A stretch of 60,118 nt of DNA, filler included, from Hausera hauseri (taxonomy: Eukaryota), in the NCBI GenBank assembly GCA_046269625.1. It is 9 parts of 9 records of this genome, joined end to end, with 100 filler letters (N's around TTAATTAATTAA, not from the genome) between each part and the next. Parts side by side here need not be neighbours in the genome. Positions count along the whole stretch, not along the records: positions 52,705 to 60,118 come from JBJURY010016121.1; 8 more parts are not named here. One strand, 5' to 3'. The notes under the pieces are model-generated. The model saw nothing but the letters and a program-made list of their open reading frames with translations. It was not told the DNA's origin and did no database searches. How positions within the stretch are numbered: position 1 is the stretch's first letter; every line of letters starts with the position of its first letter. Positions 1-60,118 of the stretch are shown here, piece after piece. The translations under genes and the position numbers were made by a program.

Positions 1-1410
1 CCATGTAGGCGATGCAATATGTCTGTTACCAACGGTGTTGGGTATGAATTGTGGATGGTGACGTTATTCAACATTCTGTAGTCACCAAAAGGCCGGTATG
101 ATTCGTCCTTTTTGAGAACCATGTGCAATGGTGATGCCCATGGTGATGTAAACTGGAGTATGATGCCTGCTTTTTCGACGTGTAGGAATTCGTCTTCCGC
201 AGCTGCTCTCTTGACAAGGTCATGCTTCCACCGGGGTTGCCTAATCAGTCGATCACATGATGTGACGAGGAAGTGTGATGTTTTCACCTCTTTCTGTGTT
301 GGTTATGTTGAGTGTTTCAACAAGTTAGGGTATTGCGCTTGCAGCAATGGTGCAATGTCAATGGGATTTGCAATTTTTATGCCCGTTACCGCGTGTATGC
401 TTAGCGTGAATGCGGGTGGACGTAATGGATTGGCCCGCTAGTGAGTTGTTGATTTCGGCAATCAACTGTGAGATCGTAGTGATCTAAGAACTCAGAACTA
501 AGGCTTGGTTGCATGATATCGGCCAGTATGAATGACCAAGCGTATGGTCGCCCTTGTAGATAAAATTGTAGGTACAGTGTACCTTGGTTGCTATGCGCGT
601 GCCATTGGCAGTTTTGCGCGACGCATGCGAGACCAGCGTATGTCTAGCGTATGCGCTAGGTATCAGCGATAAAGCCGCACCAGTATCGATTAAAAAATCA
701 AGTTGCTTCGAGATGTAAGAGAGTAGTGGTTCCACCTTGAGAGTGAAAATAGCATCGCCAATGCGTTCGCTATTTGTATATGGCAGTTGTGGTGGTTGGA
801 TTTCCAGTCGACGTGCCGTTGGTCGTCAGGGACCATTTAGTTTTTTGATGGCTTGTAAAATTTGCAGCTGGGTCGACAGATTTTTGCCCCTGGACCGAAA
901 TTATTGTGTTAAATGCAAATGTCTTGCATTTTAATATTTGCGGATGGCTTGTCGAATTGACAACCATGATGACATTTGTAGGCAGATTCGCCAAATCGTG
1001 TGAGTAAATGGCAAATTTTGAAAAATTTTCCTTTCTTTCTCTTGGGGGATTGACGCCGAGATGACGGTTTGTCCCTGGCTGGTAGATTCTTGTGCGTTAC
1101 CAGTACCTGCAGTGCGGCAATAATTGTGTCCAGCTGACTTTGCTGCGTCGCTGTTACGTAGTTGATTTTTTCCGTTGGTGCGGATTGTACGGTTCCTTTA
1201 GTGCACTCATATATTTTGTCGGCTTTTGATGCCATATCGTCCAATGTGGTGTCGGACGGTAATAGCACAAGTGCCACTAGAATTTGGTTTGACAAACTAC
1301 TCAGGAAGTAGCGCCGTAGTATGTGCTGGTTGTTCTGGAAATCCAACTCAGCATTACTCAGATCTGAGCGTAACTTTTGAAGCAGAGCAGATGGTTTCAT
1401 ATTCACTATC
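1..1410 (-). mobile_element. Degenerate CsRn1-like Ty3/Gypsy fragment (gag C-terminal half, protease, start of RT)
   Basis: 909-1406 Gag (KPSALL...ILRRYFLSSL, CHLLTRFGESAYKCHHGC) resembles the Gags at 9.0, 42.7 and 57.2 kb. 484-735 protease FLIDTGAALSLIP. 1-200 RT start (SPWASPLHMVLKKDESYRPFGDYRMLN). Slippery AAAAAAC at 840-846. Confidence 0.85.
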
Positions 1411-1414
1411 TGTC

Positions 1415-4400
1415 GCTACAACTTCTTCCTTTCCATTTTTGTTAATATAGTGTAGTTGGCGTAACTTTGGTTACTTCGTACTGTCCTCTGCCTGTACGGG
1501 TCAGTTTTAATGAGTTGCCTTTTTTGGATACTGGATAATGCACGTAAACCCAATTTTATTGTTCTAAGTCATGCGGTTTCGCTTCCTTGTCACTGTTTTT
1601 TAACTGCTCCTGGTACTCTTGAGATAATTCCTTGACGATCTCCCAACACTTTCGCAATCGCGTTTCTAACACTTTTGCAAAATTTTGTTCTAAATCTTCG
1701 GGACTGACTGAGTGTGGCGTCATTCCTAGGTCCGTGGGCAACACGGATTCACGTCCATACATAATAAAGAATGGCGTAAATCCCGTAGCTGTATGTGGTG
1801 TGGTATTAATTGCAAATTGAGTTCCTTCTAAAAATTCGTCCCAGTCTTTTTGGTCCTTAGCCACTTCTGTCGACAGTATACGTATGACAGTAGCATTTAT
1901 CCGTTTGACCATTCCATTATACTGAGGATGATTTGCAGTAGTCGTTAGTCGTTCGATTTCAAATATATTGGTGATTTTCTCAATTAATTCACTTGGAAAA
2001 TTTCTTCCTCGATCTGTGAGTATCTGGTCTAGGACCCGTATCGGAAAATAATTCTTCTCACTACTATTTCTGCTAAAGTATCGGCCTTTTGATCGATTAA
2101 TGTTATCAACTCGACGAAATCAATAGACGTCAAAATATATTTATTGTTCTTGTGAGTCGTAGGAAGAGGTTCTATGATATCCATTGACATGGCTTGCATG
2201 GGCCTATCGGGTACATCAATTGGTTTTAACTCGGCCATGTAATTTTTCGTCTTATTTTGCTTAGTTGCGCATACTTCACAAGCATTTACTCAATTTTTCA
2301 CATCAATATAGATACGCGGCCAAAAGTATTTATTCATTATTCTTTCTAGTGTTTTCTTCTAGGACATATGTCCGGCTAAGTACGAGTCATGTTCTGACAT
2401 CAGCACTTCGGTTTGTAAGCCTTTTGAAATAACTATCAATTTCCTTCCTTTTCGCTCGTACTATAAAATATCTTCATCGCTCTTGTCGTTTAAAACGCAA
2501 TATTTATGTCCGTATTTGTGTAAATGTTTCTTTAGCTGTCGTCCTCTTGGTATGACATCCTTCTTAGCAAATTCTATAATCTGCTGGATGACCTTATCCT
2601 TTCTTTGTTCTGTTGAAATTTTAATGGCATTATCTGTCGCTAAAGCGCGTTGGCGGTCTATTATTTCTTCAAGATGACTCTTCCTCATTACAGTGATTGC
2701 GTTTGTTTTCGTCTTTAATCTCGATAGTGCATCTGCGTCTACATGTCTGTTTCCCGGCTTATATTGGAATTCAATATTATATCTCGATATTTCTTCGATC
2801 CATATATTGACTCTACATGTCGGGTTATTTGCTCGGCCTTTCAAGGTCGTAACGGCCTTGTGATCAGTGACGATTATGATTTTCTGCCCGTATACGTAAA
2901 AGTTGAAGTGGCGAAGTGCCTCTTTTACATCTAGAGTTTCCAATTCGGTAACAGAATAGTTTTTCTCGGCCTTCTTCAAGGAACGTTCTCCATAAGCAAT
3001 CGGGTGCTCTAATTCTTCATCTTCTCTTTTCTGTGCTAGTTCATAACCAATGCCTGCTTTACTGGCATCTGTCTTGATTATAAAAGGTAAGTTAAAATCT
3101 GGATACCGTAAAACGGGTTCGATTGTTAATATCTTTTTCATCTCATCAAAAGCTTTCTGTTCGACGTCCGTCCATTTCCATTTAATTCCTTTTTTAAGTA
3201 GACAGTATAAAGGTGCGTTTATCTTCGAATTATCCAGCACAGGTTGCGTAGTAACCGCATAACCCTAGCCAGTGCCTTAATTCTTTTTGGTTTTGTGGTT
3301 CCATGCAATCTGATATTTTATTTAATAACGATTTATCTGGTTTCGGTCCTCCTTCTCCAGCTATGTGGCCAAGGTAGGACACAGCATTCTGAGCCCATTT
3401 GCATTTTTTGGATTTAACTTTAATCCGGCTTGTTCCAGTCTCATCAGTGTGTGTCCCTTAAGTGTTCCTTTTCGGTCCTTGATGCTATCATTACGTCATC
3501 TAAGTACGCAAAATCATGATCCAATCCCATTTGCATTTTGTTCATCATTCTTGTAAATATGGCTGGTCCGGTAGTAATACCGAACGGCATGACGTTAAAT
3601 TTGTAAACATCATCGTGTGTTTTGTATGCTATCTTATAACGATCTTCATCTTCAATCTCTCCTTGCCAGTGTCCGGATTGAAATTCCAGAGTGGTAAACC
3701 ATTTGGCTCCTGAGAGTATGTCTAAAGCATCTTTTACTGACGGTAATGGAAAGGAATCTTTCATCATAAGGTTATTTAATGCTCTGTAGTCAATACAAAA
3801 TCGATGTTTTGTGGTCCCTTTCTTCTTAACCATGAGAATTGGTGAATACCAAGATCTATAGCTTGGCCTAATTATATCGGCCCTAAGCATTCGTTCGACT
3901 TCCTTCGTTATTTTGGGTCTCAGTGAATGTAGTGGGGCATACCATTTCGGCATCTTCTGGTCTTTTAAATCTATTTTCTCGTTCGATTCTGGCTTTTTCT
4001 TGAGTGGAATAGTTAGTTTTAATGCTTTCGCTCTACCGATATCTTATTCGTCCTTAGCAATACTCAATTTATATCGGCATAATAATTCGCAGAATCGAAA
4101 ATAATACTCAGGTGAAAACATAGTTTCGAAATGAGGTGAAAATTCGACATACTTGTAAGGCTTTTCTTCGATAGTTATTGACGATACTCTATACGTGTCT
4201 CCTAAAGTAGTATAAGCATGGAGCTTGACAGGAGTTTGCGCGTTTTCAGCTATTCTGATTGGTACTCGACCGGAGTGTACTCTTGTTAATACATTGCTGA
4301 GTAATATATTCGAATCTAACGTATCTCTTGGTTCAAAATATACTGGTTGATCGTCATCTTGCTGTATCTGGGCACAAATTATCATTTCTGTTCTTGGTGG

Positions 4401-4973
4401 AATGTCTTCATCTACGGGTATCCATACCTCTCCGAGTTTTCTATCCTTAGCGTTTTTCACACCTTTATTTGGCCTGATTTTTATTAGCTTCTCTGTTTGT
4501 AAATCAATTGTTATATTTGACAGTCTCTTCAGTAGATCACATCCTAAAACTACGTCATCAGTTAATTGTTCCATAACTGCAAACTCATGATGGAAAAATT
4601 TTCCAGCTATTTGAACTTCTGAGTTCCATTTAAATATTGGTTTTGATATTTGGCCAAAAGCTCCTGTACTTCCTGGATCCTTCGTAAAAGGCGGGTATAA
4701 TTGACCTCTCAGTGTTTGATGTATTGAATCATTTTTGATGTAAGACATCTCAGATCCTGTATCGATTAAGACATAAACTTCCCAATCTTCGATAGTGATT
4801 TTGGCGAAAGGTCTTCCTTCTATCGCTGTCCCGAAACAGTTTGGTGTATCCTTTGAGCGTTTCAGTGCCGATATTTTATGTCCATTGATTCGGGTTTCGG
4901 GTGAGGATACTATATTCTCCGATAGGTGTCTTAATTCTTCGTTTGGATATAATTCGTTATTTTCTATGTGCAA
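1415..4973 (-). mobile_element. pol: Degenerate Ty3/Gypsy pol (PR-RT-RNaseH-IN), lineage A
   Basis: Protease VLIDTGSEMSYI (4044-4973). RT RFCIDYRALN, VMPFG, AYLDD (3444-3953). RNase H KTDASKAGIG, VTDHKA, DADALSR (2461-3240). Integrase HHCC remnant, MSMDII, TTPHTATGFTPFFIMYGR and a GPY/F-like tail (about 1415-2400). Interrupted by stops and frameshifts. Confidence 0.93.
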
Positions 4974-4996
4974 CTCTTCCGCTTCGTGTGTACTAA

Positions 4997-6639
4997 TTAA
5001 TGGTTCTCGATTGTTAGTGTGTAATTATTCTGGAAGATTTTTAACCTTAAATTGTCCCAAACCGTTGATCTAGTTTCTATGTTCCGAGGTTCTCTCGGAG
5101 AATACAACATCTTTGGACCATCTGTGTATTGTCGGTAACACATTTTCCGTAGGATCCCGTAACGTTTCGTTCCTTCATAAGGATCTTTTACATTAATTGT
5201 TCTTTTATAGATTTCCGTCTGATATGAACTGATTGATCGTTTGTCACAGTCTTCATAAGTTGGAGCGGTGGAAGGTAACATAGGTAGTGGTGCTTTAATA
5301 ACAGAATACGCCTTATATTTATTTATTCCTGAAAGTACTTCTTCTCCCTTAGTCTCGTCATCATATGAATCGCTTCTTCGTGTCTTATGCTTTATAAACT
5401 TCCGCCTTCGCAAAAACATAGGTCTCCTTCTATCTTTACGGTTGTGATATCCGACGTGACGTTCTACGCCTGATATCCGTCTGTTTTCGTCGTATGCATT
5501 TAAGAATTTTCCAAAGGGTGTCATGATCGCAGTTAAAATCATGCAAGAAAATCCAGTTAACGTAAATATTTCATTCCCATTAATTACGGCTTGGATAACG
5601 GCCTTGATCATTTGTATCAGAACATATATAGCTAAGAATCCGGATGTGGTTTGTCCGAAAATTAAAAATCTTTCCCAAATTTTGTAGAGTATTTCTGTGG
5701 TTACTCGCTGATAATGATTTACGCCAAGTAGAGATTCCCATTTAGCCTGGTATAGTGTATCATCTACTACAGAAGCTATGGCTCGGTTTAATTAATGTGT
5801 TCGCTGTCTCGGAAAAGCGAGAAATTGTCTAAAAGCCTCAATTTCCTTCGGCCTGTATATACCTTTCGATGAAATATCTTGAAATTTATCGTCTGTAATT
5901 CCTTTTGCGAGATTTGTTCCTGTCAATTTATTTGGAACGGCAATAATACCTCCATTTGGCAAATTAATCCAGTCTGTTTCACTTTGTCTAAACATGGGTT
6001 CTCCTAGGCTTGCCTTACAATTCTTAAGGATAGACGGTTGGGTAGCGTTATGCAGTAATATTCTTGTTGGCGGTGTAGCTAATCTCGGAATATTTTGGTA
6101 AATAACGGGAAGTTCCTGAATGCAACGTTTTTCTTCCACGTTGATGGGTACATCTCTCTTTTCGCATTCATAGGTTAGCAATACTTCGCCCGTTACCCGA
6201 CCGAAAATTCCTTCTCTCATTGGAATTATTGGAAAAGCCAATTCTGGGTTTGCATATATCAGAGCCATTTTAGTTCTCATGATTTCAGTATCCAATTTGC
6301 AGTCATTCATTATCATCTTGTGATATAATTCCGTTATTCCAATTTGTACTTTATAGTAGAAGTAATCATCCTTACTTTTCAAGTAATCTTCGATACGTAC
6401 ATTTTGTGTTTCTAGATTATACGTTTTTGCACTTATTTACGTTTCTGCTACGAAAAACGCCTCACAGTTTGTAGCAAACATCACTACATCACAGCGAGAA
6501 ATCATCTCTTTTTTAATAAATTTCAATCCATGAAGATCCAAAATTAATATAGTAGGTGTAGAGTGTTTAGATACATCCTCGCGTGTCCTCGAATTGGTCT
6601 TTGATTTGTCCACATATCGCTTCCCTGTAGTCTCATTAA
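4997..6639 (-). pseudogene. Chuvirus-like (class III, gB-type) envelope glycoprotein, C-terminal part, truncated at contig end
   Basis: One frame with two internal TAA stops links 6639 to ORFs 5792-6382 and 4997-5611. Motifs NVRIEDYLKSKDDYFYY, NP...GIFGRVTGEVLLTYEC, CIQELPVIY, PPTRILL, KGIY, then KIWERFLIFGQTTSGFLAIYVLIQMIKAVIQAVING and a second hydrophobic stretch. Order and spacing match chuviral glycoproteins as I recall them. Confidence 0.75.
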
Positions 6640-6739
6640 NNNNNNNNNNNNNNNNNNNNNNNNNNNNNNNNNNNNNNNNNNNNTTAATTAATTAANNNNN
6701 NNNNNNNNNNNNNNNNNNNNNNNNNNNNNNNNNNNNNNN
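6640..6739. other. Artificial contig linker N44-TTAATTAATTAA-N44
   Basis: Identical 100-nt spacer with stops in all frames. It also occurs at 17867-17966, 22968-23067, 30043-30142, 34787-34886, 39236-39335, 45038-45137 and 52605-52704. Confidence 0.98.
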
Positions 6740-7489
6740 TGCGATTTCACCATCAATATTCGTGTAAATGGCTTCGAGAAAATAATTCACCTTGATCGCA
6801 TTTAACTCCTGTACTGAGTCCTCCAGAATACCAGCGATTTCGGGTTTGTGATTTCCCATAAACTGGTTAATATTCCTGGTTTTTGCAGCGTGTTGTTGCG
6901 GTTTAATTGTATATTCGCGTACTCTTTGACTAAAGGCATTTCTGTTTGCTACTCTTTTCCGTGGTGCTTTTTCGTGGTTGAGTTTAGTTGATCCTTCTCC
7001 CTTGCTTTTTTGAAACTTTGTTGTGTCATTTGATGTTGAAGGGATTGGTAGTGTTTCTGCTGCTGTTGTTGCATTGGTCATCATCATGTTGATTGATTCG
7101 TTTAAAATTTCGCGTTTTCTTCTCGACTGAAATTGACCTAGGTGTGGTCCATATTTATGTAGAAATTCCCCGTATGTTGTTCTTTCGGACGTTTGGCGTT
7201 GGGAACAGACATAATATTGGTTTCCGTAATGTTTAATGCCATAGTACTACTGTCCGCTTGGCATGAGTTTGAACGACTGACATAATGATGACCATGATGC
7301 ATTTGGTGTGGATGATATTTGATCTAGTTTATTTGATGATGATATTTGCACTAATATTTCCCTTTTGCTTATATCTTGAAATTGATTGATATGTTCCTTA
7401 TTTTGGGCATAAAACTCCATGTATGGTATGTCGTTTAGAGATCGACATACTGGACATATATATCCTTTATTTGATTGATATTTTCCCAT
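6740..7489 (-). pseudogene. Possible N-terminal fragment of a Polinton/adintovirus-type DNA polymerase B ORF
   Basis: Cys pair (CPVC), then NAFSQRVREYTI...INQFM....EIAGILEDSVQELNAIKVNYFLEAIY, a pattern seen at the N-terminus of invertebrate Polinton-type PolB ORFs. The catalytic region would lie beyond the contig end. Confidence 0.4.
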
Positions 7490-8750
7490 TTTTGATGATA
7501 CATCTTTAGATCATCATGTTGCGTATTACTGCAATATTTGGTATACGTTTCACACTAAAAATTCTTTTTACATTTATCAAATGGAGAAATTAATCTTACT
7601 TTGAAAATTGTAAAACGTCTTAGCTACTGTATAATAATAATAATTGATTTTGTTTCCTTATTATATATGTATTTAACACACACATTTTATGGCCTTATAT
7701 TACCTTTTAATTAATCTTTAATGCGTGTGTAGGATAAAAATCGATGTACTTTAAAAGACATCCATAAAACTTAAAAAATAATCGATATTTTTCGAAGGTA
7801 TTTGTCTAAAACAGCATAAAAGTTCATGTGTTCAAAGTTCACATGTACATCGAAAATTCGTTTTCCTCTTCTGTACGTTGATGGAAATGCATAAAAACTT
7901 TCCGACGCACATTATCCTACGCAGCAAAAGATGACCGATCGATCGAACCCGGTCACAATGAATTTCGATGAAAAAGTATTTCGGTTTCCAAAGGGTATAC
8001 CTTTGACAATTTTCGATGTTTTCCATCGTTGTTCCGTTCGGGAATGGGTTATTTCTATTCGGATACCATTATCGGATAGCCCACGTCTTGGGCTTTCATT
8101 TACTGTGCTACTCGACGCAGGCCATCTTCATCAGTGCACACACACGGGTATCTGTAACGTCATCGGTGCATCGTGCACCCGTCTTTCCGGTGCCGTTTGG
8201 CTATTCACAGGCCCACTGTTTTGGGACCATCAACCGTTGGTCGCCAACGTTTCCCACTTCCCCACAAACCATATGCGGGTTCTGGATCACTTTTTTGCCT
8301 GAACTGCTTTCTTCCACCAAGCATCCATTCGACTTCATTCCTTTGCCATTTGATGCGTCTTCCGTGCTCCATCATTCCTATGCGCCACACATTACCGTGC
8401 ACCACTTCCTTCTAACATCCATATTTTTGTGCATTTCTCCTGCTTCCGTGGTGCACCGTGCACCGGTGCACGTGTGTTTTTTTTGGAATCTCCATGCCGG
8501 AATCTGCCTGGCCGGTGCGAGTGTGCGCATCAAGCACGCTTCGTATTGGATGCAGGGGGACGGAGAAGGGGGCCGGAATGGGTGATCCAGAACCCGAATT
8601 TTTATACTACTGTTGTCGTGTGGCGGTCTGGACTCGTTCTGTGACTAGTTCTGCGACCCGAGGGTCGCCTCGCCGGGGGTCTTGGCGCTCCCGCGCCTGT
8701 TGCGGCGCATTATACTCCCAACATATTGAACGATCATTTAACCATTTTCA

Positions 8751-8960
8751 TCGTTTTTAAATAAACATATTCATACACACACCGGAAATTACAAAACATT
8801 AGGGCAACATATATACACCTCAATATGCAACGACGTCCATCTGTCTGGCTTTTCTCTATTTCTGAATGGACTCATTATTCATCCCGACGATCTGCTATGC
8901 TCTTTTAAATCACATTCTTCATCTCTCTATCTCAATCTAATTCCTAAACTTCGTGGTGGC
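8751..8960 (+). CDS. Ubiquitin-like domain ending KLRGG, in frame with Gag
   Basis: Stop-free frame: NKHIHTHTGNYKTLGQHIYTSICNDVHLSGFSLFLNGLIIHPDDLLCSFKSHSSSLYLNLIPKLRGG|SDP, continuing into Gag. It is not in the ORF track because there is no upstream start codon in frame. Confidence 0.7.
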
Positions 8961-9997
8961 TCTGACCCCAATTTTGAGGAGATAAAAAAATCCCCAAACA
9001 TAACATTTGTTTCTCCAACTCCATCTTCTTTCTGGCATTTTCAGTGTGTAGACTTTTTCTTTGATAATCAAAACTCTTGCAGAAAATGGGTAGATTTCCA
9101 TGCAAAGTGGCTAGCCTCACATAAAATCACTGATTCGTTTCAAAAGGCCAACGGTCTACTTCTCCATCTGCCACCCAATATAAAATCCGGCATAACTAAT
9201 CTTTCTGACATCTTTAGTCATTTTGACCCATACAAATTACTACTTGACACCATAACCACATCATCCGAGCCTTCATTAGACTCAATATTACAAAAATACT
9301 TCAACGAAAACGCTCTTGACCAGCAAAAGCCCTCAGAATTTCTTCGCATCTCACTTTCTCAATTAAACTCACTAGAAGTAAACCAACAAGATAACGCGGA
9401 TCTTCTTCGACGTTATTTCTTATCATCCTTGCCAATCTAAATCCGCGCACTCCTTACTTTTGTGGAGAATTCTACGTCATTCGACAAACTGGCACAACTT
9501 GCGGACAAATGTTACGAAACTTTTCATAACAATAATGCACATAAACCGATTTCAGCTCTGCAAGTAATGCAATCACCAACAATAGTTGCACATCTACAAT
9601 AAGCAAACTCATCAAACAACGAGAACAGTATAGTCTATCAAATTCAAAATCTGCAAGCCGAAAATGCGGCAATACATTAAGCTATATCGGCCATCTCTAG
9701 CAAAATGGACGCTTTGTCTCTACCGTGTCGCGCTCGGTTTAGCGCAGATCGAAGCAGACAGTCGTCTGCAAACTCTAGACACGGCCAGTCACCTTCGAGA
9801 CAAATGGTGTGCTATTATTACACCAAGTTCAATCGAAATGCCAAAAAATGCTGTATAGGCTGCAGATTCTATACGCAGTGTTTCCAATCATACGATGCGG
9901 TCTGCATCTTTCACAGCAAGTTTAAAGACAGTGCAGAACGCTGCTTACCTAGGTGTAAGTTTTACACACAGAAAACTTCAACATTTTCATATATTCT

Positions 9998-10045
9998 AAA
10001 AAACGCCTAAAGCCGCCAGAAATTACGGCAAATTCTGGCAAAGGC
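9998..10045 (+). promoter_or_regulatory. -1 ribosomal frameshift signal at the gag/pol junction
   Basis: A_AAA_AAC at 9998-10004, then GCCGCCAGAAATT...AATTCTGGC stem. The same layout occurs at 43727 (+) and 57019-57025 (-). Confidence 0.75.
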
Positions 10046-13000
10046 CATTTTTTCCGTTTTGACTGCCGTACTCCTACCAATAGCGTTTTCGTATTGGATG
10101 CTGCACTCACATCTTTTCCTCACCACACAAAATTTATGATCGATTCAGGTTCAGCTGCTTCATTACTACCTTTATCTTTCACATCACTAAAAATGCTCCC
10201 TACATCTACTATACTCTTCACCGCAAATGGGCAAGCATTACGTATTTTTGGTGCCGCAGAAATGTCTTTCACCCTGCCACATTTTTTTGATGTCTTTCAA
10301 TGGAAGTTCATTGCTTCAAATATTAAAACACCAATTTTAGGGCCTGATGTTTTATCGCACTACAACATACTAGATGATTGCAAGCAGCATCGTGTGATTA
10401 AAAGTACAATCAATCATACAAAATCACAAAATATTGCACCACTTGCCGCACAGTTGGCTGTAGCTCCAAAATCTATATTAAAGAAATCTTTTATTAAATT
10501 AGATAAATTACATGTTCGTAACTCCGACTGTGACGCTTTCATTCATACAGTAACAACAAAAACAAGTTCCAACACCGACGCAACCTCTCACCTCACCTCC
10601 CCATTAATGCAACTAGAAACAACTCTTCGTGACTACATCATAATTTCTTGTCCTAGAGCATTAAAGAAAAACCAAAATTTCAAGTCTGCTTTTACGACGT
10701 ACCATCACATCGTCACTGAACACCAAACAGAAGGTTAGGCCACTTTCTCCTCGCAGACGCAAAGCTGTGGAATCAGAGTTCAAAGAATTAGAAAAGGCAG
10801 GAATTATAAGACGATCAAAGTCACCTTGGGCCTTACCTCTACACGTAGTGCCCAAGAAGGATGGTACTTTCAGGCCCTGTGGCGATTATCGCCAATTAAA
10901 CACCATTACGGTAATGGACGCATATCCATTACGGCTTATCAGCGATATCTTACACAGACTCAATGGCAACACCATATTTTTGTCCATCGATCTTCATAAA
11001 ACCTACCATCAGATACCTATCTTATCTGCTGACATACAGAAAACAGCTGTGTCAACACCTTTTGGCCTTTTTGAGTATGTTTTCATGACCTTTGGTCTGC
11101 GCAGCACTTCTCAAACATTTCAAAGGCACAATTCTTGCTGGTATAAACTTTGAATTCCCTTACATATATGACATTCTCATAGCTTCGTCATCTCCTAAAC
11201 AATATGCAGAGCGCTTACGCATAGTTTTCCAACGCCTTCACTAAAATAATTTAGAAGTAAATCTCGCCAAATGTTCTTTTTTCCAACACAAGATCTATTT
11301 CCTTGGTCATGTCATCACCAAATTTAGCCTCTCTACTCAGCAATACCGCATAACTCAACTTAAGAACATCAAATTGCCACGAAAAACAACTGAAATGCGC
11401 TCGTTTCTTGGCACACTCCAATTTGTTCACAAATACGTGCCACACTGTTCTGAATTAACCGCACAGTTTGCCTTTTTATAGTCTGGAAAGAAGAAACAAT
11501 TAATTCACTGCACTCCCTAATTTGTCAACCAGTTTGACCATTTACGTGAAGGTTTAAAAACTATCGAAAGTCTAGTATACCCTAAGACTGACGCAGAGCC
11601 GATATTAACCATATATGCCTCTACCACAGCAGTTGGCGCAACACTGCATGAAATTTCCAATGGCGTCAACGAGCCTCTGGAATTTTATTCGCGGAAACTT
11701 ACATCACCAGAAAGTCGTTACTCAACTTTCGACAGAGAGCTCCTAGCTATAGTATTAGCTCTAAAACATCTCTCACATTTGCTCATTGCCAGGTCTTTTA
11801 CGATCCAAACTCACCACAAACCTCTTATTCACATCGTGGATACGAGAACTCCTTTATCTCGACAAGAACGTCACATATCGTACTTGTCGACATTCGATTT
11901 TAAAATGGTACATATTGCAGGCACTGACAATTTGGTTGCCAATTTTTTGTCGAGATCCGTTAACATCATTGGAGTCACTCCCATTTTCTCAAAAGCAGTG
12001 CTTCAGCAAAATGTACCAGCATAGAAAATTCTTAAGTCTTTTAAATGGCACCAAATCATCGACGGAATAGCCTATGATACTTCTAAACCCGGTACTCACA
12101 AACCAATTTTGTCTTCACATTTGCAGAAAACTGCATTTCATAACGTACATTCTCTTCATCATCCGGGTGCCAAAGCAACCTTTTGTCTTCTGCAACGTAG
12201 CGTTATATGATCATCCATAAGATCAGACATACATGTATGGGTTAAGGAATGCGTGGCATGCCAAAAATTTAAAACTCACAAGCATCTGAAGTCACCATTA
12301 TATCACTTTCCCTGTACGTCGAGTTTTGAATCCGCTCATATAGACCTAGTCGGTCCTTTTTGTCCTGAAAACGGCCATCAATTCATACTCACAATGATTG
12401 AATTTTCTTCTCGATGGTCAAAAGCCATTCCATTACGTTCCATTAATACTATCGCTGAGGTTTTCATCAAAACGTGGATCAGCAGATTTGGCTGCCATCG
12501 TTTCATAATCACGGACCAAGGTCCACAATTCAAGTCATATCTCTTTAAATCTCTAGTCAATCGCTTGGTGATTAAACATATACACACTTCTCCATATTAT
12601 CCCCAAGCGAGCGGTGAACTAGAAAGATTCCACCACACAATGAAGACCTCACTTAAAATCCTTACTGAATCACACAGCAACTGGATAGCTCTTGTACCTC
12701 TTGTCCTGTTTGGATGGAGAAACACACCCTCCACCACCACGGGTTGTGCACCAGCTGAAGCATTGTTTGGAACACCGATTCGAGCACTTTTTATGTTAAC
12801 TGAACTGAACGGTACACCAACAGACGAACTGATTCAAAATGTCCAAGATCACTTCGTTACACTAAACAAAGAATCATTTTGCAAAATAGTAAATTATATC
12901 AAATCAAATATACCAAATGATTTGTATACTGCCAAGTTTGTCTGACTTCGAAATCCTTCACCTGGTGGTTTCCAACCACGATACGTTGGGCCATTCAAAC

Positions 13001-13733
13001 TCCTTTCTTTATCGTCTCGCACAGTTAAAATTCCTAAAAGCGGTAAAGAACAAACTGTACCCATTACAAATCTAAAACCTGCTTTCTTTGTGGATACTGT
13101 CCTCATGATACACAAAACAACCCCAACTCCACTTGCACTTTTCTCGATTCTTTTGTTTCTACGCCGTTTCTTGCTAAATCAACAAATCATCAACCACAAT
13201 CTGATCTAATTCCCACTTTTCTTTCTAATCTTTCCACCCCTACTTCCAATTCTTTATCTGTTACTTTTCATTTCTCATATTCTACAGCTAACGTCCCATC
13301 CACTATTTCAATTTCATGATTTCATGCTTCTCTCGTCTCAATTCCTACCCCTCTCTTCTCATCTTCCAACTCTACTTCACATTCTCCACTTTTACTTCTC
13401 ACTCTTCACTTTCCATTTCTCATTCCTCACCCTCTTCCTCCATTTCTGCTTCAATTAATCGTTCATCACAACTTTCACTTGCCTCAACAGAAACAACACC
13501 AAACAATCAACCCAAAAATACGACAAAGCTTTCACCCCTAAGTACATCTCTACAAACAAACACACCACATGAAAACAGAACACTCAGTTACTTTCAGTAA
13601 GTACAGTAGAGAGCAAAATATGAACAAAGTACAACGCCTAGTACAAACAAAAATCGAGTAGAATACAAATTCTTTTTCCTTTTTGCGATTTTTCTCTTTA
13701 TATTTTCGCTCTGTATTATAGTGCCATTTTTAC

Positions 13734-13751
13734 GGGGAGGGGGTAGTGTGG
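13734..13751 (+). promoter_or_regulatory. Polypurine tract and start of 3' LTR (TGTGG at 13747)
   Basis: GGGGAGGGGGTAG directly followed by TGTGG, downstream of integrase and a pyrimidine-rich 3' region. Confidence 0.75.
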
Positions 13752-14849
13752 TGCCGCGGTTGCGGGCGTTGCCACCACCTACCACAGGCGTCTGGCGGCT
13801 GGGTGCCTTTTGGACCGGTGTTCCACTCGTCCTAATTTTAGCCAGCCGACTCTCATCCGCATGGCAGCCATCCAAGAATCGAACCGAATACAGAAAGATT
13901 TCACGAACTCATTGGAGATCGGTTTCTCAGGATGATTAAAAAAGCGAAATATTTTTGAGTCAGTTAGAAACACATAAATGATGATTACGAAAGTTGATGC
14001 GTTACAATTTTCACGTCCAGAAACTAGTCTTAGTCCAATAAAGAAATAGCCATAAAAATGAAGAAAGAATCGCCAATTAAAAACAGTAAAAGTTCAATTA
14101 AGGCCGAAAAGAATCAAGGATATGTCAGCCATGATTCCAGTTTCTGAATGATATCAAACCGAACAGGAATTCGAGAGTCCGAATAAGCAAAGAAAATTCG
14201 TCGAAACTCTATCGAATTGCTACCCTTTTCTGATTTACGGAGGTCATTCTTGTTTCCATTATTAAGCCTGTCAAGAAAAATGAAGTTGTGGATGAATTGG
14301 AAAATGTTTTCTCTATCACTTTACCCGATTTTGCGGCTAAATATTTTGCATGTGATCGATCAATGGTTTGTTTTACTTTAACAATTCATTTTAAAATTTG
14401 TTGCTTCGTTTTAAATTAGTGCTGATATTCAATCTGTTTACGACATATTGAACGTGTTTTAATTCCTTTTTCCGTCAATGCATAAAAAGGATCTAAAAGG
14501 AAAATATGATCAAAAGAATTTGCGAATTCATTATTTAAAAGTTTTGAATAGGTAACACAGACAATGGCCTATAAGAATTTGTCAAATCTCTATCGGAATA
14601 TTTTGCTGCAACCGTTTCTGTGGGATGTACCACCTAGAAATTTTTTAAACAATACTTGATACCGCGATTTTATTTTTCAAAATTGAATCATTAAAGGAAC
14701 AACACGAAAGTAACAATCAGCACAATATCGTACACGTCTAGAACACTTTCATCTTTAGAGAAAGAATACTGCGTTACGACAAAGGAACTGTTGGCATTGC
14801 AAGAGTCTATTCCACATTTTAAACAGAATCTATATGACAACACTTCATG

Positions 14850-16000
14850 GCTAGGACAAATCATAAAACATTAGTATATATGAAGACCGCTACAAAATCA
14901 ATAACATTGCAATTCCAGTCGTGGTTGCAAAAAATAAGATAGATTTTAATTTCACACTAGAATATAGGAATGGCGAACAACATGGAAAAGCAGATGGATT
15001 GTAGTGGTTGTATGAGTATTTGTGTGCTTAGTGCCAAGCAAGACACGCTGATCCTAGGCAAACAAAGTCACGTGCAAAGCACATTAATTCCATATTGGTT
15101 AGGTCAACCTTGAAATGGATAAAAGATGAACAAAAAATGTGCAGAAAGACAACAAGTAAAATATCAGTTAGACGGCTCAACGGTTATAAACGTACATTGT
15201 CGAAAGAGATTCTCAATATGATCACTAAATTGGAAATGACAAACTGTTTCCTAGTATATAAATATCAGAACTACAGACTACCAGTAATTCCAAAAATGTG
15301 CGAAAAGATTTCATCTGGAAAATACATGTGGATCTATTCCATCTAGATATGCAGAAGACAAAACGATATATTCAACATCACTTCGCAATTTCGGATCTAA
15401 CGAAATAAGTAGAGGATGTCATTGGAAAATCTAAAGAATGCTTACATCGGAAAATCCCAATGTAAAAGACGAAAGAGAAGTTCATTCCTATTAAGAGTGA
15501 TAATTTTCTGGACCAACTGGTAGTAGACATTTCATATGTCGGAGACAAAGATAGCATGTATACATAAATGTTGATTATTATAGCTCAGTTTTTATAGCTA
15601 GTGAGTTTAACAGAAATAAGGAGGCTGAAAGAAGAAACAGTTATCGAGTGCATGCTGGTGAAATGGATTTACAGATTCTGAAAACCGAAGTCAATCTTGA
15701 CCGACAACGGAAAGTGTTTTTCGGGAAGCAAGTTTGGAGAGTTTTGCAAAGTATGGAATTAAACAAATATCCAGCAATCCGTTTCAACATCAATCTAACG
15801 GTTTGGCAGAAAGGGTCAGCCGAACTGTTCGGGATATGTTGGTAACCAGTGCTGCAGGAAAGTTGGGCAAAGCATGCTGGAAGTCACTACCGGAAAGCAC
15901 AACCGGACACTCACCGTTTGAAATAATTTTTAAACGAGAAATTAACTTGCGCGCAGCTGGAGGAGTCACAAGACAGACCGATAGCGGCAAACTGACACAA
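14850..16000 (+). mobile_element. Highly degraded Gypsy RNaseH/integrase remnant
   Basis: LEYRNGEQHGKADGL near 14960-15000 and ISSNPFQHQSNGLAERVSRTVRDML...TTGHSPFEIIF in 15734-16060. Confidence 0.7.
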
Positions 16001-16247
16001 AGTATTACAAGACGAGTATATGTATCACCAGGGTTATCGGCAGGCCCCTCAAATTTTTAAAAATATTTTCACTTGGTTGTCTCCACCACCTCTCGTTCAT
16101 GAAATTTTTTTTAATTGGAAAAACCCACCTATAATCCTGGTAATACAACTACTCACAAAACTTCAATAAAAATAACAAAAATAGTAATAATAAAATAATA
16201 ATATTGAAAAATAGTAAAAATATTAAAATAATAGAAATAGATATAAA

Positions 16248-16251
16248 AATA

Positions 16252-16287
<36 letters not shown>
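16248..16287. repeat. (AAT)n microsatellite in an AT-rich low-complexity tract
   Basis: Direct AAT tandem run. Confidence 0.9.
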
Positions 16288-16288
<1 letters not shown>

Positions 16289-16334
16289 TAATAAAAATAA
16301 TATAAAATTAAAATTTGAAAATTCAGATTCTGGC

Positions 16335-16613
16335 TCATCCCTTGCAGCCAATGTGAAGCGTGCTCGTATAATAGTATTTCATATGCCCTCGAATTTCGCG
16401 AAAGTACCAAAAAATAATATATCCCAGTTGATCAAGGAAATTAAGCAAATCTCTAATATCATAAGTAATTGCCCTCATATCTGAATATTCCTGGGGTAAC
16501 TTCAGAGGTTCTTCAAATATTTTTAGAATTCCTTCTAAACGTTGATGGATACTATCATAATATTCCCAAATATGAGGATCGATGTCTTTCACAAATGTTC
16601 GAAGTAATAAATC
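16335..16613 (-). pseudogene. ERH: Enhancer of rudimentary (ERH)-like sequence, diverged
   Basis: WEYYDSIHQRLEGILKIFEEPLK...AITYDIRDLLNFLDQL aligns with ERH [23 protein letters not shown]...SITYDISQLFDFIDDL. The C-terminus drifts, possibly by frameshift, and the 5' end abuts a 10-N gap. Confidence 0.7.
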
Positions 16614-17038
16614 NNNNNNNNNNTGAATACAACAATGCGATTTAAGTCGCAAAGTAGAGTTGAACTGCAACTAAATAACAAATTTTCGTAAATCCCAACA
16701 AAATTGTTCTATCACCGATATCAGTTAAATGAGATACTAATTACCAAATCAAAGTGATTTTACCAAATCAGTTCAAATCGTTGTGAAGAAACTGAAATTG
16801 AAACGAAAATTTTTTGAACAATATGGTAGAAATAAATTTTTTAAATTCAAAAAGTGTAAATAAATTTATTGAAACAATAAAACAAAATTTTTTAAAGCAA
16901 CAGTCCTGTTATTGAAACTAATAAATACTAACAATAAATTCAAAACCTGATAATTAATCGATAAGTATTTTTTCTAATGTACAAAAATAAATCGTCTATG
17001 TACAAAATATGAAATCGACAAAAGCTATCGAAAAACGT

Positions 17039-17866
17039 TCAGAAACGCCCAATAGAGAACATTGATTGTGGCTCTTTGGTAGTTGGACCTTTCTTACTAT
17101 GGAACTTTTGATTTGATGGTAAACGTGAAAAGAATGAGTGACTAAGTGCTTCGGCAAAAGTGATTCTTGATTTTGGATTATAGTCTAACATTCGAGAAAT
17201 TAGATCGAAAAGATCGATAGTGTCAACATTTTCGGGTTTACAGTAATTACCGAGTCTACTACAATTTTTTCTAACAAATTTAGCATTCTTTTCACTAGGA
17301 AACCAAAGTAGACTACCATCGTCATGAAAATAGCCCTTTAAAGTAGTTTTAGTCATTTTATACGGAATTCGGACAATTATTCGATTCATCATTGCCAGAT
17401 GTTCGCGGTTGTCGTGAGCCTGGAATAAAGTATGACCCGTAAATAATTCAAATAGTATACAGCCAATTGAACAGACATCACATGGTTGATACCAGCCTAA
17501 TTCAAGTATAACTTCCAGAGAACAATAATGTCTGGTTGACACAACACTTGAATGTTTTTCATGATTGAATGTTTCCGAACCAAAGTTGATCCAACGGATT
17601 TCTGATGATTTTACCACATTATACTGTTTGGATTTTGACGACGAAATAGCATTGTAATCAGAATTGACAAACAAAATATTTTCCGGTTTTAGATCAGTAT
17701 TGGTTAGATTATTTTCGTGTAGGAAATTTACAGCTAAACACGTCTGATATCCGATGTGACGAACATGTTCAATGGGATAAGGAATATAATTATTTTCTTT
17801 TAAAACGGTAGATACACTGAGACCGAGTAGTTGAAAGGAAATACATATATGTCCATTGTAATTGAA
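17039..17866 (-). CDS. CLK: CLK/LAMMER dual-specificity kinase, C-terminal part, with altered catalytic motifs
   Basis: Open frame from the contig end: FNYNGHICISFQLLGLS...NTDLKPENILF...INFGS...STRHYCSLEVILELGW...HDNREHLAMMNRI. Confidence 0.88.
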   Translation of the reverse strand, partial: FNYNGHICISFQLLGLSVSTVLKENNYIPYPIEHVRHIGYQTCLAVNFLHENNLTNTDLKPENILFVNSDYNAISSSKSKQYNVVKSSEIRWINFGSETFNHEKHSSVVSTRHYCSLEVILELGWYQPCDVCSIGCILFELFTGHTLFQAHDNREHLAMMNRIIVRIPYKMTKTTLKGYFHDDGSLLWFPSEKNAKFVRKNCSRLGNYCKPENVDTIDLFDLISRMLDYNPKSRITFAEALSHSFFSRLPSNQKFHSKKGPTTKEPQSMFSIGRF

Positions 17867-17984
17867 NNNNNNNNNNNNNNNNNNNNNNNNNNNNNNNNNN
17901 NNNNNNNNNNTTAATTAATTAANNNNNNNNNNNNNNNNNNNNNNNNNNNNNNNNNNNNNNNNNNNNAATTATAATGATTACCCC

Positions 17985-20900
17985 TTGTTAATACCACTAT
18001 TAGTTAAAGTATATGGTAAGTATGTTAATGCGGAACTTGATACTACTACTCCGTTGACTCGTATAAATCTGCGATTATATAGACGAATTACACATTATAT
18101 ACCCGAAGCGTGTGGGAAATTAGATCTAACTATAGGTTATATAGATGTTACCTGTTATGCCAACCCACAAGAGTCATATTCTGATCTTATTATTGGTTTA
18201 GATGTACTATACAAACTAACAGGAGCGGAACTCAAAGTCATCGGCAGATCAATTGTATTCAACTGCGAAGGTTACCAGGATACCAAACCTCAACCCAATG
18301 ATCAATGGTGGTTTGCGCCGGGAGAAGAGACTGTTCCACCCTTACTAAATTATGTTACATTGAAGCAACTAAGTGAACAAAATACGGAGTCTACATTAGC
18401 ACGAAAAATAACCCAAACACGAGTAATGGAAATACCTACAGTTAACACTCCATCTCCGATTTTCGGGAGTCCTTTTAAGTTACCCACAATAACCCTGTTG
18501 ACGCTGATATTGCTTATAATATTTGGATGTGCGGATGCCCAACCAACACATATGACAACAACTACAAATGCGTGGAGCAGTACAATCCTGTTATTGTCAA
18601 TATTTGCTTACTATATGTTTAATAGCCGTATAGTAACGGACGATGAGGAAGTAGATAATTCTTCCTCGAATGATCAAACAAGAAAACAAGTACCCTTACC
18701 TTCGGTAATAGATATGGACACTAGTCCAGTAAATAGTATGGTGAGAGTACCACAGAAATTACCACGAAATTCGTTTCAAGATGTACCAAGACCTATATCA
18801 ACAATGACAATATATCCTGATTTAATGGAAATGCAGACTACAAGCAATATGCAACCACCCGTGAGTTATATCGCCTTAAGTAAGAAGTTGGAAGAAGCTG
18901 AAGAAAATATTAAACGATTAAGAGAGGAAATTGAAAAACATCAACAAGAAAGAAGTCCAAAATTCCCTGAGTATAACGACATTAAGCTACGAAAAATAGA
19001 CCACACTATGCAAGCACAACGTAAAGAAATTAAACCAAATGAACAGATTTATTTCGAATTACCTCAACAGAAAGGAGGAACTTACCACCACTCCCATTAA
19101 CTAGAGAGGCAGCTAATCGACACATGTTGGAAAATTTTCTGTTAGCTATACCAGAACGCATAAATCACGCACAACAATTACTCAAAGGACCTATAAATAG
19201 TGTAACAGAATTAAAAGACTTCCTTAGCAAATACCACGAAAAGTGTGGAATAACAGATGAACAATATAAACCCATAATAAAGCTAATTTGTGAGGATCTA
19301 AAATTAGATTTTAATGTCTTAACTGCCCTGGATAAATTTTTCCTGAAAATAAGTTGCGAAGAAGTGTATTACACGATTCCTGATCTGGCTAGTCCAGGAA
19401 AACTGCAGTATCATGATTATGTAGCACTAGTCGAGCAATAAAAATTTTTAAACATCATAACATAAATATAGGAGGAAGAGAACTTATTAACGGGGTAGAA
19501 GAAGTTAAACGAGTTTGGAATGGAAAAATGGGACAGCCTCTAGATAGTAATCTTCCCCCTGAACAGTGGACGAAAATAGATCGACTACAATTCGCGGGGA
19601 ATAGCATTAAATATATGGACGAGATAGCTAACGAAACAAGACCAATGCACATACAAGATCTTCAAGAAAAAGATAAAAAACGAGAATCATCAGGCATCAA
19701 AAGTTACTCCACATTCTCCCTGGGAACGTTGTTCCTTATGGGAATATGTTTACTCTCCATGATTAATGCAACAGAGGCAATTGAGACCACACCTCATCGC
19801 TCTAATTCCTCATGGACTTCATTGTTGTTATGGTTGTTTTCGTTGTTAATGATGAGCAAATTCTTTAATAGCAATGATGATGAATCTTATGAACGCCTCT
19901 CCAAACGCAAAGAACCAATAAAAGTTATAAATTCTTTGAATAATACACTCGATGACAAAAAACAAGAAGGAACCCATATTGTTAACCAGGAAACGGATGA
20001 AATTTCAAAACAAGATACGGAAACCATGTCTAGTTGTATATCTACTAATATACCGATACAAAAACAATCGGAATACTTGAGACAATCACCCCTAGGGTTC
20101 CCCTATGAGTATCAATCAATACACGATTGCATAAGTTACGATAAATTAGCAAACGATTTAAGGGAAATATGTGGAATAAGGTTGCTATCAGCCCAAACAT
20201 TTACTCCAGTACAATTGATCCAATATATTCATACCATTAATTGGAAATTAAGTAGACCTGATTTGGTTGATTACGATGTTAATGATAATGGGGAACAGTG
20301 GACCATAATGAAATGCTCAAACCATTTACTAAGATACGAACCTCTGTTCATTGGCAGTAAACAAGAACGAAAATTCCTTACTCATTATTTCGGAAAGGAA
20401 ATCCCACGAATCTCTACTAGTAATACACTTACTTTATTACAGCGAACGTCTCCAGTAAGCAGTAAGTATGTAGATCAAGAGAAGGCTAAAGAAATAGGAG
20501 AAAGATGTGTGGGACTGTTCCAAAATTTTGGAGGAGAACTGGTGAATGTAAGAACGTCCAATGCGTTTATAGTTAATTGTTGGTTGACTTATACATTGAT
20601 GACAATTAAGGACGAATTAAAACAGGAAGAGTTAGAAGAAATAGAGGAAGATGAAATCCGAATATTGTGGAATATTTATCTGTACAGAGACATACATACA
20701 TCACTAACTGAGGAGGATAGAGAAGAAATTAACCAATTGGAACAAGTAAATGCTAGGGGGACGACAGGCAGGATAAATGCATTATGTTATCGATTACTGT
20801 TCTGCCTACTAGATGAAAATCATCAGAAAGTCGAAATGTATAAAAAGGAACGAGATGATGTAATAAATAAGTGCCAATCGAAACTAGATGAAAAGAGAAG

Positions 20901-22967
20901 GAAATCGAATGATACGATGAAAGAGATACAACAATTAGACATTTTCGGAGAGCAAAACACATGTACTTATCTCAGTGAAGAACCTTCAAAAATGAAGAAA
21001 AGGGAAGATTCGTTGTGCGATAGCGGCAAAGTCGAAGAAAATCATGACTTAACGGAACCAAACAATAATACCAAGATGGATAATTTCGTAAAGATATCCG
21101 AATATGAGGAGTTCAAAAAACCCATAAATAACGAACCAATACCTAGCAAGGGTTTGTGTATATTGACGGGTAGGGAATTCTTAAAGATTACCAGTGCTAG
21201 AAAATTTGATTGGAATAAATGTTTTGGAGAACAGAGGATAGTGTTCGCTCCAAATTTTAATCGAGATATACGCAATTGTAAACAGGAATTTGAAATACCT
21301 GGTGGCGTGGATAATACAATTCTAATAGTTGATGAACCCATAGTAAGCGCAATGGAGTCTCCTTTTCGATTCCCCTATGGTTACCAAACTTTCGTAGAAT
21401 GTATGAATTACGATAAACTAGTGAGGATACTAAGGATGAATAGTGGACCACAAACAGATCAAAGTTATAGTTCTGATTTATATAAAGAGACTTCATCTAC
21501 ATTGAACCAACCCGATTATAGATATATAAGAAAATATGAACCTCTGTTTATTGGTAGTATGCGAGACCGAATTCTTTTCACTAATGCTTCAAGCGAGAAA
21601 GAATCACAACTACCTAATATAGACATGTTTATGTTATTACGACAGACATCTCCATTATGTGAAAGGTTCATAACTCAAGAGAAAGCTAGGGAAATAGGAA
21701 AGAAATGTATCAGTTTGTATAAAAATTTTGGAGGAGAATTGGCAAACAAAACAACATCTGATTTATTCATGGTTAATTGTTGGTTGACCTATGTAATAAT
21801 GACAATAAAAGACGAATTAACAAAAGAAAAAATAGAAAAAATAGAGAAAGAGGAAGCTCGAATACTGTGGAATGGCTATTTGCTTAGGGATGAAGACACA
21901 CCCCTAACAGAGGAAGATAATATTAAAATTAATCAACTAGAACAAGTGAATACAGAAGGATTGACCGGTCGATTAAATGCTTTACGTTATTGAATGTTGT
22001 TCTGTATGCTAAATGGAGACCAAAATATGGCAAAACCTTTTAGAGAGGAACGTAAAGAGTACGTTAGTAATACGAAGGTACAGGAAAGAGAGTCGTCGCA
22101 GAATATATTTCGTATGGTAAGTAATACAATAAAATTTTGGGCAGATAAGAATACAAATAACGAAGTCAGTAAGAATGAGATGAATCACAATCAGAAGATA
22201 TCCCCAAGTCTTTCATCAAAGGAAACAAGTTTAGGCCCTTCGTCTCATCGAACGCTAGTTGAAAAACAACTTGAAAAACAAATACAATCTAGTAACGATT
22301 ACTCTAATTTGACACATATGATGATGGAGCATAAAAACAAGAATACACCTCACGAATGTTCTGATCATTTAGGAAAAAGATTACCATACCCAGGTCAAAA
22401 GGAGGATTGGGAAGGCATTGATCCTACATATAAACCTCCATCGAAAAAAGGGAAATATAGTTGTCCCAAGGAAATATTACAAAAAACCACGTCGACACTG
22501 AGGAATGGGAAAAGTTACCAGAGTCGTTAAAAGAGGCAGTGGAAGAATTAAACGAGAACGGTTGCGAATGGGAACCATATGAAACTAATAAACGTATAGC
22601 ACCAGAGCTAATAAAGGCAATACGAGAAGATATAAATATGACACCTAAGGAAACGACTCATGAGACAAAGACAATCCTAACCATTATAACGAAAACGCTG
22701 TAACCTAAGGGAGTATATAATTACACAATGGCCAATGAGATAATTCCTCATTTTAGATTAATAAATAGCTTAAGGATAAGTCCAGCAATCCTCCCATCAT
22801 TGAGGGAAGAAATCAACCAAGTGTTATGCAGACTAGTACATCAGCCACCACACTTCCCAGTAAGTTCAACAAGAATATGTGCAGAAGAAAAAGATATTCC
22901 AAACACTATAAAGAATTTACGCATTATAGCCGACAGGAATGAACAATGGTTAGATGATATCGAACCG
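17985..22967 (+). mobile_element. Decayed large polyprotein: retropepsin-like domain, two double-hydrophobic modules and a duplicated ~220-aa domain; probably retroelement accessory region
   Basis: VKVYGKYVNAELDTTT...DLIIGLDVL at the N-terminus. Same-strand ORFs 17985-19100, 19124-19441, 19528-21993, 21994-22530, 22461-22703 and 22728-end are separated only by stops or frameshifts. A-rich coding strand. Confidence 0.5.
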
Positions 22968-23067
22968 NNNNNNNNNNNNNNNNNNNNNNNNNNNNNNNNN
23001 NNNNNNNNNNNTTAATTAATTAANNNNNNNNNNNNNNNNNNNNNNNNNNNNNNNNNNNNNNNNNNNN

Positions 23068-23194
23068 CCCAAAAACAATTTCCGTTTTCCGTGCGTGGGT
23101 GTTCATTTACGGTTTTTCCGTAGTTACTGGTAGTTTATTGATGTATCTTTCTTCTTATGGTGTTTTCTGCAGTTGCGGTCTTTACTCTACGACA
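23068..23194 (-). repeat. 3' LTR (partial), preceded by PPT at about 23199-23209
   Basis: 23068-23142 matches 29968-30042 with 4 mismatches in 75 nt. Minus strand reads GGGAAAAGGGC-GTGC-TGTCG. Confidence 0.8.
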
Positions 23195-26100
23195 GCACGC
23201 CCTTTTCCCATTAAAAGAATATTTTTTCTACTTCTGTAGACACAATTTCTTTGTCTTCTCGTGTAGTTCACATATCTGCAATTTGCCCTTTACCCAATGA
23301 AAAAGTATGTTCCATTGCTTTACATTCAGTTGAAGGGATTTTAATAATGTGCTTCGGCAGTTCTTTACGCTGCGCACTGTTTGTAGGAAATGGAAAATAT
23401 TTTCCTTGGTGTTCTCGTAGGTTTAGGACTTCAACTTTATGGACTGTAAGATTCGGGTATAAACCTTGTGCCTCTAAATGTAATCCCTGCCATAAAGATC
23501 ATGATACTAATGTTGTATTTTGTTACTATCACCATCTGAATTTCGAATTGTCTGAAATTGTTTCCAACTCATTGAGCATGCACAGTGTGTACACCTTTGA
23601 TTTTCATAAAGATCGTACCATCCATCTGGAAAATGCCTTTCTTGTTCTATGTCGAGCCGACTATGACCAAACATACAAATGCCGGTATCTCCTGATACAA
23701 CCGTATCGTGTTTGATTTCGGTTTTCTGTGTAAGACGTAATTGTTCTTCATTAGAATTTTGCTTCAACTATTTGTCATGTCTTATGCCAAATTGAGCATA
23801 AATTGGGACATGGCTTTGAGAAGCTTCTTATTTTTCCAATTTTCCTCCTTTCTCTCTCTCTCTGGTTACTTCGTTTCGATTTTCTGCTTCGGTTTCTGTG
23901 GTATCTATTGATTCTCTTAGTTTATTGCTAGTTTGATTCACATGAGGGTGTCTCATATCTATCTGATTCACCTCAGCCGTAGGTTCTCTTCTACTGACTA
24001 TATCAGTCAACTGTTTCCTGAGTTTCGTTATTGTTGCAGTTTTCTCTAAGTTTGCTTCTTCAAGTTTGCCTGCTTGATTTTCTAAATCTCAGATAATTGC
24101 ATCAGTTTCGCACACTTTGCTTTGAAGTTCATTGGCTCGTTTATCCAATTCTCGTTTGGCTTCTGTCAGCTTTTCCTTCATCTTATGAATATCTTTCATT
24201 TCTGTATCCTTTTGCTCCACTGTCGTGTGTATTTCTGCTATCTTGGCTTCTACTTGGGTTCTTGCTTTTTCTTGATTCTTTCTAACTTCTTGTATCTGTG
24301 TTGCAGTATTTTGTTGTTTGGTTTTCATGGCTGCGCTTATAGGTATTCATGATTCTTTTCGGTCGGTATCTTCAGTTTTTCTGACATATTTCTTTTGTAA
24401 AGCTGCTTGTCGGCTGATTTTATTTCTGGGTTCATCTTCGGTAAAGTCCCTGCATCTCGTGTTCTCTTGGTACTTCTTACTAAGCGTTCCATTTCAGCCA
24501 TTTCTCTTTCCAAGTCTTCTTCAACAACTGTGTTGGAAGAGTCTTCTTCTGACTTGCTTTTGCTTGCTTGATCTTCTTGTGTTGCTTCGTCAGTAACTTT
24601 GCTTTCTTGTGCTTGCCTGGTGTCTCGATCTTGCAACCTTCTCCTCCGTTCCAGTATTGGCAAATCACTGTCTTCAGATGAAGTTTCTAACATATTTCTG
24701 GATCGCTTCATTTGTCGCGCTTTAGCTTCTTCAAACTTCTTTTGTGCTGCAGCTCTGGTGTTCGGATAATGGTCAGACAAAGCTCTTTCTGTCTGTGCTT
24801 CACGTTCATTCCTGGCGTGTAACTTCGTCGGCAATAGTACTGCTCCTATCTTATACCTGTTATCGCTGTCTTCATCATCCCGTGTCTCACTACTACTGTC
24901 TTCTCTTAACGATTCTGTTTTATTTTCTTCCAGTTGTACTACATACCTAGTTTTTCTGAACTTTTCTCTAGCGTGTACCCATGGTTCGTTTGGACATGTC
25001 CGATCATCTCATCGGATGTAGTCTGTTGTTGCTATTGATGTTTGCCCTGTGTATTGGTTTCGGACGACATAGGTTACTGGTCCACGTTGTTCTACGATCT
25101 TGTACCCTCGAATCCATCGATTGTCAAATTTCGAATTTCTGTGTTGCTTTCTATAGCAAACCTTATCGTCGATTTCGAAATTCTGAGGTATCGTTTTTCG
25201 GTCGCTTCTTTCTTTTCTTTTCTGGAACATATTTCGAACATTCCTGCTGACTTTGACCATAATTTCATGCTGCTTTTGTAGCATCTATTTGTGATACTCT
25301 TCTCCGTGGTACTTAGGCTTGGGTTGTAGCATATTGTCTAATGGTAGGATCAGCTCCCGTTCAAATATCATCTCGTATGGCGAGTGTACCGGCTACCGTT
25401 CACCATAACTCGGACTACCATGGCTGCTTGGTTCAAGTACAGATCCCATTCTTTGACTTGGTCGTTGACATACTTGGCTATGATGTCATAAAACGTTGTG
25501 TGTTGTCTCTCGTTAATACCATTCGCTCCAGGATTATAGTGTGCTGTTCTTACATGCTTTATATTAAGTTCTCGAAGCGTGTCACTTAGGGCTTTGTTAA
25601 CGAAATCTGTGCCATTATCCGTAATGACAAATTTTGGGCAATCTTACCTGGGTATGAACTGTTCGACTAGTATTCCCACAATGTTATCTGCCGCTTTGTT
25701 TGGTATTGCATATAGTTCAGGCCAGCAACTATATATGTCCACAATATGTAAGATGTGTTGATTCCCTGACAAAGCTAATTGATGCGGACCTGAAAGATCG
25801 AGACTGATTTTCTCGAATGGAAATGTGGCAGATTCAGGTTCTTGCATCGGGTGCTTGAGAATTTTCATACTTCTTAACTTGCAGTTTTCACATCATTGTA
25901 CATATTCCGCTATTTCCTTCTGCATGTTTCCCGAATAGTATTTTTGGTTGATAATCGCAGAAGTTCTGTCTCTGCCTAGATGACCTAGGTTATCGTGATA
26001 CTGTCTTATCACATTGATTCTTAACTATTTCGGGATGCATTGCTGAAACTCTCCTTGTCGGTTTATTCTGTATAGAACGTCCTCTTCTATTATAAACTTC

Positions 26101-29100
26101 GACTGTTTCTTAACTTTTTTCGTTACCCGACTGCAGATCTTCTATAATGCGCCTTAATTTGTTATCTCTTTGTTGTTCATGTTTAATGTTTAATGTATCA
26201 TCTTCACTGTGTATCATCTTCACTGTCTACTGATTCTTTGGTGGTGTCTGCTTCGTAGCTATTTCTGTTATTTGAGTTGACGATGGCTATTTGAAGTGTA
26301 TGATCATCTATCTCCAATGTGCTTTCTTTATCTTCCTGTGCCTGGGGTTCATCAGTCTTATCTGGCATTCACGATAATGGGTCTTCAACAGTATTTTGTA
26401 GTCCTGGGATATATTCGATTGACATGTTATAACCTTGTATATTAAGTGCCAAGGGCTGCATTCTTCTGTTTTGTACATCAGCTTTTAGTAATCATTTCAG
26501 TGATTGGTGGTCTGTTCGCACTATGAACTGACTGTTATGGGTGTTTAAATGTAACTTCTGCAATGTGTAATGTATAGCGTGAGCCTCCTTGTCGATTACT
26601 GGCCATTTTCTTTGCGACTTGGTTAGTCTATGTGATAGGAAGTAAATCGGTTTTTCTGTCATCTTAATCTTTCCCTTCACTTCCTCTTCGCCATCTTCTT
26701 GTGTAAGTACCACACCTATTGCATAATCTGACGCATCGGTATAGAGTAATAGCCTTTGTTTGGGTCCGGGTATGCCTATGATGGAACTACTGTCAAACTT
26801 TCTTTCAAGTAATCAAATGCTGTCTGGCATTCTGTTTTAACCTTGCAAACTTTCTGGTGAGTGCCACAAGCGGTTCTGCAATTCTCGAGAAATTCGGAAT
26901 AAATCGTCTGTAATATCCGCAATTGTATCGACTGCACTTTCTCAACATCTGGCTTCACCTCTTCTCTGGAAATAACGAATCCTAAGTACTTGGTTTCTTC
27001 TTTAAGGAATTCGCATATACTTAATTTCAACTTAACTTGGTGTTGCTTCATATGAGCAAATACTTGCTCTACGTGCAATAAGTGTTCTTCCAGATCTGAC
27101 TTCGTGAATATAAGTATATCATCGATGTACACAAGAGCAAAGTTTTTCATCCCTTCGAGGACTATATTCATCAAGGACATATAAGTGGTTGGTTAGCCTT
27201 TGAGTCCAAATGGCATCACGTTCCAAGAATAAAGTCCTGTGTGGGTGCAGAAGGCACTCTTTTCCTTTGCTTTTGGTGTCATCAGGATACACCAAAACAG
27301 TGATCTGGCATCCAGCGTAGTAAAATATGCTGCACTCTCTAGCGTTCCTAGAATATTGTCGATCAATGGCATTGGGTACGATACATTGGCTGTTATGGCG
27401 TTCAGTGCTTTGTAGCCAACGCAGAAACGGTGGCATCCGTCTTTCTTGGAGACAATCACAACTGGGAAAGACCACTCGAATCTGGTTGTCTCGATAATTC
27501 CATCTCATAACATTTCTTCAACTGCTTTTTCTACAATCTCGCGAGTACCTAACGGTGTGCGATAAGGTTTGAGACTTATTGGCGCATGGTTTCCGGTATT
27601 AGTTTTCATTGATACTGTTTCGGTCCTGCCAAGCTCAGTATCTGAGATTGCAAATATGTCAGCATGTTTTGTCACAAACCTCGTGATTCCTTCTTTAAAC
27701 TGCGAGTCCACCTTTAATGTTTCAAGCAATTTTCCAAGTCGGTCGGTATTCTGACTCACTTCTTCTATAATCTTTTTCTATTTCTGTAGCCATAAACCTT
27801 GTCTGATTTCCTGTAACACTCTATCTCTATGTTGTCTTCTTTGTTGTCTTTCTTCCGAGTGTGTATGTTGCCAGTATTCTTTGTTTTCTGTTTCTGCCTT
27901 TTCATTTCTCTCCAAGTATTCTTGTTGTTCTAACTGATTCACATTTTGTCAACTTTGGTTGCACAGTCTTCTCAATGATGCATCCCTTCTGTAGTGTCAT
28001 AGTCTTGCCTGTGTGGTTCATGATCATGACTGGTATTTGTCTTCGACCATTCAGCTTGACTATACCACATATGGTTTGTAGACCTGGCTCTTTAATAAAG
28101 TTGTGTTCGTCTAACGGAATTATGTTGTTTTCTCCCGCATGCCATTAATCATTATGCTTCATTTCTGCGACTACGATATTAATCGAGTTTGGTTTCATTG
28201 TGAGCTTGTGTTTGACTCTGATTATTGATGCAATGTGTATGTCGTCCTCCAGATCAATATATTCATCTTGAATTCTGATTTTCTTCAAATAAAAATATAT
28301 ACGCACTTGGTGTTTCTGTAGGAAGTCTCGCCCTGTTATGGCGCTGCAACACATATTTCTAATAACTAGGAAGTTTTGTGGCATGACCTTGTTTCCTATG
28401 GTAAACTGTAGTGCTGTTTTTCCCAACACTGTCAGCGTACTTCCTGACACTGATCGAAGGTCAATGTCTTGCTTTGTCAGCCTTCCTGAATTCTTCAGCA
28501 TTTTATAAACTCGTTCACCGATGATGCTGACCTGGGCTCCAGTATCAATCAAACAGCTGACTCTTATCTTTCCGAAATGGATAATGCAGGAACTAGGATC
28601 TTCTATTAAGTTAATTTCATATGTCTCTTTGGTCTTTCTAGTGTTGTTCACATTTGTCGTCTTGAATGCTGGTTTCCGGGGATGGGATCTCCTTCTGGGT
28701 TTTGGGGTATGGGTGTTAACTTCGTTCATGTGTCTGGGGCTGGGTGGGACTCTGATGTGGGATCTGTGGCTTTGGTGAACTATCTTTTTGGTTTCATCCA
28801 CTTCCATCGGTTCATGTTTGGTATGTTTCTCATATCTCTTGATGTGTGTACTTTTTGCTTTTCATTCAGGTTCTTCTGGTCTGTATTCTCTGCTGCTTCT
28901 TCTTGTGTACTGTCTACCATACCATCTCTACTTATTATTCTGCTTTTTATCATGTTATGTCTCGGTTTCATACCTGTGTACTATCTTTCTTCATATTTAT
29001 CACGTTTCTCCCTGTTTCATATGAGTTCTCTATGGGCTTGCTGACGTCAGGGGTGTGCAGTGCGCTTCTGGTTGTAGCGTCTATATTCGTCGTGCTTGGT

Positions 29101-29622
29101 ACTTCTTTCTTTGTCTGGCTTCTCAGTTGGAGTTATGTCTTTTGATGTTCTTCTAGTTTTTCGATTTTGTATTGTCTCATCTCTACTTCGCTTGTTCCGT
29201 TCTACTTTTGCTTGATAAAGCACTTGTTGCTATATGGCCTTCCTTGCCACATTTATAACATCGAATACGTTTCTCTACTTCATGTATAGCTCTTCTGTGT
29301 TCATGTCGTTTCTCTCTGTAGCGATCGTGTGTCGACATGCCATTTCGGTCTATAGTGATCAACATCCATGTGTTCTTCACTTCTATCATCAAACTTATCT
29401 CTTCCTAGTCTGATATTGATACGTTTCCCAAAGTTTTCTTCATCGATAGCATTTTGAATTGCCTCTTGAATAGTCATTGGTTCTTCTTTCATTAGCTTGA
29501 TCTTGATGCGTGTGTTTAGTAAACCGTCGATAACAATTGGAATTAGCGACTCCCAATTTCTTCTGACATGACATCGTGACCAACATAAGCACCCTCCGCC
29601 ATATTGAGAAGCTTGTCACCAT

Positions 29623-30042
29623 TGTGCCCGCTATTGGTATCAGTGGAGATCAGAAACGTAGCCTCGACGAACTCCGCTGGTGAAAGTTAGACTGTACGGT
29701 CATCCAAAACCCTCCTAGTAGAGCTCCAACGAATATATGCCTTCTTCGTTGATAAAACCACGTAGAAAAATATAATTGCTGTAGAATTACACATAAGGCT
29801 GGAACTGGCCTCTAAAAATGAGCATTCTGCTCCAGCAAAAAAATAACGACCTCTCACATCGAAGGCCAAACGAAAAATGCGTGCCGTTCCTAAGTTTCAA
29901 ATACCTTTGTAGGTAAAACCCGAGACACCACTTACTTTTCTTGATTACTTGTCATTAATCTGGTACTCCCAAAAACAATTTCCGTTTTCCGTGCGTGGGT
30001 GTTCATTTACGGTTTTTCCGTGGTTACTATTAGTTTATTAAT
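29623..30042 (-). repeat. 5' LTR (partial), followed by putative PBS TGGTGACAAG at 29612-29621
   Basis: Shares 75 nt with the 23068 copy. Minus strand ends ...GCACA, then A, then TGG. Confidence 0.65.
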
Positions 30043-30377
30043 NNNNNNNNNNNNNNNNNNNNNNNNNNNNNNNNNNNNNNNNNNNNTTAATTAATTAANN
30101 NNNNNNNNNNNNNNNNNNNNNNNNNNNNNNNNNNNNNNNNNNGAACAAGTTCTCACCTGGAAGAAGTTGGCTCAGGTGAAGTGCTGAGTGGCTGGCTCTT
30201 CTCAGAGATGCCTGCTTCCTCCTGACTGTAAAAAAATATAAATAAGGTTAGTTATTGCTCAATCTTCTGTTTACAAGATAAATTATTTCCAACTGTATCA
30301 CAAAAATGACTAAATAATAAAAACAATGCTGTAACGAGAATCAATAAAGTTCCTTTTATGTAACAGTGTTATGAGAG

Positions 30378-30490
30378 AACAACAACCAGACAGCTGACAA
30401 CCAGACAACAACAACAACAACAACCAGACAACAACAACCACACAACAACCAGACAACAACAACCAGACAACAACAACCAGACAACAACAG
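30378..30490 (+). repeat. CAA/CAACCAGA simple tandem repeat
   Basis: Repeated ACAACAACCAG units. Confidence 0.85.
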
Positions 30491-31935
30491 AAAATTACAG
30501 AAGTTTTAACACTTATTTGACTTTGTTTAGCATATCCTTGCTGTTGCTTTCTCTGTTTTGTATTTTCTATCCAGGAAGTGTGTTACAACATTTACTTCTG
30601 TTTTTTGTTTAATGCAGTTATGTTGACTAGTAGCATAGCACACAAATATCTGTAAAAGTCAAAGTTCAGATTTGATTGACAAGTGGTGACTCAGTCATCT
30701 ACCATCTGAGTGCATGCCAGCATGAAGGAAAAGCCCTGAGAGGGGTAATTGTGACTGATTAACTTTTCCTACAAAACAATTACAGTGAGATTAATTGTTT
30801 AGTTGTCACTTCATTGAACTGTTATTAGCCAAGGAGCTCCTGTCTGGAAAGCATTTAAATGTGAGCTAATTGACATAATTGTTCTGGAGATGACAGAACT
30901 CCCATGGAATTACAGAACATTCACGTTCCCCTTGGTGGTTTAACAGCAAACTAAAACATTTAGACAGAAAGTTGCAATTCAGAGAGAGAGCGCGATTGCA
31001 ACAACAAGAGATGACATGGAGCAGGACAGAAAAGGGCAGACAGAGTAAAACAGTGTGTGTGTGTATGTGTGTGTGCGTGTCTTCATCTCTGAACAGCGTG
31101 GGGTTGAGGTCATGGAAACTCAACTGTCTGTGTTATGGCCTAAGGATTAGCCTGGACATGCCCCCACATTTCACACACACGCACACACATATACAAAAGA
31201 AAAAAAAACTTAACTGGAGTGGTGTGTAGTGACCTTGGAAGAAAAATTCTGTAAAGCCATGTGTTTACCGACTTCCTTCTTATACATTTTTAATAAGAAA
31301 TAAATAAAAAAAACTTGAATAAGAGTAAATCTGAGTATTTCTTCCATTAATAGGAAAAAAACATACAGAGAATTTTAATCTTAGTAAATTTTTACTTAAA
31401 TCACATGCACAATTATACATCAACATTCTGCATCCTTCAAAACACACAAAAACTGATGTTTTCTACAGTGGGTATGCAAAAGATACCACCTAAATGTGAA
31501 ACAAAGCCATTAATAATCATAATTTTCTTCTCAGGGATGTTTTTTGTATTTATTGCTCAAAGAAAACTTTTAAAGCTTCTTTATAAATATATTTCAGATA
31601 TTTAATTTAAACAACCCATAAGGTATTTATTCATTATTTTTTGACAAAATGCAATTGTTGCAAATCTTTTAGCTACACTACCTATTTCTCCACGTACCAC
31701 TTTGTAACTTAATCCTCAGTTTCATTATAAACACTAACAGCACCAAAGCACAAACTATGGACACAGATGGTATAGTAAAATCTGTAAAATAAGAATAAAG
31801 TATATTTAAAGTGGCTCTGACATCATTTTTATAATAAATATGAATGTATTGTTGGAAAGATAACATTGATAACATGCTGTTTAAAAGATTTCATGCCGCT
31901 GCAATGAACTGTTGTTGAGATATTTACATGTAAAG

Positions 31936-32160
31936 AAACAGGAAGTGATGTCAAAGGGGAATGTCCGAATGTAAACAGAGCATTGTTAAAATGGCTAACA
32001 ACTCAGACTGTAGACAAGAATCTTATATTTCTTTAGATTACATTGATCCCTATCATAGAGTGATGAGAAAGAGTCGTAGTTTGAATAATATTGTTTCAAT
32101 AAACAAAATCCAGGAAGCTTTCTTTCTTAAAGAGTTCCCCTTTGATGTCACTTCCTGTTT
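31936..32160. repeat. 26-bp inverted repeat pair (MITE-like)
   Basis: AAACAGGAAGTGATGTCAAAGGGGAA at 31936-31961 versus the reverse complement of 32135-32160, 24/26 identical. Confidence 0.7.
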
Positions 32161-33176
32161 CCCTTTAGCTGAGCAAAAATCCAAAGAAAATGTGCTAATT
32201 TTGTGACATAACAAGTCAAATTATGTGTATTATGCCAAGTTTCTAAAATACAAATATATTATCTTTGACTTTTTGTACTTCATGGATATGCATGTCACAG
32301 GTGCTTTAATGTTTCCATTCTGTTGGGAGTCATTCTTGAATCAAAATCTGTTTATTATTAATTAACTGAGTCGTTGAGCACTTTTCATAAAACCACACGT
32401 TCATTGTTTACATTGAATTTAGTTCAATAAATGTTTTTGTTTTGATTTAAAACATCTGCATCAGACTCTTCTGAGGTAGAATTTGGTTACCATGGAAGTC
32501 ATCAGTGCATCAATTCATTTCCTGAAACGATTCAAAACACCTCTGAACCTACAGGAGACAGTCTGACCAACACAGTAAGTCAAAGAGTTTTTCTATAACT
32601 TTTCTTTAACTCTTCTACTTTTATTTAGTTCACACAAGTGTTTTATTATCAGAGGAAGGTTTACATTGAAGTGATACTGATATAGTCTGTAAATGTTCTG
32701 TCATTTTTATTTTTTTACATTTTCCTAGTTAGAATATGTTTTAACTTGATTTTTCTGTAATTGGGTGTTTTATTGTAGAAATGATTCCTGACAATGTTTT
32801 TATTTGTCAGAGCTGACTGAGAAAACTGGAGAAGTTTCAGCTCATGGATGTGAAGAACAGCACCATGGAGTTAGAGTTATCACCAGCGGTAAGTTAGCAT
32901 AGCTTTTAGCTACCCTGAAGAAAGTTTATACTGGTTGCTAGGTAACAGAAAAGGCATTCAAAACAAATGGTAAAGACTTTTTAGAAACTTGAATTTCCGT
33001 CTGTTAAAAAATAAGTAATATTATGATAACAGGCAAAAATGTGTGATATTTCTGAGCTGTTATTTCAGAGAAACAAAACAGGCTGATGTTAATTTAAAAA
33101 ATAGATATGGAGCTTTTAGTCAAGTCCCATTTTCCTTTAGGAAGCAGTTGCCTTCTTGGATTTCTGAACCTGATTT

Positions 33177-33554
33177 TTGCCTCTTTTTTGTATGTTTGCC
33201 ATTGAAAAGACTTGTAAAGTCAAAGAAGAACCTGAAGAACCTGATGGTTATTGGTTTGTCCAGGAGCCACCGGTTGAACCAATCAACACTCCAGTTAAAC
33301 CTGAGTGCAGCGACCAGAGTGAAGCCTGTGTTGGAGATCCAAGGGATTTACAACTACATCAAGTTAAACCCAACCACACTGATGGAAAAAAGTTCATCTG
33401 CATCCAGTGTGACAAGAGATTCATCAGTCCAAGTCATCTGAAGGTTCACCTTCATGTTCACACTGGAGAGAGGCCTTACAGCTGTACCCAGTGTGAGAAG
33501 AGATTCACACAGTCAGGAAGTTTAAAATCACATCAGCTAGTTCACTCTGGATAA
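33177..33554 (+). pseudogene. C2H2 (Kruppel-type) zinc-finger gene, terminal exon, probably truncated
   Basis: [54 protein letters not shown], with TAA in place of the linker Glu. Candidate upstream exons at about 32464-32575 and 32811-32888 end at GTAAG. Confidence 0.85.
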
Positions 33555-36500
33555 AAGCCCTTCTTTTGGAGAATAATCTGGTGGACTGGAGCTTTTGTTT
33601 TACTGTGAACTTTAATGTCCATCAGAAATGTAAAATAAAGCATCTAAAAATGTTACAGATGTAAAAAATAATTTTGTCTTGACAAAGAAACATTTTGTGG
33701 AAAAACTCAAAGAACACATTCAAGATATTAATTCAAATTTAACTTAAATTTGCTTTTTGTGTGGTTACAAAAGCAACAAAACGCATTTATACACATGCAC
33801 ACACAAATTATGTAAATGTATTAGTTTAATTTAGATAATTTAGCAGTTTAGCATGTTGTTTTTTGCTTTTAGCGACTTATTGGTAATTTTAGCTTTTAAA
33901 ATATTTACCTAGCCTTTTTTTGCCTTTACTTATCCTTTTGATCATTTTAGCTTTAGTCTTGTAATAATTTTTCGCTAGCATCTTGCTACTTTTTGCCTTT
34001 AGTTACCTTTTTGATCTTTTTAGCTTTTAAGTAGCTTTACAGTAGTTTGTTATTTTTATACATGAAAAGTTTAGGCAGCATATTGTTGCTATTAGATTTT
34101 AGCCAGCTTTCTGTTAACCTAGCTTCTTGTTGGGCTTTTGATACATTTATCTATCCTTTTTCTACTAGCCATTTAATCCTTTTAGCTCTAGTATTGTAAT
34201 ATTGTAAATATAATATTAATATAACTGTATATTGTATTGTATTGTATAACTGTAATATAGTTTAATATTGTAATATTTTTAGCTAGCACTATGGTACTTA
34301 AAGTTTAGCTAGCAAACTGTTCTTTGCTTTAAGCTTGGCTTTTGATAGTTTTATTTTTACGTAGCTTCTCCATACATTTTGCAACCTTTTTTATATCTAG
34401 AAAGTTTAACTAGTATATTGTTTACTTTTAGCTAGCTTTTTACATATTTTAGCGTCATGTTACAGGTTTGATACTTTTACTTATCATTTTGCTACTTTTA
34501 GACTTTAGCTAACCTTTTGATATTTTTAGCTTTTAGCCTTGTAACTAGGCCTGTCGCGATAGTCAATAAATCAATTAATCGTAAGATAAATTATTTAGAG
34601 GTCGATAAGAAAAATGAGGACGATAATTGACGCATGCCTGCTTGTTGGTTTACTCCGTCTCTCCCTTTCTCTGTGCTCCGGTGCACAGGGGGCTCAGCTG
34701 ACCCCTCCCCTCCTGTTTTGTGTCGAGAGGAGTAAACTTCCGCGGGGTCACTTTAGCATGAGAGCTTGTAGCAAACAAACTAAAGANNNNNNNNNNNNNN
34801 NNNNNNNNNNNNNNNNNNNNNNNNNNNNNNTTAATTAATTAANNNNNNNNNNNNNNNNNNNNNNNNNNNNNNNNNNNNNNNNNNNNCCGTGAAGAAGTTC
34901 GCTGGCATTGAAATGACACGACAAGGTGTTTACAAGGTTCTCAAACGTTATGAAGTGTTGGAGTTAATGGCTGTTTCCTAATTATTTTCCAGAAGGGTGG
35001 TGATATTACTCCGGCCCCAACATATAAATTATATTGCTACAATTGGAGATGATTTGAAAGTGAGTCCGGTGGCGGTTCGATAACATAATGTTATATGCGC
35101 CTGAGTCTGTTTATAAAGACGACCAAACATAATCGTTGTGATGTAATTAGTATCTACAATTCATAAGTTCAACCTTTTTTAAGGATAAGATACTATCAAG
35201 CTTTGACACATTTGGATTCAAAATATACAATAATTACGGTTCTCAAATTCTTATGCTCAAAACCTGTTTCGATATGTTTCAAAATGTAATGTGTGGCATT
35301 AGCAGGCAACAATCCAGTTAGATTATGAAAATATCATCAATCACCATGGGTTGTGAGGTTTATGATTTATCGATTTATCTTAAGTAAGATATGCAATTTG
35401 ACAATTCACCTATCTTAACAAACATATGAATCTATCAATTTGATGGACCACCACTAAACTCTTTTACGAAGTCAAATTAATGTATTCAAAGTCAATAATA
35501 ATTTTATGTATTAAAGACAGAGATTCATACTTACGTATCTATTCCGCTGGACAAGTAATAACATTTCCTTATTAATTTACTTAGAACTATAGTTATGATT
35601 CAATCTTTATGATATATCATCGTTCTTTAATATATATACCCAGTTTCATTCATTTGATGACCGTTAAATATTTTCATTTCTTTGATGTATACAGTACACA
35701 GTAACATTGATCTTCTTGTTGATTTTATATAATTTGTTAGGGGCATTTTATCGCCGTGGAATATTGACATTTCATTTAATTGGTTTCTTTTTCATTTCTT
35801 ACATTATAGTTAAGGCGATTATTTCTCCGTCATCAGCGATGTCATCCCAGGTTACTTCCATTGATAATCTGACTAACACCGAGTAAATCTCCTTAACGAT
35901 TTATCGAATACTCCTCTTACGTGTACATCTGTTTATTTCTGGGAAATGCATCCTTTGTATACCTGACTTCAGTAGTAGTATTGTTCACTTCCCTTTAACT
36001 CTATTGAGGGAGAGACTTTACTTTGGTATCTTATAGAATTAATGGGTTGAACAAGGTCGTACTTTTAGGCTATACGTGTATAGATCTAGACAGATGGGTA
36101 TCCTACCTAACTCTATCCTATAGGTGGTGTGTACGGAACAACTGCCTTTACGGCTTTTGCAGACTTTATTTACTAAGGTGTTATTTGACTCTGATTACTT
36201 AAATTTACTGAGGCTGCCGTTAGGTAGGTTTGACCTAGACGGCTGATTTTCCACGTTACTTAGTTTTGTTTTATTTACTTATTTAATTACTTAAATCAAC
36301 AAGGAGCTAGATATACAATGATAAATATATTCAATTTACACACAATAGAAAGCAAATACAAAAAGAAAATGACATAAAATATATGAATCGTGCATAGATA
36401 AAATAAAATTACTCACTTCAATGCAAGACGAATCACAAATGAAGTTAAGAAGTCTGAGAGAAGGTAGAAACCATTATACTATTTATACTATTTTTAATCA

Positions 36501-39500
36501 CCATGTGCTACATAATATAATTAACATCTGTAGTAATATAACAGATGCATGCAGTGCAATAACTGTAATGACCATTAATTAAATGTCAAATTCACCGTAG
36601 GGAATATCAATCAATTGGCAATGTCCAGAAATTTAATTAATGGATATTCGTTTTGTCCATTAATTGGTAAGATAATGTCAATAAATTGGTTGTGTCCATT
36701 AATTGGACAATCAATCAATAGTCCATTAATTGGAGAATCAATCAGACTGGTAAAATATTGTTCGGTCGATCTGCCTTTTATGGACGGTCAGTGGCTATTT
36801 TCTCCTTTTTTCTTATACCCAAAAAGGGAAAGCCTTGCTTTCTCTATCTCTTCCTCTGTTGTTTTCTTCTCCGGTTGATTTTTCGAGTTATGACTCTTCG
36901 AAATTTGTGGTTTCCATTTGTAATCCCATTGTAGAGAAATGTAAATATCCCTTACATATTTCGCCCCTTGGACGCGGTTAGTAGCTTAGGTGAACGGAAA
37001 TAGTTACCATTCATCGCTTCTAGAATCATTTTAAATCAGGATTCTTGTGAAGCTGGAGGGAATGAACATCCTCTCTTTTCATTAAAACGTTCTCTGTATT
37101 GCTTATAACAGTTGGATTTCAACTCAATTCTCCAATTCCAGTTATGTATTCTTATCGTATTCCTAATTTATCCAGTATCTCATGCATTCTACCCTGCTAC
37201 GATGTATCCTTAGAGGCAGCGACGTTCATCCTCTTGTGTTTCAAGAAACTCTTTACCTTTCTTCCAATTGTACCTTTATGAATCTGGTAATATCGGGAAA
37301 ATATCTTTCACTTTGGCTCTGTGTGCAATTATTTTTTTCATTAGTTTTCTCCTTTTAGACTTCTTATGGAGATTTATATTGGCGTGTACCATCTTCTTTC
37401 TCCGTAGTTTATTTTTGGAATTCTAACAACTCTACATTTGTTCTATGTAGTCCTCCGAAGGTCTGTAAACATAAGATTGGTCGTAGAGGTTTCATTATTT
37501 CGGTAAGAAAGATTAATTCAATAATGATCTTCGGTGGAATATCGGCAATTCCAAATTATAGGGTGTAATCCATGAGACAAGAACAACACAAGTCATATAT
37601 ACTAAATATCCATTGTTGATAAATTTGGGTATTCCAAAACTGTACCGCGATTGTATACTGGATTCTACCGTCTGCTATATGTATGTATATCTGCTGGAAT
37701 GTTGGTTCATAGGGGATTAAGTTCTTCAACGGTTCGTACATCCTTCGTGTCTCGCAAAACATATTAGAGAGTTGTCCGACTTTCTTCTAAACTCCGTTTT
37801 AATCCATTCGGTATTTTACTTTCTTGGTCTATTTCTACACGTCTTATATTTCACATTCTCTCCAATCTGGCGATCTGGAAGGTTTAAAGACTGTAATGTG
37901 TTGCTGTAGGAAGTCATTTATATCGTGTCTGGAACTCTGATATGGAATTTCCGCTGTTTACTTATACTTATACTTCTAAAATAAAAACATAGGTTAACTT
38001 TAAGACAAATCATCGTTTCAAAGCAAAATATTTTGTCTGATTATAGGATAACCAGATCTTTAATTATTAGGTTATTCTCGGTACCCTTCTCCAGTGTATG
38101 TTCCTGTTTATTTTTACGTCGGTCATAACAATTTGTGGAAACTAAGACAATTGTCACCGCTATTATGATGAGAACATACGGTGACAGATCAGAATTGATA
38201 TTATCGGTAAGTTTGTTGGCTCAGTTGCATTTTCCGTAGTACTTTTGTTTTCGGTACTGGTATCTTTATATTCTATGGCTAGAATTTTGTTTAAAATTCA
38301 TAGTGCTAAAGTTTTGTCTTTCGCCCTATGCAGAAACTTGAATTACATAGTCGTGTTGTGGTTGTAGTAGTTTACATTCGGTTTCCTGATTACTCTTTAA
38401 CATAACCATTTGATTAGTATGTAAGTTACGACATTCAATTTTAATACCGTAGTTTAATTTCTATTCAAGGAAAAGCAATTTTATACTGGTCCATCAAATA
38501 CTTTACAGGTATACTCTATAATTATTTTTAGGCATTTTACTCCAAGTGACGATATTAGTAAGAGTACTTCAGATGATAGTCGGTTTTTTTGTAGTTACTT
38601 CATAAGGAATTTTCCATATTCTAACTTCATCAACTGGATAATAGGTTTGTAGGAGAATGCTTGATTTACTAGGTCGGATATGAAAGAGGTCGAATTGTAT
38701 TTTATATTCGTGACCGATCGGTAGTTTCAAACATGGATTTTGTCTTTTGGATCTGACAGAATAATATTTCGCTGCGGAACTTGTCTTCTTTATTGGTACA
38801 AATTGAGTGGAAATTTGTCTATCACTGGCTAGCACAATTCTAGTTTTTATCTGGATATATTTGTCTTTGTTAATTTTTGAAATTTCAACAATATTATCGT
38901 CCAAAATTTGCTTTTGAGTTTCGGTAGTTTGGATCATTTTCTCTAATGTTATCTCTTTGGCCCGACTAGGAACTGGTATAGTTATTTTTAACTAAGAATC
39001 TAGTTTGGCTTTGTCTACGCTCGATTCCTGATAATACATTCGAAAGATGTATGTATATGAGTTTCCGCAGCTTATCTCGCAGCACTGTTGAAAATCTTCC
39101 GGGAAAAATTGTAATTTTGAGTTGTTTTTGGCCTTATTTCGAATCTCTTTTTGGAAAACTGAAGTCTACGAGTAGTTTCACTGCCCTAAATCCGACATAT
39201 TTGCTTTCTGAATCGTATAGTAAGGTTTAATGGTCNNNNNNNNNNNNNNNNNNNNNNNNNNNNNNNNNNNNNNNNNNNNTTAATTAATTAANNNNNNNNN
39301 NNNNNNNNNNNNNNNNNNNNNNNNNNNNNNNNNNNGGAAGTATAGAGCAAAAAAGCTACGATATGTTAGAAAATAATAAAATTTTTTGGTGCGGATAATT
39401 TTGTCAAATAACATTTTGAAGCACCAACGAAACAGGGTTACGATTTTCGTATTTTTTGGTATGATTAATTACGTATAAGAATCAGACTACTATATATACT

Positions 39501-39600
39501 CTCCGAAACGGACACAACAATTGGTGTCAGATAAATTTCAGTCCAGACAACGTTCTACAACAGGCTTGGATTTGATGGACTACCGGACACAAATCCATAC

Positions 39601-39613
39601 TGGTGAGTTCGAC
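39601..39613 (+). promoter_or_regulatory. Candidate primer-binding site (tRNA-Trp-like) of the downstream CsRn1-like element
   Basis: CCATA-C-TGGTGAGTTCGAC is 10/13 identical to TGGTGACCCCGAC. An alternative Leu-like TGGTGTCAGA lies at 39522-39531. Confidence 0.35.
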
Positions 39614-40689
39614 CATTGTTTTTGGGGCACCCCGCGGTTGTTTCTTAAGCCACATTTTAACTAGAATGTTAAAAGTACATATGTTTGCTCCTACAACTTT
39701 TAACAAAACTCATTTGGCGGATTTGTTATCATGGCTGTCATATCAATTAGTTCCTGCAATGTCATTTTTGACGGTTAGTTCTGCTATACGTTTTACTCTA
39801 GAAAACCCGTAACACAATTCCAAACATATATGCGAGGTTGTAATTGGTCAAAGGACAAACTAGATAAAAATACATTAATGATATATTACGGCACGATATA
39901 CAGGAGTTCATCACCCTTGGAGCCGCAGACAATTGGCCAAGGATCAGAGGTGCTTGTATTCTTCCATCTAAAATGGAATTTAAACAACAGTGGACTGTAG
40001 GATTTGATGGAAATTCCGTATATTTTATTGCTGAATATGCTCATTTACATATCTGGCCAAGACGTCTGTTTCTGTACGGCAGATAGTACTAAAGCTTACA
40101 TGCAAGTGCCAAGGTATTCTACAACAAATTTATCAGTACACCTATCCGAAACTGTTTTTGTCGTTTATGAAAATAATAAAATAGACCGAGAAATATTTTT
40201 TAATTTCTGCCATCATTACAACGGATTAGTGTTACTAAAAGTGCACCAAAATCAGAAACATTAAACGTATCATTTTTACAATCACGTTACATTAGTATTA
40301 TGTCAGGCTTACCGGATTTTACGTTACTGCTAGAGAACTTTCGAAAATCGGAAAACCTCCGCATTAAGTCTCTTAACTGTGATACTTTGGCATATACGTT
40401 CCTGTGTCCCATAAACTGGAGAAATATTGTTATGACAAGAGCACCAAATATCCATTTTATTACTGTTGAGAACTACGGACCTTTTTATATAGTGCTTGAT
40501 AGTGTTATTTGATTGATAAAATATCCTGATAAGGAAGTATCTGATATCAAAGACGTTCATGAGAAAATTAGAAATCTTGTTTTTCCTTTCAAATACGCCA
40601 GATTGATTACAGCTCCAAATGATGCTAATCACAGGTTGTCGGATAATGAAATTACTGACGAACCAAACACTGTCATGGATTCTGGAGAT

Positions 40690-41030
40690 GGAACCTTGCG
40701 CGGTGTTGTGTTATTACCGGATAAAAAACATTTTACGTCGTCAAGAACGCATGGTATTTTACAAGTTTGGAGCATACAGAATAGTAAGAGCATATCCTCG
40801 GTTGACGTTAGTCCAAATGCAACCCTCGTAGATACTTCACCACTCTAATATTCTAACAGTTGATTTAGAAAATGGATGCTTATGTATATAGGATATTAGA
40901 AACGCAACAAAACCTTTAACGGTACACGACATAAAATGGCATGAAGGCCCAATAGTACGAATTCAATTTGACGAGCATGGACGCAGTTTAGCAATTGGGT
41001 CTAACAACAGTTACATATTTTGTAGCATCG
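40690..41030 (+). pseudogene. WD40-repeat fragment
   Basis: LRGVVLLPDKKHFTSSRTHGILQVWSI, then after a frameshift LENGCLCI*DIRN...WHEGPIVRIQFDEHGRSLAIGSNN. Confidence 0.65.
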
Positions 41031-42424
41031 CCCCGTATAAACTCACTTTTCAGGCGTACTACGTCCAGATTACGAATACCCATGTAAGTCACATTACATT
41101 CAATGTGACCAATATTATTGTTACCAAAATGAACGACTCACAAATACATACAGTACTCGTTGGATTAATGAATGGTTCAGATCAGAACCTAACACTACCA
41201 CGTTTTAAAGGAAATTATAAAACAACGTCACAATTATATTTAAAATACACGTCTGTAGTTACTACCTCATGCAATAATTTGATGATCGCTTTATCGAATG
41301 ACCCCAAACATGAAAATGGAGGATCTGGATACAATTTTGTCTTTACAACGCTGAGTCCTATCGTGACTATTGACGAGTTACCAACAAATCTATGGTCAAC
41401 CAGTGAAACTCATTTAGAACTCATTACAATGGTACACAGATTTTACGATTGCGGCCATGTAATAAAATCTGGTGCTCACGGAGTAATACATGCCGTCATA
41501 TACAGTACTGAATTTTTCAATTTTGCCAGAGATCATATGTCACCCGGTATATATTGTCAAGATCTTCAACGAGAACTTTATTTACGAAACTTTATCTACG
41601 AAACTCCGAATTTCCCACGATTTATTTTCTTTAATGATTTGGATAAANNNNNNNNNNATTCTCCCTCAACTTCGGATTACGTTGGCTAGCTTTAACATAA
41701 TCCTTTACTCATGCGACGTCGGTTGTGTAGACAAACCAATTCGATTAAGTCTCAAATTTCATTTTTTTACCTAGGAAATCAACAAAATCTCCTTTTTCTA
41801 TTTTACATATTTCTCATGAACTCCAAAATATTCAAGATTTAAGGCATGTTATTCACGTTGTAAGCACTGAAGATACCAGAGCCCTTAATTGGTATTACAT
41901 TGACTCATCACCTGATCAGGTAATTAACACAATTAATAATGCGGAGCTCCATTTAACTTCTGACATTTGTTTACTTATCTTTCCACCACACAACAGCCGA
42001 TCTCCAGATTAACCATCTATACGGAAGCTTTAATAAAATAGAAAACAATACTCTTATTTTTCTCGGTGGTAGATCTCCACACTTCGAAACAAATAGCTAT
42101 GCATTTCCGTCGCATTTTGCACAGGAATTAAAATCATACATTTGGTTCTCGGCATATAAAGAAATTCCTTTTGAAGCAGATTCCACTGTACCGATTTGAC
42201 AATCGCGATACGTGTGTGCTCGTTGTTGGACACGCAAAATATTACAGTTGTTTCTCTACCGAGGCTGTATAACAAAAGAGATCACACGAAATATTTTAGG
42301 ATCCGTTTCAAACGTAATATCAAACTACAATTACCAGTTAGATCTTTAAAAAGAAACAGAAATTCTCTTAACATCGATCAACCGCATTAAAATACTACAC
42401 TACCCGGTTTACATTATATCACCA

Positions 42425-42643
42425 CCATTCCACCTCTACCTTTTTGTTAATAATAACCTAATGCAAACCGTATATGTCACATAACGTATGGAGACATTAC
42501 AGTTATACGCTCTCATTTATAATACCGCCGCCTAAACTGATTTCTACCTAACTCACAACGGTTTCATTTTAACTAACCGCCCACACATCATGGTCCCACA
42601 TTACCATCTATGTATACACGTCAATCCTAGAATCCGCGGTGGT
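42425..42643 (+). pseudogene. Ubiquitin-like domain ending RIRGG, in frame with Gag
   Basis: PFHLYLFVNNNLMQTVYVT*RMETLQLYALIYNTAA*TDFYLTHNGFILTNRPHIMVPHYHLCIHVNPRIRGG|MISPP, continuing into Gag ORF 42590-43018. Confidence 0.65.
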
Positions 42644-45037
42644 ATGATCTCCCCACCAGCTAGTGACACCACCGATAAGGTGACCACAAAACCAAAATAC
42701 ATTTTCTACTACCCCAAATCAAACCACCCACCTACTTCAACCGACACAAATTCTTCTCACAAAAATCCTATCAGTACCACACCACATTGCACTGAATACT
42801 TTATAGACAATGAAAAGTCTAGCAAAACCTGGCTCCACTTCCATCAACTCTGGTTACAGTCCAACGGTATCACAGACTCGTTATCCAAAGCCCATAATCT
42901 ACTTTACCTTTTGCCAAACTCCATAAAGGCCTCATTCCATAACCTGCTGGACACTTTTCAACACTCTGACCCTTATACCAAATTGTTCGATGCTGTGTTC
43001 GACAAAACCATCAATTGATTCAATAATGCAGCGTTTGTTCAACGAAAATGTAATGGGAATACAAAAACATAGCGATTTCCTACGCACCTCATTGGCTTAC
43101 TTACGTTCTCTTGGCGTCACCAGAAAACATAACTTTGATCTACTTCGACCATATTTCCTTAACGCTTTACCAATTCAAATCGGGGCTTTGTTTACCGTTT
43201 TTGAAGATTCTACAGCCTTTGATAAGCTAGCTTAATTGACCGATAAAGCACACAAAGTCTTACAAATCCAATCACAGCCTATCATATCAACCGCTATCAC
43301 AAATGATGACGATCAACGACATACATCTGTCGAACACCAATTAAATCAATTACGTGCCGAAAATGCAGCACTCCAACACAATCAACGCCATCAACAATAA
43401 ACTGAACGAGATTTCATTCACTTGACGTAAGGGTTTCATACGTGACCGTAACCATTCAGTATCTCGTGGTCGTTCACCTTCACCTGGATTATCACTGATT
43501 TGTTATTACCACGATAATTTGATAGCAATGAGAAAAAATGCCATCTAGGGTACAAATCTTATGATCAAAGATACTATACGAACAACGTCATTTGCATATA
43601 TCGGACAAAATTCATACATAATGCACGCAAATGCATTCTAAGTTGCACGTTTAAAAATAAATCCCACCATGCAAATGACGAACGTACAACTTTCATTTTT
43701 AACAGTCGCTCAGGTTCCCCGTTTTCAAAAAACTGATTTCGCCGCCAGTATTCTTGGCGAATCCTGGCAAAGGCAACCTATCTAATTCCTTTTGCCGACA
43801 CGCTTCATTTGCAGTTTTCACATTAAAAGCTGATATCTCTAATCCTAACATTCAATCCATAGATTTTCTCATCGATATTGGTGCAGCGATATCACTACTT
43901 CCACTTTCTTTTCCGGTTCAACATTCTTCATTGAAAATAAAACCTTTATACACTGCCTCTGGTCAAGCTCTTCGTATTGCCGGAACCTGCAAACTATTTT
44001 CACTCTACAACACTTTTCCTCGTCATTTTATTGGACGTTTACATTCGCTGACGTCCAGACTGCAACACTTGGCTCAGATTTCCTTTCACACTATAATTTA
44101 CTAGTTGATTGTAACCGACTCTGTTTGAAAGCAAATACATCTGTAAACCATAACACAAATATATACAGTATCACAACAACAACAACAACACAGTCCACAT
44201 TAAGTAAGCCATCTATTTTAAAACACTCGGAACTTCCTTCTAATTTTAATAACAACCAATCACAGCTCAAGGTTGACAATAACAATCTGGTATTTTCTGT
44301 CAAATCATCGAAAAATAACACCTAATACTCAAACATGGTTCCGGACCCGACCATCTTACTCCAAACTCCACTTGATTCCTTATTAACAACTAATCACCAT
44401 ATACCAAGGACTGCTGGAAACCCGGTTCATCATCAATTACAATATTCCAACAACTACCCACAAGTTTACAACAATTTGTCCATACTTTTTGTCCTCGTAT
44501 ACTTCTGAAAGATAGAAATTTCACCCCAGTAAAAGGCATTTACCATCATATAATTTCAAGACATCAAAGGCCAATTAGACAAAAGGTCCGTCCATTGTCG
44601 CCGAGACGCAGACAGGCAGTAAAAGCTGAATTTATGGAACTAGAAGAACCGGATATCTTCCGCAGATCTAAATCACCATAATCTTCGCCTCTCCACGTCG
44701 TACAAAAAAGGTAGATCCTTCCGACCATGCGACGATTACCGCCTACTTAACACTTTAACCACAATTGACGCATATCCACTACCATTAATAAAAGACATTA
44801 CATCGGCTTAACACTACCTCCGTTTATTTGACAATCGATTTATCTATAGCTTACCACCAAATCCTTGTCGCACCGGAAGACATCGAGAAAACTGCAGTTA
44901 CCTTACCTTTCGGTCTTTAGGATTATCTATATATGCCTTTCGGTCTCCGGAATGCCGCGCAAACTTTTCAACGACACATCGATTCAATACTTTCAGATTT
45001 CACCTTTGCGCATCCATACATCGACGATATTTTGGTT
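42425..45037 (+). mobile_element. CsRn1-like Gypsy copy 2 (UBL-gag-PR-RT, cut by contig end), degenerate
   Basis: Gag YFIDNEKSSKTWLHFHQLWL...DLLRPYFLNALP. AAAAAAC at 43727-43733. Protease FLIDIGAAISLLP. RT ending HPYIDDIL at the contig end. Confidence 0.9.
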
Positions 45038-45305
45038 NNNNNNNNNNNNNNNNNNNNNNNNNNNNNNNNNNNNNNNNNNNNTTAATTAATTAANNNNNNN
45101 NNNNNNNNNNNNNNNNNNNNNNNNNNNNNNNNNNNNNACCGAAGAAGAATCTACAGATAAACCTGGTGTCATAGCAGCTATATGGAGTATTACAGAACAA
45201 GAAAAGTCATTACTGCAAAAACAACAAAATGACGAACAAATTAAACAAATTAAGGAGTATTTAAAAAGGAAAACGATACCAAGTGATATTAATCTCTATA
45301 CTCAT

Positions 45306-47792
45306 TTGAAACAGTTTGCTGAAAATTATGAAATAAAAGATGATATATTACATTACAATCATAAAGGAAGATTAGTCATAGTTGTCCCTCAAGAAGATAT
45401 AAAGTTGTTATTAACACAATATCATGATGGCATGATGGGAGGTCATCAATCAGTAAAAAGGACTTTAGGAAGATTGAAAAGAAAATATTATTGGTACACT
45501 ATGACTAAAGATGTTCAAGATTGGTGCAAGAGTTGCCCAATTTGTGCCACCAGAAAGAATACGGGTTCAAAAATTAAAGTTCCCCTTAAACCATTAGAAT
45601 GTCCACCAGCCCCAATGGAATTCTCAGCTATGGACATTCTGGGGCCATTACCTATGACAATGAATGGAAATAAGTATATGTTAGTGTTTGTCGACCTATT
45701 TTCCAGATGGCCAGTTGTGATACCGATACCAGACCAGAAAGCTCAGACTATCGCGCAAGCCTTTGTCGAAGAAATTGTTTTTAATTATGGAGCGCCGACA
45801 AAATTGCTAACAGACCAAGCACCAAACTTCAGGGGAGAAGTTATGGCGGAAATATCAAAAATATTTCAGATACTACAATTGAAAACTACCCCATACCATC
45901 CTCAAACAAACGGAGCAGTGAAAAGATTTAATGGAATCTTGACTAATATGCTAGCTACTATGGTCAATGAACGACAAGATGATTGGGACGAGTATATTAA
46001 ACCATGTTTGTTTGCAATTAGAAATACAATTCACCCGGCAACAAAAGAAACACCTTTCTATTTGATGTATCTTAGAGATACTCATATGCCGATTGATTTG
46101 GATTTCAAAATGCCCGTCTCCCATTTAAAAGACATGGAATACAAAGAATTACTAGAGGAAAAATTAGGATATGTATGGGATTTAGCCTCACGTCATATAA
46201 AGATATGTCAAAAAGAATATAAAGAACGCTATGATGAAAAAGCTAAACCACATGACTTTAAACCTGGAGACAAGGTCATGTTGCATACACCTTTGAGTAA
46301 AAAGGGAAGGACACCAAAATTAGACAGACCATACAAAGGTCCATATATGGTTCAAAAAGTAGACGAAACTAACATCTACTTAAATAAAAATAAAAGAAAT
46401 AAAATTGATCCCATAAAAGTCCATGCAAATAGATGTAAGCTAGCACCAACGGATTCAAAAATAAGAAATGGAAATTCTAATCTATTACTGATAGCAATGC
46501 TTATGATGTTAAGTCTAGTAACTTGCGTATCAGCTCAGACCCTCGATGTGAAATATAAAGCCATACAAGTTGGAAAATATCCTTGCATAAAAATCACGGC
46601 TAATCGGAATTTAACAACAGATGAATATATACATATATTCATATCGAAATTACCCGTAGTAGAGAAAGCAACACCAGAGAACTGCGATTTATATTACGAT
46701 CATTCAGTACGTGTTTGCTGTGGGCTCTCATTCGGAGAAACTTATAGAATCCAATATGCAATTGGAAAAAGTGATCACAGCTACAGAACATATTTTTCAT
46801 TTCCTGGCATTACGCACTATTTTCATCGGCCATACTTTCTTATTTCATTTTACACCAAGGTCATGAAAAATGGACCTTGTGTAACAGCGGAACCCGATGT
46901 TGCAATCACGAGACACGTTACATTTAAATACATAGTATTTGATGGTATAAATAGCATTCATTGTAAACCAACTTATCAAAACCCATATATGTGCTGTCCT
47001 ATTGTTTTTGACAAGGAGTATACGATATATTATTGGACCACGTATAACGGTTATACATGGTCAAAAACTTCGGATGGTCCAGAGATAATAGTAAGATCTC
47101 CAGCCAAAAAAATTATAATTTCAACAAAGAAAACAACTACCTCGATGACATCATCTAATATAGTAACTAGTCCAACAATAGAAAAGAAAGTTGTTAAGGA
47201 ATTAGACATAATTATCCAACCAACAACTCATTCATTAATTATTACAGTAACAGATCTAAAAATGTCGAATATAAAATTTGAGTGTTATCTTAATCATAAA
47301 ATAGCCAGTGAAGGAGTATTGACCCCGGATGAACCAACATCCTCCTGTATGTTCTTGGAGGCCGATACCAGTTATCAGATTATTATAACAGAGCTAGACG
47401 AAGACGGACAAGTCCTACAAGTTCTCAAAAGGAAAGAGAAAACGTTGAAATTACCTACGACTGTAACAAAAAGAGTCATGAAAATGAGTACAGTACAAAA
47501 ATCTAAAGAAATTTCGAACGGACATCTTTGGATAATTAGTATATTATGTATTTCCTTAATATTACTGGTCATACTATTACCCTTAACAATTTACTGTTTA
47601 AGAATAAGACGGCGACAACGTAAAGTAAGGGAAATGTTAAATCATTTAAAAATGTTAAGAGAAAACTCCAAAGACTCTTTAGTAAATGTAAGTGCGCCAT
47701 TTTTAAAAAATCAACGGCAAGCTAAAGAGATTACCGATCAAGAGCGCGAAATCCACCGCTTAAAGACACAACCGTTTGTCTATGCACACTAA
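45306..47792 (+). CDS. Gypsy integrase fused to a type I membrane protein (internal signal peptide, three FN3-like repeats, TM)
   Basis: HHCC, AMDILGP, LTDQAPNF, NGAVKRFN, KGPY. Then LLLIAMLMMLSLVTCVSA (about 46482-46535), repeats ending GLSFGETYRIQY / PIVFDKEYTIYY / FLEADTSYQIII, a Thr/Ser linker, TM LWIISILCISLILLVILLPLTIYCL (about 47526-47600) and RIRRRQRK. Confidence 0.85.
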   Translation: MKQFAENYEIKDDILHYNHKGRLVIVVPQEDIKLLLTQYHDGMMGGHQSVKRTLGRLKRKYYWYTMTKDVQDWCKSCPICATRKNTGSKIKVPLKPLECPPAPMEFSAMDILGPLPMTMNGNKYMLVFVDLFSRWPVVIPIPDQKAQTIAQAFVEEIVFNYGAPTKLLTDQAPNFRGEVMAEISKIFQILQLKTTPYHPQTNGAVKRFNGILTNMLATMVNERQDDWDEYIKPCLFAIRNTIHPATKETPFYLMYLRDTHMPIDLDFKMPVSHLKDMEYKELLEEKLGYVWDLASRHIKICQKEYKERYDEKAKPHDFKPGDKVMLHTPLSKKGRTPKLDRPYKGPYMVQKVDETNIYLNKNKRNKIDPIKVHANRCKLAPTDSKIRNGNSNLLLIAMLMMLSLVTCVSAQTLDVKYKAIQVGKYPCIKITANRNLTTDEYIHIFISKLPVVEKATPENCDLYYDHSVRVCCGLSFGETYRIQYAIGKSDHSYRTYFSFPGITHYFHRPYFLISFYTKVMKNGPCVTAEPDVAITRHVTFKYIVFDGINSIHCKPTYQNPYMCCPIVFDKEYTIYYWTTYNGYTWSKTSDGPEIIVRSPAKKIIISTKKTTTSMTSSNIVTSPTIEKKVVKELDIIIQPTTHSLIITVTDLKMSNIKFECYLNHKIASEGVLTPDEPTSSCMFLEADTSYQIIITELDEDGQVLQVLKRKEKTLKLPTTVTKRVMKMSTVQKSKEISNGHLWIISILCISLILLVILLPLTIYCLRIRRRQRKVREMLNHLKMLRENSKDSLVNVSAPFLKNQRQAKEITDQEREIHRLKTQPFVYAH

Positions 47793-47890
47793 TACATGAT
47801 AAAGCCGCAAAATTTTTAGCGACCTATGTAAAGAATAAACAATCAAAATATGACAATATCCTGTCATTTAAAACCGCTTGGCTAACGCTA

Positions 47891-49204
47891 ATGTTTTTAC
47901 TTTTAGTCCAAGAATGTGCAGAACGTACAGAAAGGCCCAATTCCTTCTATAACCATATTATATCTAATCTATGGGCCACTTCCTGCAAAGATTATTGCTA
48001 TTATGGAAAGGCTGTTTTCATTCCTAACAACCTTAAAGGATATTCAGTCCAACAAAGAAGTAGTCTTATAGTCAAATTGCGACAAAACTCAACCAATCTC
48101 TCAGATCTAATAGATATTTCTGAATATACGTATGCCGTATATATTTCAGTCGCAAAAGGAACCATCCAACTTAAGAGCAAATCACATACCCAAGGAATCA
48201 CTGATGTAATGGAAATCCTAAACCGGATAACAGTCCGATTAGATCCTCGATTGTATATTAACGCCACCATCACTATACGAACATGTGAAGGACCATTTCC
48301 TATAATTTATGTGGAAGTAATCAAAAAGGATCAAACACCGCGTTTGGATTACCAAATCCCAAAGTTTACAACCCCCAGACCCAGAGAAATTGACGTAGCG
48401 GAAGGACTGTCATTTACAAGAAGACCAATAATGTCAAAAGAAGAGTTGATAATAATGGCTGTGAATCCAATATATTTATTCACCCCAATCAGGAATACAG
48501 AAACAACCATTGCTGAAATAACCTTAATGAAATTAGATGGTGAAATTATTGTGGACGAAATTTTATGTCCTAGAGAGAAAATCGATAATTATAATAGCCA
48601 TGTGACCGGACTAAAAGAAGACCATATTGTTGGGAAGAGGGATTCTTATTATGCAGAACCTTTTCTAAGAAAAATGATTGTTGGGAAAGTGATTGTAGGA
48701 ATTGATGTTTATCACACCTTTGCCACCACTTTCAGATATGACTACAATAACCTATTGGGGATTAGAGAACTTCTATACCATAATAATGTCAACCCACAAC
48801 GAAAATACACAGCCAAACAAATCCTTACCCAATATAATGGTAATATATATCCTCAAAGGACTCGGGAAAAAGCCCTGACTATATTGAAGATTTATAATTC
48901 GATTCCTGAATACCAGAATGAACAATTTGAAAAACTAACAAGTTCAGAAGAACCAATGGATATACAATCAATTTCCGATTATCCAAATTCATCAAATTCG
49001 ATAATGTCAACCCTACCTATTAACGATCCAAAGCCTATTCAGTTGATAAAAGATTGTTCTATTAATCTTGAACCACTAAAATCAGCTAGTTCTATCGAAT
49101 CTATTGTCGTCGATCTTACAAAGACAAAAAAGAAAAGGACCCCAAAAACCGAAACAATCACCTTAAAAAAACATCAAAAAGAAAGGACGCTTATTACATA
49201 TTAG
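47891..49204 (+). CDS. Accessory ORF with REX4/ISG20-like DEDDh exonuclease fold, catalytic residues apparently lost
   Basis: IAEITLMKLDGEIIVDEILCPREKIDNYNSHVTGLKEDHI...FLRKMIVGKVIVGID resembles LARVSLVD..G..LYD.YVKP...V.DY.T.VSGI...HL...L.GKILVGH. The expected DxE position reads MAVNP. Confidence 0.65.
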   Translation: MFLLLVQECAERTERPNSFYNHIISNLWATSCKDYCYYGKAVFIPNNLKGYSVQQRSSLIVKLRQNSTNLSDLIDISEYTYAVYISVAKGTIQLKSKSHTQGITDVMEILNRITVRLDPRLYINATITIRTCEGPFPIIYVEVIKKDQTPRLDYQIPKFTTPRPREIDVAEGLSFTRRPIMSKEELIIMAVNPIYLFTPIRNTETTIAEITLMKLDGEIIVDEILCPREKIDNYNSHVTGLKEDHIVGKRDSYYAEPFLRKMIVGKVIVGIDVYHTFATTFRYDYNNLLGIRELLYHNNVNPQRKYTAKQILTQYNGNIYPQRTREKALTILKIYNSIPEYQNEQFEKLTSSEEPMDIQSISDYPNSSNSIMSTLPINDPKPIQLIKDCSINLEPLKSASSIESIVVDLTKTKKKRTPKTETITLKKHQKERTLITY

Positions 49205-50091
49205 ATCTGTCCTATAACACTTTGACTGTTCTATGGTACTTTTAGACTGTTCTATGGAACTTTTAGACTATTCTATGGCACTTCCAGACTGTTCTATGAC
49301 ACTTTTAGACTTCTCTATCGCACTTTTAGACTTCTCTATGGCACTTTTAGACTGTTCTATAACACTTTGACTGTTCTATGGCACTTTTACACTGTTTATG
49401 ACACTTTTAAACTGTTCTATGGTACTTTTAGACTGTTCTATGGCACTTTTAGACTGTTCTATGGCACTTCCAGACTGTTCTATGACACTTTTAGACTGTT
49501 CTATGGCACTTTTAGACTGTTCTATGGCACTTCCAGACTGTTCTATGACACTTTTAGACTTCTCTANNNNNNNNNNNNNNNNNNNNNNNNNNNNNNNNNN
49601 NNNNNNNNNNNNNNNNNNNNNNNNNNNNNNNNNNNNNNNNNNNNNNNNNNNNNNNNNNNNNNNNNNCACTTCCAGACTGTTCTATGACACTTTTAGACTT
49701 CTCTATCGCACTTTTAGACTTCTCTATGGCACTTTTAGACTGTCCTATAACACTTTGACTGTTCTATGGCACTTTTAGACTGTTCTATGGCACTTTTAGA
49801 CTGTTCTATGACACTTTTAGACTGTTCTGTGACACTTTTAGACTTCTCTATGGCACTTTTAAACTGTCCTATAACACTTTGACTATTCTATGGCACTTTT
49901 AGACTGTTCTATGGCACTTTAGACTGTTCTATGGCACTTTTAGACTGTTCTATGACACTTTTAGACTGTTCTATGACACTTTTAGACTTCTCTATGGCAC
50001 TTTTAGGCGGTCCTATAACACTTTGACTGTTCTATGGCACTTTTAGACTGTTTTATGGCACTTTTAGACTGTTCTATGGCACTTGAAGACA
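49201..50091 (+). repeat. 21-bp tandem repeat array (consensus GACTGTTCTATGGCACTTTTA) with recurring 19-bp variant; contains a 100-N gap
   Basis: Directly visible. Variants include TATGACAC, CTTCTCTAT, CTTCCAGA and 19-bp GACTGTCCTATAACACTTT. Confidence 0.95.
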
Positions 50092-51024
50092 TTTCATTTG
50101 CACTTTTTCAATCCTGTATGAATCTTTTAGACTTATTTATAGCATTTTAAACGTTTCAAGAGATACGGGAGATATACCAACAGTAATCAGTCTAAACGTC
50201 TTATAATGGTACCAAGTAATGGTGAAAGAATGTCTAAGTGTTATAGAAGTGGTTTCAAATAACGGCATACAAGTAATGTCAAAGAACAGTCTAAATGTCA
50301 TGCCTAACAACGTACTATAGTTACAACGGAGAGCAGAGGTTTCGTGTAGGACTGCAAAAGTCCTTAAATGTTAATGTACACTTATTTTGACGGGGGCAAT
50401 AATGCATATGTACAAATATATCTGCAAAAATCCTTTGGTACCCGCAAAATCATTATTATTATTTTCATAATTAATCCAAACCAAATTTACTCACCATTCC
50501 TTCACGAATTTGAATTTTATTTTTCAAAGGACTCAAAACCTGAATCGGTTTCTTATAGTTATCCGACTGAATCAGAGAAACCGGCCGCCATCCAATCGGT
50601 GCTCGAACCATATAGATCGTATATGATTTATACGGCATTGAACTGTAAAGACAAATGAATCCCGATTCAACATAACCCGGTTTTTTCACACCGAGTAACA
50701 CGACTGTTCCGTTGGGATGTTTGAAAAAATCGAAATAATCACTGAGCGGAGTGAATTTCCTAGCTGCCGGATCACTGACAACACGATAACACGAACTTCC
50801 GCTGCTAACACCGGGACAAAGTGACCATAAAAATGGTGAAAGTAAATTCTGATCGGCCCATCTTGGCAAAAGTGATTTAAAATCGCCGGTCATTTTTCCG
50901 CAATCCAAAGAAACAGGGAAATCATCAGTTTTGATATCTTCCATCGGAATTGGTTCATCGTTATTTGACAACGGAGAAATGAAACTCGATAATTCTTAAA
51001 GTGGAGAATTATAATGCGAGAAAG

Positions 51025-51270
51025 TCAAACATCTGCCGTACTAATTTTGTAGAATTGATAATCTTGAATTTCCACATAATTTGAACTGATTAAACCAATG
51101 CGATTTTTCAATTTACAATAATAGAAACCATCAAATGGTTTACTTCTACCACGAATGTTATTATTTGCTTCCAAAAGGGAGGCGGTAATTCCTGTAAAGT
51201 TGTTGCCATGACAAAAAATTGCACAAGAAATCAATTTTACTTACCGGTGGAATCATCATAATTAACTTAA
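51025..51270 (-). pseudogene. SH3-like host gene fragment
   Basis: DGFYYCKLKNRIGLISSNYVEI resembles the SH3 C-terminal G-L-x-P-x-N-Y-V motif. A nearby GTAAGT suggests small introns. Confidence 0.4.
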
Positions 51271-52704
51271 AACGTTAAATCGCCGAATATGATTTTATCA
51301 TTTGCTTTCGTTACCGAATGGCACTCTTCTTTTGAATTAAGCGTATCTCTGTTACATAATCAAGCCGTTATGATTTTCGAATCACTATCCAATTTTTGTA
51401 CATAACAATAAAAATTCAACGATGACAAATTATAGTAAATTGATGCTTGAATCTGTCCGTTAGAATATGCATCGACATGGGTATTTTCTTGGTCAAATTC
51501 GTAAAAAATTTTTTCTATTTTGGACTTTTGCATTAGGGATAAATCGAAGAAATTTTTCGAGAGAAAACTAAATTAAAAAACAACAGTTTATCTTTAGATT
51601 TTAAATTTCTTAGTTTCGATATATAATCTTCAAAATAAATAAATTAGTCTAAAAGTCTTACCGCAGGAAAGTAAAAACAAGAAAATCCTCAAATGTTTAT
51701 ACATCAGAATTTTAAATTGGACAGAAAAATTAAATTGTAGCAGTAGTTTATTGAAACAAATGATGTTATGTATTCGTTAATCCATGAAATTATGTATTGC
51801 AGATTGTACAAATTCAGTAAACCATTGGATGAATGCGACATTATATAAATCAGAGTAATTATTTAAATGTTGATATAACTTAAATTATTTGATTATATAT
51901 AAAAGAAGCTACAAGAGAATTTAAGTAACTTTGAGTAGAACAAAAAGTATTTTGATGATTAAACAATCATGAATTTTGTTCAATTACTCTTTCGATTACA
52001 AAAACAAATTTGCATTTACTTACCTTAGAAACCTGCAACATAACATTAAATTAGCCGAGCAACTTAAATTTCAAAAAAATTACAAATAAACAAGTGAATA
52101 TTCAAACAAATTTGTCAAAAATATGGTCAAATTACATTGAACTTGCAATTATATCAATTAAATGTTAAGTAACTTGCACTATTTTGATAATATAATCAAG
52201 TTTCATAAATATCTAAGTGCCCTTAAAATTTGATTAATATCGTGATTGTGTTAAGCATTTTTAAGTTATCTGACAGAAGTAACCATTTTCACGCTTTTCG
52301 GTTCCACAAATTTCATATTTTCACAAATCTCCATCTCTTAATAATTAGCTTAATGAGATGGTAAATAAATTGGATAAAATATTATTTTGCTATTCTGATT
52401 ATGTTAAACGAAATTACAAATTTTTATTCAAAAGTATTATTACATGTAACGTGCAAAACATACTTGTGTATTTTCACCATTAATTAAGAATCCAAAAGTC
52501 ACATAATTTAGACAAAATTTAACCTAAAAGAAATTCAATTAATAAACCTGAATTTAATGTTTAAAATATTTAGACATAATTATCTGCATTTAAATGTCAG
52601 TGAANNNNNNNNNNNNNNNNNNNNNNNNNNNNNNNNNNNNNNNNNNNNTTAATTAATTAANNNNNNNNNNNNNNNNNNNNNNNNNNNNNNNNNNNNNNNN
52701 NNNN

Positions 52705-52870
52705 GGTGGAGGTAAGACGATGCAGGATATCCTTGATGAGTGGTAAAGGATATGCATCCATGATAGTCAAGTTGTTAAGCTCTCGGTAGTCACCACATGG
52801 TCTAAAGGTACCGTTATTTTTTGTACAACGTGTAAAAGTGATGATCAAGGAGGTTTTGAACGGCGTATTA
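52705..52870 (-). mobile_element. RT fragment of another CsRn1-like copy
   Basis: KNNGTFRPCGDYRELNNLTIMDAYPLPLIKDILHRL. Confidence 0.85.
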
Positions 52871-53949
52871 TCGTTTGTATATAAATCTAGTGCGCAAGAA
52901 ATAAATTCAGGTAAATTCAGAATAAAGTAAAATCCAAAAAAGGCGGCTGAACTAACGTTTTATTAAAACTTAGATAAACAAACAATTTCTATTCAATATA
53001 TTTATCACCTGTATATTGTCATTATTATCCGGGAAATCGCTGATAATATCGGTTTTATTTTCCTGATTCAGTGTTGCACGTGCAACAAAAAAGCGTTTGT
53101 TCAACATTCAAAGCTTCTTTAGCTCTACATTTGAAATATGGAATATCACCTTTAGATTGTGCTCTTCTCGGCTGTACCTAATGTCTTTAGAGACCAGTCT
53201 ATCTACTGGTAATTATCATCACATTCCAATATTATCTCATTCCAATATTGCCACACTGGTGGGGAAAGTCCTCCAATCGACGCCAATCCCTCCAATGCGA
53301 CCATACTCTAAGCACTACATCAGGCCCGTGGCAAGAAGAAGATTATAAAGAGAAGAAGGAAGTGGAGATTGTAGTAGAAAAAAGGAACTTGTACCTATTC
53401 GGTTTTGGTACGTGTTAGACGTTGGACTCTATCTATAAACTTCTCTCTGCTGTAAGTGATAAAAATTACATGACGTGATCTATTAGATGTTACTGGCACT
53501 TTTGGAGTCATTTGAGAGAGATACTGTGGATTTTGTGGTGCTGGAGGATGCTCAATGAAGAGGTGAAAGTGGAGGAGAAGTTGAAAACGGAAAAGGATCA
53601 CGCAAAGAATACGAGACTGGAGATGGCAGCGAATTCTGCGATGAAGGTGAAATGATTAATGAATGTGCAGGTGATGATGGAGAAGCAAATAGTGAAGGAG
53701 ACTGGATGATGACGGAACTAAAGAGATGTGGTCGTCACGCGATAGTGATGGCTGCGAAGGATTAAAATCATCAAGGAAATTAGATGATGACTCAAGTGTA
53801 GAGAAGTTAGTGTTGGGATTTGAAACAATGCTCTTATTCTGGTCATCATCAATGAAGAAGGCTGGCTTATGATTAGAAATGTGTACATTATTGGGTTGGT
53901 CCTTGAGTAAAATAGTGGCAGTGTGAGAAGAAAGACTGAGTAATTTGTA

Positions 53950-56900
53950 AGGTCCAACGTATTGAGGCCGAAAACCAGAAGCTGACGGATCCTTCAGCCA
54001 TACAAACTTGGTTGAGTATATGTCCTCTGGAATATAAGATTTGTCTTTATTTATAAGACGGTAAAAGGCGTTTGAGTTTGCCTCTACAAAGTGAGACTGT
54101 GTGCACGAATGACTTCATCTGATGAACTTTCATCGAAGTTGGAAAGCTCAAATAGTGCATGAATTGGTGTCCCAAAGAGAACTTCAGCCGGGGCACAACT
54201 GGTGGTAGTGGATGGCGTGTTGCGCCAGCCAAGTAGAACAAGAGGAAGAATCGAGGTCCAATTACGATTGTTGTTTGCCAGGATTTTTAAAGAAATCTTG
54301 ATGGTGCGGTGAAATCTCTCAAGAAGGCCATTTGCTTGGGGATGGTACGGCGTCGTATGGAAGTGGGCTGTCCCCAAGTGCTTAACTACAGATTTAAAAA
54401 GATCAGCTTCAAATTGCGGACCCTGGTCCGTTATGATGTAACGTGGTGAACCAAAACAACTGAACCATATCTTGATAAATGCATCTGCTACTGAGTCAGT
54501 GTTGGTTTATCGAAGCGGAACGAATTCAGGCCAGCGTAAAGCGAGATCCATCATGGATAAGATGTATTGATAACCGTTGTCGGATGGCAAAGGCCCGACA
54601 AGATCCAAATGCACAGTGTCAAAACTGGACGTACAAGGGAAGTGGTAAAATGTTGGTTTTAGCTGTTTGTGGACCTTGTATTGCTGGCATGCTGCACATT
54701 CCTTGATCCAGATCTGTACATCGGTACGCATAGTTGGCCATACAACGTGGTGTTGCAGTAAACGAAATGTGGCTTTTGAACCCGGATGATGAAGATAATG
54801 AAAATAATTGAAAGCCGTCTTTGTAACGATGGGGAAAGAATGATTTTCTTGTTCGTCGAGTTGGAAGTGCCATAAGCGATCTTATCAATGATTTCAACAG
54901 ATTTTAAAGCTTGGAGAATGTCAGATGATGGCTGATTGCTTCTCAGGACCTCTGAGGAGAAAATTGGCTGAACTGTAATGGAGTTAACCGACCCCGAAAG
55001 AAAATCCGCTACTAGATTTTTGGTACCTAAAATATATTTCATGGAAAAACTGAACGTTGCCAGGCATGATGTCTGTCGTTCTTGCCTAGGTGAGGGCTGT
55101 TTCAAAGTCATTATGTAAAGTATTGGCTTATGGTCGGTTTGGATGGTAAATTGACGTGAAAGAAGCAAGTACTTGAAATGCTTTACCGCTAAAACTACAG
55201 CCAAAAGTTCACGATCGAATGTTGAGTATCGGCTTTTAGGTTGCGTGAGCTTTCGGGAATAGAATTCTAATGGCTCATCGACGCCATTATATATTTGGTG
55301 TAATATCACACCAGTTGCTGTGGTTGAGGCATCGGTAGTTAATATTATTTCAGCGTTTGGCTTTGGAAAAGCCAAGATTTCCATAGTTTTCAGACCTTCT
55401 CAAAGGCGATAAAATTGGTTTACTAGATTGAGAGTCAAATGGATTAATTGTCTTTTTATCCCGGATTAGAGGTGTGCGAAAGGTGCCATTAGTTCGAAGC
55501 AATGTGGCACGTATTTATGTACGAAATGCAGTGTTCCTAGAAAACTCTTGATGTCGGTAGTGGTGATAGGTAATGTAACATTTTTCAATTGTTGTAGGCG
55601 ATCAGAATGGGGCGAATGACCTTCGGGAGTAATTATGTGGCCCAGGAAGTTGATGAGTTTCTGGAAGAAATTGCATTTGGCAAAATTAATTTGCAGCTTG
55701 CTTTGATTCAATCTATGGAAAATGATTTTAAGGTGCTCATCATGGTTTGATCGAGATGGAAGCGACTAATATGTCATCTATGTATGGGTGAGCAAAATCA
55801 AGACGAGAAAGAACGGTGTCAATGTGGCGCTGAAATGTCTGAAATGCACTTCGTAGGCCGAAAAGCATGAAGATGTACTCATAAAGGTCAAATTGTGTGA
55901 TGACAGCAGTTTTTGGAATGTCATAAGGTGCAACAGGAATTTGATGGTAGGCCTTGTGCAAATCAATAGTAGAGTATTTATTGGTGTTATTGAGACTATG
56001 AAGAATATCCTTAATGAATAATAGTGGACAGGCATCTGCAATAGTCAAATTGTTTAATTGTCGGTAGTCGTCACATGGCTTACAAGTTCCATCTTTCTTT
56101 ACTACTACATGAAGAGGGGAGGCCCATGGAGAATTCGATCTCCGAACGATGCCAGACTTTTCCAGTTCATTAAACTCCTGTTCCACAGCTTTACGTCTGC
56201 GTGGCGACAAAGGTCTTGCCTTCTGTTTGATGGGCCTCTGAAGCTCCGTTACAATGTGATGATAAGTTGAGGATGACAGCTTGAAGTTGATGTCTTTTTT
56301 AACTATTCGAAAGCATGATGTTGTGATATACGATCTAAGATCAGAGTCTAAAGATAAGAATGATTGAGGCGTATCTTTAGAAAGAACAGCTGCAGTGACT
56401 GAAGAAAGGCAACTGGCATCGCTACTGTCGACACCTAATTTGGATTTCTGTTTCAAAATATACACAAGATTTTCTTTCGTAATTGAAGGTATGCCAACTT
56501 TATCGGAAGTTTTTTCAATAGATGAAGAAACGTCCAACATGTTTCCAGATGAGTGCAATGAATTGCTTGCTAGATTGTCTGCGAGACACATGTTTGAAGT
56601 TGAAATCGAATTTTTCTTAGAAGACAGCTGTATTTGCAGTCTACCAATAAATCATGAAAGGCAAGAAAATCTGAGCCGATTATGGGAGATTTAATGTTGG
56701 TCACGTGGAACTTCCAGACAAACGTATTTGGCAAGTTGGCGAATGTAAAAGTCAATTCCGTAGTTCCTGCAACGTGCAACGGTTGTCCACTGGCAGTGAA
56801 AAGCGGTGGACAGGAAATCATAGTCAAGGTAGGAACGAAGGACAACGGAAGAAGTGAAAAGGCAGCTCCTGAATCTATAAGAAAATCGATGTGTGAACTA

Positions 56901-58299
56901 TCGCTGCATAAAAGTGCAGATTTTAACAGAAATACTGCAGAGGCGGTGTTGAAACGGCCCGAAGATTGAGCGATATTGCCTGCGCCAGAATGTGTCATAA
57001 CATCTGGCGGCATTATTAGTTTTTTGGTGGATTTGGAGGAAAGGAAGAAGAGGAAGAAAAGCTAGGAGATTTTTTGTTATAATGTATACAACCAGGCACA
57101 CATGATCTGGCCTGTGACTGATATTTGTTGTGGTATATACAAATAGAGTTATTTACAGCGTATCACTCACTAAAGAATCGACAGCCCAAGAAACATTTCC
57201 TTGCTTCCTTTCAAAAACGCATGTGGTAGAAACAAGTCATGCGTTCGCCAGGTGAAATGGACCGAGAAGAGTGCATTGAAATGCTTCGCTTTCGTGAACG
57301 TCTGGTTTCACTTCGTTGAGGCCCATTAAGACTACTTAGTTGGCTAGTAATGACCAAGATCGATTGTTGTAGCATGTCAAACTGTTGCTGCATCATTTGC
57401 AACTGTTGAGTAAAGAGTGTCGTATCTGTAGTTGGAGCACACGTGGTTGCAGCAGCAACAGGGAGAGAACTGTTAGTATGAAGAATCTCAAAAGATTTGT
57501 CAGCCATTAATACCAGTTTTTCAATTGCAGTGGATTCGTCAACAACGGTCAGCAAGGCTCTGATTGAGGTGGGCAAAGACGATAAGAAATAACGGCGAAT
57601 TAAATCCGCGTTATTCGTAGGGGTCACTCCTAGCGCGCTGAGCTGTAGAATGGCTGTTTGGAGAAAGTCGGGTGGCTTTTGGTTCCCTATTGCGTGTAAA
57701 TTAAAATACTTTTGTATTATGTTGTCAATCGATGGATCCGTGACATGCAGTACAGCTTCGCAGAGTGTCTCGTAAGGCGTAGGGGATTGTAGCAGCTCGA
57801 AAATATTATTAATTTGCTGCTTGACGTTGGCAGGAATAAGAATTAAAAGGCTATTGACTCGCACAAAAGAATCTGTAATGTTGTTCGATTTTAGCCACTG
57901 CTGGTAAAATTGGAGCCATGGCTTGCGGGAGTTGTTTTTATCAAGGAAGAATTTAACACAAGGTAAATTTAACGAACCTCGTGACTGTTGGGAGTGTGGC
58001 AAACGATATATGTTGCCTGTATTCGTAAATTTATCATCCTAGCAGGATGAATTTGTATCCGATCCACCCCGGAGGCGAAATTTGAGCATAAGATGGATAA
58101 CTGAACGTTCATGGCATACGAAAGACAAAAGTGAGTCGGCGGCATGTACAGTGATACATTAATGTGTGAAATAGAAATTGGCAGTGTCGAGTGAGGAGGA
58201 TAGAGAGGTGTACAGTAGTTGCGCCGTGAAATTGAGTGGAGCCTTAATGGTAGTTATGTGTTTATTGTTATTGAAGATAAGGAAGGAGAGTTGTACGGA
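53950..58299 (-). mobile_element. CsRn1-like Gypsy copy 3 (UBL-gag, -1 frameshift, PR-RT-RH-IN), degenerate
   Basis: Gag about 57016-58062 (KPWLQFYQQWL, DLIRRYFLSSLP, CFYHMRF). AAAAAAC at 57019-57025. Protease FLIDSGAAFSLLP. RT HPYIDD. RNase H TTDAS, TDHKP. Integrase HLDLVGP, YHPQANGLLERFH. Confidence 0.93.
58063..58299 (-). pseudogene. Ubiquitin-like domain ending FRLRGG, in frame with Gag
   Basis: SVQLSFLIFNNNKHITTIKAPLNFTAQLLYTSLSSSLDTANFYFTH*CITVHAADSLLSFVCHERSVIHLMLKFRLRGG|SD. Same frame as ORFs 58159-59013 and 57211-58002. Confidence 0.75.
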
Positions 58300-59320
58300 A
58301 GCAATACCAGGAGAATGGTAAAATTCAAAAGAAGCTTGTGCGGTTTGCTTCCGTGTTAACAAGAGATATGGGCGTGCAGCCGGGATAACGGTGGCAAACG
58401 ATGGTTTGAACGTATGAAACAGATGAACACTAGTAATTACTTGGATAGTAGTCCCCACAAGGCATCCCATTCTTTTGTCTCTGAATCTACTTGATTGTGT
58501 TTCATGTCGGAAAAAGATGTGCGACAGCATAAATGTACAATGGCTTATCCAATCGTCAGTCGTTTGACGTAATGCAGTAAATGTATTTTGGTAAATGTGG
58601 ACTTGTTCAGTAATCGACTTGACGTGTATTACGAGAAAGCCGCTACACCTTTCCACGTGGAATAGCATTATCGGATTGCAAGTTTGGTGTTTCATTATAA
58701 TGTCTTTAAACAATTGTTTCTGTTTCAAAACTGTTGACATGCGCATGGATGTGGTGAGGACGCTGATATTTTTTACTAATTTAGTCGCAAAATAGCGAAA
58801 ATTCACACAAAAACTACTATCGTGAATACACGACAAAATAAGGTCTTGTATTTGAGGAATATGGTGACAAAGTGAAATTCTTATTAGTTTATATTGACCT
58901 GTTGACATGCTATCTGTGTAGGAGTATTTTGACTCAGATGCATAGGTTGCAATTGCGCTGCTCTCAGTTTTCAGATTAGATTTTGACACAACCACTTTAA
59001 CACCATGCAGCATATTCGGTCTATTTGTGTTCAGTCAGAACAATGTAATAGAAATCTGGATGTCTGTGTTGTTCTGATTCTACAGGTGCATCCCATTGGT
59101 AAGTCGAATGCTGTACACCTATACTAGAAAAGTTCGCAAATGAAGGGACATTAGACACAAATAATTTGGTCTTTATCAGCGGTCGTTTTAAGTTAACATA
59201 CATTTGCTGATCATCAGAGAGCAATTCTATATCATCTGGGGAATTCTGGTGAATTGGTGTCGAGTAAATGGTCACGATTTTTTGCAGTGTCTCTTCAGAT
59301 TGTCGTTTGCGATTGAACAA
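58159..59320 (-). CDS. Unknown leader ORFs upstream of UBL-Gag
   Basis: ORF 58159-59013 (284 aa) is in frame with UBL-Gag. ORF 59021-59320 is in frame with 59351-60115. No recognisable motif. Confidence 0.45.
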
Positions 59321-59350
59321 AACTGAAAGATTAATTTGTACAAGCCAACA

Positions 59351-60115
59351 CTAATTTGGAGTAGGAGCAGTGTCAGAAGTTGTAGATTTGTCATAAATTT
59401 TGTAATTCATACACAATGACCTGTACAGATAAAATTTAAGAGCATCACCTGGGCCGTACCTTATCAGTTCATCTAATGTTACCTCGTACAGTCGACCTTG
59501 TAAATGTTGTGGAAGCTTTGGCAAAACACTTCCAGGTGTAATCGGTGTGAAGTTTTTGAGCAATTTTTTAAACAGCTTTTTTGCTAAATTTCTCTCAGTT
59601 CCTTCATATCCAGAAACCGTTGTCGAGACAAACACAAACCTAGAGAAATAACGAGGATACCTATTGGTAATATGCAATGGAATGGCCGCTGCTTCATCAA
59701 TACACAACAGATCACAAACCAACGACTCTGTTTCCGATGGTTCAACATAACGTATAACTTGAGAAAGTTTCCCTCGTTTTAATTCGAGTTTCGTTAGGAC
59801 TTTTGTCTTATTATCAAATTGTGATGTCTTATTTTCGTAATAAACGTGTTCTGAATATACGAAAGCCTTCGATCCCAATTTCACATACTGCGATAACGTA
59901 ATAATGTTTGTTGGACTAAAACCCAACAAACCGTCACTGAACGACGTTTTCATAACGGGCCAACATAAGTCACTTACTAACTTTCGATAGTTTAAGTCTC
60001 CTTTAAAAATTACTAACGACGTCCGTTTGAGATTGTCGTACCAATCTGGACAGATCGATATCATTTTATGGAACGGATGAGATAAAGTTAAAAATATGAG
60101 GTTGAACCGACACAT
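59351..60115 (-). CDS. Chimeric ORF: ARMT1/DUF89 C-terminal fragment fused to NAT10/TmcA helicase-domain fragment
   Basis: SLVIFKGDLNYRKLVSDLCW...F.P is the ARMT1-like motif. QVIRYVEP...LLCIDEAAAIPL...VFVSTTVSGYEGTERNLAKKL...RLYEVTLDELIRYGPGDAL...LC is NAT10-like. No introns. Confidence 0.8.
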   Translation of the reverse strand: MCRFNLIFLTLSHPFHKMISICPDWYDNLKRTSLVIFKGDLNYRKLVSDLCWPVMKTSFSDGLLGFSPTNIITLSQYVKLGSKAFVYSEHVYYENKTSQFDNKTKVLTKLELKRGKLSQVIRYVEPSETESLVCDLLCIDEAAAIPLHITNRYPRYFSRFVFVSTTVSGYEGTERNLAKKLFKKLLKNFTPITPGSVLPKLPQHLQGRLYEVTLDELIRYGPGDALKFYLYRSLCMNYKIYDKSTTSDTAPTPN

Positions 60116-60118
60116 TTC

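Follow-up and report, generated by a model that had tools for sequence, protein, structure and literature searches.

A broken env-pol element at a contig end

The window analysed here, 60,118 nucleotides of joined contigs from Hausera hauseri, contains a 5.2-kb broken piece of a Ty3/Gypsy element on the minus strand (1440..6637), in which an envelope gene directly precedes pol. The contig stops at 6639, in the middle of env, against an artificial contig-joining linker (N44-TTAATTAATTAA-N44, 6640..6739) that is found at eight places across the window. This contig end was missed by the initial annotation. Because of it, the signal peptide, the ~240 N-terminal positions of the env profile and everything upstream are unassembled, and the absence of gag from the contig is therefore uninformative. 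An ORF at 6740-7246 was rejected as the upstream part of env, lying as it does beyond the linker, on another contig. At the other end, positions 1..1430 (minus strand) carry a second, unrelated Gypsy element, made up of partial gag, protease and the start of RT, which matches Gypsy copies at 9327-10966 and 55989-57690 by tblastx. The two elements meet at ~1417-1440, a join that has cost the env-pol element its 3′ end; at ~1440, a depth step and loose ends are evident in X1, the one public sequencing run that contains the element (no RNA run is among those listed). With the 5′ end beyond the contig and the 3′ end replaced, the LTRs, PBS and PPT would all lie outside the contig.

What is present of env (5501..6637, minus strand) is the C-terminal half of a class III, gB-type/chuvirus-like fusion glycoprotein, from the central helix through the beta domain and membrane-proximal region to the anchor. 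The env frame runs from 6637 to 4997 and contains internal TAA stops at 6439 and 5794. With these stops read through as X, the product matches PF24664 (Monjiviricetes_fusion) over profile positions 245-602 of 653 (E 2.6e-46). Hydropathy analysis identifies two hydrophobic segments, aa 330-353 and aa 357-375, with a tail of 167-169 aa after them, in agreement with the glycoprotein, TM and ~170-aa tail to 4997 described previously from the sequence. An AF2 model, for which the input alignment came from this same family, has a pLDDT of 86.4. The initial annotation had called the glycoprotein chuvirus-like and proposed a Foldseek comparison with class III fusogens; this comparison returned both chu-like glycoproteins, including the best match (E 2.7e-16), and herpesvirus gB, which accounts for 39 of the 39 rows listed from the PDB, with seven matches at E<=0.001. 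Structural alignment gave a best Z of 6.8, to HSV-1 gB (rmsd 7.8, 241 aligned), and scores against gB are modest overall (TMq 0.22-0.38, Z under 8). A PDB sequence search with the read-through product yielded nothing significant (best E 0.18), such that gB was found by fold searches only. Domains I and II are largely missing, and hence the cysteine-bridge type is not assignable.

Downstream of env, the domain order is PR-RT-RH-IN, as in Ty3/Gypsy elements (Metaviridae). The first segment (4044..5024, minus strand, as for all of pol) contains the end of the linker, a single aspartic protease domain (PF13975, E 9.3e-6; LIDTGS at 4769) and a beta-rich stretch; this segment shares 25% identity over 222 aa with residues 1416-1623 of the relative P0155. 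By position, the beta-rich stretch may correspond to the dUTPase-like domain described for Burro elements (PMC6431247). Next come reverse transcriptase (3248..4043; YLDD; PF00078, E 1.5e-19; tblastn), the connection and Ty3/Gypsy-type RNase H (2461..3247; PF17919, E 5.4e-33; PF17917, E 6.7e-29), and integrase (1440..2460; H2C2 region, core and C-terminal part). The integrase, delineated by tblastn and interrupted by stops and a frame change, is colinear with those of P0002, P0003, P0152 and P0155 at 35-40% identity, and ends abruptly at ~1440. Both the PF17917/PF17919 matches and the named RT matches, mostly Ty3/gypsy polyproteins, identify RT and RNase H as Gypsy type, and pol gives no Pao-specific Pfam match. 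Frame changes in pol occur near 3453-3424 (RT), 3248-3228 (RNase H) and 2035-2026 (integrase). Altogether, besides the offset between env and protease, the copy carries three frame changes and eight in-frame stops; it is decayed and dead.

The env-protease junction

A class III env thus lies directly before protease-RT-RNase H-integrase with no gag between, as the initial annotation had it, and with a gap of <2 kb. The intervening basic, 167-aa tail, or env-to-protease linker (4997..5500, minus strand), is an open frame; based on base composition, the probability of its staying open by chance is ~6e-6. It has no Pfam/NCBIfam, atlas or homolog match, and no CCHC motif. As a candidate hidden gag, it was rejected: there was no usable atlas match and no homolog among 67 candidates or in 240 collected proteins, all weak blanks, and a single-sequence AF2 model (pLDDT 42) was too poor to read. 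The earlier statement that no room exists for a capsid gene was too strong, given the ~303 codons between the anchor motif and the protease active site; what stands is that this stretch has no gag signature. Gag would not be expected here in any case, because elements of this kind carry gag upstream of env. One could argue that the tail and the start of the protease frame represent a short, diverged Gag, giving the order ENV-GAG-POL reported for two oribatid mites (PMC13524379). The ~300 codons available and the basic character of the tail fit such an idea, which is nonetheless barely plausible, given that the tail lacks a CCHC motif and a Pfam gag match and that relatives have linkers equally long (129-389 aa) and unconserved, yet have gag upstream.

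The env and protease frames overlap by 28 nt (4997..5024, minus strand), with an offset of -1. After a stop at 5027, the protease frame opens at 5024, close to the ~5021 first given. This discontinuity is most likely due to decay of the focal copy, because its relatives are single-ORF, other copies have in-frame lengths, and a slippery site is lacking. The other copies are two distinct contigs of run X1 that span the junction, both placed in one frame by their lengths; the measure here is the aligned length of two short contigs, and X1 is possibly the source sample. It is very unlikely that env and pol are separate ORFs in the active element, joined by programmed ribosomal frameshifting or produced through splicing, with a functional overlap. 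Both frames are open through the overlap, the offset is in the usual direction, and such an arrangement would lower Pol relative to Gag-Env; but no X XXY YYZ heptamer occurs within 5600-4800, the relatives and the two X1 copies point the other way, and the three further frame changes of pol are examples of such offsets arising by decay. Of the two modes of expression initially suggested, one polyprotein or a frameshift, the evidence favors the former.

Relatives of the element

In nine of the 10 best phmmer matches, protease follows env in the same ORF, as it does in 11 of 19 matches scanned, a selection from 150 listed. The order env-PR-RT-RH-IN is seen in cluster members P0152 (4844 aa) and P0155 (3003 aa), and P0002, P0003, P0011, P0025 and P0155 have a hydrophobic, signal-like stretch ahead of env. 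As judged by tblastn, the focal element is colinear with such single-ORF relatives from env to integrase. Five of the best six RT matches, among 89, are proteins also found through env, and RT identity to the nearest relatives is 41-48%. In an RT phylogeny, an analysis suggested at the outset, the element joins unnamed Burro-like env-pol polyproteins on a long branch (SH-aLRT 81), albeit with weak support in a quick tree of 82 rows from which matches aligning over <130 residues were dropped. An RNase H tree leaves its position unsettled; both trees were built with neither a BEL/Pao reference nor a named Burro sequence. A BEL-type match, P0044, with DUF5641 before env, is far weaker (E 8e-20 versus 1e-63).

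These data bear on whether the env-pol adjacency is a chance juxtaposition, in which deletion or misassembly brought an unrelated Gypsy pol up against either the env of a tandem copy or a glycoprotein from an endogenised chuvirus. The contig is indeed mosaic at its other end (~1440), and chuvirus EVEs are frequently found next to Gypsy fragments (PMC10084718). However, the identity of env to env-pol polyproteins (26-34%) exceeds that to viral glycoproteins (up to 24%), proteins that match env also match pol colinearly, and the other copies span the env-protease junction. Juxtaposition by chance, already largely refuted, is scarcely credible, and the adjacency recurs, in single-ORF relatives and in two other copies, a point that the initial annotation had proposed to check.

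In four of the 11 env-protease relatives, gag or CCHC markers are present upstream of env, with none between env and protease. In the other seven, no same-ORF gag marker is recognisable upstream, which, along with the lack of gag in the contig, might suggest a non-autonomous env-pol family that borrows capsids from helpers, or a family whose gag occupies its own ORF further upstream. We regard this as highly improbable: the contig ends inside env, the markers in the four relatives are in-frame, and Gag is N-terminal in Burro (PMC6431247). The most likely reason for the missing capsid gene is simply that the assembly stops within env, and we infer that gag of this family lies upstream of env, beyond the contig end.

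Proposed organisation and known systems

Taken together, these observations make it very probable that the locus is the central part of one dead copy of a Burro-like gag-env-pol Ty3/Gypsy LTR retroelement that is present in multiple copies. Reportedly, Chary and Hayashi's term for such a family is errantivirus in the broad sense, with an 'HSV/gB-type ENV'. Active members would encode one polyprotein, Gag (CA, CCHC)-internal signal peptide-gB-type ectodomain-anchor-cytosolic linker-PR-RT-RH-IN. With such a signal, the ectodomain would enter the ER lumen; beyond the anchor, the chain would again be cytosolic, and Pol would stay attached to the membrane on its cytosolic side until freed by the element's own protease. 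A cytosolic Pol would require that the second hydrophobic segment (aa 357-375) not cross the membrane. Trimeric fusogen on budded particles could then mediate cell-to-cell spread.

It is also conceivable, though doubtful, that the lineage specifies, within a single polyprotein, an entry system of two glycoproteins, in a host perhaps outside the three phyla from which such elements are reported. P0002, P0003, P0152 and P0155 each end in a signal-to-anchor extension after integrase, and so does a related integrase ORF at 45138-47789, on another contig of the window. The gB-type fusogen before pol would be paired with a second, type I membrane protein after integrase, consisting of a signal, FN3-like beta domains, a Thr-rich stalk and an anchor, which might act as an attachment factor or immune decoy, like herpesvirus accessory glycoproteins. 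Since the 3′ end is gone from the focal copy, the extension is known from relatives alone. In a limited title/abstract literature search, no fibronectin-like env partner in Gypsy polyproteins was evident, which does not imply absence from print.

The family adds one divergent, multicopy member to the published gag-env-pol Gypsy elements with class III env, and lends independent support to the idea that env and pol of this group move as a unit, within a single polyprotein. Should its host lie outside Nematoda, Bryozoa and Platyhelminthes, the range of such elements would be widened; a NAT10/ARMT1-like fragment, with best matches at ~35% identity, was uninformative as to host lineage. For studies of Gag:Env:Pol ratios, membrane topology and particle infectivity, intact published elements will serve better than a dead fragment.

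Canonical Errantivirus elements (Metaviridae) share the PR-RT-RH-IN order and the presence of env, but have the order gag-pol-env, with env downstream of integrase (PMC7879559); here, env is class III and upstream of protease. Anakin elements carry a glycoprotein of the same family, PF24664 (PMC7642597; PMC12440569, PMC13524379); whereas their pol is BEL/Pao and their env follows integrase, the focal pol is Gypsy-type and env precedes protease. Planarian Burro/GYPSM1 elements, described as giant Gypsy-like LTR elements, encode gag-env-pol in-frame as one huge polyprotein, with an Env that matches mononegavirus fusion glycoproteins and an extra segment between PR and RT (PMC6431247). The focal element likewise has env before pol and an extra segment between PR and RT, and the closest relatives found resemble Burro in size and motifs (4844 aa and ankyrin in P0152; weak Bcl-2 in P0008). 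The region in which Burro-like elements carry MATH, BIR, Bcl-2 or ankyrin cargo is not covered by the contig. In contrast to Burro, as known from the published description, the focal copy is a 5.2-kb fragment with one protease domain and a frame offset, the one-polyprotein trait being seen in its relatives and, by length, in two other copies. GAG-ENV-POL Ty3/gypsy 'errantiviruses' with gB-type env are reported from Nematoda, Bryozoa and Platyhelminthes (PMC13524379, citing Sacco et al. 2022), and a chuvirus-like glycoprotein adjoining gypsy pol is reported there too; single-ORF expression is not discussed in that paper's passages on these elements. Those elements have in common with the focal copy a Ty3/gypsy pol and a gB-like class III env directly before it; they are intact, whereas the focal copy is dead. 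The env-pol order, which the initial annotation implied to be novel, is thus already published (PMC6431247, PMC13524379): gag-env-pol with class III env is a known arrangement, to which the focal copy is a divergent, dead addition.

A partial class III fusion glycoprotein

On the minus strand, the env frame spans 6637–4997 and is interrupted by TAA stops at 6439 and 5794. Read through, with X at the stops, it matches PF24664 (Monjiviricetes_fusion) over profile positions 245–602 of 653 with an E-value of 2.6e-46, and each of two stop-free pieces matches the same profile independently. Two hydrophobic segments (aa 330–353 and aa 357–375) are followed by a tail of 167–169 aa, and an open tail frame of this kind is unlikely by chance (about 6e-6). 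The profile match, hydropathy and tail length confirm the initial annotation of a glycoprotein with a transmembrane segment and a tail of about 170 aa reaching 4997. That annotation was right about the locus as described but overlooked the end of the contig (1–6639), which falls within env, leaving the signal peptide, the first ~240 profile positions of PF24664 and anything further upstream unassembled.

The class III assignment, for which a structure search had been suggested, was examined with an AlphaFold2 model of the 379-aa stretch of ectodomain plus anchor, built with X in place of the stops on an alignment of 106 sequences. The model has a mean pLDDT of 86.4, and in it a central helix of 48 residues leads into a beta domain. 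Foldseek against the PDB returned seven matches at E ≤ 0.001, and all 39 of the 39 rows listed are herpesvirus glycoprotein B (gB), with modest TM-scores of 0.22–0.38. A wide VIA search likewise placed HSV-1 gB first (rmsd 7.8, 241 aligned) with gB in rows 1–4, at a Z of 6.8 that falls short of the tool's mark of 8 for a clear match. Against BFVD, 45 matches were obtained at E ≤ 0.001, the best of them to glycoproteins of the chu-like kind and of related negative-strand viruses (lowest E 2.7e-16); the model was built on a same-family alignment, so this match is not independent of that to PF24664. A PDB sequence search with the env read-through gave no significant match.

Env and pol, most likely in one element

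Open from 5024, the protease frame shares 28 nt with the env frame, which bears out the earlier reading of overlapping frames, with protease open from about 5021. Further along the minus strand, down to ~1440, domain and tblastn matches mark protease, RT (YLDD), RNase H of the Gypsy type and then integrase. It had been suggested that env and pol might be joined by a frameshift; no X XXY YYZ heptamer occurs within 5600–4800, which argues against this. Decay of the focal copy is shown by in-frame stops at eight positions along the colinear path (6439, 5794, 4046, 2463, 2361, 2292, 1558 and 1444) and by three additional frame changes within pol. One more frame change within the ~0.7-kb unconserved linker would be unremarkable.

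The stretch is present in one public sequencing run, X1, which may itself be the source sample. There, 18,063 contig pieces fall on 400–6639, mostly at 85–95% identity, and cover 30 of 30 bins; therefore, the focal family is multicopy. Two distinct pieces among the eight listed (records 7 and 8) span the junction between env tail and protease; judged by aligned length, env and protease would share a frame in both. At ~1417–1440, a depth step and loose ends in X1, and a junction marked also by tblastx, show that a second, unrelated Gypsy element is joined there, removing the 3′ end of the focal element.

A phmmer search with env against 1.84 billion representatives yielded 539 matches at E ≤ 0.001, and domains were scanned in 19 of the 150 matches listed, picked as top-ranked or long. 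An aspartic protease follows env in the same ORF in nine of the ten best matches and in 11 of the 19 scanned (weakly in P0009). In the relatives P0002, P0003, P0018 and P0025 this ORF runs on through RT, RNase H and integrase, and cluster members P0152 (4844 aa) and P0155 (3003 aa) likewise extend from env through protease to integrase. Several aspartic protease domains stand in tandem in P0152 and in P0010; P0002, whose Gypsy env-pol polyprotein is complete, bears the label of a bacterial MAG protein, probably reflecting host contamination. Four of the 11 env-protease relatives show gag markers upstream of env (CCHC knuckles in P0002, P0010, P0011 and P0025; in P0011 also Retrotrans_gag, below its cutoff), none of the 11 shows one between env and protease, and seven have no gag marker. 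Canonical order is found in 2 of the 19, P0077 (integrase, then env) and P0044 (BEL-type DUF5641, then env), both much weaker phmmer matches. By tblastn, the order of segments from env to integrase in the focal copy matches that of the single-ORF relatives (27–47% identity per segment). These relatives and the in-frame lengths of the two X1 records support the earlier proposal that env and pol were originally one polyprotein.

RT phylogeny, also suggested earlier, gives a mixed answer. When 89 proteins with an RT were ranked by their match to the focal RT, five of the top six were proteins found through env. In a quick tree the focal RT joins these env-found proteins (SH-aLRT 81), but on a long branch, and the RNase H tree leaves the focal copy unplaced. 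Together with the colinearity and the single-ORF relatives, these results indicate that env and pol are most likely parts of one element, while its clade assignment is soft.

Two mites are described, in passages of PMC13524379, as carrying ENV-GAG-POL elements with a short Gag, an order in which the env tail would itself be Gag. The tail lacks a CCHC motif and matches no gag family in Pfam; atlas and homolog searches were blank and a fold attempt unreadable, results of little weight. More telling, gag-upstream relatives have equally long, unconserved linkers, and anchor-to-protease spacing is ~303 codons in the focal copy versus 129–389 aa in 11 relatives (13 examined, two without the motif). 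A Gag identity for the tail is thus disfavoured.

Judging from sequence, an active family would be translated as a single polyprotein, starting with a cytosolic Gag. An internal signal peptide after Gag would direct the gB-type ectodomain into the lumen; hydrophobic segments do lie upstream of env in P0002, P0003, P0011, P0025 and P0155. The anchor would then be followed by a cytosolic linker and Pol, the latter freed by the element's own protease, and the model requires that the second hydrophobic segment (aa 357–375) not cross the membrane. Env trimers on the predicted budded particles would permit cell-to-cell spread.

A second family and other window contents

In P0002, P0003, P0152 and P0155, a second membrane protein is fused after integrase. 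The focal copy, its 3′ end lost, has no such extension. At 45138–47789 (plus strand), an 884-aa ORF encodes an integrase 46–49% identical to those of env-pol polyproteins and continues in frame, first with a signal-like stretch and a beta region resembling FN3 (an atlas lead at 0.87, where the mark is 0.9), then with a stalk rich in Thr and a TM segment. This is a second family of the env-pol group. By blastp, its extension has no match to the post-integrase extensions of the four relatives. The post-integrase membrane protein is the one lead that goes past the surveyed literature. A 492-aa ORF without a Pfam match (47726–49201, plus strand) directly follows the 884-aa ORF and is possibly an accessory ORF of the same element; a 21-nt tandem repeat lies beyond it, at ~49134–50169.

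The window consists of short repeat-rich contigs concatenated at 8 places via an artificial N44-TTAATTAATTAA-N44 linker, and contig order across these linkers carries no meaning. Decayed env-less Gypsy copies of a different clade occupy 1–1430, 8742–13050, 42536–45037 and 53659–58038. A protein kinase domain in a single intronless frame (PF00069; 17042–17866, minus strand), CLK/LAMMER-like with decayed motifs by eye, is likely a processed pseudogene. At 59354–60118 (minus strand), divergent ARMT1-like and NAT10 helicase-like pieces succeed one another in one frame, probably as neighbouring gene fragments or a chimeric pseudogene. Long ORFs of 377, 132, 858 and 178 aa at 17967–22527 (plus strand) carry hydrophobic stretches in pairs, along with an internal repeat, and are by eye reminiscent of giant-polyprotein linker regions; they gave no convincing Pfam/NCBIfam match, and blastp against the proteins gathered in the analysis was blank.

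Comparison with known elements

In the canonical order of the ICTV profile, env follows integrase (PMC7879559), whereas in the focal element it precedes protease. The gag-env-pol architecture is already known. Arkhipova and Yushenova 2019 (PMC6431247) describe Burro, giant planarian Gypsy-like elements whose env lies in frame between gag and pol and matches mononegavirus fusion glycoproteins, as well as decayed fragments in a related species. In Nematoda, Bryozoa and Platyhelminthes, according to Chary and Hayashi 2026 (PMC13524379), Ty3/gypsy elements have only gB-type ENV, in the order GAG-ENV-POL; of the rows seen there, at least 10 are from bryozoans, 9 from flatworms and 15 from nematodes, all ENV_HSV (72 occurrences of the term overall). 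The same paper also reports the chuvirus-like glycoprotein beside gypsy pol and, for the nematode case, points to Sacco et al. 2022 as the source. Anakin, BEL/Pao elements with a chuvirus glycoprotein, are a parallel (PMC7642597, PMC12440569, PMC10084718).

With its RT 41–48% identical to the nearest relatives, the focal family is divergent and apparently unnamed, as judged from descriptions of the named Burro and errantivirus elements; published sequence supplements or figures could include a closer named relative. Judged from partial env to integrase, the focal element works like, and probably is, a gag-env-pol Gypsy element of the gB type.

Follow-up and report, generated by a model that had tools for sequence, protein, structure and literature searches.

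A ubiquitin-like domain ending in diglycine precedes Gag in a CsRn1-like lineage of Ty3/gypsy retrotransposons and may act as an internal processing signal

The proteins of LTR retrotransposons are believed to be matured by an aspartic protease that the element itself encodes. In the cellular fusions UBA52/eL40, UBA80/eS31 and FUBI-eS30, a ubiquitin-like domain (UBL) ending in Gly-Gly is joined to a structural protein, from which deubiquitinases (DUBs) remove it. The yeast element Ty1 retains on its Gag the N-terminal part whose coding sequence overlies the primer site. In Saccharomyces Ty1 the primer site lies inside the GAG reading frame (available part of PMC4974528). In cytopathic BVDV (Osloss, CP1, CP Rit), a captured ubiquitin inside the polyprotein is cut by the host and gives the next protein an exact N-terminus (available parts of PMC8310069 and PMC13517609); in CP Rit, ubiquitin lacking MQI is cut by host hydrolases and frees NS3 (same part of PMC8310069). 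Among retrotransposons, the CsRn1 clade (CsRn1, PwRn1, AgCR), according to the available part of PMC2582038, has a CX2HX9CX3C knuckle, a DSG/DTG protease, the order PR-RT-RH-IN, a -1 overlapped gag/pol and a tRNA-Trp primer site, and the bivalve element Steamer has a 12-base tRNA-Leu primer site, TGGTGTCAGAAG (available part of PMC8905726). The word "ubiquitin" occurs 0 times in the main texts of PMC2582038 and PMC8905726, and 0 times in the available text of PMC6338049, PMC5408684 and PMC8220671. A literature search, with most subscription journals and repeat databases outside its scope, found no report of ubiquitin fused to a retrotransposon Gag.

The locus described here lies in a window of 60,118 nucleotides from Hausera hauseri (the whole stretch that was analysed, along which positions are counted), whose contigs are separated by spacers of 44 N, TTAATTAATTAA and 44 N; neighbours across spacers are not real neighbours. 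The UBL-Gag junction sits within the piece 6740-17866. Taken whole, the reading that we consider fairly probable is that of a CsRn1-like gypsy element that uses ubiquitin as an internal processing signal, with a leader initiated in the LTR and a cut made by the host. The features concerned are the following.

7728..8723, strand not assigned: terminal part of another repeat, high in copy number, whose ends are LTR-like, TGTAGG ... CCCAACA (depth step, composition change, termini)
8724..8741, plus strand: remnant directly 5' of the UBL (in-frame stops at 8727 and 8739)
8742..8960, plus strand: ubiquitin-like (beta-grasp) domain with a KLRGG end (AF2 model, fold searches, family and relatives-only profiles)
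8961..10010, plus strand: Gag, with a DUF7041-type capsid and two CX2HX9CX3C knuckles (capsid fold, motifs; DUF7041 in relatives)
9998..10004, plus strand: A AAA AAC heptamer in the Gag/Pol overlap (sequence; also present at the corresponding position in 11 of the 11 loci listed)
9959..12945, plus strand: decayed pol in several pieces, with protease (DSG), RT, RNase H and integrase (Pfam, ORF list)
13734..13746, plus strand: polypurine tract (sequence; same pattern, GGGGGCTA followed by TGTGGTG, in relatives)
42434..42643, plus strand: element 2, a UBL ending RIRGG, then Met and Gag, with two stops in the UBL (relatives-only profile)
58063..59034, minus strand: element 3, an open stretch of 247 codons that continues in frame into a UBL with an FRLRGG end (relatives-only profile, shuffles)

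The junction is read in a frame of 232 open codons (8742-9440, plus strand; TAA at 9438-9440) that runs through LNLIPKLRGG, whose GG ends at 8960, into Gag; the boundary itself reads ...SLYLNLIPKLRGG/SDPNF..., the slash marking the joint. The frame holds 0 ATG, as the preliminary description had stated, and it opens nine bases before position 8751, from which that description had followed it through KLRGG to a TAA at about 9438. In-frame stops 5' of 8742 lie at 8739, 8727, 8646 and 8583, and the first in-frame ATG 3' of the GG, at 9567, is past the stop at 9438. A Met-free stretch of 232 residues is not unusual here; the matching residues of 12 relatives contain 0-3 Met, and zero in two of them.

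An AlphaFold model of the frame (mean pLDDT 80.8) has a beta-grasp at residues 6-73, with pLDDT mostly 63-86, and a capsid at 95-232. The beta-grasp matches ISG15 (Z 8.0, rmsd 2.2, 67 aligned), with ubiquitin, FAT10, SUMO and FUBI all within 1 Z, and the retroviral-type capsid fold matches PEG10 (Z 8.2, rmsd 3.5, 78 aligned) and dArc1 (Z 8.1, rmsd 7.2, 129 aligned); the ESM Atlas lead for the UBL was 0.85. Foldseek alone gave no match to the model at E 0.001 or better, and the fold claim is carried by ranks and the VIA search. The domain at 8742-8960 is thus modelled as folding like a ubiquitin domain, and the remaining frame like a dArc/PEG10-type capsid. This copy lacks a Met at the start of the UBL, and its first strand is a few residues shorter than in close relatives. 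As a single sequence, the window UBL-Gag found no homologue (0 of 305 candidates) and no Pfam match, and a UBL profile of the three window copies had no match in PDB. The family UBL profile aligns to ubiquitin over the entire domain, at about 3e-10 per domain, and also matches ubiquitin-ribosomal protein and FUBI-eS30 fusion chains.

A relatives-only profile, based on 32 database sequences and no window sequences, ranked the three window copies far above all else in the window: 23.3 bits for the copy at 8742..8960 (iE 1.2e-6) vs 29.1 and 31.1 for the other two, the next window match reaching 6.3. The in-frame fusion of a UBL to Gag, proposed earlier, is borne out by the fold model and the family profile. 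The further view that this is the best-preserved UBL copy holds for stop codons, as the other window copies have two stops and one within the UBL, but not for the profile score, which is the lowest of the three. The same profile marked 37 of 150 relatives, and after removal of 14 members, ubiquitin-like scorers among them, it still recovered P0030 and P0133 at iE about 2e-7; therefore the diverged and near-canonical forms are one family. P0030 matches Pfam ubiquitin at 3.7e-23 and is identical to ubiquitin at 54 of 74 positions by manual count, and loci L001, L002, L003 and L007 are also near-canonical (Pfam 5.5e-19 to 1.4e-24); most UBLs are just 11-29% identical to the P0030 domain. Because it is common to three window elements and 37 database proteins, the UBL-GG-Gag junction is more than chance.

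Regarding the rest of the element, the window Gag has premature stops at 9438, 9600 and 9678; its knuckle at 9903 is intact and that at 9810 is degenerate, with the His lost. The heptamer at 9998..10004 is a likely -1 frameshift site. Pfam matches in pol are RVT_1 (1.1e-10), RT_RNaseH (3.5e-23) and rve (1.2e-5), the protease being assigned by its DSG motif only; the order PR-RT-RH-IN is that of Ty3/gypsy, and intact relatives agree. A probable 3' LTR starts with TGTGGTG at 13747, its end not located. The termini that mark an LTR element are, in the window copy, the polypurine tract and the 3' LTR start, and in relatives a polypurine tract, one collapsed LTR and a primer site. The copy's own 5' LTR, primer site and start codon were not found in its contig. 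The string "FLRGGG" at 13718 is just the polypurine tract read as protein. From these features, the window element reads as a dead, decayed Ty3/gypsy copy from a CsRn1-like animal lineage. It shares with the CsRn1 clade the knuckle, the DSG/DTG protease, the gene order and the -1 overlap, whereas the knuckle is doubled here (tandem in 11 of the 11 loci listed) and a ubiquitin domain with an LTR-initiated leader stands before Gag. Because the primer site, as read in relatives, is that of tRNA-Leu(CAA), identical to that of Steamer, and not of tRNA-Trp, we file it as CsRn1-like rather than as a member. Ty1, in turn, is copia-type and without ubiquitin, while the UBL-Gag elements are Ty3/gypsy.

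Two of the three UBL-Gag elements of the window are about 65% identical in pol DNA. In element 3, the UBL (58293-58063, minus strand) has one stop inside, and an opening as long as its 247 codons before the UBL was seen in 0 of 20,000 shuffles. An ATG at 59013 stands just ahead of a degenerate primer-site-like sequence at 59005; no LTR match was found for this element. Its leader matched nothing known, Pfam included, and a second UBL suspected there by eye was not supported by the profile and later comparisons. Host-gene pieces noted by eye are an apparent ARMT1-like / NAT10-like chimera and a WD40-like piece at 59354-60118 (minus strand), near element 3, and 40333-41686 (plus strand), near element 2.

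A profile of the three window copies found 551 proteins among 1.84 billion, and the best 150 of the 551 were analysed. The UBL is present in 37 of these best 150 Gag relatives, every one ending GG; the relatives are not independent of each other in such counts. In a Gag tree of 137 rows, from which 15 N-terminally truncated matches were dropped, 36 of 39 UBL rows (34 proteins and two window copies) fall in one 41-row branch with modest SH support (81), mostly with doubled CX2HX9CX3C knuckles. Five rows of this branch are without a predicted UBL, and at least P0024 and P0038 resemble late start calls. P0054, P0072 and P0076 form a separate group of single-knuckle Gags with UBL-GG (support 99), which may represent a second capture or an early branch. 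Gags outside the UBL group mostly begin with Met about where the sequence after GG begins within it. The UBL before Gag thus behaves in the tree as a lineage trait. Twenty of the listed matches were traced, to ENA, JGI or Logan assemblies; no relatives were found in viral contigs or in prokaryote genomes.

The LTR anatomy comes from 20 loci, obtained by scanning metagenomes with a single sub-branch other than that of the window elements; for the window's own branch, the backing consists of element 3 and predicted proteins. The 12-base primer site occurs in 14 of the 20 loci, in 12 of them upstream of the UBL on the same stretch, and matches the 3' end of tRNA-Leu(CAA), as taken from a probe in the available part of PMC7997516. 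In 9 of 11 loci, no stop interrupts the Gag frame between a point 90 nt ahead of the primer site and the UBL, vs 0-10 of 5,000 shuffles for each, and L020 is also open from before the primer site to the UBL, which makes 10 of 12 testable loci; in L007 and L016 the frame shifts between primer site and Gag. Of the six loci lacking the site, three (L003, L012 and L014) have a frame that is open right from the contig edge, two (L018 and L019) are interrupted by stops a short way ahead of the UBL and by other breaks, and one (L017) does not extend as far as the UBL. With the polypurine tract as its marker, the LTR start was located in 7 of 10 loci listed; six of these seven have their first in-frame ATG downstream of this start and 94-324 nt upstream of the primer site. 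Ten of 12 loci share a TTTGTTTAAAT-like LTR box, defined after inspection, and in all ten a frame that runs through the primer site begins at the first ATG 3' of this box. The frame in which the primer site is crossed is 0 in six loci, 1 in three and 2 in one. In P0015 and its cluster, L010 and L020, one frame of the primer site contains an ATG (peptide MVSE) that could be a second start.

These leaders are AT-rich, 75-196 codons long and stop-free in the Gag frame only, save for one locus with a second open frame. Leader identity in distant pairs is 22-38% vs 59-82% for Gag, and in the pair L005/L015 dN is 0.191 for the leader, 0.070 for the UBL and 0.021 for Gag, at dS of 0.32, 0.16 and 0.17. 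Constraint rises from leader to UBL to Gag, and the leader resembles a peptide under weak constraint more than a conserved protein. Intact relatives thus support the earlier proposal that translation begins further upstream, and Gag would be made from a longer precursor that starts there. The opposite arrangement, an ATG right after RGG with non-coding sequence upstream, was not found: Met follows GG in 6 of 37 relatives, and the upstream sequence is coding in 10 of 12 testable loci.

Linear UBL fusions are substrates of DUBs, which process them inefficiently when Pro follows the site. The GG tail is present in 37 of 37 proteins, 12 of the 12 loci listed and all three window copies, counts with some circularity, as GG was the criterion in choosing the profile seeds. 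The kept pattern is Arg/Lys, Leu/Ile, x, Gly, Gly, with Leu or Ile two places before GG in 36 of 37 and Arg directly before it in just 11 of 37. After GG, Pro is found in 0 of 37 and a bulky or basic residue in one of 37, the corresponding linker values being 8% and 21%. In 77 of 78 pairs, conservation is lower in the UBL body than in Gag. No DUB-like Pfam domain was found in five intact Pol proteins. The pattern suggests cleavage after GG by a host deubiquitinase; recognition of the diverged UBLs by host DUBs is not assured, because most are only 11-29% identical to P0030 and Arg precedes GG in a minority. In working elements, the ribosome would start at an ATG inside the 5' LTR and translate a leader of roughly 75-250 codons, for which the open frame is observed, across the LTR end, the primer site and the downstream leader RNA. 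The UBL, GG and Gag would follow, with Gag-Pol made by a -1 frameshift at the observed overlap, and a host deubiquitinase would cut after GG, leaving Gag and Gag-Pol with a defined N-terminus. Because such a cut would release Gag, the leader would need only to stay stop-free. In the window copy, the 5' part would have been displaced by another repeat and the remainder decayed. Compared with the ribosomal fusions, in which ubiquitin is N-terminal with its own Met, the domain here is internal, behind a leader; and whereas the BVDV insertions are sporadic, recent and in an RNA virus, here the domain is a deep-lineage trait in mostly far-diverged copies, with cleavage proposed from sequence.

Near-canonical ubiquitin occurs in five members, whose siblings with 53-76% identical Gag carry weak or no Pfam ubiquitin (domains of 20-30% identity), which suggests that host ubiquitin may have been captured anew. 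The fuller combination, in which there is no real 5' UTR, ubiquitin is a host-cut joint periodically captured afresh, perhaps with two origins, and the released piece may act on host ubiquitin, is tentative; we take it seriously without favouring it as a whole.

It is unlikely, though compatible with cleavage, that the released leader-UBL with its free C-terminal GG is a working modifier or decoy, conjugated to host proteins or tying up ubiquitin enzymes; such a role would alter the purpose of the fusion. The complete beta-grasp fold is kept under purifying selection, the R/K-L-x-G-G tail suits E1 as well as DUBs, and rapid divergence of the UBL relative to Gag would fit host conflict, but relaxed selection also yields divergence, the UBL would bear a long unconserved leader, and it lacks a dedicated start codon (two of 32 proteins have Met near position 1; L003 keeps Met). 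More doubtful still is that the UBL remains attached to Gag as an N-terminal domain with a structural or regulatory role, whether matrix-like, chaperoning or a degron that limits Gag. Many of the UBLs are far from ubiquitin, and N-terminal UBL domains left uncut are common; however, these usually lose the GG, which is kept here in 37 of 37 while the body drifts, and each capsid subunit would still carry a leader, although these leaders are unrelated in sequence and length.

Returning to the internal processing signal, the region left of the junction bears on where its leader would begin. The preliminary description had named ORF 8016-8585 as a possible part of the leader before decay. This ORF (8007/8016-8585) is contained in the repeat 7728..8723, on the same strand and in the same frame as UBL-Gag; the right boundary of the repeat lies somewhere about 8640-8723, and the ORF falls in the other repeat under either boundary. 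Depth, which here is summed contig depth from three public runs (X1-X3) and not copy number, is 24,000-44,000 in X1 over 7730-8719 vs 460 over 8720-9049, and at the bin edge 8719/8720 it drops from 24,234 to 460 in X1, from 164 to 10.6 in X2 and from 14.1 to 2.6 in X3. High depth extends leftward to the contig end, and an X3 contig bridging 7081-7826 ties the ORF region to the repeat on its left. We also rejected 7728-8723 as the element's own 5' or solo LTR, as it has no match to 13747-14400 (scores 42 and 42 vs shuffle maxima 42 and 57), and found no similarity between 7730-8719 and the leaders of P0004, P0005, P0169 and element 3. The ORF is probably not the UBL-Gag leader, because read depth in the repeat that contains it is 5-100 times that on the UBL-Gag side.

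That the ORF is the element's own leader, formerly continuous with UBL-Gag, is thus highly improbable. Its shared strand and frame, its 192 open codons (reached in 11 of 3,000 shuffles), the lack of an exact repeat boundary and one X1 contig joining 8637 to 8754, with a short side of just 26 letters, speak for it; the step between adjacent bins (about 50-fold in X1, 15-fold in X2, 5-fold in X3), the X3 link to the left repeat, the missing matches to the 3' LTR and to relatives' leaders, the lack of a tRNA-Leu primer site between ORF and UBL and the four in-frame stops that close the frame between them speak against it. The least probable alternative, in which a non-AUG codon, internal entry or a spliced-on exon provides a start at the UBL or immediately ahead of it and the open leader is incidental, gains from the frequent replacement of ubiquitin Met1 by Ile or Phe and from gene callers having fused host-gene pieces upstream in several proteins, but it leaves the long stop-free leaders, which shuffles almost never give, and the ATG that follows the LTR box (a box defined post hoc) without a role.

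Several further features of the window were observed. ORF 8007-8585 (plus strand), without a Pfam match and longer than shuffles give, may be a product of the other element. On the minus strand of the same high-copy repeat, ORF pieces with a furin-like RRKR site (6692-7510) are possibly a glycoprotein start, with no fusion-family Pfam match, and the minus strand of 7400-8800, tried as integrase, had no Pfam match. A gypsy-type element at 4044-6436 (minus strand) carries a Monjiviricetes (chuvirus-like) fusion glycoprotein gene (Pfam PF24664, 3.6e-24 and 8.1e-15) upstream of its protease and RT pieces, not after them. At 45090-49201 (plus strand), by eye, an integrase continues without a frame break into a long region resembling a membrane protein, after which comes a DEDDh exonuclease-like ORF. 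Long ORFs at 17919-22527 (plus strand) encode hydrophobic segments and a motif resembling that of proteases, and contain an internal repeat of about 490 nt (20331-20815 / 21531-22015). A further host-gene piece, an intronless CLK/Doa kinase by which the host is taken to be an animal, lies at 17042-17863 (minus strand), at most 59% identical to animal kinases among the matches listed, and a tandem array of 21-nt units at 49134-50169.

If ubiquitin is the processing joint of these elements, the first processing step of the lineage would rely on a host deubiquitinase; this would be a host control point, and the element could overlap coding sequence with cis-acting RNA at little cost. UBL-Gag ORFs are mis-called by gene finders, with late starts or joined to neighbouring host genes. 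The family offers dozens of natural, widely diverged UBL-GG substrates for probing DUB recognition, and it would extend the pestivirus trick of ubiquitin insertion from sporadic accidents to a long-kept design.

Follow-up and report, generated by a model that had tools for sequence, protein, structure and literature searches.

Results

An open frame runs from a Ty3/gypsy integrase into a predicted membrane protein

The window, that is, the whole stretch of 60,118 nucleotides analyzed from the Hausera hauseri assembly GCA_046269625.1, is composed of short contigs chained by 100-base spacers. The locus under study lies on the contig at 45138-52604 and comprises a truncated integrase, a tail in the same frame with the features of a membrane protein, an overlapping second open reading frame (ORF2), and a tandem array (Table 1). 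The frame of ORF1 extends over 45090-47792 on the plus strand and is free of stops until the terminal stop codon at 47790-47792. Because the first 16 codons of this frame are assembly spacer, ORF1 has 884 real codons, and it begins at the contig edge, at 45138, without a true start codon. The unbroken 828-residue ORF given in the preliminary description is open as stated; that length is the count from an internal TTG at 45306. A reverse transcriptase fragment located before the spacer belongs to another contig.

Membership of Ty3/gypsy is indicated by an H2C2 finger, an rve core, and a GPY/F region, all present in ORF1. The likeness to database integrases stops near 46443 (residue 434), and the 442 codons past the integrase are all open, an outcome with a chance of about 1e-15 at the same composition; over this stretch, the other two plus-strand frames contain 51 and 24 stops. 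None of the integrase relatives in databases (n = 21) covers more than 48% of the ORF1 query, and none of the metagenome loci compared (n = 8) matches the tail or ORF2. Since its integrase lacks one catalytic-triad residue, this copy is probably inactive, though its frame is open.

Table 1. Coordinates, strand, and supporting evidence for the features of the ORF1 locus and its relatives in the window
Feature	Position	Strand	Evidence
Ty3/gypsy integrase, 5' end cut by contig edge	45138..46449	+	Pfam, alignment, sequence
H2C2 zinc finger of integrase	45384-45560	+	Pfam Integrase_H2C2, E 1e-20
Integrase core	45609-45902	+	Pfam rve, E 4e-13
GPY/F region of integrase	to ~46449	+	database integrase alignment reaches query residue 434
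Internal in-frame signal-peptide-like segment	46450..46535	+	hydropathy; synonymous excess
Ectodomain domain 1, four Cys, FN3-like pattern GLSFGETYRIQY	46536..46829	+	Pfam Fn3_Dep-1_3rd, E 0.056; synonymous excess
Ectodomain domain 2, four Cys, spacing like domain 1	46830..47111	+	alignment to domain 1
Lys/Thr/Ser-rich linker	47112..47189	+	sequence
Ectodomain domain 3, Ig-like beta-sandwich, probably FN3 (FLEADTSYQIII)	47190..47471	+	AlphaFold2, fold searches
Single predicted TM helix	47508..47597	+	hydropathy peak 3.0; helical, block pLDDT 80-92 in whole-tail model
Basic stop-transfer and predicted cytoplasmic tail of ~64 residues, then stop	47598..47792	+	sequence
ORF2, 492 codons, overlaps ORF1 end in -1 frame	47726..49204	+	repeated in both runs
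ISG20-like (DEDDh) exonuclease fold within ORF2	48497-48727	+	phmmer
21-base tandem array, end of repeated DNA	49201..50084	+	depth 7-56 from 50120 on in X1
Decayed distant relative of whole tail, other contig, many stops	38062..39234	-	colinear alignment, shuffle p ~0.01
Decayed env-pol element: gB/class III-type env, protease, RT, RNase H, integrase	1430..6436	-	Pfam PF24664, E 4e-24 and 8e-15

Kyte-Doolittle hydropathy exceeds 1.5 in only two segments, at 46470-46550 (peak 2.2) and 47508-47612. The first has a basic n-region, a hydrophobic h-region, and a C-V-S-A|Q end fitting the -3/-1 rule, with cleavage predicted; the second is directly followed by RIRRRQRK. The ectodomain spans 330 residues in three small repeats and contains one N-glycosylation sequon, with cysteines at C499/C532/C543-544 in domain 1, C597/C625/C635-636 in domain 2, and C732/C753 in domain 3. 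Domains 1 and 2 align with a weak score (shuffle p = 0.03), and domain 3 shows no significant alignment to either (p = 0.14 and 0.95). Accordingly, the layout first proposed (signal peptide, Cys-patterned repeats, linker, third repeat, TM helix, and stop-transfer) stands in its order and Cys pattern, as judged from hydropathy and sequence, whereas its third domain was not recovered as a repeat of the first two. The tail is best read as a predicted type I membrane protein fused behind the integrase.

The fusion is a trait of a large, highly repeated family

The stretch is covered by two public runs. Summed contig depth in X1, which is not a copy number, ranged from 13,750 to 27,023 in the integrase and from 2,721 to 8,981 in the ectodomain; it was 629 at the TM segment, 194-1,211 in ORF2, and 7-56 in the flank. 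Contigs of diverged copies run into the thousands at a depth far above that of the flank, and ORF1 belongs to a large, highly repeated Ty3/gypsy family. Because depth drops towards the TM segment, a part of the copies may end early or have diverged further. The integrase/signal junction at 46465 is bridged by four of the 16 contigs listed, each reaching at least 31 letters to either side, with 24/125, 12/113, 11/100, and 1/111 differences and no gaps; three of them are 11-19% diverged. No indel or joint at a 4% share was found at the junction among those listed. As 46320-46408 is masked as repeat, the evidence for bridging comes from the last strand of the integrase region. Depth is locally lower at 46476-46501, and some contigs drop out of the alignment there. 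One of the contigs listed carries 4 gap letters within domain 1, and the linker shows an in-frame 3-base length variant in other copies.

In the signal and the first half of domain 1, the listed differences among copies are predominantly synonymous. In a test drawing on 40 of 65 difference rows, with non-independent sites and covering the signal and the first half of domain 1, 24 of 34 differences were synonymous, where 10.2 would be expected from substitutions of the same types (p = 1e-6). No difference introduced a stop. The excess appears both in the signal segment (10/15 listed differences, 5.3 expected) and in the first half of domain 1 (14/19 listed, 5.4 expected), and both are under purifying selection. 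A wider copy comparison, with 40 rows listed and 838 more, gave 4/12 synonymous differences in the tail versus 10/13 in the integrase among the rows listed; these rows include many sites at which nearly all other copies differ from this one. GC3 is 0.29 in the tail and 0.28 in the integrase. Copies differ at the first Met of the signal, and a start at one of the later Mets would leave 10-11 residues only, which argues against a separate start at the signal. The fusion, initially read from a single copy, thus recurs in diverged bridging contigs with a synonymous excess and no listed stop, and is confirmed as a family trait.

Domain 3 is predicted to be an Ig-like sandwich

Modeled from its single sequence, the whole tail yielded no usable AlphaFold2 structure (pLDDT 41), and this model was set aside for fold searching. 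Domain 3 alone reached a pLDDT of 76, with seven strands and an additional N-terminal one. In Foldseek, its top matches were POLDIP2 and SoxYZ rather than FN3; FN3 or FN3-scaffold chains made up 26 of the 44 rows listed, with FN3 TM-scores of 0.40-0.52, monobody and Tencon chains being counted as FN3. VIA-align placed a non-FN3 Ig-like DUF3244 protein first (Z 8.4) and aligned fibronectin over 80 residues (Z 7.9, rmsd 2.6). The top viral fold match was a phage FN3 protein, and two weak BFVD rows were RNA-virus proteins, one of them named a glycoprotein (E 0.006-0.01). In the ESM Atlas, the ten best named matches of the whole ectodomain all belonged to the FN3 family or clan (0.85-0.88, with scores below 0.9 and low recognition, 1670), and those of domains 1-2 were weaker (0.80-0.83) and mostly unnamed.

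The FN3 fold is typically marked by a B-strand Trp and an L-x-P-x-T-x-Y tyrosine corner. A tyrosine-corner-like motif occurs in domains 1 and 3, and the Trp is absent. In Pfam, the tail gave no match to PF00041 (fn3), and Fn3_Dep-1_3rd scored only E 0.056. Taken as models, these results support an Ig-like sandwich for domain 3, which is likely to be FN3, although other Ig-like folds score as well. Domains 1 and 2 may be called FN3-like by their pattern, with no confident fold model.

No class I or class III fusogen profile in Pfam matched the tail at E values up to 1-10, and the same scan returned PF24664 with an E value of 4e-24 on the env of another contig. Hydropathy disclosed no third hydrophobic segment of the kind expected for a fusion peptide, and no furin-type site was seen in the ectodomain sequence. 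A signal-like segment, an ectodomain, and a C-terminal TM segment are present by hydropathy, as in errantivirus Env. The proposal of a receptor-like ectodomain rather than a fusogen is partly supported: domain 3 is predicted to be Ig-like and probably FN3, and the tail matches no known fusogen family, whereas domains 1-2 gave no confident fold.

A decayed, probable tail relative and a gB env-pol element with a sister integrase lie in the same window

Searches for tail homologues returned none among 3793 candidates, no match in metagenome and viral contigs, and nothing below E 0.36 among PDB sequences. Against 1.84 billion representatives, there was no true homologue; the two matches, a Sushi array and a bacterial repeat protein, were rejected as repeat artefacts, and NCBIfam matches were at chance level only. 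Within the window, the decayed frame at 38062-39234 keeps the layout of three domains, linker, and TM segment with weak similarity, aligned with X at stops and giving the same p value with or without the TM segment. This modest alignment suggests an old, diversified tail gene family in the host genome. The DNA behind this relative has no significant match to ORF2 (p 0.15-0.42), and the 5' end of its frame runs off the contig. A relation of the tail to the signal-cassette ORF at 19417-21993 or to the tail of P0014 was considered and rejected, as no relation was found. P0014 (labelled conifer) continues at residues 1077-1495 from an integrase through a hydrophobic signal-like segment into a 400-residue tail with an RKKR site, and this tail has no Pfam env match.

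The decayed env-pol element carries its env upstream of the protease, RT, RNase H, and integrase. The noted likeness of the ORF1 integrase to that at 1415-2400 is real: the AKPHD...SKKG..KL similarity extends over the integrase at 1430-2610 with 37% identity in two pieces. As the window is a chain of spacer-joined contigs, that integrase belongs to a different contig and element. In a small tree of 22 rows (five window integrases and 17 of the 21 database relatives), the ORF1 integrase and that of the gB env-pol element form a sister pair with 98/98 support, the bootstrap being unsettled, and 38% identity. The gB env-pol element breaks off right after the GPY/F region into the gag of another family, and the ORF1 copy lacks its 5' half, so that no single element with both proteins was seen. 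Of the idea that one lineage carries both a fusogen and an attachment protein, the sister integrases bear out the kinship, and an element carrying both is missing from the window.

ORF2 resembles a non-catalytic ISG20-type exonuclease

ORF2 matched ISG20 (E 5e-6) and ISG20L2 (E 9e-5) in phmmer, with no Pfam match, and none of 5394 candidates was a homologue. With the D-E-D-D-h positions placed according to the family layout, catalytic acids are absent at the two motifs examined: the Exo II Asp aligns with Thr, and the strand expected to hold Exo I has no acidic residue. The first 55 codons of ORF2 precede its first ATG. A TTTAAAA slippery heptamer at 47702 was ruled out as the entry to ORF2 in this copy, because a stop follows in that frame. 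Among the indel rows listed (12 of 21), those that change the frame in coding DNA are confined to the ORF1/ORF2 overlap and the final codons of ORF2, so the boundary between the two frames may differ among copies. No LTR was seen after the 21-base array, and the only purine run of 10 or more sits in the low-depth flank; this copy may be truncated. Apparent degenerate reverse-complement copies of the 21-base unit follow the array at ~50180-50320. Elsewhere in the window, the exonuclease part of ORF2 has a weak pairwise alignment (E 0.006) to 58159-59034.

Other features of the window

Two long ORFs at 17967-21993 (+) each contain a paired signal-like/TM-like cassette and a degenerate protease-like stretch. 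An intronless, degenerate protein kinase fragment lies at 17039-17866 (-) (Pfam Pkinase, E 2e-27), with CLK-like motifs. Host-like gene fragments are found upstream of gag in gypsy relics at 58159-60118 (-) and 40892-41689 (+), WD40-like and presumably ARMT1-like and NAT10-like. The contig at 30143-34786 holds CA microsatellites and a C2H2 zinc-finger ORF (33174-33554); these look fish-like, and the contig is possibly DNA of a second organism.

Discussion

The tail of ORF1 is best read as a type I membrane protein linked to Pol, an adhesin or attachment protein that matches no known fusogen family. An ectodomain of FN3-like units arrayed in tandem on a stalk points to binding more than to fusion, and we consider it about evenly balanced whether this conserved integrase extension is an attachment or adhesion protein for spread of the element between cells, likely freed by signal peptidase. 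It would then help particles of the element, or cells, to adhere to their targets. By analogy with single-frame Gag-Pol-Env elements, Pol would be translated through the integrase into the internal signal, which would target the ribosome to the ER; the ectodomain would be translocated and anchored, and host signal peptidase would cut the membrane protein from Pol. The integrase would stay tethered by the signal remnant until the protease of the element or signal-peptide peptidase freed it, and the surface protein would be made one-to-one with Pol. The most speculative step is that this protein might cooperate with a gB-type fusogen from its own lineage, which would be either a product of the 5' half absent from this copy or provided in trans. 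Many class III fusogens work without a partner. A bolder version, which we regard as unlikely, is a Ty3/gypsy lineage with herpesvirus-like two-protein entry, in which a gB-type fusogen upstream of pol and an FN3-repeat receptor-binder behind the integrase would both be cut from one polyprotein by signal peptidase, and some copies may run on into the dead exonuclease. Such run-on copies may encode a membrane receptor with an RNA-binding cytoplasmic domain.

The same protein and processing could instead serve a host-side role: the protein might act as a decoy receptor, exclude related elements, or be a surface antigen if the host is a parasite. This reading is somewhat unlikely but the most probable of the alternatives. 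The receptor-like layout with its long cytoplasmic tail would suit such a role, and the adjoining non-catalytic ISG20-like ORF suggests counter-defence cargo. Further, FN3 surface antigens are known and expanded in parasitic flatworms (PMC2671473; bioRxiv 2024.02.05.578899), and Burro elements carry host-modulating domains (PMC6431247). However, homologue searches gave no sequence link to cytokine receptors or antigens, the tested region is under purifying rather than diversifying selection, and the premise of a parasitic flatworm leans on the env-pol order.

Genes located after pol are usually expressed by splicing, and the Drosophila gypsy env is made from a spliced subgenomic RNA. The membrane protein could likewise come mainly from such an RNA, even though the frame shared with Pol is real. 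Selection would equally maintain the frame if a splice acceptor lay upstream of the signal, and the integrase would escape its membrane tether. Nevertheless, spliced env genes usually lie behind the pol stop, and no stop separates integrase from signal either in the window or among the listed differences of other copies; moreover, the stretch before the signal is A-rich with no visible pyrimidine tract, which makes this route rather improbable.

It appears very unlikely that the tail represents an env with a fusogen of unrecognised type or a class II-like protein in reduced form. Its env position, signal, Cys-bonded ectodomain, and C-terminal TM segment are what such a protein would have, and the weak BFVD rows and the lack of a confident model for domains 1-2 leave room for it. 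Against this stand the Pfam scan, which recognized a fusogen on the other element and none here, and an ectodomain of three short repeats with a lone sequon and neither a fusion-peptide segment nor a furin-type site. Lastly, an origin of the tail as a captured host retrocopy without function, or as a chimeric join, which the fragmented assembly might invite, is barely credible given the high depth, the integrase-like codon-position GC, and the old relative at 38062-39234, and is already largely refuted by the bridging contigs in two runs and the synonymous excess.

Chary and Hayashi, in the available part of their paper, class errantivirus env as F-type or gB-type only, describe flatworm GAG-ENV-POL elements with gB-type env, and report the env-before-pol order from nematodes, bryozoans, and flatworms only (PMC13524379). 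The words 'fibronectin' and 'immunoglobulin' do not occur in its main text, and the entry mechanism of gB-carrying errantiviruses is stated there to be unknown, since herpes gB needs gD, gH, and gL. ORF1 shares with errantiviruses, as described there, a Ty3/gypsy integrase and a signal-ectodomain-TM gene, and its sister integrase sits on a gB-type env-pol element; in contrast, its tail matches neither the F-type nor the gB-type and is fused behind the integrase. Atlas virus and hookworm belpaoviruses likewise place a membrane glycoprotein in frame behind Pol, in a single Gag-Pol-Env, and pair a receptor-binding GN with a fusogenic GC (bioRxiv 10.1101/2021.11.23.469668). Those are belpaoviruses with a phlebovirus-like class II fusogen as cargo, whereas ORF1 is Ty3/gypsy with small FN3-like repeats.

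The planarian gypsy giants Burro/GYPSM1 offer a further parallel, with a polyprotein, an in-frame env between gag and pol, host-like domains, and tandem repeats; their accessories comprise AIR1, Smc, MATH, BIR, BCL2, ankyrin, SUMO-like, and dUTPase domains, and the sections consulted describe no FN3 or post-integrase membrane protein (PMC6431247). In rotifer Vesta/Juno elements, pol is likewise followed by ORFs for non-fusogen TM proteins and for exonucleases, but in the portions available the ORF3s are separate, 210-230 aa long, and without FN3, and the exonucleases are of the DEDDy type with intact residues (PMC5408684). By comparison, ORF2 here is ISG20-like without catalytic residues, and the TM protein and the exonuclease-like ORF occur together. 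The EG95/45W antigens of cestodes, which are parasitic flatworms, likewise join a signal peptide, FN3, and a membrane anchor; they are likened here by description only and are intron-containing host genes with a GPI anchor that are not retrotransposon-borne (PMC2671473). In-frame Pol-Env, env inside a flatworm polyprotein, and TM or exonuclease ORF3s are already known. No FN3-like receptor cargo was found in the open-access literature; Repbase and the supplement of PMC13524379 may list such elements.

Membrane genes of animal LTR retrotransposons have either been assigned to the virus-derived fusogens or not been assigned at all. With a receptor-like FN3 protein that is under selection and fused to the integrase, this set widens to cellular-type surface proteins. 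The entry question for gB errantiviruses becomes testable, because the ORF1 tail offers a concrete candidate for the partner within a lineage that bears gB, and the layout predicts that the integrase is at first held in the ER membrane. Should the host be a parasitic flatworm, a highly repeated element might display its own protein on the parasite surface.

Follow-up and report, generated by a model that had tools for sequence, protein, structure and literature searches.

The window, meaning the whole stretch of 60,118 nucleotides of Hausera hauseri DNA that was analysed, is made up of short contigs joined by N-linkers, and the last of these (52705-60118) carries the decayed LTR retrotransposon and host gene pieces described here, all on the minus strand. 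Pfam domains along this strand run from gag through protease, reverse transcriptase (RT) and RNase H to integrase, which is the order of Ty3/gypsy elements (Metaviridae); the protease match is weak (E 0.04). Gag, of the CsRn1 type (57181-58062), is directly preceded by a ubiquitin-like domain (UBL; 58063-58332) and followed by a decayed pol region (54084-57061) interrupted by stops and frame changes. Upstream of the UBL lie an open and coding-like leader in the same frame, termed leader X (58333-58991), a degenerate primer-binding site (PBS) of the tRNA-Leu(CAA) type (58992-59005), a stretch containing a frame change near 59030 (59006-59188), and pieces of two host genes, NAT10 (59213-59917) and ARMT1 (59894-60097), which overlap in a crossover zone (59894-59917). 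At the far end is a candidate 3' LTR of 444 bp (52876-53319), beginning with TGTA and ending with TACA. It is adjoined by an RT fragment of a related element (52705-52871, minus strand).

The two host pieces share a minus-strand frame (60118-59354) of 255 codons without a stop, truncated where the window ends; about 15.6 stops would have arisen in it by chance (P(0)=1e-7). Pfam assigns residues 9-56 of this frame to an ARMT1-like domain (E 1.4e-9) and residues 69-238 to the NAT10 helicase domain (E 2.4e-22), and the PDB matches agree (human ARMT1 331-401 and human NAT10 314-488), so that the single frame described in the earlier note stands. The ARMT1/DUF89 piece is C-terminal, includes GDLNYRKL and stops just short of the RTLK motif; the first seven or so codons of the frame are off the ARMT1 register, and the piece continues past the window end in another frame. 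The NAT10/Kre33 piece begins after Walker A and corresponds approximately to residues 313-553. NAT10 similarity resumes past the stop at 59353-59351, as the first 47-49 residues of the next frame (59350-59021) still match NAT10 505-553, which places the stop within a single colinear NAT10 piece. One frame change then connects 59350-59021 to a 291-codon frame (59034-58162) that enters the UBL, which is the onward path proposed earlier; the placement of chimera, UBL and Gag on one strand also holds, and extends to the whole gag-pol series. There is no intron-sized gap in either alignment, and both pieces are partial, apparently intron-free and in sense orientation, as LTR-mediated retrocopies are.

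Residues 68-75, at the joint, suit both gene families: S68, P69, N71, T74 and L75 are typical of NAT10, and G66-F67, P69, T70 and L75 of ARMT1. The joint thus falls in a shared S-P-x-N-x-x-x-L motif, as seen at the protein level with homologues from other species. Such a pattern is expected of template switching driven by microsimilarity and probably reflects it, in agreement with the earlier proposal that host coding fragments were captured in this way; since the microsimilarity is in codon register, the in-frame joint is explained without selection.

Sequencing reads bear on the joint as well. Run X1 is a public run, possibly from the source sample, and provides good but not independent proof. 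Its contigs on 59310-60118 number 111 (three match only in part) and show no joints, and their summed depth is approximately 200-230 and unbroken across the ARMT1/NAT10 joint. These contigs are 90-99% alike, which indicates several divergent copies of the chimera, and one low-depth contig is identical to the window over 59975-60118. Misassembly at the joint, which the earlier note wished to see checked in reads, was rejected, given unbroken depth and no loose ends (none of the eight contigs listed of the 111 spans the joint). No joint is listed between 58864 and 60118, and chimera, PBS and leader X are similar in depth: the chimera has 0.77 times the depth of leader X, with no step at 59005, summed contig depth being a weak measure. 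The depth falls from approximately 1500 over the UBL to approximately 230 near 58400, the boundary between leader X and the shared body of the element, and leader X is therefore itself variable among copies. At the frame change near 59030, approximately 185 of a depth of 199 differ in length from the window. Over pol the depth reaches 25,000, indicating an element with very many relatives. Coverage of the chimera region by a further run (X2) was thin, and that run was left out.

Judged from the residues present, neither host piece can work as an enzyme, because NAT10 has lost Walker A and its acetyltransferase half, ARMT1 has lost RTLK and its C-terminal end, and of 100 near-invariant NAT10 columns 59 are kept and the other 41 altered. 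Walker A lies approximately 30 residues ahead of the start of the NAT10 piece in the three homologues checked, and the piece ends near residue 553 of about 1020, leaving out the acetyltransferase (GNAT) half. After the ARMT1 piece, RTLK is found in 7 of 12 homologues and RTL in 9, and it is absent from the window copy. No fused ARMT1-NAT10 protein occurs among the 12 and 120 homologues listed for the two pieces. The 23 majority differences between the window copy and run X1 are spread evenly over codon positions 1, 2 and 3 (8/8/7), so the window copy decays neutrally. If the NAT10 divergence had been reached by neutral decay, approximately 235 codons would usually have gathered 4-6 stops, and the probability of at most one stop is 0.003-0.06 (0.007-0.37 over a wider range); this is modest evidence that the frame, rather than a function, was retained for some time, and a fast-evolving host NAT10 would weaken the argument. 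The two pieces appear to differ in age: the ARMT1 piece has 53% identity to 11 homologues, which have a median of 58% among themselves, and the NAT10 piece has 35% identity to 120 homologues, for which the corresponding median is 69% and the minimum 47%. Because the NAT10 piece is far below orthologue level and the ARMT1 piece near it, the comparison suggests that NAT10 was captured before ARMT1.

The earlier note saw no PBS between the chimera and the UBL, and regarded such a site as evidence against its inner-leader reading; one is probably present. A TGG-headed match to the complement of tRNA-Leu(CAA) starts at 59005, immediately behind a CA dinucleotide, and departs from that complement by a single substitution and a single gap. 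This is the best Leu-site match in the 1.8-kb leader (unanchored P=0.034), and it is also the best in a test anchored on CA plus PBS (P=0.001, 1000 shuffles), where the anchoring was designed after the site was seen. None of 48 control pieces reached this score except the PBS of the second UBL-Gag element in the window, where 10 bases at 39522 match the Leu site perfectly (P=0.005). When the Leu motif was searched for without gaps, counts stayed at chance level, and 59005 was not among the matches because of its gap. A primer site for tRNA-Trp, the CsRn1 type, had no match at up to three mismatches on the sense strand of 58040-60118. The 59005 site stands 314 codons ahead of the Gly-Gly before Gag, and the distance is 336 residues in the closest relative. 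The peptides WCQK, GVRS and [ML]VSEV, which are three reading frames of a single DNA motif, occur upstream of Gag in 17 of 83 related proteins, where 0.3 would be expected, and in only 1 of 132 controls; this motif is the start of a tRNA-Leu(CAA) probe given in PMC7997516. These matches point to a UBL-Gag clade whose primer site is of the tRNA-Leu type, with a degenerate Leu site probably lying between the chimera and the UBL. With a PBS-like site in that position, the chimera is to be placed at the 5'-LTR position and not in the inner leader, probably upstream of a PBS or of a PBS relic. Run X1 shows no length difference at the imperfect site, though an active primer site should be renewed in each cycle. 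In three related proteins (P0144, P0162 and P0215), M-V-S-E-V is found within the first 10 residues, and an ATG overlapping the primer site may start the leader-UBL-Gag frame.

The UBL ends in RLRGG at 58063. A profile made from the window's three UBL-Gag regions retrieved 75 relatives among 1.84 billion proteins, and 12 of the 53 relatives scanned have a Pfam ubiquitin match, two of them almost canonical. The UBL in the window matches nothing in Pfam directly; a profile of 13 relatives with Pfam ubiquitin signal matches it over 58284-58063 (E 5e-5). Its model (with X at two stops) is a beta-grasp fold that Foldseek relates to ISG15 and ubiquitin with probability 1.00 (TM(target) 0.65-0.76 for single domains in the top rows). 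Gly-Gly precedes Gag in 35 of the 37 relatives that have at least 70 residues there (2.9 expected), a count somewhat biased by the GG contained in the search profile. None of 29 UBL segments, inspected by eye, has a Met at the ubiquitin start, and translation must therefore begin upstream. By analogy with known ubiquitin insertions, Gag may be released in this clade by cleavage after Gly-Gly. The Gag motif CHCC (CX2HX9CX3C), at 57234, has one internal stop in the window copy and is present in 54 of the 75 relatives. The earlier reading of this region as UBL and Gag is confirmed in fold and in Gly-Gly, and two further stops that had gone unmentioned are to be added to it: the UBL is interrupted at 58161-58159, and the interval from Gly-Gly to the Gag core at 58041-58039. 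In P0163 and P0174 a near-canonical ubiquitin (Pfam E approximately 1e-22) is fused to Gag, the UBLs of most relatives being strongly diverged; it may represent recent replacement or repeated capture. An ESM Atlas search with residues 625-996 of P0133 gave only sub-threshold DUF7041 and ubiquitin leads. A metagenome scan with the window's family yielded no UBL-Gag loci and a second scan seven CsRn1-type loci without a UBL, and scans for relatives among viruses returned one phage false positive and otherwise none.

Host gene pieces accompany other members of this clade, on both sides of the PBS signature. Upstream of it are Rrp44-CSD1 in P0133 and P0208 (weak) and histone H2A in P0160 and P0212 (Pfam); downstream of it are CNOT1 in P0133 and a 5'-nucleotidase in P0215 (Pfam). 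These related proteins are gene predictions, in which false introns may skip stops. Among the host genes concerned are those we take to be DIS3 and NT5C2. The leaders of P0154, P0151 and P0162, which we presume to be HSP90-, ARP8- and LRRC47-like, have no Pfam support beyond a weak LRR match and were not counted. Between its PBS and its UBL, the window's second UBL-RGG-Gag element (39522-42645, plus strand) holds a CFAP43-like WD40 piece (E 4e-4), which is decayed and separated from the UBL by a 10-base gap. A third UBL-RGG-Gag element (8742-13760, plus strand) has a UBL-Gag frame open for 232 codons, and a GC-rich stretch resembling an opposite-strand LTR stops just ahead of its UBL. Leader X itself had no match in Pfam, NCBIfam, PDB, the ESM Atlas or a search of longer proteins (the last being weak evidence), and the sequence after the PBS signature of P0133 does not align with it in any frame (best P=0.05). 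The earlier idea of a variable leader for host cargo thus survives in part: the DNA before the UBL varies and the host pieces of relatives differ, but the chimera sits upstream of the usual leader. For the UBL-Gag clade the variable cargo region does hold, but it reaches beyond the primer site as far as the LTR position.

Within the window, which stops at 60118, the two ends of the chimera-bearing element do not match. An LTR candidate is seen only at the 3' end; it has no twin upstream of 59005, and a comparison with that DNA brought out no resemblance (P=0.2). Starting approximately 22 bases into this candidate LTR is a decayed Rab7-like piece (53025-53297, minus strand; residues 101-189, E 3e-4), so that the same element bears a host scrap at its 3' LTR position. 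A plain picture of cargo in both LTRs does not fit, because the 3' LTR is unmatched upstream and the depth ratio of chimera to leader X is 0.77 and not at least 2.

The explanation that we favour, to which we assign a probability of roughly 55%, is that a decayed two-gene mosaic, made by RT template switching, lies directly upstream of a likely tRNA-Leu PBS in an element whose Gag is led by a cleavable UBL. Host mRNAs would be co-packaged with the element's RNA and copied when RT leaves it, and switches particularly around first-strand transfer would deposit scraps at the LTR position, the NAT10 piece first and the ARMT1 piece later. Translation would start upstream of the UBL, and cleavage after Gly-Gly by host enzymes would give Gag a fixed N-terminus whatever the leader, which would relax selection on leader content. 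The chimera would then be a passenger without enzyme activity, its frame probably kept open for a time by read-through into leader, UBL and Gag. A more far-reaching extension, which taken as a whole we regard as tentative and doubtful, is that a widespread and so far undescribed gypsy clade fixed a cleavable ubiquitin before Gag and thereby turned everything upstream, LTR included, into a free cargo zone. In that extension, translation would begin in host-derived sequence, either within the LTR end or ahead of it, and continue across the primer site and a leader that also stems from the host; an open frame would be selected for whatever its content, and the element would thus keep shuffling pieces of host genes in frame.

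Somewhat unlikely, on balance, is the alternative that a working 5' LTR and PBS lie beyond 60118, that the 59005 site is a dead relic, and that ARMT1, NAT10, leader X, UBL and Gag once formed one ORF1 selected to stay open. The flat depth across 59005, with steps only near 58400, would follow naturally from this arrangement, as would a 3' LTR without a twin upstream of 59005; most of the X1 depth differs in length at the frame change, which other copies need not have, and the stops are fewer than neutral decay predicts. The deficit of stops is weakened, however, if host NAT10 evolves fast, and the in-frame joint can be explained by codon-register microsimilarity without selection. Moreover, relatives with a perfect PBS signature also bear host pieces upstream of it, and the host scrap at the 3' LTR position of the same element shows that cargo in an LTR position needs no second layer.

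Less probable again is that the chimera arose as a retrocopy of its own or belongs to the flanking DNA, either left beside a gypsy element whose 5' LTR was lost or brought next to it through later recombination or through repeats collapsed in the assembly. The unmatched ends of the element, the short contigs of the window, the abundance of relatives seen in pol depth, and the lack of any listed contig covering the whole stretch would all permit this. Against it, several divergent copies give much the same depth over the chimera, the PBS and leader X, no joint is listed over 58864-60118, CA stands exactly ahead of the PBS, and the same order of cargo, PBS, UBL and Gag recurs in relatives. A functional new enzyme or accessory protein, combining phosphatase and RNA helicase pieces for the element or the host, is highly improbable: the long, open, multi-copy frame with its low stop count is outweighed by the missing NAT10 and ARMT1 motifs, the changed NAT10 columns, the even spread of differences over codon positions and the lack of a fused protein among the homologues listed. 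The template-switched mosaic is thus preferred, with the chimera most probably a dead passenger produced by a known process.

That process is LTR-mediated retroposition as described in animals by Tan et al. 2016 (PMC5131818), where retrocopies take over part of the ORFs that lie between the two LTRs and template switches occur at microsimilarity. The chimera resembles those retrocopies in being intron-free, in sense orientation and partial, in joining pieces of at least two parental genes, and, as judged from the protein comparison, in microsimilarity at the switch point, with further copying afterwards; it differs from those described there in that gag-pol is retained and the pieces lie upstream of a PBS-like site and in the candidate 3' LTR. 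For the UBL, the nearest precedent is in cytopathic pestiviruses: the ubiquitin insertions of BVDV CP Rit and Osloss, for which cleavage is reported as experimentally shown (PMC8310069, PMC13517609), define the N-terminus of the next protein even when the ubiquitin unit lacks its first residues and stands behind other host sequence. Those are sporadic insertions in an RNA virus, whereas here a strongly diverged UBL is fixed in a clade of LTR retrotransposons and cleavage is inferred. Within Ty3/gypsy, the CsRn1 clade (PwRn1, AgCR) is described with a CHCC Gag motif and a tRNA-Trp primer site (PMC2582038). The present elements share the CHCC motif and the gypsy domain order, with a DUF7041-type capsid domain in relatives, and depart from that description in their tRNA-Leu site, their N-terminal UBL and the host scraps around the primer site. 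Burro/GYPSM1, a giant planarian gypsy element, also carries host-derived domains, including a ubiquitin-like one (Ubi2/SUMO-like; PMC6431247); as described there, however, Burro begins with Gag and keeps its extra domains, UBL included, stably inside one polyprotein, whereas here the UBL precedes Gag and ends in Gly-Gly, and the host pieces vary by family.

Gene capture by LTR elements is thus known, and what appears new is the clade with UBL, Gly-Gly and Gag behind changing host leaders. Neither that clade nor host-gene capture inside LTRs in the present layout was found in the literature searched, which lay outside Repbase and subscription journals. The importance of the locus accordingly lies in the vehicle: a retrotransposon clade, represented by dozens of metagenome proteins, with a UBL and Gly-Gly before Gag and host pieces on both sides of the PBS. 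If host deubiquitinases release Gag, the pestivirus trick has become fixed in a retroelement lineage, and this would explain the tolerance of constant overwriting of the 5' region. The clade offers a testable path to in-frame domain shuffling in animal genomes, and gene callers will annotate such leaders as novel fusion proteins.

Several other features were noted in the window. An intron-free CLK/LAMMER kinase piece of 275 codons (17042-17866, minus strand), at a contig end, is possibly another retrocopy. At 4997-6436 (minus strand), pieces of a Monjiviricetes-type fusion glycoprotein precede gypsy-like frames for protease and RT, which are on that strand as well. At 45138-49204 (plus strand), an integrase is in frame with a long extension having membrane-like segments and is followed by a 492-codon frame without a Pfam match; a tandem repeat of short period occupies 49200-50150. 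A C2H2 zinc-finger exon is found at 33174-33554 (plus strand), and 17967-22530 (plus strand) holds four long frames without a clear Pfam match, together with a 485-bp internal repeat of 69% identity.
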